A stretch of DNA of 64,000 nucleotides from an uncultured Rhodospirillales bacterium (GTDB lineage Bacteria; Pseudomonadota; Alphaproteobacteria; Acetobacterales; Acetobacteraceae), in contig CAIQQQ010000344.1 of NCBI GenBank assembly GCA_903873995.1, forward strand, positions 22,826-86,825, read 5' to 3'. Each line of letters begins with the position of its first letter. Positions within the stretch are counted from its first letter, which is position 1. The notes under the pieces were generated by a model. That model saw only the letters and a list, made by a program, of their open reading frames with translations, was not told the origin of the DNA and did not search any database. Positions 1 through 64,000 of this stretch are shown in pieces. Both the position numbers and the translations under genes were made by a program.

Positions 1-31
1 CTTTTCCGCGTCGGGTTTTAGGATACGCGAT

Positions 32-562
32 ATGGCCAAGCGCTGGTATGTTGTGCACGTCTATTCGGGCTTTGAGAAGAAAATCGCCCAGCAGATCAAG
101 GAGCAGGCCGCGCAGAAAGGGCTTGCAGATCAGTTTGATGAGGTTCTAGTTCCGTCAGAAGAAGTAGTGGAACTGAAGCGTGGCCAGAAGGTAAGTGCCG
201 AGCGCAAGTTCTTCCCCGGTTATGTTCTCGTGAAGATGGAATTGACGGATGACGCGTGGCATCTTGTAAAAGACACTCCGAAGGTGACCGGATTTCTTGG
301 GACTAAGACACGCCCGAGCCCGATCACAGAATCTGAAGCCGAGCGTATCCTGAAGCAGACACAAGAAGGCGTAGAGAGACCACGTCCAGCTATTCTCTTC
401 GAAATCGGCGAGCAGGTTAGAGTGGCCGATGGGCCGTTCACGAGCTTCAACGGCATCGTCGAGGAAGTTGACGAGGAAAAGGGCCGTGTGAAGGTCAGCG
501 TGTCAATCTTCGGGCGTTCCACACCAGTCGAACTGGAATACGGACAAGTCGAGAAAGTGTGA
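32..562 (+). CDS. nusG: Transcription termination/antitermination factor NusG
   Basis: 176 aa. N-terminal 'WYVVHVYSGFEKK' NGN domain and C-terminal KOW region ('GEQVRVADGPFTSFNGIVEEVD'). Typical alphaproteobacterial length. Confidence 0.95.
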   Translation: MAKRWYVVHVYSGFEKKIAQQIKEQAAQKGLADQFDEVLVPSEEVVELKRGQKVSAERKFFPGYVLVKMELTDDAWHLVKDTPKVTGFLGTKTRPSPITESEAERILKQTQEGVERPRPAILFEIGEQVRVADGPFTSFNGIVEEVDEEKGRVKVSVSIFGRSTPVELEYGQVEKV

Positions 563-583
563 AACACTGGGTGTAGTGGCGTT

Positions 584-608
584 CGCGGCGTCCTTCTCAG
601 ACGCCGCG
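584..608 (+). terminator. Hairpin after nusG (9-bp stem CGCGGCGTC/GACGCCGCG, 7-nt loop)
   Basis: Seen directly. The stop codon of the convergent hydratase gene (597-599) lies in the loop. Only a weak T-run follows (GCCAATTTGGG). Confidence 0.3.
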
Positions 609-1391
609 CCAATTTGGGACACGCTTGGTGAGGAATGCATCCATACCCTCTTGGAAGTCTTGGCTCATATAGCAACTCAGAATTAGGTCGCTGTCATCGC
701 TGCCAAGCGATTTTTCCTTTAGCCGCCGCAATGCCTCCTTGGTCGCACGAAGTGTGAGCGGCGCATGGCTGGCTACTAACCGTGCCAGCTCTTCACTGCG
801 TAGCATCAAAGCAGCCCCATCGGGCAAGATCTCGCTCAGGAGCCCAGCAGACTTCGCTTCGTCCGCATCGACGAGGCGAGCCGTGAAGATAATGTCCTTG
901 GTTCGGGCTGCCCCGATGAGGGCGACTAGACGCGCATAGTTCGCCATCGACAAACAGTTGCCAAGTGTCCTTGCGATGGGAAATCCGAAGCGGGCATTAG
1001 CAGCTCCGATCCGCAAGTCACAGGCGGCCGCAATGCCCGCGCCGCCCCCTGTGCACGCGCCTGCGATCGCGGCGATGGTCGGCACTCGCAAAGCCTCCAC
1101 CGCTGATATCACGCGATCGATTCTCTGTTCATAGTCCAATGCGTCTTGCGCCGTTGAGAACGCGCGGAACTGAGAGATGTCTGTTCCGGCGGCGAACGCC
1201 TTGTCACCGGCGCCCGTCAAGACCAAGGCCTTAATAGATCGGTCAGCCTCTATCTTACCGCAAACCTCAGCCAGCCGTTCATACATGTAAAAGGTCAGCG
1301 CGTTTCGTGCATGCGGGCGGTTGAAAGTACCAAACCCAATCCCGTCACGGACCTCGAACAAGAAATCTTGCTCCGGCGCATCACCAGCCAT
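597..1391 (-). CDS. Enoyl-CoA hydratase/isomerase (crotonase) family protein
   Basis: 264 aa with a crotonase-fold pattern ('LTGAGDKAFAAGTDI', 'ACTGGGAGIAAACDLRI'). Its start overlaps the upstream stop (ATGA at 1389-1393). Confidence 0.85.
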   Translation of the reverse strand: MAGDAPEQDFLFEVRDGIGFGTFNRPHARNALTFYMYERLAEVCGKIEADRSIKALVLTGAGDKAFAAGTDISQFRAFSTAQDALDYEQRIDRVISAVEALRVPTIAAIAGACTGGGAGIAAACDLRIGAANARFGFPIARTLGNCLSMANYARLVALIGAARTKDIIFTARLVDADEAKSAGLLSEILPDGAALMLRSEELARLVASHAPLTLRATKEALRRLKEKSLGSDDSDLILSCYMSQDFQEGMDAFLTKRVPNWRGV

Positions 1392-2566
1392 CAGATCACT
1401 CCGTTTGTTCGCAGTCGGACAATGTCATCCAGACCATAGCCAAGATCTGCAAGAACCTCGTCGTTGGCCTCCCCCATCTCGCCGATCGCCGTGTGAGGGT
1501 TCGGGGGTGTCCGGCTGAGTTTGATCGCCTGATTGACAACCTGGATCGGCCCCATGGTCGCATGCTGAATGGTGTGGGCCATACCGAGATGCTGAACCTG
1601 TGGATCGTCAAACACTTGATCCATCCTGTTGATCTTGCCGCATGGCACCTGGCCTGCGGCCAACGCCTCGATCCAATGATTTGCCGTGTTACGCTGCGTC
1701 ACTGCATCGATTCGCTCGTTCAATGAGACCCGATTGGCGGAGCGTGCCACGTCGGTCAAATAGCGCGGGTCGTCGATTGCATCCTCAATTCCAAGAGCTT
1801 TGCACAAACGGCTGAACATTAGGTTATCCGCAGCCGCGATGTTGACATGCCCGTCACTGGTCCTGAACACCCCGGTGGGAATGTTGGTCGGATGATCATT
1901 GCCGGCCTGACCCGGAATCTCCCCCTTCATCAGGAAGCGCGCCGCCTGAAAATCCATCATCGCTATCTGGGAGGCGAGAAGGCTTACCTGAACCCACTGA
2001 CCTTCACCGGAACTCTCACGCTCCAGCAAGGCCGCCATGATGCCCTGCGCGCCGAACAGCCCGGCCGTTAGATCAGCAAGGGGGATGCCGGCCCGAACCG
2101 GTCCCTGGCCCGGCAAACCTGTGACCGACATCAGTCCCCCCATGCCCTGGGCAATCTGATCAAAGCCGGGTCGCATGCGATACGGTCCGTCTTCGCCAAA
2201 TCCCGATATGCTGGCATAGACAATCCGTGGATTGACCTCCCGCATCGCCGCATACCCAATACCGAGGCGATCCTTTACGTCTGGCCGGAAATTCTCGACG
2301 ATCACGTCAGCCTTCTTGGCCAGCCTCTTCAGGATCTCGAGGCCATCAGGCGATTTGAGATCCAGCGTGATGCAACGTTTATTGCGGTGAAGGTTCTGGA
2401 AATCAGGGCCATGACGTGCGCCGCCCAATCCTCCGTCGCCAACTCCTGGGTTCTCGATTTTGATCACCGACGCCCCTAGGTCGGCAAACTGTCTGACGCA
2501 GGTAGGGCCAGCGCGCACCCGAGTTAGATCAATGATCGTGAAGCGGGCCAACGCACCTGTACTCAT
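1391..2566 (-). CDS. Family III (CaiB/BaiF) CoA-transferase
   Basis: 391 aa. 'IIDLTRVRAGPTCVRQFADLGASVIKIE' and 'VENFRPDV' are typical of family III CoA-transferases. Confidence 0.85.
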   Translation of the reverse strand: MSTGALARFTIIDLTRVRAGPTCVRQFADLGASVIKIENPGVGDGGLGGARHGPDFQNLHRNKRCITLDLKSPDGLEILKRLAKKADVIVENFRPDVKDRLGIGYAAMREVNPRIVYASISGFGEDGPYRMRPGFDQIAQGMGGLMSVTGLPGQGPVRAGIPLADLTAGLFGAQGIMAALLERESSGEGQWVQVSLLASQIAMMDFQAARFLMKGEIPGQAGNDHPTNIPTGVFRTSDGHVNIAAADNLMFSRLCKALGIEDAIDDPRYLTDVARSANRVSLNERIDAVTQRNTANHWIEALAAGQVPCGKINRMDQVFDDPQVQHLGMAHTIQHATMGPIQVVNQAIKLSRTPPNPHTAIGEMGEANDEVLADLGYGLDDIVRLRTNGVI

Positions 2567-2634
2567 GGAGCTGACTCTCTTTCGTAGTTCTTATAACTGC
2601 CGGGAAGGATGATGGTATTCTGGTGTCCAGGCAA

Positions 2635-3684
2635 TCACGGGGCCCGGTTGCGAAGCGCTCTTTGCAGGTCCTGCTCGATGACAGAGAGATTGGTTTGCGC
2701 AACTTTTGTTGCTTCTGCCCGCCAATCTGTGACATCAGCGACATCCGTGGGATTTGAACGTAGCAATTCGCGCTTGATGAATGGGAAGCCTGCCTGCAGC
2801 AATTGGCGCCAAAGGTCAGAGGTCGGATTCAACGGTCGCTGCTCAACCTGGGCTGAACGGACCCGCCTCGCCTGCTCATGTCGCATCTGCTGGAGTGGAT
2901 CTGGCGACGCGATGCCCTTGTCGTTCGCCTGAACGAGAAGCCCCTGATCGACGTTTGAGACGAGAGGCGTGTAGGGCCACATGGCGGCACATCGCAGGCC
3001 CCCCTGGATCAATTTCTGTGTCAATCCGATTTCGTAGCGTCTAATGACCCAGGCCTTGCTTCCGACGGGCCGAACATTCCTCCAGAACTCAGTCCATGCA
3101 GGATGTGTCAGCGCCACCCGCCCGGCTGCCAAACAGTAGGATTGCAGATGATAGCGTGCCTGCCAGCTTTCTGTTGCACCCCAAAGATCTGCCTTTTGAA
3201 GATCGATACGATCGATCAGGCCGTCGAGTGAGTGCAGCGGGCCGTAAACGCTGTCGTTCAAAATGAGAACAAGGTCCGTGTTTGCTCGCGGCAGTCCGAA
3301 ATGTCGCAAGCCTTCTCGGATGGCTGAAAAATCATAACCCACATTGCGCCGGATGATGATGCCATCACAGATACTCTTGAGACGCTCCAGGGACTCGGGA
3401 ACCAACCTGCCGGAGTTGGAGACGAACAAGACCGACATGCCAGTGTCACGCAAGGCATTTAGGTATTGAAAGACGTAAGGCCTGACCACTCCACGGGCAT
3501 CAAAATGGACGAAGAGCACCACGCCGATGTCCAGATCGGTTGGTTTTTCCGGCCACTGGTAGACGGTCTGATCGCTACGGCGTATAAAGCTAATCAGATA
3601 TGCGAGTTGCGCGAAGGTTATCCAGTTTGCCGCGACCAGGCACCGTAGCGCAACGGCCTGAAGCCGTTTCATAATCTGTGCCAT
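2635..3684 (-). CDS. Rhamnan-synthesis-protein-F-like glycosyltransferase
   Basis: About 349 aa. 'VLFVHFDARG ... ILNDSVYGP' resembles the RgpF family motif. The ATG at 3684 shares one nt with the upstream TGA; an alternative TTG is at 3687. Confidence 0.6.
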   Translation of the reverse strand: MAQIMKRLQAVALRCLVAANWITFAQLAYLISFIRRSDQTVYQWPEKPTDLDIGVVLFVHFDARGVVRPYVFQYLNALRDTGMSVLFVSNSGRLVPESLERLKSICDGIIIRRNVGYDFSAIREGLRHFGLPRANTDLVLILNDSVYGPLHSLDGLIDRIDLQKADLWGATESWQARYHLQSYCLAAGRVALTHPAWTEFWRNVRPVGSKAWVIRRYEIGLTQKLIQGGLRCAAMWPYTPLVSNVDQGLLVQANDKGIASPDPLQQMRHEQARRVRSAQVEQRPLNPTSDLWRQLLQAGFPFIKRELLRSNPTDVADVTDWRAEATKVAQTNLSVIEQDLQRALRNRAP

Positions 3685-5507
3685 CAACTGCGGCCGGCCA
3701 AAAACGAAAGATCCGCAGGCATAATATCGCCACGCTCACCCTGACTTCGCCGCGCCTCCCGGCAGCGCTCCACCGCATCCGGTATCCGGCTGAGCCTTCG
3801 CAGCGCCTCGACCTCGCCGCGTAACGACGGCCAATAAAGCCCAGTCGGATGTGACGCGTCCAAGGTGGCACGGGCAGATTCAAAGGCGGCAAGTGCGTCC
3901 CCGAGGTTTCCGCCTGGTTGAAGCTGCAGTGTCCCTTGGCAGAACAGGACGTCGCGGAATTGCTGTTCGTCAAGTTCGGAAAGCCTTGGCAGATGACCGG
4001 AAAATTGCAGAGCGAGGCCATGATGGCCAGACGTCACCATGGTGACGAAACATCGTGCAATAAGAGTTGCAAGGCGGTCACGCTTATCGGCGGGCGAAAG
4101 CGCCGCAAAAGCCGGCAGGAGCAGGAGCACATCGGAGTTCCCAGCCTCGGCAGCACAAAGGAGCGCCTCCGAGTCGGCAACCCAAGCAAGATCCTCGCTC
4201 AACGCGTCTTCCATGGCCAGTTCGCTCACGGCGCGCCGAAGTTCTCGCGACACTTTGGCGGAAAGGGCAAATCTGCCGCGTAATTCCGGCCGCGGCACTC
4301 CCCTGAGCAAGTCCAACATGGCGGTGGCATAGAGGATAGATCCCAGATTCAATGGGATGAGCTCCGCCATGCGCTCCAAACCACACACCGACAGTTCTGC
4401 AGGGAGACGGTTCAGACGCTCCAGATCGAGTCGGAAGCATGTCCCCATCATCTCGACAACAGCCATCCGAAGCCGAGCACCTAACTCCAAATCCTTGGCA
4501 TTTGCGCATTCCAAAAGGCCTCGACCTGCAAAGCCGAAAAATAAGTCAGAATCATGCCTAAATACATTTGCGCGTGTCTCAAGATAGCCGCGCAATGATT
4601 GCCGGCATTTGTTAAGATCGTCGCTCAAGCAGAATGGCTTATCCGAAGCAAAGGCAATCAACGAGGAACCGTCACGTTGGACCGATAGATGCTCAAAGCC
4701 AGCGCTCTCAATCGCCCACTCAAGACTGGTGGCTGATTGAAGAACGGTATGCAATTCGGGAGACAAGATCGTCGCCAACAGCCCATCGGGCGTTCCAGGC
4801 TCGATCCGCGCAGCATCCGGTGTTGTGAGCACCAGGATGCCATCGGGCCGCAAGATGCCTCGAACAACCTTCAGAAATGCAACAGGATCCGACAGGTGCT
4901 CGATCGTCTCCGCGGCCATTATGATATCATATCTATTGTCAATCTCTTTCGGCGATACTCCGAATTCACGCAGCTCCACTGCTACCCCAAGGCGTTGCTT
5001 CCCAAGCGATGCAATCTGGCCTGGATCGATACCCAAAGCATTCCAACCCTTCGCGTGGCTGGCAAAATCAAGTGTGAAGCCAAAGCCGCATCCAATGTCT
5101 AAGTACTGGGCCTCCGGGCGCCGCGACAGGCGCGCAAGCGGCAGAAGCAGCTGGGACAGACCGGCCCCCTGTTGAATATACAAAGAGGCACGGCCACGGC
5201 TCAGCATTTCATCTGCTTCATATTGTGCGTATTTCTTTTGAGATCCCTCGGTTTTTTCATAGAAAGCGCATGTACAGGCTGAACAGAATAAAATCACCCA
5301 TGTTTGAGGCGCACGCATGATAGGCTCAAAATCAATTATTAGCCCCCGCGACTTAGGACCGGGCGACTGGCAATTCGGACACCGGTCATCGGTCAGCTGC
5401 TGTGGTTGGATCCAAGTGACCTGCGGTGGTTTGGTTTTCGGCCGGAGCTGGTCGGGTGGCCTGACCGACCGGGCACGCTCCTCGCGAAGCCGATCAAGCC
5501 AGGTCAT
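3684..5507 (-). CDS. Class I SAM-dependent methyltransferase with N-terminal Cys4 zinc-ribbon-like segment and long helical C-terminal region
   Basis: 607 aa. 'CPNCQS...CSACTC', then 'YLDIGCGFGF' (SAM motif I) and 'ETIEHLSDP'. About 300 aa of Leu/Ala-rich helical sequence follows. ATGA overlap with the upstream gene at 5504-5507. Confidence 0.6.
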   Translation of the reverse strand: MTWLDRLREERARSVRPPDQLRPKTKPPQVTWIQPQQLTDDRCPNCQSPGPKSRGLIIDFEPIMRAPQTWVILFCSACTCAFYEKTEGSQKKYAQYEADEMLSRGRASLYIQQGAGLSQLLLPLARLSRRPEAQYLDIGCGFGFTLDFASHAKGWNALGIDPGQIASLGKQRLGVAVELREFGVSPKEIDNRYDIIMAAETIEHLSDPVAFLKVVRGILRPDGILVLTTPDAARIEPGTPDGLLATILSPELHTVLQSATSLEWAIESAGFEHLSVQRDGSSLIAFASDKPFCLSDDLNKCRQSLRGYLETRANVFRHDSDLFFGFAGRGLLECANAKDLELGARLRMAVVEMMGTCFRLDLERLNRLPAELSVCGLERMAELIPLNLGSILYATAMLDLLRGVPRPELRGRFALSAKVSRELRRAVSELAMEDALSEDLAWVADSEALLCAAEAGNSDVLLLLPAFAALSPADKRDRLATLIARCFVTMVTSGHHGLALQFSGHLPRLSELDEQQFRDVLFCQGTLQLQPGGNLGDALAAFESARATLDASHPTGLYWPSLRGEVEALRRLSRIPDAVERCREARRSQGERGDIMPADLSFLAGRS

Positions 5508-7207
5508 GTGAAAGACAAATGCCCGGAATGACCTTCGGCCAACTCGGGGACACGGGCCAACAGAGCATCGTTCAGTTCATGGCGACGTTCCCACAAGTCC
5601 TTATACCATGACGCCCGATCACGAATCTGCTGGCTCATCATGCGATGATTTAAGACATATTGTTGTGCTGCTTCAGCCATGCGCCTGGTGTGCTCCGGCA
5701 ATGCCAGCATCGCTAACAGGCGGCGCCGCAGGTCCTCAGGGCTTTGGAAGACGATGCCGTTGATCCCATCAGCAACGATGTTCCCGTAGACAACCGGGCT
5801 GGCCAACGCAGCGACGCGATGTGAAGCTGCTTCGAGAAACTTCAAATCTGACTTGCAGCGGTTGAATGGAGTATCGGAAAGCGGCATGAATGAGATCTCG
5901 CATCGAGCCAATATCTCTTTATATGTTTCGTAGTCACAAAGAGGTGTAAACGTTTTATGCGGTGTCTTGAGGCCATCAAAAAGCCCTTCATCATGAATTA
6001 TTTCAAAGTGCAGATGAGAGCCAGCAGCCTCGGCAACGCTGTTGAGCGAATCCAAATATTCTGGCCATTCGCTTTCACGGTTAAGGCCTCCGAAAAACAG
6101 GCTCATCCGATCGGGGTTTATAAAGTTCTGGGGATCGGGCATCCGCGGAATGGCGTTTGCGAAGACCCGTATCTCGGGGTTTTCGCGAGATAGCACTTCG
6201 GCAAGGGCTGGCGTACTGGTCTGAATTGCATGGACGGCACGGAAGTTTTGGATATCAGAGCGCTGCAAAACCGGTATGAAATCAGGATGGTCGTCAAATT
6301 CGCACACGATGACGTAGCCTAAACTGATAAGCTGTCGAATAGGTAACAGTCCATCATCACCTTGGAGAAGTGGGCGATGAAAAATAAATATCTTTGGACT
6401 ATTGCGTTCGAGATCAGGTATCTCAGAAGACTGAGTAACCATCGCAAACATATCCGGCAAAGTCGCCAGGGCATCCATAGGATCTGATACTCGAACCTGG
6501 CTCACTCCGCCGACAGGAGAGAGGATCGTCGAAATGACGTTCGTCCTCAAAATTAGGTTAGAAGTCGCTCGCCAGACATGCTGAATTGGCGACGCTCTTC
6601 GTTGATACTCTGCAGGATCGATGTCAAGGGCTGAGAGTGCAGGCGCAATCCGCTGGATGAAGCCGAGGCAGGCGTCAGCATCAAAAACGCGCCCCTTTAC
6701 GTCAATGGCTTGAAGCCCAGCCTCGCGAATCGCGCGAAGCGTCGTATCAAATGTGAACCAGCGTAGATGTGTCCGATCAAACAGACCTGTAGGTTCATAA
6801 TCCCATCCTCCCGTCAGTAATCTCGACGCAAAACTCCAATGTTCCAAATTAGGCATACATATCAAAATCACGCCTCGCTCACTTAATTTATCGGCAAGAA
6901 ATTTCAAAATATCCCACGGGTTTTGTAGGTGCTCTAGGACATCCCCCAATATTATACAATCAAATTTCGAAAGCTCGGAATTCGACTTTAAATCCTCAAT
7001 AGCACCATGTATGACTTTATCTATCCTAAGTTTGGCAATTATAGCAGCCTCATCGTCTTGTTCAACTCCAACATATAATGCTCTGGGATTACGTCGTTTA
7101 TATTCCATGCCGGTGGCTGCGGCACCACATCCGACATCGAGAATCAAACGAGCGTCGAGCGGGATACGATTTAGAAGATCAGGATTGAGGGCATCCGGGT
7201 AACGCAT
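5504..7207 (-). CDS. Fusion protein: N-terminal SAM methyltransferase plus C-terminal GT-B-like glycosyltransferase
   Basis: 567 aa. 'ILDVGCGAAATG' and 'GDVLEHLQNP' mark the methyltransferase part. The C-terminal half ('KSDLKFLEAASHRVAALASPVVYG...INGIVF') resembles a GT1/GT4 C-domain. The gene is markedly AT-rich. Confidence 0.6.
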   Translation of the reverse strand: MRYPDALNPDLLNRIPLDARLILDVGCGAAATGMEYKRRNPRALYVGVEQDDEAAIIAKLRIDKVIHGAIEDLKSNSELSKFDCIILGDVLEHLQNPWDILKFLADKLSERGVILICMPNLEHWSFASRLLTGGWDYEPTGLFDRTHLRWFTFDTTLRAIREAGLQAIDVKGRVFDADACLGFIQRIAPALSALDIDPAEYQRRASPIQHVWRATSNLILRTNVISTILSPVGGVSQVRVSDPMDALATLPDMFAMVTQSSEIPDLERNSPKIFIFHRPLLQGDDGLLPIRQLISLGYVIVCEFDDHPDFIPVLQRSDIQNFRAVHAIQTSTPALAEVLSRENPEIRVFANAIPRMPDPQNFINPDRMSLFFGGLNRESEWPEYLDSLNSVAEAAGSHLHFEIIHDEGLFDGLKTPHKTFTPLCDYETYKEILARCEISFMPLSDTPFNRCKSDLKFLEAASHRVAALASPVVYGNIVADGINGIVFQSPEDLRRRLLAMLALPEHTRRMAEAAQQYVLNHRMMSQQIRDRASWYKDLWERRHELNDALLARVPELAEGHSGHLSFT

Positions 7208-7448
7208 GAATCACCTAGCTCGCATTATGCTATAGAGGATGTCAGCTCGGGACAGCTTTCTCTCGGGCGAGAGCTAGGCCGGATTTCCGGTACGGACGCA
7301 AGTCCTGCGATTGAGTGATTGACCCTGTAGGCCCCCCATGGACACTCACATCAAATGCCGGACGCGTTAAAGCGACGACGCAGGGTGACAAGGTGCGCGT
7401 CGGAGAACCGATCGGCGACGCCCAGGCCGCGGGCACCCCGCACGGAAG

Positions 7449-7880
7449 TCAGTCAGGGCACGGTGCGCTATGCCTTGGGCCACGTTCATCGAGTTCGGTC
7501 TGCACTCGCCTCTCGTCTGCCAAGACCCTGGCAACAACTTGATCTTCAATGAGTTTTTCAACGAGCTTTAGATCGGCGCGCGCAGCATCGACGCTTGCCC
7601 GGACCGTAGTCAGCTCGGCCTCGGTTCGGTCGTGCTGCGCGCGTGCCTTCGCGACAACCTCCCGGCCACGCGGCAGCCATCGCCCAAAGGCCTCGACCGC
7701 GGCATCACTTGCATCGATGGCAGAAGCGGCAGTCATCTCATCGGCGATTCGGCCCTCGGCAGCTCTTGCCTGCGCTGCGGCGGCGAGTGCTAAATCCAAC
7801 GCGCCCGCAAATTTGGCGTGTGCCTCATCAACAGCCATCTTCCGTAAGCGCAGGAGGGTTTGAAGACTGCTCCGCGCCAT
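7449..7880 (-). CDS. fliJ: Flagellar export chaperone FliJ-like protein
   Basis: About 143 aa, helical and Ala/Arg/Glu-rich, immediately downstream of fliI. ATG at 7880 (TTG alternative at 7886). The call rests on position and composition. Confidence 0.6.
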   Translation of the reverse strand: MARSSLQTLLRLRKMAVDEAHAKFAGALDLALAAAAQARAAEGRIADEMTAASAIDASDAAVEAFGRWLPRGREVVAKARAQHDRTEAELTTVRASVDAARADLKLVEKLIEDQVVARVLADERRVQTELDERGPRHSAPCPD

Positions 7881-7882
7881 GG

Positions 7883-9283
7883 TCAAGCCCTCGAAGTTGA
7901 GTCGGTTGCTAGAGCCTGCTGCAACAACAGAAAGCTGTTTTCGATATCAGTCTGCTCGCCACGGGTCTGGCGCAGGATCTCTTCGATCCGTGGTGCGGTT
8001 CTGACCGCTTCGTCGACCTCAGGATCGGCCCCCGGACGGTAAGCCCCTAAGCGGATCATATCAGCCATATCGTTATAGGTCGCGAGCAAGGATCGGGCGC
8101 GCCTTGTGAGGGAGTTCTCTTCTGGGCTGTTGCAGCCGGGAACCGATCTCGACAACGACCGCAGAATGTCGATCGCGGGATAGCGCCCGGCCTCGCCAAT
8201 GCGACGATCCAGGATCACGTGGCCGTCTAGAATGCCACGGACGGCATCCGTAACAGGCTCATTATGATCGTCCCCTTCCACAAGGACCGTGAAGAGGCCC
8301 GTAATATATCCAACAGAGCCGGACACCATCGGGCCGGGGCCTGCCCGCTCTAAAAGACGCGGCAGTTCCGCGAACACACTCGGTGGATAGCCGCGTGTTG
8401 CCGGTGGTTCACCGGCTGACAGACCTATTTCGCGCAAGGCAAGACAAAACCGTGTGACACTGTCCATCAGCAGCAGAACGCTCTTTCCCTGATCGCGGAA
8501 ATGCTCGGCAATGGCCATCGCCGCATATGCTGCCTCACGCCGCATAAGCGGCGGCTGGTCCGATGTCGCGATGACCACCACAGAGCGGGCCAGCCCCTCG
8601 GCGCCAAGATCGTCTTCCAGGAACTCCCGCACTTCACGACCGCGCTCCCCGACCAAGGCAAGAACCACCACATCGCACAGAGTGTGGCGCGCAAGCATTG
8701 CCATCAGTGTCGATTTTCCCACGCCGGATCCGGCAAACAGGCCTAGACGTTGCCCCTTTCGGCACGTCGTAAACATATTCATCGCCTTCACTCCTAGATC
8801 CAATCGCGGGCCCAGGCGTGCGCGTGTTGTGGCCTCCGGCGGCGATCCCCGGATGAGCCGAGGCGACGTCCCGCGCGGCAGAGCACCCCGTCCATCGAGT
8901 GGCCGAGCAAGCGGATCGACAACGCGGCCGATCCACCGATTGTCGATCATAAAGCAATGCCCCGACTGCTGGCTGGTAGAGCCATTCAAACGGGTCGGCG
9001 CTGGCATTTGCGCGCGGCTCCCCAGACCGAGGCCGTTGGTGTCTGCGAACGTCATGGTCTGCGCGCGATTGGCCCGAAAGCCGACAATCTCTGCTGCAAC
9101 GCTGTGCCCGGATCTGCCGACTAGATTAATTCGATCGCCGATCGAGGCATGATCAGCCAACCCCCCCACCTCGACCATCAGGCTCGAGACAGCGCTGATC
9201 CGCCCGTCCAGCCTGGCCACCGCAAGCGAACCGATGGCCGACGACGCCGAGTTCAACCGCTGCGCCACCGAATGATCCCGCAC
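7883..9283 (-). CDS. fliI: Flagellum-specific type III secretion ATPase FliI
   Basis: 466 aa. Walker A 'GSGVGKST', 'LLLMDSVTRF' and an F1-ATPase-like fold pattern. Confidence 0.95.
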   Translation of the reverse strand: MRDHSVAQRLNSASSAIGSLAVARLDGRISAVSSLMVEVGGLADHASIGDRINLVGRSGHSVAAEIVGFRANRAQTMTFADTNGLGLGSRAQMPAPTRLNGSTSQQSGHCFMIDNRWIGRVVDPLARPLDGRGALPRGTSPRLIRGSPPEATTRARLGPRLDLGVKAMNMFTTCRKGQRLGLFAGSGVGKSTLMAMLARHTLCDVVVLALVGERGREVREFLEDDLGAEGLARSVVVIATSDQPPLMRREAAYAAMAIAEHFRDQGKSVLLLMDSVTRFCLALREIGLSAGEPPATRGYPPSVFAELPRLLERAGPGPMVSGSVGYITGLFTVLVEGDDHNEPVTDAVRGILDGHVILDRRIGEAGRYPAIDILRSLSRSVPGCNSPEENSLTRRARSLLATYNDMADMIRLGAYRPGADPEVDEAVRTAPRIEEILRQTRGEQTDIENSFLLLQQALATDSTSRA

Positions 9284-9444
9284 TTAAAAAATCCCTGTTT
9301 TTGTGTCGCAGTATTAAAAATAATACGGGCTGCGACCAACCGTATACTCTCGATGTCTCAATGCACGCAAATGATGAAAAAAGGATGGATCCGACGTGCG
9401 TCATTTGGTAGGGTTCAACTCGAAGTAGCGGATCGGAGGGCCCA
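9284..9444. promoter_or_regulatory. AT-rich divergent fliI/ctrA promoter region containing inverted repeat GTATTA-AAAA-TAATAC (9311-9326)
   Basis: 161-bp intergenic region, visibly AT-rich compared with its flanks. The 6-bp inverted repeat was read directly. No transcription-factor site was recognised with confidence. Confidence 0.3.
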
Positions 9445-10179
9445 ATGCGCGTATTACTCGTTGAGGACGACCTGACTGCAGCACGGGGAATCTCCCTGAT
9501 GCTGAAATCCGGCGGCGCTGTCGTCGACGAAGCGGACACGGGTGAAGAGGCCCTAGAACTCGCCAGGCACTACGATTACGATATCGTCGTGCTCGACCTA
9601 ATGCTCCCGGATATGGAGGGCTACGACGTTGTCCGCCGGATGCGGGCTGCACGCATTGAGGTCCCGGTCCTCATATTGTCCGGTCTGTCCCGTCCGCAGG
9701 CGAAGGTCAAAGGCCTTGGTGCCGGGGCGGACGATTTCATCACGAAGCCTTTCGACAAGGCAGAACTTCTTGCGCGAATGCAGGCGATCGTCCGGCGGAG
9801 TAAAGGCTTCAGCCAACCGAGTTTGCGCGTGGGTAATCTGCGCCTCAATCTTGATAGCCGGGAGGTTTACGCCAGCGACAAACCGGTTCATCTGACCGGC
9901 AAGGAATACGCGATCCTCGAGTTGCTGGTGCTTAGGAAGGGCATGGTTCTCACCAAAGAGGCCTTCTTGAACCATCTCTACGGCGGCATGGATGAGCCGG
10001 AGATGAAGATCATCGATGTCTTCATCTGTAAATTGCGGAAAAAACTGCAAAACGCTGGTGTTGAGAATTTGATCGGGACGGTTTGGGGACGAGGGTATAT
10101 GCTTCGGGAACCGAATACACCGATCGAACATGCAGACGCACCTGTTCCTGGTGTGGCCCGAGCCTTAACGGCGGCTTAG
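9445..10179 (+). CDS. ctrA: Cell-cycle response regulator CtrA (OmpR family)
   Basis: 244 aa. 'MRVLLVEDD...YDIVVLDLMLPDMEGYDV' receiver domain, followed by 'GKEYAILELL...KIIDVFICKLRKKL' winged helix characteristic of CtrA. Confidence 0.9.
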   Translation: MRVLLVEDDLTAARGISLMLKSGGAVVDEADTGEEALELARHYDYDIVVLDLMLPDMEGYDVVRRMRAARIEVPVLILSGLSRPQAKVKGLGAGADDFITKPFDKAELLARMQAIVRRSKGFSQPSLRVGNLRLNLDSREVYASDKPVHLTGKEYAILELLVLRKGMVLTKEAFLNHLYGGMDEPEMKIIDVFICKLRKKLQNAGVENLIGTVWGRGYMLREPNTPIEHADAPVPGVARALTAA

Positions 10180-10215
10180 TCCCCCCCGGCGGCATTGTCA
10201 TTCAAGCTGGTTGTA

Positions 10216-11016
10216 TCAGGCCGTGAACTGCTCGGTGATGATGCGCTCGGACAAGCCTCGGTCGGGGTTGAAGAGGATGCGAGCGTGAACCGTTCGGTCC
10301 TCACAGATCGCGACCGACACGACGTCTCTAACCTCCTTGAAGTCGGCAACCGCGGCGACTGGTCGTTTTTCGTGCTCCAATGCCTCAAACAGCACATCAG
10401 CACTGCTTGGCAGCAGAGCCCCTCGCCAACGGCGGGGCCGGAAAGCGCTGATTGGCGTCAAGGGTAGAAGATTGGCGGAGAGCGGGACGATCGGCCCGTG
10501 CGCGCTCAGGTTGTAGGCGGTTGAGCCAGCGGGCGTTGAGACCAGGACGCCGTCGCAGATCAATTCCTCCAATCTTACCCGCCCGTCCACTGAAATGCGG
10601 ATCTTGGCCGCCTGTCGAAGCTCCCGAAGGAGCGACACCTCGTTAAACGCCAATGCCTCCTCGACACGTCCGGTACTCGTGACGGCACTCATACGCAACG
10701 GGTTCAAGATCGCCGGCTGCGCGGCGGCGAGTCGCGTAATTAGGTTCTCCTCATTGTACTCATTCATCAGGAACCCAACGGAACCACAATTCATTCCGTA
10801 GACAGGAATGTTGCGTCCAAGAAGGCGATGCAATGTCTCAAGCATGAAACCATCGCCGCCGAGCGCCACAATCACTTCAGCATCTCCGAGCGGACATTCG
10901 CCGTGCAAACCTACGAGCCGATTGCGGCTCTCCTGCGCTAAGGGTGTCGGCGAAGCCTCAAAGGCAATTAGGGGCGATCTGATCAAAAGCCGTCTCCGTC
11001 TCTGTGGCGAGGCCAT
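10216..11016 (-). CDS. nadK: NAD(+) kinase
   Basis: 266 aa. '[10 protein letters not shown]' plus the '[17 protein letters not shown]' NAD-kinase signature. Confidence 0.85.
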
Positions 11017-11060
11017 CCGACACGGCCCGGGGACCGCTCATTGCGACTGAACCACGGCTC

Positions 11061-11142
11061 TGCCCGCCGCCGGACTCGAACCGGCACGCCCAAAGGACTG
11101 CGGATTTTAAGTCCGCTGCGTCTACCATTCCGCCAGGCGGGC
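11061..11142 (-). tRNA. tRNA-Leu (anticodon UAA), class II, CCA not encoded
   Basis: Hand-folded. Acceptor GCCCGCC/GGCGGGC, D-arm GCG..CGC, anticodon stem GCGGA/TCCGC with loop CUUAAAA, long variable arm, and T-arm GCCGG-TTCGAGT-CCGGC. Confidence 0.85.
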
Positions 11143-11167
11143 CTGCGTTGGAAACTAGACCGCACGC

Positions 11168-12079
11168 TTACGCCGATTGAACGCTCCGCGCGATATCCAG
11201 CGCACGGCGGAGCAAGGTTTCATTTGCTTCCGGCGTGCGGAACGCGCTGTGGGCGGAAAGTGTGACGTTGTCCAGACCCTGCAGCGGATGCGGGTGGGGC
11301 AGCGGCTCCTCATCGAACACATCAAGCGCCGCATGACCGATTCGGCCTGATTTCAACGCTACGAGCAACGCGCCTTCATCCAGAATTGCGCCTCGGGCCG
11401 TGTTCACAAGGATGGCGCCGGAGCGCAACAGCGCGAAATGCTCAGTCGATAGAAAGCCACGGGTCTCATCGTTGAGTAAAAGATGGACGCTGACCACGTC
11501 GCTTTGTGCCAAGACGAGTTCAAGGGGCAGAAACTCTACTCCCGGTGCCACCTTCGGTGTACGGTTCCACGCGATCACGCGCATTCCGGACCCCGACGCA
11601 ATCCGGGCCACCTCAGCAGCGATGCCGCCGTATCCGATGAGGCCAATGGTCTTACCCGTGAGCTGGACGCCCTCGCTGCGAATCCAGGCGCCATGGCGCA
11701 TGCTCCTGTCCATGATGGCAAGCCCGCGGGCGGCGGCCCACATGAGCGCGATGGTGTGCTCGGCAACCGCGATGTCGCCATATCCTTTGATGATATGAAC
11801 TGATATCCCAATTTCTTGGAGCTCCTCGGGATTCATGTAACTTCGTGCACCCGTGCCCAGGAAGATCACATGCTTCAGCTGCGGACAGAGCGCCAAAGCC
11901 GAGGTCGGCAGATAGGAATGATCGTCCAGCATGAAGTCGTACCCTGCCAGCATCCTCGGCAAATCAGTGGCGGAGACCAAATCCTGCTCGTTCACATCAA
12001 CCTGCGGGTCCTCGGCGGTCTTGACCTGATGAAAGACAGTCGTCAGGACAGGATTGGCATCAAGAAACAGACCCTTCAT
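11168..12079 (-). CDS. D-isomer-specific 2-hydroxyacid dehydrogenase family protein
   Basis: NAD-binding 'GLIGYGGIA' and the catalytic region 'NTARG...LDV...EP'. The start is placed at the internal ATG (MKGLFLD), because the 110-aa N-terminal extension of the 413-aa ORF looks non-coding. Confidence 0.8.
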   Translation of the reverse strand: MKGLFLDANPVLTTVFHQVKTAEDPQVDVNEQDLVSATDLPRMLAGYDFMLDDHSYLPTSALALCPQLKHVIFLGTGARSYMNPEELQEIGISVHIIKGYGDIAVAEHTIALMWAAARGLAIMDRSMRHGAWIRSEGVQLTGKTIGLIGYGGIAAEVARIASGSGMRVIAWNRTPKVAPGVEFLPLELVLAQSDVVSVHLLLNDETRGFLSTEHFALLRSGAILVNTARGAILDEGALLVALKSGRIGHAALDVFDEEPLPHPHPLQGLDNVTLSAHSAFRTPEANETLLRRALDIARSVQSA

Positions 12080-12160
12080 GCAACCGCCCTCTTGCTGCCA
12101 TCGGTTGGTCCTAGATGCCGCGATCGGGCTCCCAAAGACATCCGTCATTTGACGTGACGC

Positions 12161-12982
12161 TTGCACGGCCCGCAAGGTCTCACCATGCGAACTGCGCTGA
12201 TCCTTGTTTTTGCTCTCGCCTGGTGTGCATCTGCCCGCGCTCAGAAGCCTCCTGCTCTCGCTCCAGGTGAGACAACCGACAGCAAACCGCCGATCCTGAG
12301 AAGCCCAACATTGCCGGCATTGGGGAACCCAGCGGCCCCCGAGGGTCGGGCTGCGGCAAGCGGCACCGGGTTCATGATTGGCGAGGGGCGCCTCCTGACC
12401 AACAATCATGTTGTGGAAGGATGCAGCCGCCTGGCGGCCCGCAACGCATTAGGCAGACGGGTCGTCGGACAGGTTGTTGCAACGGATCCCAGAAGGGACC
12501 TCGCTTTGGTCGCGGTTCCGGTTGGCTTCGGCCCGACTTTGGTTTTTCGTGACAGCCCACCGGTGCGGCGCGGAGATACCGTGGTCACATACGGTTTCCC
12601 CCTGTCCGGCGTGCTGTCCTCGGGACCGACGTTGACGACAGGAGACGTCAGCGCGCTGGCTGGGTTGCGTGACAACCCGCTGCATTTCCAGATTTCCGCG
12701 CCTGTACAGCCCGGCAATTCCGGGGGGCCGCTGCTGGATGCACAAGGTCACGTCGTGGGCGTGATTGTGTCGAAACTCAACGCGGCCCGCATCGCGCAGA
12801 TGACGGGTGGCGATATTCCCCAGAATGTGAATTTCGCAATCAAGGGGCCTGAGGTCGCCAGCTTTCTCTCCGCCTACAATAATCCCGCCCTCCATCAACC
12901 AAGTACAGGTATCGATCTGAAGCCAGCCGAGATCGGTGAGATTGCTAATCCGTCTGTGATGCTCTTGCAGTGCTACCGCTAA
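12161..12982 (+). CDS. Secreted trypsin-like (S1) serine peptidase
   Basis: Signal-like 'MRTALILVFALAWCASARA'. Catalytic context 'TNNHVV', 'DLALV' and 'GNSGGPL'. Confidence 0.75.
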   Translation: MHGPQGLTMRTALILVFALAWCASARAQKPPALAPGETTDSKPPILRSPTLPALGNPAAPEGRAAASGTGFMIGEGRLLTNNHVVEGCSRLAARNALGRRVVGQVVATDPRRDLALVAVPVGFGPTLVFRDSPPVRRGDTVVTYGFPLSGVLSSGPTLTTGDVSALAGLRDNPLHFQISAPVQPGNSGGPLLDAQGHVVGVIVSKLNAARIAQMTGGDIPQNVNFAIKGPEVASFLSAYNNPALHQPSTGIDLKPAEIGEIANPSVMLLQCYR

Positions 12983-13004
12983 CATTGCCGTGCCGACCGT
13001 TCAC

Positions 13005-13712
13005 TCACGCGCGTGCACTCCGCGCCAGCAGGATCAGCTCGCGCCGCACATCCTCGGGTTTTGAGACCGGCGCCGTCCAGGTGACCCGCCTGACTGCCTC
13101 GCCCAACATCAGATCGCACCCATCAACGTCGCACGTCACCATCCGCCAGGCGCCTGGCTCGCCGGCCAGAAGGGACAACGTGTCCGGGTGATCCTCATTA
13201 CAATGCGTGCAGATCTCGCTTTCAGCGGACAAAAGGGCCGTGACGGCGTCTGGATCCGGCGTCAGATCTGCCTGGCGTAGCCGAGCCGCTCGCGCAAAAC
13301 CCCCGACAAACATCGCGCCGAGTGGCTTCACGCGCCATAGAGCGAAGTCGCCGAAGTCGGCATAGAGCGCACCGTATGGGTGAATGGCCAGCCAGCGAGC
13401 TTTCAACGCTGGATCGGCATCGATCTCAGCAACCCCGGTGATCGACACCCGCGGCGTAGTTTGCGGGTTGGCGCCTTCCGGAACGCCCAAAACCATCACC
13501 GAACACCGCGGATTACGCCGGAGTTGGCGCGTGTGGGCCGATAGGTCGGATAACAGCAGGAGCAATGACAGATCCGGAGCACAGGCTGGAGTCGCCAGTG
13601 AGACGAGCGGCTGCCCCTCCTCTGCGGTTGCCAGATAGCCGGTGCGTGCCGCCCGCAAAAGCATCCTGGTCTGCCATGCTGGGGTCGGTCCATCATCCGG
13701 TGCGACTGCCAT
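13005..13712 (-). CDS. Pyridoxamine-5'-phosphate-oxidase-like / HugZ-type (DUF2470-containing) protein
   Basis: FMN-binding split-barrel-like N-terminal half, then a C-terminal 'CNEDHPDTL' region typical of DUF2470. The start is placed at MAVAPDD and is uncertain. Confidence 0.55.
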
Positions 13713-13794
13713 CTTTCGTTCACCCTTCTTCCTCATTGCGCCACAATCACATGCCACAACTCCTCATGGAGAGACCCAACCAAGGAAGCGCGGC

Positions 13795-14496
13795 ATGAAG
13801 CAGACCATCGCCCTCGTGGATGACGACCGCAACATCCTCACCAGCGTCTCCATGACACTGGAGCAGGAAGGCTTCACCGTCCGCACCTATACTGATGGCG
13901 AGAGTGCCCTTCAGGGTATCATCGCACGCCCCGTCGATCTGGCCGTGCTGGACATTAAAATGCCACGTATGGACGGGATGGAACTACTGCAGCGCTTGCG
14001 TGCCCGGACACAGTTGCCGGTGATCTTCCTGACCTCGAAGGATGAGGAAGTGGACGAGCTGATGGGCCTGCGCCTCGGCGCCGACGACTACATCACCAAG
14101 CCGTTCAGCCAGCGCCTCCTGATCGAGCGCATTAGAGCCCTGCTCCGGCGCAATGAGACAAGCCGCGCGGAGGGATCGGGCGCGGCACCCGGTGGCATCA
14201 TGACCCGTGGTGAGCTGACGCTCGACGAGACCAAGCACCAGTGCCAGTGGCGCGGGAAGGACATCGCGCTCACCGTCACAGAGTTTCTGCTGGTCAAGGC
14301 GCTGGCAGCCCGCCCAGGCATGGTGAAGTCCCGAGATCAGCTTATCGATACCGCTTACGGCGAGAATATTTATGTCGACGACCGGACAATTGACAGCCAT
14401 ATCAAACGTGTTCGTAAGAAATTCCGATCTGCTGACGACGACTTCAACCACATCGAAACGCTCTACGGTATCGGCTATCGTTATAAGGAAGCCTAA
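13795..14496 (+). CDS. chvI: Two-component response regulator ChvI (OmpR family)
   Basis: '[27 protein letters not shown]...[14 protein letters not shown]' plus a winged helix. Paired with a downstream ChvG-like kinase. Confidence 0.85.
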
Positions 14497-14532
14497 CCGG
14501 AGGGGCCAATATGGCGAAACCTGTGCCACATC

Positions 14533-16209
14533 ATGCCAGATAGCGGGGTAACGGTTCAGCTGACGGCCGAAGTCGCCGGGCATCGTGTCCGGCTCGTGTC
14601 TCCGTTGCTGCGGCGCATCCTTTTGGTGAACCTATTACCGCTTGCCGTTTTGTTGGCGGCCTTGCTCTACCTGGACCAATATCAGGATGGTCTGATCGAG
14701 GCTGAGATCAGCACGCTTCGCGAACAGGCGCGGATCTTTGCCAACGCTCTGGGCGAGGCGGCCGTTCGCGAAGATGAGCCGGAGAACCCACATCTTGTGC
14801 CGGAGTTAGCGCGGCCTTTGCTGCGCAGACTGACAGAGCCCACACCCAACGCCCAAGCCCGTCTTTATGCGCCGGACGGCATCCTGTTGGCGGACAGCCG
14901 TGTCCGCGAGGGCGCGGGCGGTGCCGTGGTCACCGAACCGCTGCCACCGGCGATCGACCGTGGACGCATCCTTGGTCTCGTCGGGCGGGTCTACGATGAT
15001 CTCCTGAGCCTTTTGCCACATGGCGCTCGTGGTCCGCTGCTCGCCGGGCTGCGCTCGGAAGGCAGCAAGGTGGAGGGCAGCGATTGGGCCCCAAACGTTG
15101 CCGAGGAGTTGAAACAGCTAGCCAACACAACGGGCCGAAGCATCGCCCCATACGTGCGCCGGACGGATGACAACCGTTTGCTGGTGACTGTGGCGGAGCC
15201 GGTTTCGCGCAACCGCCGAATCGTAGGCGCAGTCGTGTTGATCCGCGAGGCCCGTGAGGTGGATGACAGCGTGCTTGCAGTCAGACTGTCGATCCTGGCG
15301 CTGTTCTCCATTGCGCTGGGTCTCACGGTGATGTTGTCTTGGTATCTGTCATTGACAATCGCCCGCCCCATCCTGCGCCTTGCTGGGGCCGCTGAACGCA
15401 TGCGCGAAGGGCGCGGACGGTCCGGCGCGGTTCCTGACGGTCTGCTCGGGCGCAGCGATGAAGTTGGCGAACTGGCGCGATCGCTATCAGAATCGGCTCG
15501 GGCACTGTGGACCCGCATGGACGCGATCGAGCGCTTCGCAGCTGATGTGGCGCACGAGATCAAGAACCCGCTGAGCTCGATTAGAAGCGCCATCGAGACA
15601 CTGCGCCGGATCGAGGACCCAGCGAAGCAACGTCGCCTCACCGCGATCATCGCCGAAGACGTGGCCCGGCTCGATCGGCTGATCAGCGATATCTCCGACG
15701 CGTCGCGAATCGATGCGGAGCTCTCGCGGATTGCAACTGAACCGGTAGACGTAGCGCCCATTCTTGCGGCCCTCGTGGAGATCGATGAGGCCACTCGCGA
15801 GGACGATGATCCACGCTTGATTTTAGATCTTGGCGAAGGCCGACTGGTGGTTCAGGCGGTGGAAGATCGGTTGGTGCAAGTGCTGCGCAACCTTATCGGC
15901 AACGCCCAAAGCTTTTCGCCGCGAGACGGACGGATCACATTGCGCGCCTCGCTGCTCGGACCGGTTATTGAGATTGAGATCGAAGACGAGGGTCCGGGCA
16001 TTCCGGAGGCGAAGCTTGAGAACATCTTTGAACGCTTTTACTCCGAGCGTCCCCAGGGCGAGGGCTTCGGGCAGCATTCGGGGCTTGGGCTTTCCATCAG
16101 CCGTCAGATCATCGAAGCACTCAAGGGCCGTGTCACAGCCGAGAACCGCAGATCCGAGAGTGGTCAGGTGATAGGCGCCCGCTTCGTCGTCAGGCTCCCC
16201 AGGGGTTGA
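14533..16209 (+). CDS. chvG: Sensor histidine kinase ChvG/ExoS-like
   Basis: 558 aa. Two transmembrane segments flank a periplasmic domain. H-box 'FAADVAHEIKNPL' and an ATPase domain with 'GLGLSISRQI'. Confidence 0.8.
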   Translation: MPDSGVTVQLTAEVAGHRVRLVSPLLRRILLVNLLPLAVLLAALLYLDQYQDGLIEAEISTLREQARIFANALGEAAVREDEPENPHLVPELARPLLRRLTEPTPNAQARLYAPDGILLADSRVREGAGGAVVTEPLPPAIDRGRILGLVGRVYDDLLSLLPHGARGPLLAGLRSEGSKVEGSDWAPNVAEELKQLANTTGRSIAPYVRRTDDNRLLVTVAEPVSRNRRIVGAVVLIREAREVDDSVLAVRLSILALFSIALGLTVMLSWYLSLTIARPILRLAGAAERMREGRGRSGAVPDGLLGRSDEVGELARSLSESARALWTRMDAIERFAADVAHEIKNPLSSIRSAIETLRRIEDPAKQRRLTAIIAEDVARLDRLISDISDASRIDAELSRIATEPVDVAPILAALVEIDEATREDDDPRLILDLGEGRLVVQAVEDRLVQVLRNLIGNAQSFSPRDGRITLRASLLGPVIEIEIEDEGPGIPEAKLENIFERFYSERPQGEGFGQHSGLGLSISRQIIEALKGRVTAENRRSESGQVIGARFVVRLPRG

Positions 16210-16221
16210 TCCGAACCGCCC

Positions 16222-17496
16222 TCAGCTTGCCGCCAGCAGTCGGGGGCGTTGGGCGGATCCCCACACCATCCGACCCGCGACATGACAATTCAGGCACGCG
16301 GCCGACCAGCCAGGCTGAACAACCCCACAAGCTTCGCATAGCCAGACCGGATCGGGGCCTGCAAGCGCACTGTGACGATCGATGTCTGCCTGCGCTGCCG
16401 CATTGTGATCTGTGTCCCCCAATTCGGCCTTCGTGATTTTAGATAGCAGTCTCCAAAGGCGCTTTTGGTCCAATCCAAGCGCCAAAGCGTCATCGGCGTA
16501 TTTGTGAGCTTCCAGCAACAATCCGGCCTCGAAGGTCAAACACGCCATCAGGAACTGGCTCTCCATATTCCGCAGATTGGCCTGTGCAAGCTGCACACCC
16601 TCCCGGACTCGGACGCGCGGTTCGGTAAAGGGCTTTAGATAGAGAGTGGCGATGTCGGGATGCGGCGCCCGGGACCAAGCTTCTCTAAGGGTCTCCTGGG
16701 CGCGGTTGTCACGCCCGGCGGCGCGCAGCCTTACGGCATATGCGATTGCGGCGGGCGCAAAGCCAGGATTCTCGACATAGACCCGCTTGGCGAGCCGTAG
16801 GGCCCGGGCACTATCCGGTTCAGCCTCAGCAGCGGCCACAACGAGAGCATTTCGCGGGGTTTCTGGTCCGGCCAAGGCGAGCGCCTGCGTCCAGTTCCCA
16901 AGCCGAACGGCGAGTTGCGCGCGCTCCTCGCGCAGCCACAATCCACCCGGCCGCAAGGCCTCGGCATCGGTGGCGAGCCGCTGTGCCTCTGACCAGTCCT
17001 CGCGCGCGATCGCCTGGCGGAACAGACCACGTAGACCCAGGAACCGCCCATCCTCGCGCTGGCACAGGCGCTCATAAAGTGCAGCTGCCTCTGTTTCGTT
17101 CCCGACCAGGCGGGCCGCCTCCGCGCAATGCAGCAATGTTTGTGCAGTCTCGCCCAGAAATCGGCGAGCTCGCGCGGCTTCGATGCGGGACGCCTGAGCA
17201 TCGTTGGCAGCCAGCGCCACGAGTGTTCTCGTAACCGCGGCATCACCGGCGATCCGGCGACGACGGGCGCGCCAACGGCCGAAATTTAGCGGGATATTGA
17301 CGATCCAGATCAACAGCCGGACCGTGAGGTAGATCGCCAAAACCAACAGCGCCAGACCCACAACAGCGACAGGCGTAGAGGTGTGGATTGTCACGCCGGC
17401 GATAGTCGCCTCAATCGACCCGGATAGCCCCGAGACCCACCACGCAAGGGCAACGGCGAGGGTGGCGGCGATGATCGCCGAGAGTATTGCGCGCAT
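16222..17496 (-). CDS. hemY: HemY-like membrane/TPR protein
   Basis: N-terminal transmembrane helices ('MRAILSAIIAATLAVALAWWV') and a helical-repeat body. Located downstream of hemD and mic60. ATGA overlap with the upstream stop at 17494-17498. Confidence 0.7.
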   Translation of the reverse strand: MRAILSAIIAATLAVALAWWVSGLSGSIEATIAGVTIHTSTPVAVVGLALLVLAIYLTVRLLIWIVNIPLNFGRWRARRRRIAGDAAVTRTLVALAANDAQASRIEAARARRFLGETAQTLLHCAEAARLVGNETEAAALYERLCQREDGRFLGLRGLFRQAIAREDWSEAQRLATDAEALRPGGLWLREERAQLAVRLGNWTQALALAGPETPRNALVVAAAEAEPDSARALRLAKRVYVENPGFAPAAIAYAVRLRAAGRDNRAQETLREAWSRAPHPDIATLYLKPFTEPRVRVREGVQLAQANLRNMESQFLMACLTFEAGLLLEAHKYADDALALGLDQKRLWRLLSKITKAELGDTDHNAAAQADIDRHSALAGPDPVWLCEACGVVQPGWSAACLNCHVAGRMVWGSAQRPRLLAAS

Positions 17497-18725
17497 CAGG
17501 ACTTGGCCATTTCGGTCAGAGCGGCCCGCGCATCGAGCAGGGCCTGCGCATCCGCGCGCCAACCCGCGATGGCGGCGGCGGCAGGTCCGTCAAGAGGCTT
17601 CAGCGCGGCCAATCCGCCTGCAAGGTCACCAGCGTCTAGTTTCGCGCGGGCACCGGCCAGTGTGACAGCGGCCGGTGCGCCGACCAAAACGTGATCCCCC
17701 TGTCGAACTGTCACCAGAGTCTGGGCTCGCGACCACATCCGTTCGGCAAAATCCTGTCCTGCCCCGCTCGGGCGGCTCGCGGCTTCGGCGGCTTCGGCGG
17801 CTGCGGGGAAGCGAAGACGCAGACCAGACTCGGTGGGCGGCGCGACGTCGGCAAACTTCGCCAGTGCAGGCGGCGCGCCGGGGATCATGCCAAGTTTCTT
17901 GCCACTCTCAAGCGCCTGGAACACGGCGCGCAGCCTAGCCGCAGTTGTGACCTTGGATGCCGCCTTGGCGAGTTCCTGTGTGAACTTGGCATCCAATGCG
18001 TCGATCCGAGCAGCGAGCGCCGCACTGGCGGCTGACACCGGGCCGGCAATATCCGGAGCAGGTTTTTTCTCAATGGCTTCGATTCGTCCGGAAAGCGGCG
18101 CCAGCAAAGGGGCGGCAACAGCGGCCACGTCAATCGGCGCAGGAGTAGGCCGCTGTTCGAGCAGCGTGATCCGCCGGTCGAGGCCCGATGCGTCGAACTG
18201 CGGAGCCTGCTGACGCTGCGCCGCAGTTTGCATGGCAGCCTCGAGCGCGGTGATGCGTGCAGCGAGGGGTCTCAAATCCAACGTCTGCCGTTGCTCGAGC
18301 AACGTCAGTCGCTGCTGGACGGCATGAAGATCATTGTTGGGCTGAGTCGCCGAGGTTATCTCGTTGCCGGTCGATTGCCATACAGCATAAAGCCCGCCGG
18401 CGAGCAGAACGAAGAGCGCCCCCGTCAGCCAAAGCGGCGTTCCCGTGCCACCGCGCGGTGCGGCGGGTGCCATCGTGTGACCGAGAGGCGCTGACTGCGG
18501 CTCTGCGACAACTGGCCCAATTGCCTCCATTTCGACCGGCTCGACGATGTGCTCCGCCCCAGTCGCAGCCTCAGGCGATTTATCGACGACAGCCGGGTGC
18601 TCAGGTGCAGCATCGTCTGGCGAGACGGGCTGATCGGCGAGGTGAACCGGGTCAGGATGATCCGGCACAGACGTCGCAGGCAGGGTCGCGGCATGAGCCG
18701 GCGTTTCTTTGGGATGGTCGGTCAT
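17496..18725 (-). CDS. Alphaproteobacterial Mic60 (mitofilin-domain) homologue
   Basis: Pro/Ala-rich N-terminus and one transmembrane helix ('LWLTGALFVLLAGGLYAVW'). Coiled-coil middle and a C-terminal 'DLAGGLAALKPLDG...WRADAQALL' mitofilin-like segment. Sits between hemD and hemY. ATGA overlap with the hemD stop. Confidence 0.65.
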   Translation of the reverse strand: MTDHPKETPAHAATLPATSVPDHPDPVHLADQPVSPDDAAPEHPAVVDKSPEAATGAEHIVEPVEMEAIGPVVAEPQSAPLGHTMAPAAPRGGTGTPLWLTGALFVLLAGGLYAVWQSTGNEITSATQPNNDLHAVQQRLTLLEQRQTLDLRPLAARITALEAAMQTAAQRQQAPQFDASGLDRRITLLEQRPTPAPIDVAAVAAPLLAPLSGRIEAIEKKPAPDIAGPVSAASAALAARIDALDAKFTQELAKAASKVTTAARLRAVFQALESGKKLGMIPGAPPALAKFADVAPPTESGLRLRFPAAAEAAEAASRPSGAGQDFAERMWSRAQTLVTVRQGDHVLVGAPAAVTLAGARAKLDAGDLAGGLAALKPLDGPAAAAIAGWRADAQALLDARAALTEMAKS

Positions 18726-19471
18726 GGCAATAGGGCCACCAATTCTTCTTGATTGGGGTGAGACGCAACACGGAGGCGGCGCCAAGGCAGGTGTGACAGC
18801 GCCAGCGCAGCCGGATTTGAGATCACCAAGGCGTCGACACAAGACAACAAGGTCGGTTCAATTGGAAGAGCGGTCGCGAACGCCCGTGCCGTCTCGGCCG
18901 AGAAGAACAACGCCGCACGGACATGTCCCGTGGCCAGCGCATGGGCAGCTTCCGGTGGGAGGCGGGATTTTGGTAGGGCGCTGTAGGCGACACGTCGGAG
19001 AACGCGAAATCCCCGCTGGCGCATTTCCTTTGCAAGGGACAGACCCTGCCCTGCGCCACTTGCCAGGAGCAGCACTCCCGCCGCCGGTGACAAATTTTGT
19101 GCCACCAGAACCGCCAGTGCGTCTGCATCGCGCCGGGCACTGACGACATTGGAAAATCCAGCGCGGGCGGCCCGCTCGGCGGTCGCATCACCAACGGCGA
19201 AGATGGGTGTGGCGAGATTCAGCCCGTCCAACGCCTTGACCGCATTTGCGCTTGTGATGAGCACCGCCTGCATCGATGTTGGGGGACTAATCCGGTATCC
19301 GGTTACCGAGAGCATCGGCGCCAGGATCGGCTCAAAACCGAGTGCCGCGACACGGCCGGCTGTTTCGGTGGCACCTGGCTCAGGCCGGGTGATCAGAATA
19401 CCGCGTGGCCGGTCCACACTTGAAGCGCGGACGGACGGCTGCGGTGCAAGCGGCGTCTGTGCCTGGGGCAT
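18722..19471 (-). CDS. hemD: Uroporphyrinogen-III synthase
   Basis: 249 aa. 'ILITRPEPGA...LGFEPILAPML' HemD-like pattern plus hem-gene context. Confidence 0.7.
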   Translation of the reverse strand: MPQAQTPLAPQPSVRASSVDRPRGILITRPEPGATETAGRVAALGFEPILAPMLSVTGYRISPPTSMQAVLITSANAVKALDGLNLATPIFAVGDATAERAARAGFSNVVSARRDADALAVLVAQNLSPAAGVLLLASGAGQGLSLAKEMRQRGFRVLRRVAYSALPKSRLPPEAAHALATGHVRAALFFSAETARAFATALPIEPTLLSCVDALVISNPAALALSHLPWRRLRVASHPNQEELVALLP

Positions 19472-19488
19472 GAGACTGTCGTATTACC

Positions 19489-20589
19489 TTGGGCTGCGAA
19501 AAGAAAGACAGTTGGATGCCAGCATCCCCGATATCGGACCGGCCTGTGGCCGGTCCAGTCCTTGGAATTGAGTCGTCATGCGACGAGACAGCGGCGGCCG
19601 TGTTGGGTTCGGACGGGCGGATCCTGGCTGAGGCAGTGCTGTCGCAAGCGGATCACGCGGCATTCGGTGGTGTGGTGCCGGAGATCGCCGCGCGCGCTCA
19701 TCTTGCACATCTGCCACGCCTGGTATCGCACGTCATGCAGCAGGCGGGGGTCGGGTATGCTGATCTTGGCGGGATCGCCGCGAGCGCAGGTCCGGGTTTG
19801 ATCGGCGGGCTGATCGTCGGATCTGGGTTCGCGAAGGGCGCCGCGCTGGCTCATGGAGTGCCTTACGTCGCAATTAACCACCTGGAGGCCCATGCCCTGA
19901 CAGCGCGGCTGCCGGCCCTGGGATTGCACGCGGCATTTCCGTATCTGCTCTTGCTGATGTCCGGCGGGCATTGTCAGGCGGTCGGGGTGGAAGGGGTCGG
20001 TCGCTACACCCGCCTTGGCGGGACGATCGATGACGCTGCCGGAGAGGCGTTCGATAAAGTCGCAAAGTTGCTGGGGTTGGGGTGGCCCGGCGGCCCAGCT
20101 CTTGAACAGCTGGCGGCCGAAGGGCGGCCAATACATCCTTTCCCACGCCCTCTTGCGGGACGTACCGGGTGCGATTTCAGCTTTTCCGGTCTCAAGACCG
20201 CAGTTTCCCAGCACATTGCGACGTTGCCGCATGGTGCAATTTCCCGGGCGATGGCTGCTGACATTGCGGCGAGCTTTCAGGATGCTGTGAGTGATGTGAT
20301 GGCTGACCGCGCAAGCCATGCAATGACCATGATTCGCGCACTCCATCCCACTTGCCGATTGATGGTCGTGGCGGGCGGGGTTGCCGCCAACATGGCCCTG
20401 CGCAGGGTGCTGCAGGATGCGGCACAACGTCAGGACTTTGTATTTGCCGCGCCACCGCTGCGGCTGTGCACGGACAATGCCGTGATGGTCGCCTGGGCCG
20501 GGATTGAGCGGCTGAGCCTTGGACTAATAAGCCAGTTTGACGCCGCCCCGCGCCCGCGCTGGCCACTCGCAGAGCTTGCGGTCGCGTGA
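19489..20589 (+). CDS. tsaD: tRNA N6-adenosine threonylcarbamoyltransferase TsaD
   Basis: 'VLGIESSCDETAAAV', 'NHLEAH', 'LLMSGGH'. The start may be the internal ATG (MPASPIS, 19516). Confidence 0.9.
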   Translation: MGCEKKDSWMPASPISDRPVAGPVLGIESSCDETAAAVLGSDGRILAEAVLSQADHAAFGGVVPEIAARAHLAHLPRLVSHVMQQAGVGYADLGGIAASAGPGLIGGLIVGSGFAKGAALAHGVPYVAINHLEAHALTARLPALGLHAAFPYLLLLMSGGHCQAVGVEGVGRYTRLGGTIDDAAGEAFDKVAKLLGLGWPGGPALEQLAAEGRPIHPFPRPLAGRTGCDFSFSGLKTAVSQHIATLPHGAISRAMAADIAASFQDAVSDVMADRASHAMTMIRALHPTCRLMVVAGGVAANMALRRVLQDAAQRQDFVFAAPPLRLCTDNAVMVAWAGIERLSLGLISQFDAAPRPRWPLAELAVA

Positions 20590-21407
20590 ACTACCGACAC
20601 GCGTTTCACGCCGGCAATTTCGCCGATTGCATGAAGCATGCCCTTTTGTTGTGGCTGCTGGACGCATTGCTTCGCAAGCCAGCCGGTGTGCTCGTCTTGG
20701 ACACGCATGCTGGCGTTGGCGCCTACGACCTGAGTTCATCGGAAGCGCTTCGGACCGGCGAGCATCATGGCGGTATCGCGCGCCTGATCGATCATCCGCC
20801 GCTTGTTCTGCAACCCTACGTGTCGCTCGTGACCAGGCTTGGTTTGTATCCTGGCTCGCCGACTCTGATCCGAGCCCAGCTGCGGCCACAGGACCGGCTG
20901 GCCTGCTGCGAGCTACATCCGGAAGACGCAGCCACACTGCGAGCCCGTTTCAGTCGGGACCAGCTTGTGTCGGTTCATGAGCGCGACGCCTGGGAGGCGC
21001 TAGGCGCGCTCCTGCCTCCGGCGCAGCTGAAGCGCGCTCTGGTGCTGATAGATCCGCCCTACGAGGCGGCGGACGAGTTCACGCGCGTATCGCAGGGGCT
21101 AATCCGCGGTCTGTCGCGATGCCGTTTCGGTGTGTTCGCGGCCTGGTATCCAGTGAAGCATCGTGCCCCGGTGCGTGAATTTCATCGTGTTCTGCGCGAA
21201 AGCGGAACTCGAGATATCGTGACTGCCGAGCTTTGGCTGCGTGCGCCACTGGATGCATCGCGGCTGAATGGGTGCGGCTTAGTGGTCATCAACCCGCCGT
21301 TCGGGTTCGAAGATGCAGCACGCGGCCTTCTTGCGGCTCTGCTCAGCCGACTTGGACATGGCGAGCACGGCGAGGGATTCGCGGTCGAGAGGCTCGTGGA
21401 TGAATAG
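20586..21407 (+). CDS. rlmJ: 23S rRNA (adenine2030-N6)-methyltransferase RlmJ
   Basis: 'MNYRHAFHAGNFADCMKHALL' and the 'IDPPYE' motif. GTG start overlaps the tsaD stop (GTGA). Confidence 0.85.
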   Translation: MNYRHAFHAGNFADCMKHALLLWLLDALLRKPAGVLVLDTHAGVGAYDLSSSEALRTGEHHGGIARLIDHPPLVLQPYVSLVTRLGLYPGSPTLIRAQLRPQDRLACCELHPEDAATLRARFSRDQLVSVHERDAWEALGALLPPAQLKRALVLIDPPYEAADEFTRVSQGLIRGLSRCRFGVFAAWYPVKHRAPVREFHRVLRESGTRDIVTAELWLRAPLDASRLNGCGLVVINPPFGFEDAARGLLAALLSRLGHGEHGEGFAVERLVDE

Positions 21408-22362
21408 GTTGGCCGTGATCGGCGCGGGCGCCTGGGGTACTGCACTCGCGATCCAGGCCGCGCGAGCAGGACACGACGTTGTACTGTGGGCGAGAGACCC
21501 TGAGGTGGCAGCCGCGATGGAGGCAACACGGCATAATTTCCGCCTGCCCGGCATCGCGCTGCCCGATCGCGTGCAGGTGACGAGCCTCATTCCAGCTGCG
21601 GATCTGGCGGTGCTGACTGTGCCTGTCCCTTATCTTCGCGGCATCGCCCGTCTGATACCGCATGCAGCAGCGTTTGTCGTCTGCTCCAAAGGCATGGAGG
21701 CAGCCGGAGGGGCGCTGCCGATAGAGATCCTGGCAGATCTTTGGCCGGAGCGACCGGCCCTCGTGCTGACCGGCCCTAACTTCGCTCACGAGGTCGCTGC
21801 AGGACTGCCGTCGGCAAGTGTCGTGGCCGGGAGCGATCCGGACTGGCGCAGCCAAGTCATCGCGGCTTTCGCGACACCCTCCTTCAGGCTTTATGAGAAT
21901 GACGACACCCTTGGCGCGTCGATCGGTGGGGCGGCAAAGAACGTGATCGCGATCGCGGCCGGGTGCGTGATAGGCGCCGGGCTCGGCGAGAACGCGCGCG
22001 CGGCTCTGCTGACGCGAGGACTCGCCGAGATCGCACGCCTGGTCGAGGCCCTCGGCGGGCGTGCGGCGACCGTGTTCGGATTGTCCGGCCTTGGCGACCT
22101 AATGCTGACATGCACGGGCACGGCTAGCCGTAATATGTCGGTCGGTCTCTTACTGGGTCGTGGGGAGGGTCTTGCCGTTGCATTGGCAAGCCAGCGCGGT
22201 GTCGCGGAGGGGGTGGCAACCGCTCGTGCCCTGGTGACGCGAGCATCCGGGGCGGGAGTCGAAATGCCCATCTGCGCAACCGTCACAGACGTGGTGGAGG
22301 GCCGAATAGGCGTGGTTGACGCCATCGAGGGGATCCTGACACGCCCAAATCGCCGGGAATGA
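21400..22362 (+). CDS. gpsA: NAD(P)H-dependent glycerol-3-phosphate dehydrogenase
   Basis: 'MNRLAVIGAGAWGTALA' Rossmann start and 'GAAKNVIAIAAG'. The start is chosen at the internal ATG overlapping the rlmJ stop. Confidence 0.9.
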   Translation: MNRLAVIGAGAWGTALAIQAARAGHDVVLWARDPEVAAAMEATRHNFRLPGIALPDRVQVTSLIPAADLAVLTVPVPYLRGIARLIPHAAAFVVCSKGMEAAGGALPIEILADLWPERPALVLTGPNFAHEVAAGLPSASVVAGSDPDWRSQVIAAFATPSFRLYENDDTLGASIGGAAKNVIAIAAGCVIGAGLGENARAALLTRGLAEIARLVEALGGRAATVFGLSGLGDLMLTCTGTASRNMSVGLLLGRGEGLAVALASQRGVAEGVATARALVTRASGAGVEMPICATVTDVVEGRIGVVDAIEGILTRPNRRE

Positions 22363-22555
22363 ACTGGACAGTTCAACGTTTTCTGTGTGGACGCACATGG
22401 ATGATGCGTAATTACATGCATTCAGATCATGTATCTCATCAATCGGTCGCGCGTTCCCCGATACAGTTGGGGAGAGCATACCCCTTTCCGCAGACAGAAA
22501 TTGCCTTGCTGCCCTGGAGAATTCTCCTCAGGGCCACGTGAATGGAAACTGAACA

Positions 22556-22915
22556 ATGACCATCAAGACGCTGACAACTGTCACCGCGATGGCGCTGATT
22601 GCCGCCGGCGGAACATTCGCCGCCATGAACTCCCAGGCCCGCCCCGCGGTCGAAATCGCAAGCGGTGCGGATCGCTATGAGGTCGCCTCCGGCGGCGAGC
22701 GCTACCAGATCGCTCAGGGCGGAGACCGCTACCAGATCGCTCAGGGCGGAGACCGCTACCAGATCGCTCAGGGCGGCGATCGCTACCAGATCGCTCAGGG
22801 CGGCGATCGCTACCAGATCGCTCAGGGCGGAGACCGCTACCAGATCGCTCAGGGCGGAGACCGCTACCAGCTTGCGGAAAGTGATAGGCACGGCCAATCG
22901 ATCGCGCAGGTCTGA
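22556..22915 (+). CDS. Hypothetical secreted protein made of nonapeptide repeats (GGDRYQIAQ)
   Basis: 119 aa with signal-like 'MTIKTLTTVTAMALIAAGGTFAAMNSQA'. Eight 9-aa repeats follow. A GGAAA-rich stretch precedes the ATG. No family recognised. Confidence 0.6.
   Translation: MTIKTLTTVTAMALIAAGGTFAAMNSQARPAVEIASGADRYEVASGGERYQIAQGGDRYQIAQGGDRYQIAQGGDRYQIAQGGDRYQIAQGGDRYQIAQGGDRYQLAESDRHGQSIAQV
22664..22879 (+). repeat. Tandem array of eight 27-bp units (coding repeat)
   Basis: Counted by hand, units of 27 bp from 22664. Outer copies are degenerate and five central copies encode an identical peptide. Synonymous variants occur in blocks: GGA-GAC x2, GGC-GAT x2, GGA-GAC x2. Confidence 0.95.
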
Positions 22916-22989
22916 TAGCAGGCTGGCTTCACATCTGACTCCGGCCGTCAGGTCGGAAGGCAGGAAGCCGCAAAACCGACCACCAAACG

Positions 22990-23032
22990 AAAGGCTCTAT
23001 GACGTCGACTTGTCACGGAGCCTTTGTCTTTC
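22990..23032 (+). terminator. Candidate intrinsic terminator after the repeat-protein gene
   Basis: Stem AAAGGCTC/GAGCCTTT (8 bp) with an inner TGAC/GTCA pairing, followed by GTCTTTCT. Confidence 0.45.
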
Positions 23033-23099
23033 TGCATCGGGTCTGCTCAGCCTGCCGGACGGCATGGCCTCAGTTGTGCTCCTGCGCTAAAGCCACACC

Positions 23100-24638
23100 A
23101 TGTTGCGCGGCATTCTCACTGTTGGCATCTGGACGATGGGCAGCCGCGTGCTGGGCTTCTTGCGCGATATGCTGATGGCCGCCCTGGTCGGCGCCGGGCC
23201 GCTTGGCGATGCCTTCTTCGTCGCGAACCGGCTGCCGAACATGTTCCGGTCCTTGTTTGGCGAGGGCGCGTTCAATGCGGCCTTTGTGCCGAGTTTCTCC
23301 GCTATCCTGTCAGGGCGGGGGAAAACCGCCGCCCGGCGCTTCGCGGAGGAAAGCTTCGGTGTCATGGCATTCTGGCTTCTCGGCCTGACAATTTTGGCCG
23401 AGTTGCTCATGGAACCTTTGGTTGGCCTGCTTCAACTCGGTGCGACCGATGATCCTGCCCACCTCGCCCTGGTTGTTGAATTGGCGCGGATCACATTCCC
23501 CTACATGCCGTTGATTTGCTTAACGGCCCTCCTTTCCGGGGTTTTGAACGGCCTTGACCGCTTTGCAGTCGCTGCTGCGGCCCCGGTGCTCTACAACGTC
23601 ACATCGATGGCGTTCATGATCGGCCTCGTGGGAATCGGGCCCGCCCAAGCCGCAGCGTTCGGGGTCAGCGTATCCGGTATATTGCAGTTGATTCTGGTGG
23701 GCTGGGGTGTGTGGCATAGCGGCATGGCGCTTCATCTGGTGCGCCCTCGCCTGTCGCCTGAGATCGTGATGCTGCTGCGACGCATGGCACCAGGGCTTTT
23801 GGCCGCGGGAGTGACCCAGCTAAACCTCAGTCTTGACGTGGTGATCGCGAGCTTTCTACCGACAGGCACCCAATCGGCTCTATATTTTGCCAATCGGCTC
23901 AACCAGCTCCCGCTTGGCATCATCGGAACCGCCATCGGAACCGGGATGCTCCCAAGCCTATCAAGACAGGCCCAAGCTGGAGAGAACGCCAAGGCCATCA
24001 CGACCCTGAACCGAGCCTTGGAATACGCGATGGTTCTCACGCTGCCGGCGGCGCTGGCGCTGGGTGCTGTGCCGATCGCGCTCATGACGGTGCTGTTCGA
24101 GCGCGGCGCCTTTACCCACCACGCAGCGGTTCTGGCTGGGGAGACCTTGCAGGCCTACGCGATCGGACTGCCGGCGTTTGTTCTGATCAAGGTGCTGGTG
24201 CCTGCACTGTTTGCCCGCGGTGACACACGGACGCCGATGCGATGGGGCCTCGCATCTGTTGGGCTCAATATCGCGCTGAATGTCGCCTTTATGGTTCCAT
24301 TTCAACATCGCGGCCCAGCGCTTGCTGCATCCATCTCGGCCTGGGCGAACGTGGCAGCCCTGATTGTGGTCCTGCATGGCCGCGGCTTTCTGATGCCTGA
24401 TGCTCTCCTGCGCAGACGTTTGCCGCGCATGGCCATAGCGGCTCTGGCAATGACTGTGGCGCTTTTGGCATTGCAGGCCTGGATCTACGGGCCGCTCTCT
24501 GAAGGCTTGGCCTCGCGTTGGATCGGGCTTGGGGTGCTCGTCGGAGGTGGTCTCGCAGCCTACGGCCTGGCCGGTCAGAGCTTCGGCGCCTTCGACTTGC
24601 ACGCGATACTGGGCACCGTGCGCCGCAGGCGGGCTTGA
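23100..24638 (+). CDS. murJ: Lipid II flippase MurJ (MviN)
   Basis: 512 aa, polytopic. The N-terminal '[50 protein letters not shown]' is the MurJ signature region. Confidence 0.9.
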
Positions 24639-24688
24639 CGGGCCTGGGTCAGCCAGGATTCATCACTGCCTTGCGAAGGACCCCAGAT

Positions 24689-25687
24689 ATGCAGCGTATC
24701 TTTTCCGGCATCCAGCCCACCGGCGTTCCCCATCTCGGAAACTATCTGGGAGCGGTGCGCAACTGGGTGGCGCTGCAGAAGAATCACGATTGCCTGTATT
24801 GCGTCGTCGATCTGCACGCCATCACGGCCGCCCACGACCACCGCACGCTGGCCGCGCAGACCCGTGATCTTGCAGCGAGCCTGATTGCATGTGGCATCGA
24901 TCCTGAGAAGCACATCCTATTCAACCAATCGGCCGTGCACGCCCATGTGCGGTTGGGGTGGATCTTTACCTGCGTCGCACGCATGGGCTGGCTCAACCGC
25001 ATGACCCAATTCAAGGACAAGGCCGGCAAGGACCGTGAGAACGTGTCCACCGGGCTGTTCACCTATCCCAACCTCATGGCTGCCGACATCCTGGCCTATC
25101 ATGCCACTCGCGTGCCTGTCGGCGACGATCAGAAACAGCATATCGAGCTCGCCAATGACATCCGCGCGAAGTTCAATCACGATTTCGAAACGGATTTCTT
25201 TCCCGAGATCGAACCGCTGATCCTGGGCCCGGCAGCCCGCGTCATGAGCCTGCGGGACGGTGCGAAGAAGATGAGCAAGTCGGACGCGTCAGATCAAAGC
25301 CGCATCAATCTGACGGATGACGCCGAGACCATTGCGCTGAAGATCAAGCGTGCCAAGACCGACGCTGAACCCCTGCCGAGCGAACCTGCCGGGCTCGAAG
25401 CGCGCCCGGAGGCCCGCAACCTGGTTGGAATCTATGCAGCCCTGCAGGACACCGACCATACCGGTGTCCTGCGCGAGCATGGCGGGAAGGGGTTTGGCGC
25501 ATTCAAAGACTCGCTTGCGGCTCTGGTAGTGGAAAAGCTGGCGCCGATCGCAAGTGAAACGCGGCGCCTTCTGGGCGATCCAGGCCACGTCGATGCCATC
25601 CTAAGGGACGGCGCGGCCAGGGCTGCGGCGATCGCAGATCCAATCGTCACGGAGGCCGAACGGCTCGTTGGCTTCCTTAGGCCCTGA
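24689..25687 (+). CDS. trpS: Tryptophan--tRNA ligase
   Basis: '[18 protein letters not shown]' (HIGH-type) and 'KMSKS'. The start is at the internal ATG, since the longer ORF overlaps the murJ 3' end. Confidence 0.92.
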
Positions 25688-25711
25688 TCAACGCCGGGAG
25701 ACGGCGCTCGG

Positions 25712-25984
25712 TCATCTTAGGTTGAAGAACAGCCCAAGGCTGGGTCCATAAACAAGGGGCGGCTGGTAGCCGTAAGGGCGGCCGTAGATTACTGGCGGGC
25801 CACGATCGTAGTGTTCATAGCGCTGGTTATTGCGCCGGTTGTCGTGCTGGTTGCGGGGTTCGTCGCGCCGGTTGTTGTCACGGCGCTGGGGCTGAGCCTC
25901 GGCGTTGAAACCGACCGCCGTTGCGGCCACCAGAACCGCCAGGGCAATGCGGGCAGCAGAATACTTGATCCAATGATGCGTCAT
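25712..25984 (-). CDS. Small secreted low-complexity protein (Arg/Asn/Asp/Gln-rich, then Gly/Tyr/Pro-rich)
   Basis: 90 aa from MTHHW. Signal-like 'AARIALAVLVAATAVGFNAEA'. No family recognised, so coding status is moderately uncertain. Confidence 0.4.
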   Translation of the reverse strand: MTHHWIKYSAARIALAVLVAATAVGFNAEAQPQRRDNNRRDEPRNQHDNRRNNQRYEHYDRGPPVIYGRPYGYQPPLVYGPSLGLFFNLR

Positions 25985-26006
25985 GACCCGACTCCCGTCA
26001 TCTTGT

Positions 26007-26561
26007 TCAGGTGTGGGTCTCGGAGGTGTCACGTCCGAAGCTCTGGAATACCTCGTCGGCGTTCTTTCGCTGGGCCGGCGGCATGGACTCATAAAGCTCC
26101 TCAAACGCTTTCGTGAGATGCTTCAGGCCATTGACATGCGCCTCGGCGTAATGCTGATAAGTATGCAGATTATCGAGTGCGGTCATTCCAGTTTTACTGC
26201 GGTCCGATCGCTCGTTGGCATGCTTTTCCAAAACGGCTGCGTTCTCGCGCATCACGTTGGCCACTCGGCTCCAACGATCCTCCTGTGCCGGCGTTATCTG
26301 CAGCGACGTGTGCAGGCTTGAGATGCGCAGCTCCACCGTCTCGGCCTTGTTCTCTGCGCCGGTTCCTGAAGGTTGACCCGCTGCAGGCGGGGGCGGTGAC
26401 TGGGTTTGCGGCGGACCGGGCGTGCCGGTTGCCGTCTGCGCCCTGGCCGCAATTGGAACCCCGGTAAGCAATGTCAGGCTGACGATCGCAGTGACGCTGG
26501 TGATCGTATGAGGACGGAACTGCATAGGGGTGGCCCTTCCCGCGGGAGTGAAATATCTCAC
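26007..26561 (-). CDS. Periplasmic LTXXQ-motif (Spy/CpxP-like) protein
   Basis: Signal-like 'TSVTAIVSLTLLTGVPIAARAQ', a Pro-rich linker and the helical 'LQITPAQEDRW' (LxxxQ-type) motif. The start may be 26525 (MQFRP). Confidence 0.5.
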   Translation of the reverse strand: MRYFTPAGRATPMQFRPHTITSVTAIVSLTLLTGVPIAARAQTATGTPGPPQTQSPPPPAAGQPSGTGAENKAETVELRISSLHTSLQITPAQEDRWSRVANVMRENAAVLEKHANERSDRSKTGMTALDNLHTYQHYAEAHVNGLKHLTKAFEELYESMPPAQRKNADEVFQSFGRDTSETHT

Positions 26562-26624
26562 TTGACGGAAATGGTCCCTGTCCTGGTCCGGATCATGGGT
26601 CGGAATACACGCAGCTTCGCGCCA

Positions 26625-27218
26625 TCAGACAGCTCGCCGGGCTCTGAGTGCCGCGGCCAGCGTGCCGTCATCCAACACATCGAGCGCGCCGCCCATGGGC
26701 ACGCCTTGCGCCACACGCGTCACCGCAACGCCCTGGGGCCGCAGTCGATCCGTGAGCCAATGGGCGGTCGTGGCGCCGTCCACCGTAGCGCCCAGCGCCA
26801 GGATGATTTCCGCAACACCGCCTTCCTGGATGCGGGCTATCAAAGGCGCGAGATTGAGATCTTCAGGCCCCTGCCCAGCCAGCGCCGACAACGTGCCGCC
26901 AAGAACATGATAGAGCCCGCGATGAACATGCGCCCGCTCGAGAGCCCAGAGATCGCCCACCGTCTCGACGACGCAGATGATCGACGTGTCACGATCCGGA
27001 TCGGCGCAGATCGAACACGGATCCTGGCTGTCCAGATTACCGCACAGGCTGCACGCCCGGGTGGCGCGGGCGGCATCAGCAAGAGCTGCGGCCAACGGCA
27101 GCATGCGTAGCTCGGGCTGCTGGAGCAGCTTGAGAGCAGCCCGCCTGGCGCTGCGCGGCCCGAGGCCCGGAAGCCTCGCAAGCAACGCCACGAGCCGTTC
27201 GATTTCCGGACCGCCCAT
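26625..27218 (-). CDS. recR: Recombination protein RecR
   Basis: 197 aa. '[11 protein letters not shown]' helix-hairpin-helix, Cys4 'CSLCGNL...CSIC', and a Toprim domain. Confidence 0.92.
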
Positions 27219-27244
27219 CTATGGTTCGGCCCGAGGGGAACGGC

Positions 27245-27931
27245 TCACACCACCCGCGTCCTAACGGTGCCGACGCCTTCGACGAAACCCTCAAGCAGAT
27301 CGCCGCGGCCAACCGCGGCGACGCCCTCGGGCGTTCCGGTAAAGATAAGGTCACCGGCCTCGAGCCGAACCAGCTTTGACAGATAGGAGATCGTCTCTCC
27401 GACTGACCAGATCAGCATCGAAAGGTTGCTGCTCTGACGCACCACGCCGTTGACCTTCAGCTCGATGCGGCCCTTCGTCGGATTCGGCAACCCCGCCGCT
27501 GGCACCATGTCTCCGATCGGGGCGGAATGGTCGAAGCCCTTGCCCATGTCCCATGGACGTCCAAGCTTCTTCGCCTCGCCTTGGATATCACGCCTAGTCA
27601 TGTCGAGCCCTGCCGCATAGCCCCAGACATGTGCCAGCGCGTCCGCTTCGGCGATGTTGGTTCCGCCCGATTTCAGCGCGACGACCAGCTCCATCTCGTG
27701 ATGAAGATCGCTCGTCATCGTTGGATATGGCATGTCACTGCCACCTGCCAGCAATGCATCGGCAGGCTTGCAGAAGAAGAATGGCGCCTCCCTGTCTGGA
27801 TCATGGCCCATTTCCCGGGCGTGTGCTGCGTAATTGCGGCCCACACAATAGACACGGCGGACCGGGAAAGCTCCACCGCCTGCGACTGGCACGGCAGACA
27901 CGGTAGGCGGGGCGATCACATACGCGCTCAT
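27245..27931 (-). CDS. Fumarylacetoacetate hydrolase (FAH) family protein
   Basis: 'VYCVGRNYAAHAREMG', 'EMELVV', 'GDLIFTGTPEGV'. Start placed at MSAYVIAPP. Confidence 0.85.
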   Translation of the reverse strand: MSAYVIAPPTVSAVPVAGGGAFPVRRVYCVGRNYAAHAREMGHDPDREAPFFFCKPADALLAGGSDMPYPTMTSDLHHEMELVVALKSGGTNIAEADALAHVWGYAAGLDMTRRDIQGEAKKLGRPWDMGKGFDHSAPIGDMVPAAGLPNPTKGRIELKVNGVVRQSSNLSMLIWSVGETISYLSKLVRLEAGDLIFTGTPEGVAAVGRGDLLEGFVEGVGTVRTRVV

Positions 27932-28086
27932 CTCGGTCGTCCTCGGCAAGGTTGCGTTTGAATCTACAAGTGCATCCCTCCCGCGTGAAGAGCGGCAGGG
28001 ATTCACATTTCGCCGTCGCGGCTCTGCGCGTTCGATGTCATAGCAATGTGAAACCAGAAATCGGAGCGTTGAGAGTGGCCAGGAGA

Positions 28087-29343
28087 ATGACGTCGAACAC
28101 GCTTTATCTGTAGGTTCTGGCCGCCGTGGTGATCGGCGTGCTTCTAGGTCATTTCTACCCTGACCTTGCCATCAGGATGCAGCCTTTGGGCGATGGTTTC
28201 GTGAAGCTGGTTCGGATGCTGATCGCGCCGATCATCTTCCTTACGGTTGTTGTGGGCATCGGCAAGCTGAGCGATGGCGCAGCAGTTGGACGAATAGGGC
28301 TGAAGGCGATCGTCTATTTCGAGGTACTGACCACGTTCGCGATGGCGATTGGCGTGGCAGTTGGCCAATTTGTCGGGCCTGGCGTTGGGGTCAACGCCGA
28401 TCCGGCAAGACTCAATACGGCCTCGGTGAACAAGTTCATCACCGCGCCTCACCTCACAGTTTCAGACTTTCTGCTCAACATCATTCCCGACACGGTCGTT
28501 GGCGCGTTCTCAAAGGGAGACATCCTCCCTGTGCTGTTCTTTGCCGTGCTGTTCGGCATCGGCTGCGCGCAGCTAGGTGAGCGCGGCAAGGGATTCGTTC
28601 ATCTTCTGGATGACGCAAGTCATGCGTTCTTCAAGGTGGTTGGTCTCATCATGAAGGTTGCGCCGTTGGGCGCGTTTGGTGCCATGGCATTCGTGATCGG
28701 CAGCTACGGCATCAAGACGCTGTTCTCGCTGGCCTGGCTGATGGGGTCCTTCTATCTCACCTGCTTTCTGTTCGTGTTCATCGTCCTGGCGCTTGTGCTC
28801 TCGGCGACCGGACTCAATCTGGTGCGGCTGATCCGGTATCTCAGCGACGAGTTTTTCATCGTGCTTGGCACGTCGTCGTCAGAGGCAGCACTGCCCACAT
28901 TGATGGAAAAGCTTGAGCGGCTTGGCTGCGGCAAATCCCTTGTCGGGCTGGTTGTGCCGCTTGGCTATGCGTTCAATCTCGATGGCACCTCGATTTATTT
29001 CACCCTCGCGATCGCGTTCATCTCGCAAGCCCTGAACATTCCCCTGGGCGTGGAGGACTGGCTGTTCATTCTCGCAGTGCTGCTGCTGACCTCCAAGGGG
29101 GCGGCTGCCATCGCCGGTGGCGGGTTCATCACGCTGGCGGCGACGCTTGCGACGTTGAACGGTAAGATCCCGGTGGGCGGGATCGTTCTCGTGTTCGCAG
29201 TCGATCGGTTTATGAGCGAGGCGAGGGCGATTACCAACCTTTTCAGCAACGCGGTGGCGACATTGTTCGTGGCATGGTGGGAAGGCGATCTGGATGTTGC
29301 GCGTGCGAAGCGCGTGCTGGCTGGCGAACTGGTGCAAGTTTAA
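28087..29343 (+). pseudogene. dctA: C4-dicarboxylate transporter DctA with in-frame TAG at codon 9
   Basis: AGGAGA-ATG at 28081-28089 gives MTSNTLYL-TAG-VLAAVVIGVLLGHFYPD. The TAG (28111-28113) sits where DctA proteins have the Gln of 'LY(F/V)QVL'. The rest of the 405-aa ORF (from GTG 28126) is intact DctA-like ('PLGDGFVKLVRMLIAPIIF'). Confidence 0.7.
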
Positions 29344-29447
29344 GGCAAGACTTCGGCCTGTCGCTCTGATTCTACTGGAGTCACGTGGAGTTGTGATGCC
29401 GTTTCAACCGCCCCTCGCCTTGCAGATCGTTACGCCATCGCTCAACG

Positions 29448-30419
29448 TTGTTGAGTCTTGCGCTGCGAAACGGAATAAGCGGACGGATGCGACACCATTT
29501 TTCAGGCATGACGGCGTGGGCGTGCCTTGCTACGACCGCGCTCTCCGGTTGCGCCCCTGGTACAGTGTCATCTGGCACCTGCCAGGTGGTGAAACTGGCA
29601 GACCTGCCGGTGACGTTTTACGAGAACACACCAATCGTCGAGGTGCGGATCAACGGACAGGCGGCCCATCTGATGCTGGACACGGGAGCATCCGTGACGG
29701 TGCTCAACGAGGCAACGACACAGACGCTGAATATGGCGCCAGATCCTCTCAAGAGCTTGCTGATCTCTGGCGTTGGTACGTTCAGCGCGCATCGCAACGC
29801 CATCGCCAGCCGTCTGGAGATAGGAGATGACAGGATCTTTGACGTCAGCCTGGGCGTTGTCGCCCTACCCTACGATCCGAAGCGTCTTTACGGGGGGTTC
29901 ATCGGCACCGACATTTTAGAACGGTACGATCTGGAGCTGGACGAAGCGCACAGCCGCATCGGGTTGTATAAGCCCCGTAACTGCCCTGACGGTGCGTCCG
30001 GTCTGCCCGGCACGCCAGTTCTTCTGACCCGACCTCCAGGGGGCCTGTCGCTGCCGACCACGGCGATCGCTGTGAAGGTCAATGGTCAGCCGCTTTCAGC
30101 AATCATCGACAGCGGCGCCTCGGGTCTGGCCATCGATCGTGCGACAACCTTGAGACTTGGTGTGGCAGCTAACGACTTGGCTGCAGGTCCCAAAATTTCG
30201 TCTGACGTTGTCGGCAAGACCAAGGTTCAAAGCACCAGTCATAGATTCCGGTCGCTCGGGATCGGCGCGGTAGCATTTTCGAATCCAACGTTCCACGTGG
30301 TAGACCTGCCGAACAACGGCCTTTATTCGCGGATCGACACGCTGATCGGGGGTTCCTACCTCCGCCACCACCGCATCTGGCTTTCCTACGGCGGACACAC
30401 CGCTTACGTACTCGATTGA
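29448..30419 (+). CDS. Lipoprotein with two retropepsin-like aspartic protease domains
   Basis: Lipobox 'ATTALSGC'. Two catalytic motifs, 'LMLDTGASVTVL' and 'AIIDSGASGLAI'. Likely start is ATG 29487 or 29508 rather than TTG 29448. Confidence 0.65.
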   Translation: MLSLALRNGISGRMRHHFSGMTAWACLATTALSGCAPGTVSSGTCQVVKLADLPVTFYENTPIVEVRINGQAAHLMLDTGASVTVLNEATTQTLNMAPDPLKSLLISGVGTFSAHRNAIASRLEIGDDRIFDVSLGVVALPYDPKRLYGGFIGTDILERYDLELDEAHSRIGLYKPRNCPDGASGLPGTPVLLTRPPGGLSLPTTAIAVKVNGQPLSAIIDSGASGLAIDRATTLRLGVAANDLAAGPKISSDVVGKTKVQSTSHRFRSLGIGAVAFSNPTFHVVDLPNNGLYSRIDTLIGGSYLRHHRIWLSYGGHTAYVLD

Positions 30420-30484
30420 TCCCGCTGCGCGATGTGACGGGGCCCCCTGACTCCTGCTAGAGCGCTTCCGCAAACGGCGGGGCC

Positions 30485-31378
30485 TTGGACATGGGACAGG
30501 CAGAGCGGATCGCAGCAGGAAGCATCGCGATCGGCATAGTGGTGCTGGCGCTAAAGCTGGTGGCCTGGTGGGTCACCGGCAGCGCAGCCTTGTTCTCAGA
30601 CGCGGCCGAAACGGTGGTGAACGTCGCAGCGGCAGGTGTGGCGTTGCTGGCGCTGCGCCTGGCCGCCCGACCAGCCGACGCTAACCACCCTTATGGGCAT
30701 GACAAGGCCGAGTTCTTCGCCGCTGTGATTGAGGGCTCGCTTATCGTGCTGGCGTCGGTTTTGATCATCGAGCAGGCATGGATCGGTTTCACCCATCCGA
30801 CACCGCTGTCAGAGCCGGGCACCGGACTTGCGCTCAACGCGGTCTCGACCGTGATCAACGTCATCTGGGCGTTGCTGGTCTTGCGATCCGGCAGACGTCT
30901 CCGATCGCCGGCATTGGTCGCCGACGGACACCATCTGATGTCTGACGTGGTGACCTCCGGCGGCGTGCTGATCGGCGTAGGACTGGTGATGGCAACCGGC
31001 ATGATCTGGCTCGATCCTGCCGTGGCCGTGTTGGCGGCGATCTATGTGTTGGTGTCCGGCATTCTGGTGATCAAGCGTTCGGTTGGCGGCTTGATGGACG
31101 CGGCGCCCGCTGAAGAAATCGTCTCGCGCATTCGGGCAATTGTAGGAACCCATGCGGAAGGAGCGATCGAGGCGCATGACCTTCGCACTCGCCATGCCGG
31201 GCGGCTCACCTTCCTGGAATTTCACTTGGTCGTACCAGGCACAATGCCGGTGCAGGCTGCGCACGAGATCTGCGACCGGATCGAGGCGGCTCTGAAGGCG
31301 GAGATGGAGGGGCTCATGATTACCATCCACGTGGAGCCGGAGGCCAAGGCCAAGCATCATGGCGTACTGGTGCTGTGA
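30485..31378 (+). CDS. Cation diffusion facilitator (CDF) family metal efflux transporter
   Basis: 297 aa. 'SAALFSDAAETVVN', 'HPYGHDKAE', six predicted transmembrane segments and a C-terminal cytoplasmic domain. Confidence 0.85.
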   Translation: MDMGQAERIAAGSIAIGIVVLALKLVAWWVTGSAALFSDAAETVVNVAAAGVALLALRLAARPADANHPYGHDKAEFFAAVIEGSLIVLASVLIIEQAWIGFTHPTPLSEPGTGLALNAVSTVINVIWALLVLRSGRRLRSPALVADGHHLMSDVVTSGGVLIGVGLVMATGMIWLDPAVAVLAAIYVLVSGILVIKRSVGGLMDAAPAEEIVSRIRAIVGTHAEGAIEAHDLRTRHAGRLTFLEFHLVVPGTMPVQAAHEICDRIEAALKAEMEGLMITIHVEPEAKAKHHGVLVL

Positions 31379-32118
31379 AGATCCTGTTGGCCCTGTTGTG
31401 CCTATGGTCGGGGCCGGCAAGTGCTGCGCGTATCGTATCTCTCAATCTCTGTACCGATCAGTATCTGCTGCTGTTGGCGCCAGACAAGGCTGCTGGCGTG
31501 ACATTTCTGGCGCGCGACCCTGAGCTGTCAGTGGTCGTGGCGCAGGCAGCCGAAGTTCCGACGGTACGGGCTGATGCGGAAAGCGTCCTACGGCTCAAAC
31601 CCGATCTCGTTCTGGCAACGCCATGGAGTGCACAGGGCACCTTGGCGCTTTTAGAGCGGCGCGGCATTCACGTGGAGCGTTTTCCCCTGGCGCAAAGTTT
31701 CGTTGAGATCCGGGACCAGACGCTAAAGATCGCAGCGCTGTTGGGCGCGAATGAACGGGCGGATGCCTTGTTGGAACTTATGGACCGAAATCTCGCCGTC
31801 CACCCGACGCGCTCCATCCGCGCGCTTGCTCTGGCCCCACGGGGCTACACGTCAGGACCTGGTTCGTTCACGGATGTTGTCTTGCGCGCCGCCGGCCTCG
31901 TCAATGCCTCGACTGGCAGACAGATGTCCTTAGAGGCCATCCTCGCTGATCCGCCTGATCTTCTGGTCATGGCGCGCGACCCAGCATTCCCATCGCTTGC
32001 GACGGATTTCCTGCGCCACCCTGCGTTGGCGCAAATTCCCAGACGCCAGATCCCGCCCGCACTTCTGACCTGCGCCGGTCCTTGGAGCGCCCGCGCCGTT
32101 TCCTTGCTTGCCCAATGA
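31375..32118 (+). CDS. ABC transporter periplasmic binding protein (BtuF/iron-siderophore class)
   Basis: Signal 'MKILLALLCLWSGPASAARIVSL'. The start overlaps the CDF stop. Followed by a FecCD permease and an ATPase. Confidence 0.7.
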   Translation: MKILLALLCLWSGPASAARIVSLNLCTDQYLLLLAPDKAAGVTFLARDPELSVVVAQAAEVPTVRADAESVLRLKPDLVLATPWSAQGTLALLERRGIHVERFPLAQSFVEIRDQTLKIAALLGANERADALLELMDRNLAVHPTRSIRALALAPRGYTSGPGSFTDVVLRAAGLVNASTGRQMSLEAILADPPDLLVMARDPAFPSLATDFLRHPALAQIPRRQIPPALLTCAGPWSARAVSLLAQ

Positions 32119-33053
32119 CGCGGGCCCTCGCCGCGGCCGTGCTGGCACTGTTTGCCTTGTCCATGCTGACTGGCGCTTCTGGGTTCGGCGTTCATGACCC
32201 CTCCATTCTGTGGCAGATCAGATTGCCTCGTACCGCGCTCGCCGCACTCGTGGGCGCGTGCCTCGGCCTGTCGGGTGCCGTGATGCAGGGCGCTTTGCGT
32301 AATCCCCTGGCAGATTCCGGACTTTTGGGGATCGGTGGATCGGCGGCCCTGGGCGCGGTGATCGCGTTCTACTGGGGGATATCGGCAGCGTTCGCGCCGG
32401 CCCTGCCGATCGGCGGCATGGCCGGCGCCGGGATTGGATGTGCTGCGTTATTGACCATGGCAGGGCGCAGTGCATCGGGGCCCGGATTGATCCTGGCCGG
32501 CGTCGCGGTCTCCGCACTTGGGGCGGCGCTGCTGGCGCTGGCCTTGTCGTTGGCGCCCAATCCGTTCGCATTGGCGGAAATTATGGTGTGGCTGATGGGT
32601 GGGCTTGAGGATCGCAGTCTGATGCATCTGCTGGTCGCCACACCGCCGATGCTGCTCGGCATTTTCCTGATGCTGCGGTTGGGGCGCAGGCTGGATGGCC
32701 TTGCCTTGGGGGAAGCGGTCGCTGCGAGCCTTGGTGTGCCGGTTGCCGCCACATTGCGATTGGCAGCGCTTGGCGTGGCGCTGGCTGTCGGTGCGGCAAC
32801 GTCTGTTTCGGGGGGCATTGGGTTTGTCGGCCTGGTGGTGCCGCACCTGCTTCGGCCCACCTTGGGCGCGCGGCCGGGCCGGCTGCTCTGGCCAGCCACG
32901 CTCGCCGGCGCCGTGTTGCTACTTGCAGCCGATCTTCTGGCAAGGACCCTGCCATTGTTATTGCCGATATCGGCCGAACCCCGCCTCGGTGTCCTGACGG
33001 CGTTGCTTGGCGCGCCATTTCTGATTCGGATTGCCCGCAAGGTGGCGCCGTGA
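32115..33053 (+). CDS. FecCD/BtuC-family ABC permease
   Basis: Polytopic, with 'RLPRTALAALVGACLGLSGAVMQ' and 'GIGFVGLVVPHLLR' motifs. ATGA overlap with the upstream stop at 32115-32118. Confidence 0.85.
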   Translation: MTRALAAAVLALFALSMLTGASGFGVHDPSILWQIRLPRTALAALVGACLGLSGAVMQGALRNPLADSGLLGIGGSAALGAVIAFYWGISAAFAPALPIGGMAGAGIGCAALLTMAGRSASGPGLILAGVAVSALGAALLALALSLAPNPFALAEIMVWLMGGLEDRSLMHLLVATPPMLLGIFLMLRLGRRLDGLALGEAVAASLGVPVAATLRLAALGVALAVGAATSVSGGIGFVGLVVPHLLRPTLGARPGRLLWPATLAGAVLLLAADLLARTLPLLLPISAEPRLGVLTALLGAPFLIRIARKVAP

Positions 33054-33769
33054 TCGACGTTGCAGCACCGATCATCGCTTTGGGCGGACGGATCGTGCTC
33101 TGGGATATTGCCTTCACCGCCCAGGCTGGCGAACTCGTCGTGCTGGCTGGGCCCAACGGTGCCGGCAAGACGACCTTGCTGCGCGCCATGGCCGGCCTTC
33201 TGCCTGGGTTTCAGTCACCCGATCCGCGGCGCACCGCGTATGTGCCGCAAGGGGCAGGCTGTGCATGGGGCATGCGGGTGCGAGACGTCGTTGCTCTCGG
33301 TCGGATCCCGCATGGTGACGAGGCGCAGGCCCCTATCGACGCCGCGCTGGCGGCCTGCGGTCTCGAGGCATTGCGCGAGGCGCGCATCGACCGCGTCTCC
33401 GGTGGCGAGGCGAGGCGTGCCATGCTCGCACGGGCCTTGGCGACGGAGCCTGCGGTCTTGTTGCTCGACGAGCCGACAGCGGACCTGGACCCGGCAGCCT
33501 CTCATGCCATGATGTCACTGCTGCGTCGTATGGCCGACGCTGGCGCATGTATCGTGGTGGTGCTGCATGCGCTCGACTTGGCAGTGCATCACGCGACCCG
33601 GCTCGTGGTCATCGATGGTGGGCGGATCGTGGCGGACGGCCCGCCAGAGTGCACGTTGCCGGAAGCGGCGAAGGTATTCGGGTTGCCGTTCGGGATCAGC
33701 CCTCGTGCCGGATTGCTTCCGCCATTGCAGGGAAGTTGGCAGGTCCGCAAGTCAGGGACGGGAGAGTGA
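33050..33769 (+). CDS. ABC transporter ATP-binding protein (BtuD/FecE class)
   Basis: Walker A 'GPNGAGKTT', signature 'VSGGE', Walker B 'LLLDEPTADLD'. Confidence 0.85.
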   Translation: MIDVAAPIIALGGRIVLWDIAFTAQAGELVVLAGPNGAGKTTLLRAMAGLLPGFQSPDPRRTAYVPQGAGCAWGMRVRDVVALGRIPHGDEAQAPIDAALAACGLEALREARIDRVSGGEARRAMLARALATEPAVLLLDEPTADLDPAASHAMMSLLRRMADAGACIVVVLHALDLAVHHATRLVVIDGGRIVADGPPECTLPEAAKVFGLPFGISPRAGLLPPLQGSWQVRKSGTGE

Positions 33770-33770
33770 G

Positions 33771-34325
33771 ATGGTGAGAATCGATCGCGTGACCACGCGG
33801 GGCGGCGACAAGGGTGAGACCTCGCTGGGGGACGGCACGAGGCTTCCCAAAGACGCAATGCGGGTCGAGGCGTTCGGGACCGTGGATGAGGCCAACGCCG
33901 CAATCGGCATGCTGCGCTTACAGACCGATGGCGAAGCTGACGCGATGCTTGCGCGGATTCAGAACGACCTGTTCGACGTCGGCGCCGACCTCTGTGTGCC
34001 AGGCGAGATGGGGGATCGGCTTCGCCTAACAGCCGGTCCGGTTCAGCGCCTTGAGGAGGAGAGCGCGGCGATGAATGCCGAGATGCCCGCCCTGTCGAGC
34101 TTTGTTCTGCCTGGTGGTACGCCAGCTGCAGCGCATGCCCATCTTGCCCGCACCATCACAAGGCGGGCGGAGCGCCGTGTTGTTTCTTTGGCACAAGCGG
34201 AGACTGTGAACCCTGAGGTCATCCGCTATCTTAACCGGCTGTCAGATCATCTCTTCGTGCTCGGACGCTGGTTGAACGAAAAGGCTGCTCGGGACGTTTT
34301 GTGGGTTCCGGGAGCAAACCGGTAG
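33771..34325 (+). CDS. ATP:cob(I)alamin adenosyltransferase, PduO type
   Basis: 'MVRIDRVTTRGGDKGETSLGDG...RVEAFGTVDEANA' is the canonical PduO-type N-terminus. ATG lies 1 nt after the ATPase stop. Confidence 0.85.
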   Translation: MVRIDRVTTRGGDKGETSLGDGTRLPKDAMRVEAFGTVDEANAAIGMLRLQTDGEADAMLARIQNDLFDVGADLCVPGEMGDRLRLTAGPVQRLEEESAAMNAEMPALSSFVLPGGTPAAAHAHLARTITRRAERRVVSLAQAETVNPEVIRYLNRLSDHLFVLGRWLNEKAARDVLWVPGANR

Positions 34326-34337
34326 GACAACCAAACT

Positions 34338-37169
34338 TCATCTCCCTATCGCGCGCCGTCGCTTAGGTGCAGGAACGATCGGTGCAGCGACGTCATCCTC
34401 TGTCACGAGCGCAGCAAGTAGGTTGTCGCGCAACTGGCTCAGCTTGCGATCATTTTCGATCTTCAGCCCAAACACATCCTTGACGTAGAATACATCGACC
34501 GCACGGACACCGTAGGTGGTCACGTGAGCTGAGGCGATCTGCAGCCCCGACTCACTGATTGCGGCCGTGACGTCATGCAACAGCCCCGGGCGATCCCGCC
34601 CGTTCACCTCGAGCACGGTGTGGGTGTTGCTCGCGCGATTGTCGATCACGACTCGGGGCGGCACGTGAATGGCGCGCATACGCCGTCCGAGCAGGGCAGT
34701 CGACGCCTTGCGGATTTCGGTGGCCAACCGCAGCCGGCCGGACAGCGCCTGTTCGATGAGAACATAAAGGCGCGCCAAGCGGTGCGGGGCATCGAACGGC
34801 CCACCTGCCGTGTCCTGCACCCAGAACGTATCGAGCGCCATGCCGTTGGTGAGAGTGTGGATGCGGGCATCGACGATTGACGCACCTGCAACGGCCAGAG
34901 CGCCGGCGATCTTGCTGAACAGCCCGGCATGGTCAGCGGCATAGACCACAATTTCCGTCACGGCGCGGGCCGGCAACGGCGTGGTTTCGACAGTAAGCGG
35001 CGCGGCGCGACGTTCCGCCTCCCGCGTCAGGCTGGCATGGCGGGCATGCGTCTCTGGATCGAATGACAGCCAATATCCGCCATAACCCAGCGATTGAAAG
35101 CGCTCGATATCCCCGCGTGGCCAATCGGGCAGAAGGCTGGCGGCGGCCGCCTTCGCACGGCTGACGCGCACGTCGCGCTCGGTCGTCGCAAGACCGCCCG
35201 CCAATACTTCAGCCACGCGCGCGTAAAGCTCACGCAGCAACGTAGCTTTCCAGCCGTTCCAGACCTTGGCTGAGACCGCCCGCATGTCGGCCACTGTCAG
35301 AACCAACAGAAGTCTGAGCCGTTCGGGAGATTGGATCGTGTCGGCGAGATCAAGGATGGTCTTTGGATCATCGATGTCACGCTTGAAAGCGGTCTGGCTC
35401 AGCAGAAGATGATGCAGCACAAGCCACGAGACAGTTTCGGTTTCCTCAGCCGACAGGCCAAGGCTCGGACCGACATCCAACGCCAGTTCGGCACCGAGTT
35501 CGGAGTGATCTCCACCACGGCCCTTGGCACTGTCGTGCAGCAGCATCGCGACATAGAGGGCCCGTCGCGACTGGAGATGATCAACCAACCCAGACGCCAC
35601 CGGCGCGATATCGGACAGATCGCCTCGCTCCAGCAAATTGAGGACGCGGACAGCCTCGATGGTGTGCTCGTCAACCGTGAAAACGTGATACGTGTCAAAT
35701 TGCATCTGGCCGACGATCCGCGCCCAGTCCGGCAGGAATCGTCCGAGGAAGCCAGTCTCGTTCATCACCTTCAGCCAGCGCGCGCCATCGGCGTGGTTGT
35801 GCTCAGTGTCGCGGCCGCACAGCAGATCCATGAAAATCGCCGCGGCGTTCGAATCGCCCCGCAGAGCCACCGCACGGCGTTCGTTTCGAATGAGCGCACG
35901 TATCGCCAGCGGGTGGAGCACGAGGTCGCGATCACGGGCGATCCGCAGGATCTCGAGCATCAACAAAGGCTCGATGGCGAAGTCTCGGCCTTTGGCGAGC
36001 ATCAGTTGCCCGTCCGCCAGCACAAAGCCGGCATCTGCCAGTTCGCCATCTGTTGCCGGCGCCACGGCCGGAGACCCGAGCGCTGCGCGTTGCAGTGCGG
36101 GTTCCAGCACGTGCGTCAACCTTGTGACCTCGCGGGCCGTCAGAAAATAATGGCGCATGAAGCGCTCGACGCCATCCTGCCGACCATGGCGCGTATAACC
36201 CATGCGGGCCCCGACGACGGGTTGGAGATCAAAGGTCAATCGTTCCTCGGCGCGCCCAGCGACGTAATGCAGGTGAAATCGCAAGGTCCAGAGGAAATCC
36301 CAGGACCGCAGCGCCAGGCGAACCTCATTGGCCGTGATGATGCCAGAGGCGGGTCCTTCACCGTCGACGAGATCTGCAAGCGCACCAACGCCGAACAGTG
36401 AACGTGCCAGCCAGTATAACGTTTGCAGGTCACGAAGCCCGCCGCGGCCCTCCTTGATGTTGGGCTCCACAACGAATGGGCTGTCTCCGAACCGGCGGTG
36501 GCGGGTTTCGCGCTCGGCCTGCTTAGCCGCAAAGAATGCCGGCAGATGTTCGCCGCGGGCCACCTCGAACCGTTCGGCAAAGCGCGCATAGAGAGCGGCA
36601 TCGCCGGCGATCAGCCGTGCATCGAGCAACGAGGTTCGCGTTGTGGTATCCGTCGCGGTCTCAGCCAGGCAGTCGTCCACCGATCGCGTGGCGTGCCCAA
36701 CCTTGAGACCGAGATCCCACAGAAAATACAATGTGAATTCGATGCCGCGTAAAGCGTCCTGAGCGGGGTCTGCGCTGGTGAGAAAAAGCAGGTCTATATC
36801 GCTGAACGGAGCCAGCACCCGGCGGCCATAGCCACCTGTCGCAGCCAGCGCGACGTCGCGTGTGGCCGGGAAGAGTGACTGGGTATAAATCTGCAAGCCC
36901 TCGATCAGGCCGTCGGTCAGCGCCGCCAAACGGCGGGCAGCGGCCAGCCCCGTCAGGCTGCCTTGCTCGAAACTGGTGCGGACATCCTGCTGAACACGGG
37001 CCAGATGACGGCGAAATACGCCCAGAACCGCATCTCTGGCAGGAGCCTCACCATTCGCCGACAAAGCTAAGACAGCGTCCTGCAGCACGCCGGCGGCATC
37101 GGTGATTGAGTCCGGAAGGGCAAAGGGCTGAAGCATCACCGATGATGTTACCGCGTCATCAGTGAACAA
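34338..37169 (-). CDS. glnD: Bifunctional [protein-PII] uridylyltransferase/uridylyl-removing enzyme
   Basis: 943 aa. Nucleotidyltransferase N-terminus, HD domain ('HDSAKGRGGDHSELG') and two C-terminal ACT-like domains. Confidence 0.92.
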   Translation of the reverse strand: MFTDDAVTSSVMLQPFALPDSITDAAGVLQDAVLALSANGEAPARDAVLGVFRRHLARVQQDVRTSFEQGSLTGLAAARRLAALTDGLIEGLQIYTQSLFPATRDVALAATGGYGRRVLAPFSDIDLLFLTSADPAQDALRGIEFTLYFLWDLGLKVGHATRSVDDCLAETATDTTTRTSLLDARLIAGDAALYARFAERFEVARGEHLPAFFAAKQAERETRHRRFGDSPFVVEPNIKEGRGGLRDLQTLYWLARSLFGVGALADLVDGEGPASGIITANEVRLALRSWDFLWTLRFHLHYVAGRAEERLTFDLQPVVGARMGYTRHGRQDGVERFMRHYFLTAREVTRLTHVLEPALQRAALGSPAVAPATDGELADAGFVLADGQLMLAKGRDFAIEPLLMLEILRIARDRDLVLHPLAIRALIRNERRAVALRGDSNAAAIFMDLLCGRDTEHNHADGARWLKVMNETGFLGRFLPDWARIVGQMQFDTYHVFTVDEHTIEAVRVLNLLERGDLSDIAPVASGLVDHLQSRRALYVAMLLHDSAKGRGGDHSELGAELALDVGPSLGLSAEETETVSWLVLHHLLLSQTAFKRDIDDPKTILDLADTIQSPERLRLLLVLTVADMRAVSAKVWNGWKATLLRELYARVAEVLAGGLATTERDVRVSRAKAAAASLLPDWPRGDIERFQSLGYGGYWLSFDPETHARHASLTREAERRAAPLTVETTPLPARAVTEIVVYAADHAGLFSKIAGALAVAGASIVDARIHTLTNGMALDTFWVQDTAGGPFDAPHRLARLYVLIEQALSGRLRLATEIRKASTALLGRRMRAIHVPPRVVIDNRASNTHTVLEVNGRDRPGLLHDVTAAISESGLQIASAHVTTYGVRAVDVFYVKDVFGLKIENDRKLSQLRDNLLAALVTEDDVAAPIVPAPKRRRAIGR

Positions 37170-37202
37170 AATAGCGAATGTAAGAGCGTGGCTCTGATCT
37201 GG

Positions 37203-39839
37203 TCATTCAGCGAGCCGGCGCAGGCGGTAAATCGCATCAAGGGCCTCACGGGGGCTCATCGTATCTGGATCAAGCTCGTCCAGCGCCGAACGCAGTTTGT
37301 CATCCAGCGCCGGTTCGGGTTCTGGGGGTGATGCAAACAGTGGCAGGGAAGCCGCATCCGTCAAGCGTCCGGCGCGGCTTTCCAGTGCCTGAAGCAGATG
37401 GCCGGCGCGTTTGACCACATCGGCGGGAATACCGGCGAGCCGCGCAACATGAACGCCCCAGCTTCGCCCGGCGGCGCCGCGGCCGATTTCATGCAGAAAC
37501 ACCACTTCGCCCCTGTGCTCCCGTACCTTCATGGCGTGTGGCGCGAGATGTGGCAGCTCGCCTGTGAGTTGCGACAGCTCGTGAAAATGTGTGGCAAAGA
37601 TGGTGCGGCAGCGCACGACGTTGTGCAGTGCCTCCAGCACCGCCCAGGCGATTGCCAACCCGTCCAACGTGGCGGTGCCGCGGCCGATCTCGTCGACAAC
37701 AACGAGGCTCCGCGGGCCGGCCTGGTGCAGGATGGATGCTGTCTCCGTCATCTCCACCATGAAGGTACTGCGTCCCCGCGCCAGATCGTCCGCAGCACCG
37801 ACACGGGAGAACAGGCGGTCCACAATGCCGATCGATGCCGACGCGGCCGGCACTGGCAGTCCGGCCTGCGCCATCACGACAATCAGCGCCGATTGTCTCA
37901 GAAAGGTTGATTTTCCAGCCATGTTGGGGCCCGTCAGGAGCAGTAGTCGACGGTCCGGCGGCAAATGGCAGTCATTCGGCACAAAGGCCGTGCGACCGGA
38001 GATCGCGGCCTCTACCACCGGATGGCGGCCGGCCTGGATGGCGAACTCGGTTCCATCTGTGACATCGGCGCGGCACCAAGTACCTGGCTCGGCCAATTTG
38101 GCGGCCGACTGCAGGACATCGATCCAGGCCAACGCCTCAGCGCAGGACGACAGGGCATCCGCTTTGGCCAGCGCCTTGCTGACCAGATGCGCAAACACCA
38201 GTCGCTCGCGCCGGATGGCTTGGTCGGCTGCTTCACCGATCCTTCGGTCCAGATCCGACAACTCGGGTGTTGTGAAGCGTGCGCCATTGGCCATGCCCTG
38301 GCGCAAAGTGAGCGCTGGATGCGCCCGCAGGCCTTCGACCGCGGCTGCCGGCACCTCGATCACGTAGCCGAGCTGGGCATGATGGCGGATCTTCAGGCTG
38401 GCCACCCCGAAGCGCTGCGCAAAATCGAGTTGTAACGTTGCGATGACGCGAAGGCTGTCGTCGCGCAGGGAGCGGTGGGCATCAAGCTCACTGTCAAACC
38501 CCCTGGCGATCGCGCCGTCCTCAACACGCAGGGGCACCGGGTCGGCCAGCGCCAGGGCGAGTAGATCGCTAAGCTCGGGCACCGCAACCAGGCTGGCTCG
38601 AGCCGCCGCGAGGATGGCTGGAGCGTTGTCCTCCAGAGATGATGCGATCCTGGCTGCGGCATCAAGACCGTCGCGAAGTGCTGCCAGATCACGCGGGCCG
38701 CCGCGGCCAAGTGAGAGGCGTCCAATGGCTCGGGCCATGTCTGGAACGCCGCGAAGTGCTGCACGAAATGCCATCGCTCTCTCATGATGCGCCAGCAGCC
38801 AGACCCAGCCATCTTGCCGCGCCACGACCCCTCGCGCGTCGGTGAGCGGAGCCGAGACAAGTTCAGCAAGCTTTCGCGCACCGGGCGCGGTCAGCGTGCG
38901 CTGGATGCTGCCCAGCAAAGTGTGCGAACCGCCGTCACGCGCGCGTGTGATCTCAAGGCTGGCGCGGGTTGGGGCGTCCAGTTCCAGACGGCCGGCCGGT
39001 CCTTGTGGAACTGGTTTCCCAAGGCGCGGCATCCGGCCGGACTGGGTGTCGCATACATAGGCGAGCGCCATTGCAGCCGCCTGCGCCTCGCCGTCTGTGA
39101 AGCTTCCGAATGCCTCAAGACTTGCCGCCGCGAACGCTTCGGCGAGGGTGCGGCGGGCCATCGCCGGCGCTGGCGGAGGTGGTGGTTCGGTCCGACGCGA
39201 CGCTTGTTCGCCCAATTCGATGGTACCACCGCTCAGAATCTCTGCCGGCTCCAGCCGCCCCAAAAGACCGGGCAGTTCCCCCAGCAAGACGCTTTGCGTC
39301 TCGAACACCCCGGTCGATATATCGAGCCAGGCGGCCCCGATCCTTTTGCCGTCCGGCACCAACGCCATAAGCAGATTGGCTCGGGAGGCGTCCAGGAGAC
39401 TTTCTTCCGTGAGGGTTCCGGGTGTGACCAGGCGCACCACTTCCCGCCGGATCGGTGCCTTGCCGGTCCGGAGTTTCGGATCTTCCATCTGCTCGCCCAC
39501 CGCCACGCGAAAGCCGCGGCGGATGAGGCGTGCCAGATAGGCCTCAGCGGCGGACACCGGCACGCCGCACATCTGGATCGGCTTACCATCATGCTCGCCC
39601 CGATGTGTCAGCGCGATGTCCAGCGCCTGGGCGGCGGCTTCGGCATCCGCGAAAAACAGCTCGTAAAAATCGCCCATGCGGAAGAACAGAAGTGCTTCTG
39701 GATTCAGCGCTTTGAGGCTGAACCATTGCGCCATAGCGGGGGTCGCGGTCGGGGGGACGGTCATGGGCCATGCTACCAGCCGGGGCGCTTGCCCGAACAG
39801 GGCGCGTCCGTCAGATTGCAAAACGGAGAAACGTCGCAT
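37203..39839 (-). CDS. mutS: DNA mismatch repair protein MutS
   Basis: 'TPAMAQWFSLK...FFRMGDFYELFF' and Walker A 'TGPNMAGKSTFLRQ'. The start may be the internal ATG at 39764 (MTVPP). Confidence 0.92.
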   Translation of the reverse strand: MRRFSVLQSDGRALFGQAPRLVAWPMTVPPTATPAMAQWFSLKALNPEALLFFRMGDFYELFFADAEAAAQALDIALTHRGEHDGKPIQMCGVPVSAAEAYLARLIRRGFRVAVGEQMEDPKLRTGKAPIRREVVRLVTPGTLTEESLLDASRANLLMALVPDGKRIGAAWLDISTGVFETQSVLLGELPGLLGRLEPAEILSGGTIELGEQASRRTEPPPPPAPAMARRTLAEAFAAASLEAFGSFTDGEAQAAAMALAYVCDTQSGRMPRLGKPVPQGPAGRLELDAPTRASLEITRARDGGSHTLLGSIQRTLTAPGARKLAELVSAPLTDARGVVARQDGWVWLLAHHERAMAFRAALRGVPDMARAIGRLSLGRGGPRDLAALRDGLDAAARIASSLEDNAPAILAAARASLVAVPELSDLLALALADPVPLRVEDGAIARGFDSELDAHRSLRDDSLRVIATLQLDFAQRFGVASLKIRHHAQLGYVIEVPAAAVEGLRAHPALTLRQGMANGARFTTPELSDLDRRIGEAADQAIRRERLVFAHLVSKALAKADALSSCAEALAWIDVLQSAAKLAEPGTWCRADVTDGTEFAIQAGRHPVVEAAISGRTAFVPNDCHLPPDRRLLLLTGPNMAGKSTFLRQSALIVVMAQAGLPVPAASASIGIVDRLFSRVGAADDLARGRSTFMVEMTETASILHQAGPRSLVVVDEIGRGTATLDGLAIAWAVLEALHNVVRCRTIFATHFHELSQLTGELPHLAPHAMKVREHRGEVVFLHEIGRGAAGRSWGVHVARLAGIPADVVKRAGHLLQALESRAGRLTDAASLPLFASPPEPEPALDDKLRSALDELDPDTMSPREALDAIYRLRRLAE

Positions 39840-39854
39840 TCAAGGAACAAGACA

Positions 39855-42140
39855 ATGGCTGACGCCCATCAGGACGGCCGCACCACGCGTGTTTCGGCCG
39901 AAGAGGCGCTGGCGCTGCATAGCTCCGGCCGGCCGGGCAAGCTTGAGACGCGGATCTCCAAACCGATCGCCACGGCCCGCGACCTCAGCCTCGCCTACTC
40001 GCCAGGCGTGGCTGAGCCGTGTCTGCGCATTCACGACGATCCCGCTTTGGTCTACGATTATACCACCAAAGGGAACATGGTGGCGGTGGTTTCCAACGGA
40101 ACTGCGGTGCTCGGCTTGGGCAATCTCGGTGCTCTTGCGTCGAAGCCGGTGATGGAGGGCAAGGTCGCCCTGTTCAAGCGCTTTGCCGATGTCGACGGGA
40201 TCGATCTTTGCATCGACACGGAAGACGTGGACGCGATCATCAACTGCGTGCGCTATCTTGGCCCAAGCTTTGGCGGCATCAACCTTGAGGACATCAAGGC
40301 ACCCGAGTGCTTCATCATCGAGCAGCGGCTGCGCGAGCTGATGGACATTCCGGTCTTCCATGATGACCAGCACGGCACCGCCATCGTGGCGGCCGCGGGG
40401 CTCATCAATGCATGCCATCTGACAGCGCGCGATCTGCGTTCGGTCAAACTCGTGGTGAACGGCGCCGGTGCGGCTGCCATCGCCTGCGTGGAGTTGTTGA
40501 AAGCGATGGGCGCGCAGCCCAATCACATCATTCTGTGTGACACCAAGGGTGTGGTCTATCAGGGTCGCACGTCAGGCATGAACCAGTGGAAATCGGCACA
40601 CGCGGCCAAGACGGACGCACGCACTCTTGCCGAGGCACTTCAGGGTGCCGATGCGTTCTTCGGGCTCTCCGCCAAAGGTGCGCTGACGCAGGAGATGGTG
40701 GCCGGCATGGCCGATCATCCCATTATCTTCGCGATGGCCAACCCTGATCCTGAGATTACGCCGGAAGAGGCGCGCGCCGTCAGTCCGAACGCGATTATCG
40801 CGACAGGCCGCAGCGACTACCCGAACCAGGTCAACAACGTTCTGGGTTTTCCCTACATCTTTCGTGGCGCGCTCGACGTTCGCGCCAGCACGATCAATGA
40901 GGCGATGAAGATCGCTGCGGCCGAGGCACTGGCGATGCTCGCACGCGAGGATGTGCCGGACGAGGTCAGCTCGGCCGGTGGTGGACAAGGGCTGATGTTC
41001 GGACCGGATTACATCATTCCCAACGCATTCGATCCACGCCTGATCTCGCGCCTGCCGCCCGCCGTCGCAAAGGCCGCGATGGACAGCGGTGTGGCGCGCA
41101 AGCCACTGGCAGATCTGCGCAAATACGCACGTGAACTGTCAGGCCGTCTCGACGCCACCGCCAACGCGCTTGATGCTATTATGGAGCGGGTACGCGCCAA
41201 CCCGCAGCGCGTTGTGTTCGCGGAGGGCGAGGAAGAGAAGATGGTCCGAGCGGCTGTTGCGTTTCGCGATGCCGGTTACGGCACGCCCGTGCTGATCGGG
41301 CGCGAGGACCGTGTTCGGGCCAAGATGGCAAGCCTGGGCCTAGGTGACGCCAGCGGGATCGAGATCCACAACGCGAGACTGTCGCAGCGCAATGCCGACT
41401 ATGCCGCCTTCCTGTTCGCACGTCAGCAGCGGCAGGGGATGCTCGCACGCGATTGCCAGCGCATCGTGAACCAGGACCGCAACGTGTTCGCCGCCTGCAT
41501 GGTGGCGACGGGCGACGCAGATGCGATGGTGACGGGTTTGACGCGATCTGCCTCCGTTTGTCTGCACGACATCGGCATGGCGATCGATGTGGCGCCAGGA
41601 ACGGTCTCGTTCGGGCTGACACTGATGCTGGGCAGCCAAGGGCGAACGATCTTCATCGCGGATGCGCTGATGCATGAGCGGCCGAACTCGGAACAGCTGG
41701 CATGTATCGCCGTCGGTGCGGCAAAGGCTGCCCGCCAACTGGGGCATGAGCCTCGTGTAGCGTTGCTGTCGCATTCCACGTTCGGCAATCCGATGCATGC
41801 TACCGGCAACGCCATGCGCGCCGCCGTGGCACTGCTTGACGCGATGGAGGTCGATTTCGAATACGACGGCGAGATGAGCCCGGATGTCGCCCTCGACGAC
41901 AGTTTTCGCGCACTGTACCCGTTCTGCCGCCTGACCGGGCCTGCGAATGTGTTGCTGATGCCGGGCCTTCACTCGGCGCACATCACCTCTCGCCTGGCGC
42001 CGCGCCTGGGTGGCGGAAGCACCATTGGGCCACTGATCATCGGCCTGGAGCACGCAGCTCAACTGGTGACGATTGACAGTTCGGTGAGCCAGATCGTTGA
42101 TATGGCAACCTTGGCCGCGTATCAGGCGGTGACGACGTAA
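39855..42140 (+). CDS. maeB: NADP-dependent malic enzyme (malic enzyme plus phosphotransacetylase-like domain)
   Basis: 761 aa from MADAHQD. 'LSLAYSPGVAEPC' and 'VFHDDQHGTAIV'. The upstream 357 codons of the 1118-aa ORF are antisense to mutS and are rejected. Confidence 0.9.
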   Translation: MADAHQDGRTTRVSAEEALALHSSGRPGKLETRISKPIATARDLSLAYSPGVAEPCLRIHDDPALVYDYTTKGNMVAVVSNGTAVLGLGNLGALASKPVMEGKVALFKRFADVDGIDLCIDTEDVDAIINCVRYLGPSFGGINLEDIKAPECFIIEQRLRELMDIPVFHDDQHGTAIVAAAGLINACHLTARDLRSVKLVVNGAGAAAIACVELLKAMGAQPNHIILCDTKGVVYQGRTSGMNQWKSAHAAKTDARTLAEALQGADAFFGLSAKGALTQEMVAGMADHPIIFAMANPDPEITPEEARAVSPNAIIATGRSDYPNQVNNVLGFPYIFRGALDVRASTINEAMKIAAAEALAMLAREDVPDEVSSAGGGQGLMFGPDYIIPNAFDPRLISRLPPAVAKAAMDSGVARKPLADLRKYARELSGRLDATANALDAIMERVRANPQRVVFAEGEEEKMVRAAVAFRDAGYGTPVLIGREDRVRAKMASLGLGDASGIEIHNARLSQRNADYAAFLFARQQRQGMLARDCQRIVNQDRNVFAACMVATGDADAMVTGLTRSASVCLHDIGMAIDVAPGTVSFGLTLMLGSQGRTIFIADALMHERPNSEQLACIAVGAAKAARQLGHEPRVALLSHSTFGNPMHATGNAMRAAVALLDAMEVDFEYDGEMSPDVALDDSFRALYPFCRLTGPANVLLMPGLHSAHITSRLAPRLGGGSTIGPLIIGLEHAAQLVTIDSSVSQIVDMATLAAYQAVTT

Positions 42141-42218
42141 GGCAGTTTCAGGCTGAGCTAAATCAAGCTGTAGTCTTCTGAGTGGCAGTCTGTTTCATCG
42201 AGAGTGCGAGACTAGTTC

Positions 42219-43499
42219 ATGTCCGATCCCACAACAACACGTAGCCGCATTTCCTCTATCTTTGGAGGATCAGTAGGAAATCTAATTGAATGGTATGATT
42301 TCTATATATATAATTTTCTTGCTCTATATTTCGCAAAGGCGTTCTTTCCAAATTCCGATCCGACGGCACAGATGCTCAACACCTTCGGCATCTATGCGAT
42401 CGGCTTCCTGATCCGCCCGGTCGGCGGCTGGATCCTCGGTGCCTATGCCGACCGCGCCGGCCGAAGGGCGTCACTCAGCCTGTCCGTGACGCTGATGTGC
42501 CTGGGTTCGCTGATCATCGCATTGGCGCCAACATTCAAGGATGCTGGCGTCATCGCACCCTTGTTGCTGCTGGGTGCGCGCCTGCTGCAGGGCATCTCTT
42601 TGGGTGGCGAATACGGTGCGTCCGCCACCTATCTCTCGGAGATCGCCGGCGAGAAGAACCGTGGCTTTTACAGCAGCTTTCAATACGTGACGCTTATCGG
42701 CGGGCAGGTGCTGGGCAGTCTGACACTGCTGATCATGCAGCTTGCCTACACCCCTGCCGAGCTTGAGGCCGGAGGCTGGCGCATTCCATTCTATATCGGT
42801 GCAGCCTGCGCATTGTTCGGCCTCTACCTGCGGCGCGGCCTGGTGGAGAGCGCCGAGTTCAAGGCTGTGCAGAAGCTGCCGCGCGGCAACCCGTTCACGG
42901 AGCTGCTGAAGCACCCCCGCGCCGTGCTGCTGGTGTTCGGCCTCACAATGGGCGGGACCACGGCGTTCTACACCTACACAACCTACATGCCGACCTTCCT
43001 CGTCAACACCGTGAAGCTGACGCGCGACCAGGCCACCCAGATCTCGTTCATCACGCTGCTGATCTATGCGTGTCTGCAGCCCGTGTTTGGCGCCCTGTCC
43101 GATCGGATCGGCCGGCGCCCGGTGCTGAGCTTCTTTGCGATCGGCGGGACGCTCGGGACCGTGCCCATGCTGACCTTGCTGTCCCAGACGCATGATTATC
43201 TGACTGCGTTGCTGCTCACGCTGTCCGCCCTGGTTGTGGTGTCCGGCTACACGGCGATCAATGCGGTGGTGAAGGCCGAGCTGTTCCCGGCTAATGTCCG
43301 GGCCTTGGGCGTCGGCTTTCCATATGCGGTCGCTGTGTCGATCTTCGGCGGCACGGCTCCCTATATCGCGCTGAGCTTCAAAGATGCGGGACTGGAGAGT
43401 GGATTTTATTGGTATGTCACAGCTCTGATCGCAATCTCTGGCGTGGTTTACGCCCGGATGCGTGAGACCAAGGTTGCGTCTCTCATGGCGCGTGACTGA
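42219..43499 (+). CDS. MFS transporter, metabolite:H+ symporter (KgtP/ProP-like) family
   Basis: 426 aa. 'GNLIEWYDFYIY' and 'GAYADRAGRR' are typical of this family. Twelve predicted transmembrane segments. Confidence 0.8.
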   Translation: MSDPTTTRSRISSIFGGSVGNLIEWYDFYIYNFLALYFAKAFFPNSDPTAQMLNTFGIYAIGFLIRPVGGWILGAYADRAGRRASLSLSVTLMCLGSLIIALAPTFKDAGVIAPLLLLGARLLQGISLGGEYGASATYLSEIAGEKNRGFYSSFQYVTLIGGQVLGSLTLLIMQLAYTPAELEAGGWRIPFYIGAACALFGLYLRRGLVESAEFKAVQKLPRGNPFTELLKHPRAVLLVFGLTMGGTTAFYTYTTYMPTFLVNTVKLTRDQATQISFITLLIYACLQPVFGALSDRIGRRPVLSFFAIGGTLGTVPMLTLLSQTHDYLTALLLTLSALVVVSGYTAINAVVKAELFPANVRALGVGFPYAVAVSIFGGTAPYIALSFKDAGLESGFYWYVTALIAISGVVYARMRETKVASLMARD

Positions 43500-43545
43500 T
43501 CGGAACATCTTGCGTGGCAGGCGTCTTTGGCGCCAGACCGACATT

Positions 43546-44724
43546 ATGAACACGTCGCGCTCCAACACCGCGTTGCCGATTGGTCTCCTGGCGGCAGCTG
43601 GTTTCTTATCCTCGGCGGGCGCCCGCGTGATCGACCCGCTGCTTCATGTGATCGCAACCGATTTTGCGACCACGGTGCCGATTGTGGCGGTCGTGATCAC
43701 CGCGTTCACTCTGCCTTACGGCCTGAACCAGCTCGTCCTTGGCCCGGTTGGTGACAAATACGGCAAGCTCCGAGTGATGCTGGGAGCCTTGGTTGCCTAT
43801 GCCGTGGCAACCGCATCCTGCGCATTGGCAGGAAATCTCGCCAGTCTCACATTCTTGCGCGCCATTGCCGGCGCTTCGAGCGCTGGGCTGATACCGGTAG
43901 GTCTTGCGTATATCGGTGACGCGGTCCCTTACGAGCAACGTCAGGTGACACTGAGCCGCTTTTTGACAGGCGTAATGGTGGCACAGATGGTCGCTGGCCC
44001 TGTCGGCGGGCTGTTCGGTGACACTATTGGATGGCGCGGTGTGTTCCTCGTGCTGGCGTTTGGAGCCATGATCGTTGCGGGCCTGCTCGCGTGGCGAATC
44101 CGTGGCTTACCGGACCGCCGCAGCGCCAACGCGACGTTCAATCCTAGGCTCTACGCGCGGCTCGCGCGAGGAGCATTTTCTCGCCCTCTGCTGATCGGCG
44201 CGATGCTGGACGGTATGATCATGGCTGGAAGCTTTCCATTCATAGCCCCCTATTTGCATGACGGGTTTGGCCTCAGCTACCAGCGTGTCGGGCTCGTGCT
44301 GGCTTGTTTCGGGCTTGGCGCGCTGGTCTACACGCAGTTGGCTAGCCGCATCATTCCCCGCTTTGGCGAGCCTGGTATGGTGACGGTTGGCGGGTTGCTG
44401 ATGTCGGCAGGGCTCGTAGTCGGAATGACAGCTGGGTCTGGGCTTGTGTTTGTGCTCGTCGAACTCATGCTGGGCCTTGGCTTTTTCATGCTGCATGGCG
44501 TCCTTCAGGCGCGAGCGACCGAGATGTTGCCGGATGCCCGCGCGACAGCGGTTTCGTCCTTCGCCTGTGTCCTGTTTATCGGGCAGTCTCTTGGCGCCGC
44601 ATCGATGGGAGTCCTTATCCAGCTTTACGGCTATCAGGTAGCCTTCCTAATCGACGCCGCTGCCATATTTGTCATGGCCCTTTGGCTGCGGGCCCTGTTG
44701 CGCAACAGGGTCGCACAGCGTTAG
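43546..44724 (+). CDS. MFS transporter
   Basis: About 392 aa, polytopic. 'GPVGDKYGKLRV' MFS motif A-like. Start at MNTSRSN. Confidence 0.75.
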   Translation: MNTSRSNTALPIGLLAAAGFLSSAGARVIDPLLHVIATDFATTVPIVAVVITAFTLPYGLNQLVLGPVGDKYGKLRVMLGALVAYAVATASCALAGNLASLTFLRAIAGASSAGLIPVGLAYIGDAVPYEQRQVTLSRFLTGVMVAQMVAGPVGGLFGDTIGWRGVFLVLAFGAMIVAGLLAWRIRGLPDRRSANATFNPRLYARLARGAFSRPLLIGAMLDGMIMAGSFPFIAPYLHDGFGLSYQRVGLVLACFGLGALVYTQLASRIIPRFGEPGMVTVGGLLMSAGLVVGMTAGSGLVFVLVELMLGLGFFMLHGVLQARATEMLPDARATAVSSFACVLFIGQSLGAASMGVLIQLYGYQVAFLIDAAAIFVMALWLRALLRNRVAQR

Positions 44725-44751
44725 GTGCGGGATTGAGATGATGCAGGGACC

Positions 44752-45987
44752 TTGGTGATGCGCGTGAAGGATGTGAAGAAAGTTGTGCTGGCCTATTCTG
44801 GTGGGCTGGACACCAGCGTGATCCTGCGCTGGCTGCAGACAACCTATGACTGCGAGGTGGTGACGTTCACGGCCGATCTCGGCCAGGGCGAGGAGCTTGA
44901 GCCCGCACGACGCAAGGCTGAAATGTTTGGCGTGAAACAAATCTTCGTCGACGACTTGCGCGAGACCTTCGTGCGGGAGTTCTGCTTCCCGATGTTCCGC
45001 GCCAACGCTCTCTATGAAGGCCTCTATCTGCTCGGCACATCTATCGCCCGTCCACTGATCGCGCAGCGCCAGATCGAGATTGCCGAAATGGTGGGTGCTG
45101 ACGCTGTGGCCCACGGCGCGACGGGCAAAGGCAATGACCAGGTGCGCTTCGAGCTTGCCTATTACGCGTTGAAGCCAGACGTCAAGGTTATCGCCCCCTG
45201 GCGCGAGTGGGATCTCACCAGCCGCACCCGGTTGCTGGAATTCGCCGAGACCCATCAGATCCCAATCACCAAGGACAAGCGCGGCGAGGCACCGTTCTCG
45301 GTCGATGCGAACCTCCTGCACTCCTCGAGCGAGGGCAAGGTCGTGGAGGATCCGGGCATGGAGGCCGATGAAATGGTCTACCAGCGTACGATCCGCCCCG
45401 AGGACGCGCCAGACGTCGCCACTTACATCACGATCGACTTCGTCCACGGCGATCCCGTCGCGATCAACGGCGAGGCCCTGACACCAGCGGCATTCCTGAC
45501 CAGACTCAACGAGCTCGGCAAGTTGAACGGCATCGGCCGGCTCGACCTGGTGGAGAACCGCTTCGTTGGCATGAAGTCCCGCGGGATCTACGAGACCCCG
45601 GGCGGTACGATCTGGCTGGCAGCGCATCGCGGTATAGAAAGCATCACGCTCGATCGCGAGGCCGGCCACCTCAAGGACAGCCTGATGCCGAAATACGCCG
45701 AGCTGATCTATAACGGCTTCTGGTTCAGCCCGGAGCGTCGCATGCTCCAGGCGGCGATCGATGCTAGTCAGCAATCCGTCACAGGCCGCGTGCGGATAAA
45801 GCTGTATAAGGGCAATGTCTCGGTCGTCGGGCGTGAAAGCCCCAACACGCTTCACTCCATGAAAGTCGTGACGTTCGAGGACGATCAGGGCGCGTATGAC
45901 CAGTTCGACGCGCAGGGATTCATCAAGCTGAACGCGCTGCGCCTGCGCCTTGGCGCCATGGCTGGCCGCAAGGGAGGGAGCCTGTAA
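44752..45987 (+). CDS. argG: Argininosuccinate synthase
   Basis: '[13 protein letters not shown]', '[15 protein letters not shown]'. 411 aa. Confidence 0.93.
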
Positions 45988-46493
45988 TGACCTTATCAAT
46001 GTCCGCTGTGTCGATCCCGGTGATCAAGCAGATGCTGGGCAGCCTGTCGGCGATCCTGGAGAAGGCTGCCGCCTTCGCAGCACAGAAGAAGATTGACGAG
46101 CAGGTGCTGCTGTCCGCGCGTCTGGCACCCGATATGCTGCCGCTCACCCGGCAAGTGCAGATCGCCTCTGATATGTGCAAGGGCGGCATGGCGCGCCTGG
46201 CTGGCGTTGAGATCCCGAAATACGAGGACACCGAAGCAAGCTTTGCCGAGCTCCAGGCCCGCATCGTCAAGACCCTGGCGTTTATAGAGACGCTTCCGAC
46301 CGATGCAATCGATGCATCGGCGGAGAGGGTGATCGTCATCAAGCTGCGGGATCGCGAAATCACGTTCACCGGGCTGACCAATGTTTTGCACTGGGTGTTC
46401 CCACACATGATCTTCCACGTGACCACCGCCTACGACATCTTGCGCCACAACGGTGTTGAACTGGGCAAGCGCGACTTTATCGGCTCGTTCTGA
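45987..46493 (+). CDS. DUF1993-like (DinB-fold) protein
   Basis: 168 aa. The start shares one nt with the argG stop (TAATG). The family call is from general resemblance only. Confidence 0.5.
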   Translation: MTLSMSAVSIPVIKQMLGSLSAILEKAAAFAAQKKIDEQVLLSARLAPDMLPLTRQVQIASDMCKGGMARLAGVEIPKYEDTEASFAELQARIVKTLAFIETLPTDAIDASAERVIVIKLRDREITFTGLTNVLHWVFPHMIFHVTTAYDILRHNGVELGKRDFIGSF

Positions 46494-46514
46494 GCGGGGG
46501 GCCCCGAACAGCCG

Positions 46515-46539
46515 CAAGGCGAGGATCACCCTCGCCTTG
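46515..46539 (+). terminator. Hairpin (10-bp stem CAAGGCGAGG/CCTCGCCTTG, 5-nt loop) after the argG-DUF1993 pair
   Basis: Read directly. There is no strong T-tract. Its position argues against the 46539 start for the next gene. Confidence 0.4.
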
Positions 46540-46607
46540 TGCTAGCTCATCTTGCGCCGTTCCCATCGAACCTTTCAGAATGCTCTGGTGAACCTGGAGC
46601 TTTCGAC

Positions 46608-47780
46608 ATGCCTGCCATCAACCGGATCGCCGCCGACACCGCTGAGCTGACAGAATGGCGGCGAGATCTACACGCTCACCCGGAACTCGGCTTCGAAGAG
46701 GTTCGAACCTCTCAAATCGTGGCCGACAAACTGGCCAGTTGGGGCATCGCCGTGACCCGAGATATCGCGACCACCGGTCTTGTCGGTACTTTGACGGTCG
46801 GCTCATCCGATCGCGCCATCGGCATCCGCGCAGACATGGACGCGCTGCCGATGACCGAGGAGAATGAGTTCGCGCATGCCAGCCAGAACCCAGGCCGCAT
46901 GCATGCCTGCGGCCATGATGGGCACACCACCATGCTGCTGGGTGCTGCAAAATACCTTGCTGAGACCCGCAATTTCAACGGCACCGTGCACTTCATCTTT
47001 CAGCCGGCGGAAGAGGGGGGTGGCGGCGGTCGTGTGATGGTGGATGAAGGGCTGTTCGATCGATTCCCCTGCGACCTGGTATTCGGACTTCACAACGACT
47101 CGTCGATTCCAATTGGTAAGATGACCGCCGTCGAAGGCGCGGTTTCAGCAAATTCTGACCGTTTTTGGATTCATATCTCCGGCAAAGGAGGGCATGCCGC
47201 ACGCCCGCAGCGAGCCATTGATCCGGTGGTTGTCGGCAGCCATATCGTGCTGGCGCTGCAGTCGATCGTCTCGCGCCGCACTGATGCGCTGGACAGCGCG
47301 GTGATTTCCATCACGCAGTTTCATGCAGGGTCGGCGGGCAACGTGATTCCGGATGAGGCAAAACTCAACGGGACGGTCCGGACACTGAAGACAAAGGTTC
47401 AAGAGACCATCGAGCCTCTGATGCGGCAGATTATCGAAAACACTGCGGCCGCCCATGGTGCCGTGGGCAGGCTCGAATACACCCGCGGCTATCCGCCGGT
47501 CGTCAACAATCCAGATGCGACCGAACGTGCGGCGCTGGCGGCGGCACGGGTTGTGGGAGCGGAAAATGTGATCCGCAGCCGCCCCCCCGGCATGGGCGGT
47601 GAAGATTTCAGCTACATGGCCCAGAAGGTCCCGGGCTGTTTTGTTCGAGTGGGACAAGCCGCTGCCGACAAGGGCACGACGTCGGTTCATCATCCAAAAT
47701 ATGACTTCAACGATGACATATTGCCACTGGGAGCATCACTGTGGGCGACGCTCGTGGAACAGGAATTGCCTAAAAGCTAG
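46608..47780 (+). CDS. M20D-family amidohydrolase (hippurate hydrolase / N-acyl-amino-acid amidohydrolase-like)
   Basis: 'WRRDLHAHPELGFEE' and 'HACGHDGH'. GGAG lies 9 nt upstream of ATG 46608. Confidence 0.85.
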   Translation: MPAINRIAADTAELTEWRRDLHAHPELGFEEVRTSQIVADKLASWGIAVTRDIATTGLVGTLTVGSSDRAIGIRADMDALPMTEENEFAHASQNPGRMHACGHDGHTTMLLGAAKYLAETRNFNGTVHFIFQPAEEGGGGGRVMVDEGLFDRFPCDLVFGLHNDSSIPIGKMTAVEGAVSANSDRFWIHISGKGGHAARPQRAIDPVVVGSHIVLALQSIVSRRTDALDSAVISITQFHAGSAGNVIPDEAKLNGTVRTLKTKVQETIEPLMRQIIENTAAAHGAVGRLEYTRGYPPVVNNPDATERAALAAARVVGAENVIRSRPPGMGGEDFSYMAQKVPGCFVRVGQAAADKGTTSVHHPKYDFNDDILPLGASLWATLVEQELPKS

Positions 47781-47784
47781 GCTA

Positions 47785-47816
47785 GTCAGCCAGGAGCCTG
47801 GTGGCTCCTGGCTGAC
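47785..47816. terminator. Perfect 14-bp-stem hairpin between convergent genes (possible bidirectional terminator)
   Basis: GTCAGCCAGGAGCC-TGGT-GGCTCCTGGCTGAC read directly. T-runs on both sides are weak. Confidence 0.5.
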
Positions 47817-47824
47817 CTTATGGC

Positions 47825-49132
47825 TTAGTAACGATAGAGCTCGTGCTTGAACGGCCCGGAAACTGGCGAGCCGATATACTCGGCCTGCTTCGGCGAGAGC
47901 TTGGTCAGCTTGGCGCCGACCTTTTCGAGGTGCAGAGCGGCGACCTTTTCGTCGAGGTGCTTCGGCAGCGTGTAGACCTTGTTCTCATACTTGCCGGCCG
48001 GCGCTGTCCAAAGCTCGAGCTGCGCAAGAACTTGGTTCGTGAAGCTGGCGGACATCACGAAGCTCGGATGACCGGTGGCATTCCCGAGGTTCACCAAGCG
48101 GCCTTCGGACAGCACGATGAGCCGCTTGCCGTCTGGGAAAACGACTTCGTCCACCTGCGGCTTGACGTTCTCCCACTTGTAGTTACGCAGCGCCTCGATC
48201 TGGATCTCGCTGTCGAAGTGACCAATGTTCGCAACGATCGCGCGGTTCTTCATCTTGCGCATGTCGTCGATGGTGATCACGTCGACGTTCCCGGTCGCCG
48301 TGATGAAGATGTCGCCGCGGTGGGCGGCATCTTCGAGGGTCACCACCTCATAGCCTTCCATGGCGGCTTGCAACGCGCAGATCGGATCGATCTCGGTCAC
48401 CAGAACGCGGCAACCGGCGTTGCGGAGCGACGCTGCCGACCCTTTGCCGACATCGCCGAAGCCGCAGACCACGGCAACCTTGCCGGCCATCATCACGTCC
48501 GTGCCGCGGCGGATCGCGTCCACGAGGCTCTCACGGCAGCCGTAAAGGTTATCGAACTTCGACTTGGTCACACTGTCGTTGACGTTGATCGCCGGCACAT
48601 GGAGCTTGCCCGTCTTGGCCATTTCCCACAGACGGTGCACACCAGTCATGGTCTCTTCCGAGAGGCCCTTCACCGTGGCGAGCATCTCCGGGTATTTGTC
48701 ATGCATAATCGCGGTAACGTCACCGCCGTCGTCGAGGATCATGTTCGGCGTCCAGCCATCGGGGCCACGCAAGGTCTGCTCGATGCAGTACCAAAATTCC
48801 TCTTCCGACATTCCTTTCCAAGCGAATACTGGCGTTCCGGCCGCGGCGATCGCAGCAGCGGCGTGATCTTGGGTCGAGAAGATATTGCAGGATGACCAAC
48901 GGACAGTCGCGCCGAGGTGCTCGAGGGTCTGGATCAGAACAGCCGTTTGGATGGTCATATGCAGGCAACCAACGATACGGGCGCCAGCAAGCGGACGGGT
49001 ATTGCCGTATTCGGTGCGCAGCGCCATCAGGCCGGGCATCTCATCCTCAGCCATCGCGATCTCCTTCTGTCCCCATTCGGCGAGAGAGATGTCACGAACC
49101 TTGTAGTCATGGGCGATCACGGTATCAGGCAT
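47825..49132 (-). CDS. ahcY: Adenosylhomocysteinase
   Basis: '[27 protein letters not shown]', 'GFGDVGKG', and C-terminal '[10 protein letters not shown]'. Start at MPDTV. Confidence 0.93.
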
Positions 49133-49212
49133 GGGGCGGTCCTTCGATTTGCTGTGCGCGGTATATAAGGATATCTGCATGTGCGCAAATCGCTCGACTC
49201 AAAGAGTCGAAT

Positions 49213-49249
49213 GCGAAAAGGCGTCACCGCCTTTGGAGCGGTGACGCCT
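49213..49249 (-). terminator. Intrinsic terminator downstream of rho
   Basis: On the minus strand: AAGGCGTCACCGC-TCCAAAG-GCGGTGACGCCTT followed by TTCG (run of 4 U). It lies 41 nt after the rho stop. Confidence 0.6.
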
Positions 49250-49289
49250 TGGCACCTGTTCGGATCTTAATCTTTCGAAACTTGATGCG

Positions 49290-50564
49290 TCAGGTATTCA
49301 TCGCATCAAAGAAGTCATTGTTGTTCTTGCTGTATTTGAGCTTGTCTAACAAGAAATCCATTGCGTCCATAGCGCCCATCGGATTGAGGATGCGGCGCAG
49401 GACCCACATTTTGGAGAGCGTGCCTTTATCTACCAGCAGCTCTTCTTTCCGGGTGCCAGACTTTGTAATATCCACGGCAGGAAAGGTGCGCTTGTCGGAC
49501 AGCTTGCGATCGAGAATGATCTCGCTGTTGCCTGTGCCCTTGAACTCTTCAAAGATCACCTCGTCCATGCGGCTTCCAGTGTCAATGAGGGCAGTTGCGA
49601 TGATCGTGAGCGATCCGCCTTCCTCAATGTTGCGCGCCGCGCCAAAGAAGCGCTTCGGACGTTGCAGGGCATTGGCGTCCACACCGCCCGTTAGCACCTT
49701 GCCAGAGGACGGCACGACCGTGTTGTAGGCACGGGCGAGGCGCGTGATGCTGTCTAGAAGGATAACGACATCGCGCTTGTGCTCAACCAGTCGCTTGGCC
49801 TTCTCAAGCACCATTTCCGTGACCTGGACGTGGCGTGTGGCTGGTTCATCGAAGGTCGAGGCCACAACCTCACCTTTCACGGTGCGAGCCATGTCGGTGA
49901 CTTCCTCCGGCCGTTCGTCAATCAGCAGCACAATGAGAAAGGCTTCGGGGTGGTTGGCTGAGATCGAGGTTGCGATCGATTGCAGCATAACCGTCTTGCC
50001 TGTCCGAGGCGGTGCCACGATGAGGGCGCGCTGGCCTTTGCCGATCGGCGCCACGAGGTCGATCACGCGGGGGATGTTATCCCGGGTGGAGCCCTTGGCC
50101 GGGAGCTCCTTCATTTCGATTTCCATCTTCAACCGCTGATCGGGATAAAGCGGTGTCAGGTTATCGAAATTAATCCGGTGTTTCACGGCTTCGGGCGGCT
50201 CGAAATTGATCGTGTTGACCTTGAGCATGGCGAAATATCGTTCGCCGTCTTTGGGTGCGCGGATCTGGCCTTCCACCGTGTCACCGGTGCGCAGGCCAAA
50301 GCGGCGGACCTGTGTTGGCGAAATGTAGATGTCATCCGGCCCGGGGAGATAGTTGCTCTGAGGGCTGCGCAGGAAGCCAAAGCCGTCAGAAAGGATTTCG
50401 AGCGTGCCCTCACCGTGGATAGCCTGATCGTTTTCGGCGAGGGTCTTGAGGATGGTGAACATCATGTCCTGCTTGCGCAGAGACGAAGCATTTTCGATGT
50501 TCAGGGATTCGGCGAAGCTGAGCAGATCCGCCGGGGATTTTGCCTTGAGTTCGGCAAGGTGCAT
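49290..50564 (-). CDS. rho: Transcription termination factor Rho
   Basis: 424 aa. '[15 protein letters not shown]', RNA-binding 'GFGFLR', Walker A 'PPRTGKT'. Confidence 0.95.
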
Positions 50565-50792
50565 GAGGTGGCCTCAGGATGATGACGTATGGCTGAGCAA
50601 GCAAGACCGACTGGTCTTAGGCGTGGTCGTGTGGGAAGGGACGGTCTGCGGGGCGTTGATGCCAAGCCGCTTGGATGTCACGGGCCAGGAAGGCCAGCGG
50701 ACAAAGCCCCGCAAGAGGTGGGAAGATTGCGCCACGGTGGCCGCGCCGCAAAGCCTGCACAGTCGTTAGGCCTGAAGCCACGCCGCGTCAAG
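50565..50792 (-). promoter_or_regulatory. Long rho 5' leader with a C-rich/G-poor (rut-like) segment on the mRNA strand
   Basis: The plus strand at about 50630-50672 is strongly G-rich (GGCGTGGTCGTGTGGGAAGGGACGGTCTGCGGGGCG), so the rho mRNA there is C-rich. Confidence 0.35.
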
Positions 50793-50818
50793 GGCAGCCC
50801 CCGAGACTGAGGGCTGCC
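50793..50818 (-). terminator. Hairpin (GGCAGCCC/GGGCTGCC, 10-nt loop) just downstream of the GNAT gene
   Basis: Read directly. The U-tract is poor. Confidence 0.3.
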
Positions 50819-50826
50819 GGATTGGA

Positions 50827-51297
50827 TTAGGGGTGTGCCGGCCTCGAGATCAGCCTGATCAATTGCGTTTGCGGCCGATCAAACGGCACAAACCCGAACC
50901 GGGCGTAAAGCCCATGTGCATCATTCGTCGACAATGTCCAGCGCCGTACCGTAACCAGCTCCGGATGTTCCAACATTGCGGCCACCAGCGCTTGAGCGAG
51001 ACCGCGGCTGCGATGAGCCGCTAGAATAAAAAAAGTGTCAGACAGAGGAGCGGTGGTGGCGCGATCGGTCACGATTCGACCGAACCCTGCCAGATTTGTA
51101 TCCGGAGCGTAGAGCCCCAGAGAGAGGGAACCTGCAATGGCTGCTTCGGTGATCGTCCGGGGTCGTCCTTGCGCCCAGTAACTTTGCTCAGAGAGAAAGC
51201 CGTGGATCGCGTCTATGTCCAGTTCACGCTGGTCATCACTGATCCGGTAACCACTCACGAAGAGACGTGTGAATGCCATGTCGTCGCGCCCGATCAA
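50827..51297 (-). CDS. GNAT-family N-acetyltransferase
   Basis: 156 aa. 'RSRGLAQALVAAMLEH' acetyl-CoA-binding-like motif (R/Q-x-x-G-x-A). Confidence 0.7.
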   Translation of the reverse strand: MIGRDDMAFTRLFVSGYRISDDQRELDIDAIHGFLSEQSYWAQGRPRTITEAAIAGSLSLGLYAPDTNLAGFGRIVTDRATTAPLSDTFFILAAHRSRGLAQALVAAMLEHPELVTVRRWTLSTNDAHGLYARFGFVPFDRPQTQLIRLISRPAHP

Positions 51298-51750
51298 TCA
51301 GAACGGCTGCGCGATTGCCATGATGACGATGATGACCATCAGCACCGTCGGAACCTCATTGGCAAGGCGATAATATCGATGGGTCTTGGTATTGCGATCC
51401 TCAAGGAAAAGCTTCCGCCATTTCGAGCACGCTCCGTGAAAACCGGTCATCAGAATTACGCAGAGGAACTTCAGATGCCACCAGCCAGCCGTCCAATCGA
51501 TAGCGCCAGGAGTGAGGATAAGTAAAACTCCAAAAGTCCAGGTCGTGATCATTGCAGGGTTCATTATCTGCTTGAGTAGTCGCCGCTCCATGACCTTAAA
51601 TCGCTCACTTTCGACGCTGCCACGGGCAAGGCCACAGTGATACACATAAAGCCGAGGAAGATAGAAGAGCCCCGCCATCCATGCCATTACGGCAATAACG
51701 TGGAATGATTTGGTGTAGAGTAGAAAAGGGGCCAAAAGCGAGATGGTCAC
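51298..51750 (-). CDS. hemJ: Protoporphyrinogen IX oxidase HemJ
   Basis: 150 aa, four transmembrane segments. 'FHVIAVMAWMAGLFYLPRLYVYH' is the HemJ signature. Confidence 0.8.
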   Translation of the reverse strand: MTISLLAPFLLYTKSFHVIAVMAWMAGLFYLPRLYVYHCGLARGSVESERFKVMERRLLKQIMNPAMITTWTFGVLLILTPGAIDWTAGWWHLKFLCVILMTGFHGACSKWRKLFLEDRNTKTHRYYRLANEVPTVLMVIIVIMAIAQPF

Positions 51751-52433
51751 GCTGCTATCCTTTGAGCCAAGCTTACGTAGTGCGGTACATCAAACATGGA
51801 TCGAAACGGTATAGCACCAACCGCGACGAGCCTATCGCCATCATCATGCGGTGCAAAGCCAAGACATACCATCCCCGCAGCAACTGCTGCAGTCGCCCCG
51901 ACCGCGCTGTCTTCGATCACCAGACAGCGGTCGGGGGCAACACCCTCGGCAGCGGCAGCGGCCAGATAGACATCAGGCGCTGGTTTTCCGCGCGCAACGT
52001 CGCGATAGCTGTGAACACGACCGGTTACCCTATCTGTCAGGGCCAAGCGTGAAAACTTCACACCCATTTCTTCATGCGATGAGTTGGACGCAATGCGCCA
52101 TGCCATCGCCAAGCTGTCCAGACCATCCAGCGCTGCAATCGCGCCTGGGATCGCGGTTGCGTTGCGTGCGAGATCCGCTAGGAACTCTTGCATCATGGCG
52201 GCCCGCCAGCCGGGTGGAACGGAATGCCTGATCCTTGCTTCGATCACTGGGATCATGTCCGTAAGCGTCATGCCCAGAAAATGTTGGTCCGCCTCAGCCG
52301 GAGTCATCGGCCAACCAAGCCGTGTAATACAACGGGAAGTCACTCTATTCGCAATGCCCTCGCTGTCGACCAGGACTCCGTCGCAGTCGAAAATGACCAG
52401 TTCCACCGGAACAGTCCGGTTGATCAGCAGCAT
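51747..52433 (-). CDS. HAD-superfamily hydrolase (beta-phosphoglucomutase-like subfamily)
   Basis: 'VIFDCDGVLVDSE' motif I and 'VIEDSAVG' motif. The start is placed at MLLINRT, because the longer ORF would overlap the hemH 3' end. Confidence 0.75.
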   Translation of the reverse strand: MLLINRTVPVELVIFDCDGVLVDSEGIANRVTSRCITRLGWPMTPAEADQHFLGMTLTDMIPVIEARIRHSVPPGWRAAMMQEFLADLARNATAIPGAIAALDGLDSLAMAWRIASNSSHEEMGVKFSRLALTDRVTGRVHSYRDVARGKPAPDVYLAAAAAEGVAPDRCLVIEDSAVGATAAVAAGMVCLGFAPHDDGDRLVAVGAIPFRSMFDVPHYVSLAQRIAA

Positions 52434-52441
52434 TTCTGGCG

Positions 52442-53608
52442 TCACACAGCTTCGACCAGGTTCGCCACGGACACAGCCACATCTGGGGCGGGCGGTGCGG
52501 GCGCACCGGCGCGGGCGTGTGGACAGTCGGTATGTGGTTTGTAGCACGTGCGCGAGCCGGCAAAACTGCAGAGGCCTGTGCCGCGGTTGCGCGATCGGCG
52601 AACCAGGTCGGCAAGAGATTGGATAAAAGCAGGATCAGAATTCTGCACCGGTGCGCGGAAATAGGCTGGCACACCGTCTTCTTCGGCAAGCTCGCGATAT
52701 TCTATATCCAGTTCGACCAGCGTCTCGGAGTGATCTGACACGAACGCGATTGGCACGACGAGAAGTGCTACTTTTTCACGACCCGCGCGGGCGATCTCGT
52801 CCTCAGTCGAGGGACCGATCCATTTTTGCGGCGTTGCGCGAGACTGGTAGCATACAAGGTGTTCCATGTCCGAAACAGCCATCTGCCGCACCACGGCAGC
52901 AACCGTGCGTTCCACCTGGTGCTGGTAGGGGTCGCCGGCTGTGATGATGCTTTCCGGAAGCCCATGCGCTGAAAAAAGCACCCGCAGCGGGATTGCAGAG
53001 TCCAGTTCGGCGCGAGATTCAAGAAAGGATTTTCGCACGATCGCTGCAGTTGCTGCGACAAATGCAGGATCAGAATGGTAGCAGCAGATCGACGTGGTCG
53101 GTTTCACGAGCCCAACCGTTGCAGCAGCCTCGCGCCATGCGGTGAATGAACTGCCGGTCGTCGTCGTGGAATGCTGCGGATAGAGGGGCAGCAACACCAC
53201 CTCGTCCGGATCGAACGCCTTCACTTCTTGCGCCGTTTGCTCGCTGAATGGGTGCCAATAACGCATTGCGATAAAGCACCTGGCATCCAGATCCGGCAGC
53301 GACCGCTCCAGCGACACGGCCTGATCGATCGTGAGATCGAGCAACGGTGACTTGCCACCGAGCAGTGCATAGTTCGCGCTGGCCGGCTTCTTGCGAGCGA
53401 AGGCGATGATGCGCGCCAACAAAGGGCGAATGAACACCGGAACCCTCAGGATGGCTGGGTCCTTGAACAGATTGAGCAGGAACGGATAGACCGATTCCAT
53501 CTTATCCGGACCGCCCAGATTGAGCAGCACGATGGCCACGCGTGGTTTACGGCCAAGGGAGAGGGTGCTTGCGTTCATGACGGCAGAAGTGGCGAGCCGG
53601 CCGCTCAC
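52442..53608 (-). CDS. hemH: Ferrochelatase
   Basis: 'VAIVLLNLGGPD', 'MRYWHPF', 'FSAHGLP'. C-terminal Cys-rich tail. The start may be MNAST at 53578. Confidence 0.9.
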   Translation of the reverse strand: MSGRLATSAVMNASTLSLGRKPRVAIVLLNLGGPDKMESVYPFLLNLFKDPAILRVPVFIRPLLARIIAFARKKPASANYALLGGKSPLLDLTIDQAVSLERSLPDLDARCFIAMRYWHPFSEQTAQEVKAFDPDEVVLLPLYPQHSTTTTGSSFTAWREAAATVGLVKPTTSICCYHSDPAFVAATAAIVRKSFLESRAELDSAIPLRVLFSAHGLPESIITAGDPYQHQVERTVAAVVRQMAVSDMEHLVCYQSRATPQKWIGPSTEDEIARAGREKVALLVVPIAFVSDHSETLVELDIEYRELAEEDGVPAYFRAPVQNSDPAFIQSLADLVRRSRNRGTGLCSFAGSRTCYKPHTDCPHARAGAPAPPAPDVAVSVANLVEAV

Positions 53609-53639
53609 GTCAAGCTTCTTGGTGACTGGCCTCGTTAGG

Positions 53640-54674
53640 TCAGGCCGAACGTATCTGTGCGATCAGCTCGGCGACATGCTCTGGCGGCGTCTGTGGTAGA
53701 ATGCCATGACCGAGATTAAAGATATGCGGCCGACCACGCATCGCCTGCAGCAACATGTCAGCCTCCTCCCGCAAGGCGGCTCCGCCTGCTACCAACGCAA
53801 GGGGATCCAGGTTGCCCTGTATCGCCATATCGGCCGGGATCATACCGGCCGCCAGGGACGGCTCGGCCGACGTGTCCAGCGCCACAGCATTCACGCCGGT
53901 CTGGTGCGCATATTCACCAAGCATCATTCCAGACAGGCGGGGAAACCCGATGATCGGCGTGTTCGGGAACCGAGCTTTGAGCTGGGCGGCAATTCGGGCG
54001 GCCGGTGCGATGACGTGGGTTCGAAACAACCGCGGCGATAAGATCCCGTCCCAGCTGCCGAACAGCATCGCCACTTCAGCGCCTGCCAGGATCTGCGCCG
54101 AAAGATAGGTAATGGTGGCCACCGTGATCTTTTCCATCAAATCGGCGAACACTTTTGGTTGGCCATGCGCCATCGCACGCACATGAGCAAACTCCTTCGA
54201 GCCACCACCCTCGATCATGTAGCATGCCACCGTGAACGGACTGCCGGCAAAGCCGATCAACGTGGTGTCTGGATGATGCTCGATCAGCGCCGCACGGACC
54301 TGCCTCACTGTCTCAAGGATCGGCCGGATCTCTCCCCGCACCCGGCCAACATCGAGTGCATCGACGCCGGCCTGGTCACGGATGGGCGGCAGGATCGGAC
54401 CTTCGCCAGCTTCAAACGCCAGGTCCTGGCCGAGGGCCCAGGGCAGCACGAGAATGTCGCTGAACAGGATCGCAGCATCCATGCCGAATCGCCGGACCGG
54501 TTGCAGCGTCACTTCGCAGGCTTTCTCCGGATTGGTCGCAAGATCCATGAATCCGGTGGTGGTGGCGCGAACAGCCCGATACTCCGGCAGGAAGCGTCCA
54601 GCCTGGCGCATCAGCCACACCGGCGGCGGCCAGACCGCTTCGCCCGTCAGCACCTGCATCACCTTCTTGGCCAT
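53640..54674 (-). CDS. hemE: Uroporphyrinogen decarboxylase
   Basis: 'PPVWLMRQAGRFLPEYR' UroD signature 1. 344 aa. Confidence 0.93.
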   Translation of the reverse strand: MAKKVMQVLTGEAVWPPPVWLMRQAGRFLPEYRAVRATTTGFMDLATNPEKACEVTLQPVRRFGMDAAILFSDILVLPWALGQDLAFEAGEGPILPPIRDQAGVDALDVGRVRGEIRPILETVRQVRAALIEHHPDTTLIGFAGSPFTVACYMIEGGGSKEFAHVRAMAHGQPKVFADLMEKITVATITYLSAQILAGAEVAMLFGSWDGILSPRLFRTHVIAPAARIAAQLKARFPNTPIIGFPRLSGMMLGEYAHQTGVNAVALDTSAEPSLAAGMIPADMAIQGNLDPLALVAGGAALREEADMLLQAMRGRPHIFNLGHGILPQTPPEHVAELIAQIRSA

Positions 54675-54695
54675 CGCGAGTCCCGTCCTTCGGTG

Positions 54696-54726
54696 CTCTT
54701 ATCTAAGATAAGATTAAAAGAGTCTT
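54696..54726. promoter_or_regulatory. AT-rich segment (possible DNA-unwinding element) with palindrome CTTATCT-A-AGATAAG (54698-54712)
   Basis: 8 G/C in 31 nt by hand count. Flanked or overlapped by GAGTC at 54678-54682 and 54720-54724. Confidence 0.4.
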
Positions 54727-54747
54727 GCAGGAGTAACAGAGGAACCC

Positions 54748-54756
54748 TGTGGATAG
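54748..54756 (-). promoter_or_regulatory. DnaA-box-like 9-mer CTATCCACA (8/9 to TTATCCACA)
   Basis: The plus strand reads TGTGGATAG. Confidence 0.55.
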
Positions 54757-54791
54757 CGGGGACCAAGCGTCACGTCCGGTTGACGCCCTGT

Positions 54792-54800
54792 TTGTCCACA
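54792..54800 (+). promoter_or_regulatory. DnaA-box-like 9-mer TTGTCCACA (8/9)
   Basis: Read directly. Confidence 0.55.
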
Positions 54801-54906
54801 TCAGGCCCGTTGTGCAAGTCCCTGACCCTGCGTTTGAACAGGCCAATGTCCCCATCCCGGAGTAGGGCCGGCAATGTTTCATCCCGATAACGGCAAAGTC
54901 ACATCG

Positions 54907-54915
54907 TTATCCCCG
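54907..54915 (+). promoter_or_regulatory. Weak DnaA-box-like 9-mer TTATCCCCG (7/9)
   Basis: Read directly. Part of the TTATCCCCGCT direct repeat. Confidence 0.35.
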
Positions 54916-54956
54916 CTCACCCGATGGCCGATAAACTGGTGACGTGAAATTCGCAC

Positions 54957-54965
54957 TTATCCCCG
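54957..54965 (+). promoter_or_regulatory. Weak DnaA-box-like 9-mer TTATCCCCG (7/9)
   Basis: Read directly. Second copy, 50 bp after the first. Confidence 0.35.
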
Positions 54966-54979
54966 CTATCATCAAAGAC

Positions 54980-55837
54980 ATGTCGAACCGCATCAATCTC
55001 CACCTCGTGTCGGACGCTACCGGCGAAACGCTGAACTCGATCGCACGGGCGACGGTGTCGCAGTTCGAACATGCCAGCATCGTCTACCACCGCTGGTCGC
55101 TGATCCGGACGCGGTTTCAGCTGCATCGTGTGCTCGAAGGTATCGAGGCCGAGCCAGGCCCTGTTTTGTCGACGTTGGTCGAGCGGGGTCTGCGAACCGA
55201 ACTGGAGACGGCCTGTGAGAGGTTCGGGGTGGCGATCGTTTCGGTGCTCGATCCGGTGATGGCGATGTTTCAGGAACAGCTCGGCGAGAAGGCCATTTCA
55301 CGTCCTGGCCGGCAATACGTTCTGGATGCTGACTATTTCCGACGCATCGACGCCATGCACTACGTGCTGGCCCATGATGACGGACAGGCCCAAGCAGGTA
55401 TCGCCGAGGCGGATGTGGTGCTGATCGGGGTATCGAGGAGTTCGAAGACCCCCACGTCATTCTATCTCGCCAATCGCGGCATCAAGGCGGCCAACATCCC
55501 GTTGGTGCCAGGCACGCAAGATCCGCCAGGATTGGAGAACCCAACCTGCCCCGTCGTCGGGCTGACCTTGGATTCAGATGCGCTGATCGAGATCCGCCGG
55601 CATCGCCTTCGGATGATCGGCGCCGGCCCGACGGCCGGGGTGGTGCGACAGGACACGGGTGTGTATGTCGACCACGAGGCCGTCAAAGCCGAACTGCTCT
55701 GGGCGCGCAGGCTCTGTACGCGCAGAGGGTGGCCGGTGATTGACGTGACACGGCGGTCAATTGAGGAGACCGCCGCCACGGTGATCACCCTGATGGAATC
55801 CTGGCATGATCGCCGCCGTAAGGCTGAGACGCCTTGA
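54980..55837 (+). CDS. PpsR-like kinase/phosphorylase (DUF299; RP001 homologue)
   Basis: '[14 protein letters not shown]' and P-loop-like '[11 protein letters not shown]'. The start is at ATG 54980, because the GTG 54944 extension would cover the repeat motifs. Confidence 0.85.
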
Positions 55838-56457
55838 TGCTTCAGGATCCCGCGACCCGTCTGATCCTTGCCAGCCAGTCACCATCGCGCCGGGCCTTGA
55901 TGGCATCGACGGGGTTGGCATTCGAGACGGTGCCTGCGTGGATCGATGAAGCCGCGATCAAGGCAAGTGCCCAGGCCGAAGGTTGGCAGCCGGATGAATG
56001 CGCGGTTCATCTCGCGGAGTTGAAGGCAGCGCGTGTCGCACGCACGCATCCGGATGCCCTTGTCATTGGTGCTGACCAATTGCTGGTGTGTAATGGCGTA
56101 TGGTTCGAAAAGCCACAGACCGTCTCAGAGGCGCGGTCTCACCTCACCCTTCTGAGTGGCCAAGTTCATGATCTCGTGACCGCAATCGTGTGTTTTCAGG
56201 GCGGACATCGGGTCTGGCACGATATCGCAACGCCCAGGCTCCGGATGCGACAGCTCTCAGAAGCTCTGATCGACTGGTATATTGCGTCCGAGGGTGATGC
56301 CGTGACCACGACCGTCGGGGCCTATCGCATCGAAGGGCTGGGGCTTCATCTGTTTGACCAAATCACCGGCGCGCACTCAGCCATCTTAGGGATGCAAATG
56401 TTGCCCTTGCTGGGTTATCTCCGCCAAGCCCGGATTCTGGAGCCAGGACGACGATGA
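55837..56457 (+). CDS. maf: Maf-like nucleoside-triphosphate pyrophosphatase
   Basis: 'LILASQSPSRRALM' and 'GAYRIEGLG'. The ATG shares one nt with the upstream TGA. Confidence 0.85.
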   Translation: MLQDPATRLILASQSPSRRALMASTGLAFETVPAWIDEAAIKASAQAEGWQPDECAVHLAELKAARVARTHPDALVIGADQLLVCNGVWFEKPQTVSEARSHLTLLSGQVHDLVTAIVCFQGGHRVWHDIATPRLRMRQLSEALIDWYIASEGDAVTTTVGAYRIEGLGLHLFDQITGAHSAILGMQMLPLLGYLRQARILEPGRR

Positions 56458-56470
56458 CTCGATTTTCGGC

Positions 56471-56836
56471 CTATCGCTGAACCTTGTTGCTGTCCAACAC
56501 CTCGTGGAGCGCCGCGACCGTTTCGTGAGAGAGGGTTGGCATCATTTGCGCTACCCTGTTGGCCAGCGCTGTCTGAGCGGGACTCATGCCTGCCGTATGA
56601 AACGTCACCCGCGGATGGGACATTCGTGCCAGAGCCTGGAGCGTATCTGCCTCATCCCAGATCAGACCAAATTCGGCACAGACCTGGTGAACCAATCCAA
56701 CCCCTGGGCGGCCCCGCCTGCCGTGCTCAAGAGCCGAGAGATAAGCAGCCGAGATCTGCAGCCGTTTGGCCAGTTGAGCCTGGGTCATGCCCCTTGTTGC
56801 TCGCAATTCCCGAAGTCTGGCGCCAAACGGCGTCAT
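56471..56836 (-). CDS. XRE-family helix-turn-helix protein
   Basis: 121 aa from MTPFGARL. HTH 'MTQAQLAKRLQISAAYLSALEHG'. ATGA overlap with the Smr stop. The longer 279-aa ORF is rejected. Confidence 0.7.
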   Translation of the reverse strand: MTPFGARLRELRATRGMTQAQLAKRLQISAAYLSALEHGRRGRPGVGLVHQVCAEFGLIWDEADTLQALARMSHPRVTFHTAGMSPAQTALANRVAQMMPTLSHETVAALHEVLDSNKVQR

Positions 56837-57354
56837 TTCACGCGCCGCAGCAACAGGCGCACCGATCCAGGATTGGCGGCGTGGGGATGGCTCGCCGCCA
56901 GAACCAGCGGGCGAAGCGTCGGCTGGTTCAGCCACAACGGTAACTCGCGCCGCAGTACACCTCCCGTCTCGCCGCTGCCACGCCCGGTGATGATCTCTAC
57001 ACACCGAACACGATCGGCATGCGCTGTTTGCAGGAACTGATGAAGTGCGTGATAGGCCCTCTGTGCCGTGCGTCCGTGCAGGTCGATGGTGCGTTGAGAG
57101 GCTAGTTTGCCAGAACGGAACTTGTTCCATGTGCTGTTGTCGAGTCCGCCAGGATGAGTGTCGACCAACAATGCCACCGGGCGTTGGAGCGGCTGCCGCG
57201 ATGGAATCGTGGCGACTTTTGGCTGTGGCGCGGGACGTAACGTCTCCACGGGTGCAGGTGGCATCTCGCGGCCCGGAAGCGGCTTGATGGCCTGGGCGAA
57301 CTGCGCCCATTCCGCACGGTCATGCTCGGTGAGGCCGCGACGCCTGATCGCCAT
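56833..57354 (-). CDS. Smr-domain protein
   Basis: C-terminal 'IDLHGRTAQRAYHALHQFL...VEIITGRG' Smr domain. Start at MAIRRRG, 1 nt after the lutC stop. Confidence 0.75.
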   Translation of the reverse strand: MAIRRRGLTEHDRAEWAQFAQAIKPLPGREMPPAPVETLRPAPQPKVATIPSRQPLQRPVALLVDTHPGGLDNSTWNKFRSGKLASQRTIDLHGRTAQRAYHALHQFLQTAHADRVRCVEIITGRGSGETGGVLRRELPLWLNQPTLRPLVLAASHPHAANPGSVRLLLRRVK

Positions 57355-57355
57355 A

Positions 57356-58060
57356 TCAGCTCTGAAGCGCGCTCGAATCGTCATCCACCAGGACGACATG
57401 GAGGCGGCGTGGTCCATGCGCGCCAAGCTCCAACGTGCTTTCAATATCTGCCGAACGCGATGGCCCTGTCACCAACATGACGTTGCGCGGCATGAACCCA
57501 TCAGAGAGTTCGTCATGGCGTTCAGCCCGAAGCACGTCCCAGGCCTCTTCATAGGCGCCGACAATCCGGCTCGCACGAAGCACGACGATCGCGGTGTCGC
57601 AGAGCAGATTCAGCGTCGTTGGCCTGTCCGGCGCCGCCGGCAACATCAAGGTGCCGGTCTCAGCGATTCCGACATAACCGTGTTGAACCGACACAAGATC
57701 GGCGGCCTCGGCGCGGCCCTCACGCAGACGCAGCATGGGGCGCGCAGCCCATGGGATCGAGCGCAATTCGTCATGAGGGGCGATCACCAGCTCAGGCGGC
57801 AGGTTTTGCGCGGCGATATAGGTGGCCACCGCCTCCGGCAACTCGGCCGCGTCAGACACGCGCCGAAACGTTGCGAACTCCTTCTCCAGATTGCGCAGGA
57901 ACAGCGCGATTTGTTCGGCACGCGCCACCCGGCTACGGGCCGGGATCAGATGGCGGGGATGGGCGGATAGTCGCGCTCGGAGCGCCATCGCCTGGTCGTC
58001 CGGCAGTGCGCCACGCCGCAAGCCACGGCGGATCGCGCCGAAAATGGCTTCGCGGCTCAT
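57356..58060 (-). CDS. lutC: LutC/YkgG-family (LUD domain) lactate utilisation protein
   Basis: 234 aa. ATGA overlap with the lutB stop. The call rests on LUD-domain-like sequence and context. Confidence 0.7.
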   Translation of the reverse strand: MSREAIFGAIRRGLRRGALPDDQAMALRARLSAHPRHLIPARSRVARAEQIALFLRNLEKEFATFRRVSDAAELPEAVATYIAAQNLPPELVIAPHDELRSIPWAARPMLRLREGRAEAADLVSVQHGYVGIAETGTLMLPAAPDRPTTLNLLCDTAIVVLRASRIVGAYEEAWDVLRAERHDELSDGFMPRNVMLVTGPSRSADIESTLELGAHGPRRLHVVLVDDDSSALQS

Positions 58061-59547
58061 GACCGCTTGCTCCGTTCCAGGCGGGCATAGCGCGCGAAGA
58101 ATGTTTCACCCTCGGGCACCGGCAGATCGCGTCCACCTGTCCAGCCGCCTGCAAACGGAACGGACGCCAGGCGCCCTCGGCCGCGCCCGAGCAATGACAG
58201 CGCCTTGGCCCCGATCCGTGTGGCAAGACGATACAGCGCCGGCCGCTGTGCCACGAACGCCCACAGGCTGAGATTCGTGCGCACCGACTGAGGCGACAGG
58301 TGGCGCTCGAATTCCCGCTCTCGCCAGTGGCGCATCATCTTTGGCAGCGGGATTTTCACCGGGCACACGCTCTCGCACTTGCCACAAAAGGTAGAGGCGT
58401 TCGGTAGATGCCCGGCCTTGTCCACACCGATCAGGCTCGGCGTGAGGACCGAGCCCATCGGCCCAGGATAAACCCAGCCATACGCATGCCCGCCCACTGT
58501 CTGATAGACCGGACAGTGATTCATGCAGGCCGCGCAGCGAATGCAGCGCAACATGTCCTGGAACTCGGTACCGACCATGGCGGAGCGGCCGTTATCAACC
58601 ACCACCACGTGGTATTCTTCTGGTCCATCAAGATCGCCCGCACGGCGGCCACCGGTTGAAAAGGTGGTGTAGACCGAGAAATCCTGGCCCGTGGCCGACC
58701 GCGCCAGAAGCCGAAGCAGCGAGGTGGCGTCCTCCAGGGTCGGCACGACCTTCTCGATGCTCGCCAGCACGATATGCACCCGCGGCAGCGTCTGGGTGAG
58801 ATCGCCATTGCCCTCATTGGTCACGATCACACTGCTGCCGGTCTCGGCAATCAGGAAATTGGCGCCGGTGATGCCGACATCGGCGGCGAGGAACTTCGAG
58901 CGCAGCAGCTCGCGTGCCTCGGTCATGATGTCCTTGCGCTCGGCGAACACCCGATCAGCCGGCAGGTGGGTGTGCACCTTGCGAAAGCTCTCTTCCCAAT
59001 CCTCGCGGTTAAGGTGGAAGGCCGGGCCGATGATGTGGCTCGGGGGCTCCTTGCGGATCTGCAGGATGTATTCGCCAAGGTCGGTCTCGATCGGCTCTAT
59101 ACCGTGCTTTTCGAGGTGGTCGTTGATCGCCAGTTCTTCGCTGATCATCGACTTTCCCTTGGTGACGGTGCGGGCGCCGGCTTTGCGACAGATCTCGAGC
59201 ACGGCGGTGCGGGCGTCATCAGCGGTGCTGGCCCAGTGAACATGGCCGCCCGATTTCAGAACATTCGTTTCCCAGGTCTCAAGGTAGAAATCGAGATTGG
59301 CCAACGTGTGGTTCTTGATATCGCGCCCGATGTCGCGGAGCTGCTCGAACTCAGGCAGGGCGGCCACGGCAGCTGCACGCTTGGCAGGGTTTTGCGGACG
59401 CGTGCGGTGCAGCGCCTTCTGAAGAGACGGATCGGCCAGCGCGTGGGCCGCGTTCTCCTTGAAGGCTGGGCTGGTGGCGAGCATCGGGACAACTCCTGCG
59501 CGGCGGGCGTTCGTAGCAGATGTGTCATCGCCTGCACCGAGTGACAA
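58057..59547 (-). CDS. lutB: LutB/YkgF-family iron-sulfur lactate utilisation protein
   Basis: 496 aa. 'CIRCAACMNHCPVY' and 'CGKCESVCPVKIP' 4Fe-4S motifs. Confidence 0.88.
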   Translation of the reverse strand: MSLGAGDDTSATNARRAGVVPMLATSPAFKENAAHALADPSLQKALHRTRPQNPAKRAAAVAALPEFEQLRDIGRDIKNHTLANLDFYLETWETNVLKSGGHVHWASTADDARTAVLEICRKAGARTVTKGKSMISEELAINDHLEKHGIEPIETDLGEYILQIRKEPPSHIIGPAFHLNREDWEESFRKVHTHLPADRVFAERKDIMTEARELLRSKFLAADVGITGANFLIAETGSSVIVTNEGNGDLTQTLPRVHIVLASIEKVVPTLEDATSLLRLLARSATGQDFSVYTTFSTGGRRAGDLDGPEEYHVVVVDNGRSAMVGTEFQDMLRCIRCAACMNHCPVYQTVGGHAYGWVYPGPMGSVLTPSLIGVDKAGHLPNASTFCGKCESVCPVKIPLPKMMRHWREREFERHLSPQSVRTNLSLWAFVAQRPALYRLATRIGAKALSLLGRGRGRLASVPFAGGWTGGRDLPVPEGETFFARYARLERSKRS

Positions 59548-59574
59548 CCCGTCAGGGTCAAGCGACTGAAGCGA

Positions 59575-60387
59575 TCAGTTGCCTGGTGCGCCGATGCGAG
59601 CCACCAGCTCGTCCATGATGCTGGCCGTTTCGCCCAATGCCAGGGAATAATGGCCATGATCTTCCAGGACATTCACCCTCGACCCCGGAATGGCTCCGTA
59701 GACCCACACGCTGGCCGCCGGGATGAGATGATCGACCGTGCCTTGCCAGACTGTCGTTGAAACTCTGATGTCCTCGAGCCGGAAGCCCCATGGCCGTCCA
59801 TAGATCGAGGCATCGGTCACAGCACCTTGGATGCCTTGCTTCAGCCCTTCCCGCATCGATGCCAGCAGGGCTGCCCGGCGCTCTCGTGTCATCACCGCGC
59901 CGTCTTTGCCGGGGAGCTGGCGGCCGAACACGATCGCCTCGGCCCGGTCCGGGCTCAGGATGAACTCTCGCGCAAGACTCATGGCCGGCCGCGCCAGGGC
60001 CGGCCAGCGGCCGAACCGCATCAGCGTCGCAAGGCTGCCCGATGTCACGGCATGCGGCGGTGGCACCGGGCTAATCAAGGTGAGCGCGGAGACGAGGTCG
60101 TGCAGATAATAGGCGCAGGCAGCCGCGAGCGGTCCGCCACCGGAGACACCCACCACCGCAAAGCGCTTCAAGCCAAGATGCCGTGCAAGCAGGAGAATAT
60201 CGTTGGTGTGGTCTTTGAGCGTTGCCTTCGGGTTAGGATCGGACAGCCCATAGCCGGGTCGGTCCATCGCGATCAGCCTGACCGGCAGCGCCGGCGCCAG
60301 CCCAGCCTCCAGCCGCGAAGTGGGCCAGCCATGGCAATAGATCACGGGTGTTGCGTCCGCCGCGCCATAGACGGCAAAGCCGATCAC
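59575..60387 (-). CDS. Alpha/beta-fold hydrolase
   Basis: 270 aa. 'HGWP' oxyanion region, nucleophile elbow 'GVSGGG', and C-terminal 'DHGH'. Confidence 0.75.
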   Translation of the reverse strand: MIGFAVYGAADATPVIYCHGWPTSRLEAGLAPALPVRLIAMDRPGYGLSDPNPKATLKDHTNDILLLARHLGLKRFAVVGVSGGGPLAAACAYYLHDLVSALTLISPVPPPHAVTSGSLATLMRFGRWPALARPAMSLAREFILSPDRAEAIVFGRQLPGKDGAVMTRERRAALLASMREGLKQGIQGAVTDASIYGRPWGFRLEDIRVSTTVWQGTVDHLIPAASVWVYGAIPGSRVNVLEDHGHYSLALGETASIMDELVARIGAPGN

Positions 60388-60419
60388 CCGCTTATCGGGC
60401 AGCCGGGCGCGCTGGGCGA

Positions 60420-61199
60420 TCAGGGCGTGGGCTCGCCGATCGCCGGTGTGGCGCCGGCCATGCCTGCCAGAATCTCCGCCACATGCCGCACCTTGATGGC
60501 ACTGCCCTCGCGCGACAGCCGGCCGGCCATGTTCAGAAGGCAGCCCATATCGCCAGCCAGCAAAATGTCCGCTCCGCTGGCGACAATATCAGCTGTCTTG
60601 TCGCTCACCATGCGCACCGAGATGTCGGGGTATTTCACGCAGAAGGTGCCGCCGAAGCCGCAGCACATCTCCGGCTCCTTCATCTCCACCATCTTGAGCC
60701 CCGCCACCGAGGCCAGCAGATCGCGCGGCTGGGTCTTGATCCCCAGTTCTCGTAGGCCCGCACAGCTGTCGTGATACACGGCCGTGCCGACATAGGCGGC
60801 CTGCACCGCGATCTGCCCACGAACATCGGTGAGAAAGCTCACCAGCTCGTAGGTTCTGGACGCCAGCGCCTCGGCCCGTGCCTTGGTGTTGGGGTCGTCG
60901 TCGAACAGATGCGGCATGTGCTCGCGGATCATGCCAGCGCAGGAGCCGGACGGGACGACCACGTAATCATAGCCGCCGAACGCCTCAAGAAGGCCGCGCG
61001 CCATGGCGGCGGCGGTGGCGCGGTCGCCTGAATTATAGGCCGGCTGGCCGCAGCAGGTCTGTGCCCGCGGCACCTCCACATCGCAGCCAGCCGCCTCCAG
61101 CAGCTTGATGGCGGCGAAACCGACGCTCGGCCGGTGGAAATCCACCAGGCATGTGACAAACAGAGCAACACGGGGGCGGGGGGCGGTGATGTGGTCCAT
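60420..61199 (-). CDS. lutA: LutA/YkgE-family (CCG-domain) Fe-S oxidoreductase
   Basis: 259 aa. 'RVALFVTCLVD', 'CCGQPAYNSG' and 'MCCGFGG' CCG motifs. Confidence 0.85.
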   Translation of the reverse strand: MDHITAPRPRVALFVTCLVDFHRPSVGFAAIKLLEAAGCDVEVPRAQTCCGQPAYNSGDRATAAAMARGLLEAFGGYDYVVVPSGSCAGMIREHMPHLFDDDPNTKARAEALASRTYELVSFLTDVRGQIAVQAAYVGTAVYHDSCAGLRELGIKTQPRDLLASVAGLKMVEMKEPEMCCGFGGTFCVKYPDISVRMVSDKTADIVASGADILLAGDMGCLLNMAGRLSREGSAIKVRHVAEILAGMAGATPAIGEPTP

Positions 61200-61207
61200 G
61201 CACCTAT

Positions 61208-61987
61208 CTAGGGGCGGTTTCGCTCAGCCGCCAGACGGGCCTCGGCAATCGTCACATAGGACGGGTCTATGTCGATCCCGATGCCCCGAGCACCCTCGCG
61301 TGCCGCCGCCACCATCGTCGTTCCCGTGCCCATGAACGGATCGAGCACCAAAGCATTCTCCCGCCCGTGCAGCCGGATGCACCAGCGCGGCAGATCGACG
61401 GGGAATGTGCCGGGATGGTTGAACTTTTCGGTGCGGCTTTGCACCGTGTCATAGGGAATGAACCAGGTGTTGCCGCGGCAGCGCAGATCGGCCGGGTGTC
61501 CCCGCCGCGTGATATTGCTTTTGTCCTGATACGGCACGCCGATCGCCAGCCGGTCCAGCGTCACATCACCAGCGCGTGTAAAGTGAAAGATCGGCTCGTG
61601 CGCCTGGTGCAGGAACCGCCGGCTCGACACCGGCTTGAAATGCCCCGATGTGGCCGCCCCGATCGAGACCGACTTGATCCAGGTGATGTGGTTCTGCAGC
61701 ACGAACAGCGACCTCAACCGCACCACCAGTTCGAATGGCAACCATGGCGCGCGCGGGCTGCCGGACACGTTGAGAAAGAACGATCCATCTGGCCGGAGTA
61801 CCCGGCGCAGCTCGGTGGCCACCGACACCATCCAGTCGAGATAGGACGCCTCTCCCCGGCTGTCTTCGTAGCTGTTATAGGCGAGGCCGATGTTGTAGGG
61901 CGGTGACGTCACCACGATGTCTACGGATGCGTCGTCCAGCGTTGGAAGCACTTCCAGGCAATCGCCGCTGATCAGCCGACCCGTCAC
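61208..61987 (-). CDS. Beta-class N4/N6 DNA methyltransferase (SPPY type)
   Basis: 'DIVVTSPPYN' (motif IV) precedes 'LDPFMGTGTT' (motif I). The start is proposed at GTG 61987 overlapping the mltA TGA (GTGA). The longest ORF (to 62173) would overlap mltA by 190 nt. Confidence 0.8.
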   Translation of the reverse strand: MTGRLISGDCLEVLPTLDDASVDIVVTSPPYNIGLAYNSYEDSRGEASYLDWMVSVATELRRVLRPDGSFFLNVSGSPRAPWLPFELVVRLRSLFVLQNHITWIKSVSIGAATSGHFKPVSSRRFLHQAHEPIFHFTRAGDVTLDRLAIGVPYQDKSNITRRGHPADLRCRGNTWFIPYDTVQSRTEKFNHPGTFPVDLPRWCIRLHGRENALVLDPFMGTGTTMVAAAREGARGIGIDIDPSYVTIAEARLAAERNRP

Positions 61988-63177
61988 TCCTTGGGCAGCA
62001 GAACGAAATACCGGCCCTGCTGGCGCATCCGCCCGGCCCTGTTCTCCGCTTCTGCCCCCCAGCCCCAGAACACATCCGCCCGCACGGCGCCATGGATCGC
62101 GCCGCCGGTGTCCTGCGCGAGCATCAGCCGCTGGAGCTTCGACCCGTCCACCGGATCCGTCGTATCGAGCCACACCGGCGCTCCGAGCGGGATCACCGAG
62201 CGATCCACAGCCAGCGATCGTCCCGGCGCCAATGGTACGGAGAGCGTGCCCGGCGGGCCCTGGTCGGCCTTCACGCCAATGACTTCACGAAAAAATACGT
62301 AGGACGGATTCTTTGCCATCACGTCGCCAGCCTCGGCAGGATGAGCCCGCAGCCAGGCGCTGATCGACTGCATGGAGACCTGCTCAAGCGTCATTTCCCC
62401 GCGATCCACCAACACGCGGCCGATCGGCAGATAGGTCCTGCCATTCTGTCCGGCATAGGAAACCCGAGCGACCTTGCCATCTGGCAAGCGGATTCGGCCG
62501 GCTCCTTGAATGTGGAGAAAGAACGCATCGATCGGGTCAGCAAGCCAGATCAGCTCCAGCCGTTTGCCGGCAAGGGCACCGTGTTCAATCTCGGCGCGAT
62601 CATAATACGGCACGACATCGCCCGATGGCAGACGCCGACCCACCCGCAGCGCCGCATTCTCGCCGGCGAACGTACCCGCCTCCACCGGCACCAGATCGGC
62701 CGGTCGGGAGAGCAGCGACACCTTGTAGGCGGAGCTCGGACTGCGTGATCCCCTGATCTCCGGTTCGTAATACCCGGTGAACAATCCCATGGCGTCCTGC
62801 CCGGCCGTGACGGCGTAGGGCACGAGCCAGGCCTCGAAGAACCGGCGCGCCGCCGCGTCGTCCGTCCCGGGCACCGCACGGGCCGCATCGCAGGCCGGTT
62901 TCCATGACGCGGCCTGCCCACCCAGGGCCTCAGCCGCAGGCATACCGCCCAGCTTCGCCTCGCCGTTGAGCCTGGCATCGGCCAGATGCGCGCAGCCCGC
63001 CAGGAACGGACCGATTGCCTTGGATGTGCTGTCGGCGCTCCAACCTGGCAGCTTGTCGTAAGTGGTCCGGGTCATAACCGGCGTGCCGTCGGCCACCGGC
63101 GCCACCTTCGGCGGGATCGGCGCACAGGAGGCAACGAAAGCGGCCAGCGCAAGCGCGGCCCTCGGGGCATGCCTCAC
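61984..63177 (-). CDS. mltA: Membrane-bound lytic murein transglycosylase A
   Basis: Lipobox 'AAFVASC'. 'GYYEP', 'FFLHIQGAGRIRLPDG' and 'AQDTGGAI' MltA motifs. GTG 63177 overlaps the upstream TGA (GTGA). Confidence 0.85.
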   Translation of the reverse strand: MRHAPRAALALAAFVASCAPIPPKVAPVADGTPVMTRTTYDKLPGWSADSTSKAIGPFLAGCAHLADARLNGEAKLGGMPAAEALGGQAASWKPACDAARAVPGTDDAAARRFFEAWLVPYAVTAGQDAMGLFTGYYEPEIRGSRSPSSAYKVSLLSRPADLVPVEAGTFAGENAALRVGRRLPSGDVVPYYDRAEIEHGALAGKRLELIWLADPIDAFFLHIQGAGRIRLPDGKVARVSYAGQNGRTYLPIGRVLVDRGEMTLEQVSMQSISAWLRAHPAEAGDVMAKNPSYVFFREVIGVKADQGPPGTLSVPLAPGRSLAVDRSVIPLGAPVWLDTTDPVDGSKLQRLMLAQDTGGAIHGAVRADVFWGWGAEAENRAGRMRQQGRYFVLLPKE

Positions 63178-63905
63178 GCGCTGCGGGCCGCAATCAGGCG
63201 CCACGCCGGATCGGCGGTCGCCAGATCCCGCTCGAAGCTCCACAGGTCAACAATCTCCGTTACCGCGTCCGTCCCCGCCACTGGCACGCCATCTGCGCCC
63301 ACGGTGATGTTCACCTGATCGGACACGAACCGCACGGTGATCACGGCGGTGGTGCCGTGGAGCTCGGCCTGCTCGATGTCGGCTTTCGCGATCGCGCGGA
63401 TCTCGGTCCGCTGTGTCTGCTCAGCCGCCTCGCGCGCGGCGATCGCCGCTTCGAAGGCGCGATAGGTGTCAGCGGACAGAAGCGGATGCAGGGTGGTGCG
63501 CTCACCGTTGGCAAACGCCGTCACAATGATCCTGAAGGCAGCCTCCGCCCCCCCCAAAAACCTCTGTGGCGTGAAGGTCCGGTCCGTGTGCGCCATCGCG
63601 GCAAGGGCAAGGCCCAGCGGTGTCGCCGGATCGGGCAAGGGGCGGTCCTGCGGTGCGGCCGGCTCCACGGTTGCCTCGATCACCGGGGCTTCGACACCAC
63701 GGCGCCCCATCGGCACCACATTGGAGGGTGCCGCCGGCTCGGCCGGTCGTTCATAGCCCGTTCGCTTGCCCAGGATGCTCATCAGCCGCAGCACCAGAAA
63801 CACCGCCACCATGCCGAACAGCACCAAATCAATCGGAAACCCGCCGCCCATGCCTCGCTCCCGCGAAAACCAACCCTGCACATAGGGCTCGTCCGCCCGC
63901 CGCAC
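63174..63905 (-). CDS. Tim44-like domain membrane protein
   Basis: N-terminal transmembrane segment ('IDLVLFGMVAVFLVLRL') and a C-terminal Tim44-like domain ending 'WRLIAARSA'. The start is probably MGGGF at 63851. Confidence 0.7.
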   Translation of the reverse strand: MRRADEPYVQGWFSRERGMGGGFPIDLVLFGMVAVFLVLRLMSILGKRTGYERPAEPAAPSNVVPMGRRGVEAPVIEATVEPAAPQDRPLPDPATPLGLALAAMAHTDRTFTPQRFLGGAEAAFRIIVTAFANGERTTLHPLLSADTYRAFEAAIAAREAAEQTQRTEIRAIAKADIEQAELHGTTAVITVRFVSDQVNITVGADGVPVAGTDAVTEIVDLWSFERDLATADPAWRLIAARSA

Positions 63906-63972
63906 AATCTGTAATCAAACAGCCCGCGGCACAGCATTGCGCCAGCGGATTCGGGCCGCTAACAAACGGTTC

Positions 63973-64000
63973 ATGATCCTGCTGCGCCATGGCCAGAGCG
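63973..64000 (+). CDS. Start of a histidine-phosphatase (phosphoglycerate-mutase-like) gene, truncated by the window edge
   Basis: ATG ATC CTG CTG CGC CAT GGC CAG AGC gives MILLRHGQS, the RHG catalytic motif. Only 9 codons are visible. Confidence 0.35.

Follow-up and report, generated by a model that had tools for sequence, protein, structure and literature searches.

Gene Setting of the Candidate Origin

The DNA analysed here, a 64-kb stretch (64,000 nucleotides, referred to throughout as the window) from an uncultured member of the Acetobacteraceae, raises the question of where its chromosome begins to replicate, and whether that place is the short gap between hemE and a divergent DUF299 gene. 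A previous examination of the letters (the sequence-only reading) had concluded that the gap is the oriC of this chromosome. Family models agree with the setting that it described, revealing a 305-bp non-coding gap (54675-54979) with hemE on the minus strand at one side and a DUF299/PpsR-like gene followed by maf on the plus strand at the other. The gap and its boundary genes are arranged as follows.

53640-54674, minus strand: hemE (uroporphyrinogen decarboxylase), left boundary gene (TIGR01464, 1.6e-113)
54675-54979, no strand: candidate oriC, non-coding gap, the unique DnaA-box maximum of the window (at most 2 mismatches, per 305 bp)
54980-55837, plus strand: DUF299/PpsR-like kinase-phosphorylase (RP001, COG1806 homologue), right boundary gene (NF003742, 8.9e-90)
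55834-56457, plus strand: maf, second gene of the rightward pair (TIGR00172, NF002690)

The open reading frame of the DUF299 gene begins at 54944, with the NF003742 match starting at residue 14 of this longer frame, and its likely ATG is located at 54980; the length of 305 bp given for the gap follows from that ATG and not from the start of the frame. Homologues of the DUF299 protein are 285-290 amino acids long, and the gene is presumably the one that carries the name yqfL in Bacillus subtilis. On the other side of the gap, ahcY, rho, a GNAT acetyltransferase gene, hemJ, a HAD hydrolase gene, hemH and hemE all lie on the minus strand between 47.8 and 54.7 kb. The gene calls thus match the leftward block, and the two rightward genes beyond the gap, of the sequence-only reading. 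No Rfam match was found within the gap (54675-54979). The source genome has a GC content of 60%.

The closest relatives of the DUF299 protein are found in the Acetobacteraceae/Rhodospirillales, with identities of up to 89% in species-representative genomes and of 93-94% in metagenomes. They are mostly uncultured, the cultured ones including Limobrevibacterium gyesilva and Acidisphaera. Complete or near-complete sequences with the locus are OZ251994.1 (at 1.40 Mb, skew -/-), OZ241182.1, OZ255629.1, ERZ25039454 contig_3253 (3.28 Mb) and contig1 of L. gyesilva. Of 80 related loci, 78 have hemE and the DUF299 gene side by side and divergently oriented, and the gap between them is 282-331 bp long in most relatives.

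Candidate DnaA Boxes and Their Conservation

The gap contains two matches to the DnaA box at the 8/9 level, two at the 7/9 level and one W-box. All of these, including the TCCCCA hexamer, lie where the sequence-only reading had put them, and together with the alignment of relatives they define five candidate boxes.

54746-54767, minus strand: box 1, CTATCCACA at 54748-54756 in a strongly conserved block (8/9 DnaA-box match and alignment)
54792-54800, plus strand: box 2, TTGTCCACA (8/9 match; column conservation 8-9 out of 10)
54846-54854, plus strand: box 3, ATGTCCCCA, which includes TCCCCA at 54849-54854 (motif scan and alignment of relatives)
54907-54915, plus strand: box 4, TTATCCCCG (7/9 match; alignment)
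54957-54972, plus strand: box 5, TTATCCCCG followed by GCTATCAT (7/9 match; conservation 9 out of 10, the top block of the gap)

The 8/9 level is reached by only two boxes of the gap. The form TT(G/C)TCCACA is among the DnaA boxes listed in PMC4285127, with TTGTCCACA being the form typical of high-GC bacteria, and TCCCCA, found inside box 3, is the Caulobacter W-box consensus, a weak DnaA site (PMC4285127).

Sites that deviate from the DnaA box at no more than one position show no enrichment over the 64 kb as a whole (7 found, 5.2 expected), and two of the seven are located inside the gap. When up to two mismatches are allowed, the gap holds four boxes and is the sole 305-bp stretch of the 64 kb to reach that number (Poisson P = 0.001); at least four DnaA boxes are treated as indicative of an origin in PMC1914354. 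Five copies of the core TRTCCMC are present in the gap, where 0.09 would be expected. This core was defined from the gap itself and afterwards tested on the relatives, where its density is 9.95 per kb in 77 related gaps and 0.30 per kb in 1.17 Mb of flanking sequence, a 33-fold difference.

When 78 gaps are aligned, the blocks that stand out as conserved coincide exactly with the box-like sites. The consensus of the relatives at box 1 is GGTACCCCGTTATCCACAGG, which holds a perfect TTATCCACA; box 2 appears as TTTGTCCACA, box 3 has the consensus TTATCCCCA, box 4 is represented by a nearly invariant GTTATCCCCGC and box 5, the strongest block, by GGTTATCCCCGCTATCCTC. Measured from the DUF299 start, the boxes of the relatives are found at about -231 (inverted, minus strand) and at -187, -133, -72 and -22 (direct, plus strand), with box 4 at -72 and box 5 at -22 in most relatives and box 1 at about -231 in many. 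The gap of one related locus (L028) is without TTATCC-type boxes and carries seven copies of GAGTCCTCC(A/C)C, each of which overlaps a GANTC site. We read this as a probable concerted replacement of the whole box array, as would be expected for sites that are read by one protein.

AT-rich Tract, CtrA Sites, and Promoters

The 31-bp stretch of 26% GC and the two GANTC sites noted previously are present on the hemE side of the gap, at the following positions.

54696-54726, no strand: AT-rich tract, a 31-mer of 26% GC, candidate unwinding element and/or hemE promoter or leader (composition and stability scan)
54720-54724, no strand: GANTC (GAGTC) at the edge of the AT-rich tract (motif scan)
54678-54682, no strand: GANTC (GAGTC), second site (motif scan)

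The tract is situated 22-52 bp upstream of the hemE start; when the 40-bp stretches of the window are ranked by stability, it is part of the third least stable. The same placement is found in the relatives: of 66 related gaps, 65 have their most AT-rich 31-mer no more than 80 bp from the start of hemE, with a median GC content of 0.29 versus 0.68 for the locus. The motif AAAGAGTCTTGA, which contains the GANTC at 54720, is recurrent in close relatives. Enrichment of GANTC in the gap is not clear, with four strand-hits against 1.08 expected from the density of the window, both very small numbers.

No perfect CtrA site (TTAA-N7-TTAA) occurs in the whole 64-kb window. A single 7-of-8 match is found at 54703-54717, in the AT-rich tract, and CtrA-like sites are present in only 9 of 78 related gaps, at no conserved position. 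ctrA itself is encoded at 9445-10179, 45 kb from the gap. This agrees with PMC4468827, where most other alphaproteobacterial origins are described as showing no CtrA sites.

At the opposite end of the gap, a promoter-like element (GTGAAA-17-TATCAT, 54944-54972) stops 8 bp short of the DUF299 ATG; box 5 is located in its spacer and overlaps the -10-like hexamer. The same 305 bp has to house the promoters of both hemE and the DUF299 gene, and a promoter function may instead account for boxes 4 and 5 and for the AT-rich tract. By analogy with Cori, origin and promoter roles can be compatible within one gap.

Strand-composition Skew

A cumulative GC-skew minimum at the gap, over the whole replicon, had been put forward as a check on the origin, and within the window the result does not favour it. 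The cumulative skew declines to ~14 kb, climbs to ~52 kb, stays level as far as 60 kb and declines again thereafter, giving a weak local maximum at 52-57 kb of the 64-kb window instead of a minimum; the relatives are heterogeneous. Skew at four-fold-degenerate sites in the window is not significant on either side of the gap (+0.019 left, -0.027 right; own gene calls). In the window, the AIMS strand-biased octamers published for A. pasteurianus are not polarised (15/14 on the left, 0/4 on the right), and AIMS counts pooled over the relatives are confounded by conserved coding motifs.

Among 38 loci with both flanks available, 4 belong to the -/+ class, 11 to -/- and 3 to +/+, with the remainder partial or without significant skew. 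On the left flank, significant skew is negative in 25 of these loci and positive in 3; on the right flank the numbers are 13 and 9, respectively. In about a third (13/38), one flank is significantly skewed with the wrong sign. Moderate-amplitude switches that coincide with the gap were observed in L020, L074, L009 (a cultured isolate), L035 and L039; a full-amplitude -/+ switch was present in no locus examined. A regression model fitted to 60 loci, in which locus offsets and gene orientation served as covariates, revealed a skew step at the gap of +0.082 (CI 0.050-0.118) and no coding-strand bias, the step being largest with the boundary placed at the gap. The steps at pseudo-boundaries are asymmetric (0.007 at -5 kb versus 0.061 at +5 kb), and consequently the mean step may in part be a block effect of the rho-hemE operon and not of replication. 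The locus offsets exceed the step (SD 0.147, range -0.41 to +0.42).

Strong negative skew on both flanks is found in L043 (-0.38/-0.37), L056, L036, L068 and L069, and strong positive skew on both flanks in L060 (+0.46/+0.34), L006, L001 (+0.34/+0.54) and L033, with the boxes intact in all of the same-sign loci that were inspected. Of the relatives with long contigs, the closest is L084, whose DUF299 is 91% identical and whose genes from rho to secB are in the same order; its skew is -0.19/-0.24. L001 shares this gene order and has the opposite sign. TA skew co-varies with GC skew (r = 0.41), and the substitutions between L084 and L001 are directional (C>G 622 versus G>C 135). On the basis of this co-variation and of the directional differences between relatives, the strong uniform skew looks real and replication-related. 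Artefact was rejected as its source, given that the assemblies come from several projects, that the substitutions are directional and that TA and GC skew co-vary; unidirectional replication was also rejected, as relatives with the same box architecture differ in the sign of their skew. A long-standing origin cannot sit within uniform skew, and so such skew across the gap is evidence either against an origin there or for origin use that varies between lineages. Skew also varies in patches of a few genes, within single contigs too (L086, L088 and L106), which makes local skew a weak guide in this family.

Gene Direction and the gid-par Cluster

Outward gene direction with par and gid genes nearby is a usual correlate of an origin and not a strict requirement. 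The layout expected on that basis, with divergent genes and with parABS and gidAB close by and reading outward, is not seen in the window. The proportion of non-core coding sequence directed away from the gap is 36% on the left and 10% on the right in the window, and 40% and 43%, respectively, in the relatives. None of dnaA, dnaN, parAB and gidAB occurs in the 64-kb window, where the search for parS returned just one site, with two mismatches and inside argG. No dif-like site, sought as a test of a location near the terminus, was found there. A perfect parS site is present at a distance of 1.8 kb from the gap in L028 and of 5.5 kb in L011, which, in these two relatives at least, keeps the locus within the chromosomal region near the origin.

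The gid-par cluster is found ~5 kb to the right of the gap, on the DUF299 side, in L011 and L119, where it reads toward the gap. In a close relative (L002/L086, with L086 reached from the contig L002 via kup), parB is ~26 kb to the right and is likewise transcribed toward the gap. The related genomes L116 and L117, as well as more distant alphaproteobacteria, have the canonical order rho-mnmE-mnmG-rsmG-parA-parB, reading away from the gap. With the canonical order found elsewhere and the toward-gap order in close relatives, the cluster has been relocated in the lineage of the window.

Search for Another Origin Site

A second cluster of DnaA boxes was not found in ~100 kb of examined neighbourhood, with none in the 64-kb window outside the gap and none from ~+4 to +26 kb in L086. 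Upstream of mnmE in L088, L104, L106 and L113 there is also no cluster, and the box density is that of the background (about 1.5 per kb). A metagenome scan with a ParB fragment provided 38 long gid-par (parB) loci, in which the sole cluster of at least three good boxes is the hemE/DUF299 gap of L119. A motif search of 84 loci for dnaA, parB, mnmG and mnmE identified only mnmG, in L011, and dnaA was located within 10 kb of the gap in none of the 84. In the published genome of A. pasteurianus 386B, oriC is placed 'near dnaA' (gene 66 there), with the flanking genes unnamed (PMC3751514), and no experimentally mapped oriC from the Acetobacteraceae was found in the literature searched. One recent paper that reports oriC and dif 50 kb apart was set aside here.

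Interpretation of the Gap as a Probable Origin

Taken together, the gene setting, the near-constant length of the gap, the positioned and enriched boxes, the AT-rich tract and the failure to find a rival cluster suggest that the gap is probably, although by no means certainly, the chromosomal replication origin, orthologous to Cori of Caulobacter crescentus, a Cori-type oriC without CtrA sites. The concerted change in L028, the proximity of parS in two relatives, the mean skew step and the precedents of Cori and Azospirillum point the same way. Counting against an origin are the lack of a skew switch in the window, the relatives with same-sign skew, the non-divergent genes, the gid-par cluster that reads toward the gap, the absence of par, gid and dnaA genes, and a total of only two 8/9 boxes. 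The identification of the gap as oriC in the sequence-only reading is upheld by the gene setting in 78 of 80 loci and by boxes and an AT-rich tract conserved in position, and is not upheld by skew, by gene direction or by the 64 kb around it, which are devoid of parS (the degenerate site in argG apart), parAB, gidAB and dnaA.

The sites observed, with their arrangement and conservation, suggest how DnaA binding, unwinding and origin firing would proceed. DnaA-ATP would occupy the two stronger TCCACA-type boxes (box 1, inverted, and box 2, direct) and would then fill the three weaker TCCCC-type boxes, all of which are directed toward the DUF299 gene. The resulting oligomer could open the AT-rich tract beside hemE, where the replisome would be loaded. 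As the divergent promoters of hemE and the DUF299 gene share the same 305 bp, box 5 would probably also give DnaA control of DUF299 transcription.

The main alternative, which we consider less likely, is that the gap is a conserved array of DnaA boxes inherited from an ancestral Cori that is not, or is no longer, an active origin in this lineage. DnaA would then regulate the hemE and DUF299 promoters and/or be titrated by the array, with replication starting elsewhere, for example near dnaA or beyond mnmE. Many relatives with retained boxes, L084 among them, have strong replication-type skew of one sign on both sides of the gap, as such an array would allow; that local skew is patchy even within one contig weakens this point. 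The lack of a full-amplitude switch in any locus fits the same explanation, whereas the moderate switches exactly at the gap in L020, L074 and L009, and the retained adjacency of hemE and the DUF299 gene, are not accounted for by replication that merely passes through. Gene orientation that does not diverge from the gap, and the gid-par cluster that points toward it in L002/L086, L011 and L119, can also be cited in favour, but the canonical rho-mnmE-gidA-gidB-parA-parB order, reading outward, persists in L116 and L117. The position of box 5, in the spacer of the promoter-like element just before the DUF299 ATG, would suit a regulatory site, and yet five positioned boxes and a positioned AT-rich tract exceed what a promoter usually needs. 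Finally, the oriC 'near dnaA' of A. pasteurianus 386B (PMC3751514) offers a precedent for a start elsewhere, against which no alternative DnaA-box cluster was present in any sequence examined.

A related and rather improbable proposition is that part of the Acetobacteraceae clade, possibly with the source genome among its members, has kept the Cori-type array while replication forks pass through it, the origin having moved or being used in some lineages only. If this were true, the old origin would survive as a DnaA-dependent regulatory or titration site, and close genomes with identical local gene order would differ in where this region is replicated from or in which direction.

That the gap is an ordinary divergent promoter region, in which the box-like sequences are chance matches or the sites of another regulator, is very improbable: the boxes of at most one mismatch are not enriched across the window, the TTATCCCCG repeats match the DnaA box at just 7 of 9 positions and a hemE promoter would be expected at the place of the AT-rich tract, but all five sites are conserved in position across 77 relatives and enriched 33-fold, the relatives' consensus at box 1 is a perfect TTATCCACA, TCCCCA is a documented weak DnaA site of Caulobacter (PMC4285127) and the gap is the unique maximum of box density in the window.

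Under the preferred reading, in which the gap is the origin, it would represent a delimited oriC candidate of 305 bp with a map of five boxes for the Acetobacteraceae and their acidophilic relatives, of use for setting genome coordinates, for estimating growth rates from metagenome coverage and for oriC-based vectors. It would also be a further Cori-type origin without CtrA sites in an organism that encodes CtrA. If the same-sign skew of the relatives holds on whole chromosomes, the position or usage of the origin in this group is less fixed than synteny-based prediction assumes.

Comparison with Known Systems

The datA, DARS1 and DARS2 loci of Escherichia coli are clusters of DnaA boxes that are not origins. 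They illustrate that a conserved cluster of this kind need not fire as an origin, and serve as the model for the main alternative considered above; they differ from the gap in not being syntenic with an origin and in having no conserved AT-rich tract adjacent to them, and no homology is implied.

The origins of the Rickettsiales are adjacent to hemE, being bounded by hemE and COG1806 in R. prowazekii and by hemE and COG1253 in Wolbachia (PMC1914354), in agreement with the statement of the sequence-only reading that the hemE-RP001 setting marks origins elsewhere, including Rickettsia. The gap shares with them the hemE boundary and the cluster of three to five DnaA boxes within an intergenic region of 300-600 bp (PMC1914354). 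It differs in composition, those origins being AT-rich and the gap lying in DNA of 60% GC, and in that CtrA and IHF sites were criteria for their prediction, whereas no CtrA site is conserved here.

In Azospirillum, which belongs to a related order (Rhodospirillales), oriC is predicted between yqfL and hemE (bioRxiv 10.64898/2026.09.14.751567). The two have in common the gene pair and several DnaA boxes, one of which is inverted relative to the others (bioRxiv 10.64898/2026.09.14.751567). The Azospirillum oriC is itself a DoriC/Ori-Finder prediction, and parAB is found 12 kb from it, in contrast to the gap, around which none occurs from -54 to +9 kb.

The gap would belong to an origin type that is already known and expected here by synteny. 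In C. crescentus, Cori has been mapped experimentally between hemE and duf299/CCNA_00001 (PMC6393856, PMC1914354), the RP001 homologue, as the sequence-only reading had correctly stated. The DnaA sites of Cori are two G-boxes of moderate strength (TGATCCACA) and five weak W-boxes (TCCCCA), and it also contains an AT-rich region, GANTC sites and the promoters of hemE and duf299 (PMC6393856, PMC4285127). The gap differs from it in the absence of a TTAA-N7-TTAA CtrA site, although the genome encodes ctrA, in its stronger boxes, which resemble TTATCCACA/TTGTCCACA and not the G-box TGATCCACA, and in showing no skew switch in the 64-kb window. The flanking genes and their divergent orientation, on the other hand, are identical, and both arrays mix TCCACA-type boxes with weaker TCCCC(A)-type boxes, in numbers of two and three here and of two G-boxes and five W-boxes in Cori. 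Both also enclose an AT-rich region and GANTC sites together with the promoters of the flanking genes, and in Cori, too, the AT-rich region is on the hemE side.

Strand skew across the gap and other unusual stretches of the window

Some relatives that share the local gene order have a very strong GC skew at four-fold sites (magnitude 0.2–0.5), with one sign to the left and right of the hemE|DUF299 gap alike. This sign varies between close relatives: the related loci L001 and L084 encode HemE proteins with 90% identity, yet their skews are +0.39 and −0.30, respectively.

Related loci with one-sign skew across the whole 10–20 kb locus
L001, L006, L033, L060: positive
L036, L043, L056, L068, L069, L084: negative

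Within the window, a stretch of 656 bp without a called gene (12986–13641), upstream of a gene pair whose products are a response regulator of the OmpR family and a kinase resembling ChvG, lies close to the turning point of the cumulative skew and contains no DnaA box at ≤1 mismatch. The AT-richest spot (42272–42330, 15% GC over 40 bp) is located near the start of an MFS transporter ORF (42219–43499), just downstream of the malic-enzyme gene, with no DnaA boxes nearby. The stretch at 3684–7207 (and about 2.6–9.3 kb) is low in GC, at 51–56% compared with about 61%. It codes for two large proteins with methyltransferase domains and one that is RgpF-like, and has the appearance of a glycan-synthesis island gained by acquisition. 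Within the gap itself, a small GC-rich inverted repeat, GCGTCA-N8-TGACGC, sits between the DnaA-box-like sites box 1 and box 2 at 54767–54786 and is poorly conserved in relatives.

CtrA and DNA methyltransferase genes

Genes of the window considered here
7883–9283, −, fliI
9445–10179, +, ctrA, CtrA response regulator (NF045991, 375 bits, exceeding the cut-off of that model)
61208–62173, −, N6-adenine DNA methyltransferase

The ctrA gene adjoins fliI and lies 45 kb from the gap. Despite its presence, TTAA-N7-TTAA sites are found neither in the gap nor anywhere else in the window. The methyltransferase gene lies 6 kb to the right of the gap, a place that is kept in relatives. The predicted enzyme scores 62 bits against the CcrM model, far under the cut-off of 830, a score that does not identify it as the GANTC methylase.

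The L028 gap, parS-like sites, and the gid-par cluster

The TTATCC-type boxes are absent from the gap of the related locus L028 (the 305 bp upstream of L028 10001), where seven copies of GAGTCCTCC(A/C)C are found in their place, each overlapping a GANTC site. In L028 the DUF299 gene is separated from maf by ∼1 kb of extra sequence, which includes a perfect parS, TGTTTCACGTGAAACA, at 11792–11807. A parS-like palindrome with two mismatches, TGTTTGGCGTGAAACA, is located inside argG of the window (44924–44939); by our own uniform-model estimate, the chance expectation for such sites is about 0.02.

In the lineage of the window, mnmG-rsmG-parA-parB has been relocated: the cluster now lies on the same side of the gap as DUF299 and reads toward the gap (L086, L011, and L119).

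Positions in related loci
L086 (rightward extension of the L002 contig, a close relative) 1–357: parB, ∼26 kb to the right of the L002 gap
L011 about 9150–12452: gid-par cluster
L119 3251–7239: gid-par cluster

In the related loci L116 and L117 and in distant alphaproteobacteria, the canonical order rho-mnmE-...-parB is retained, with transcription directed away from the gap.
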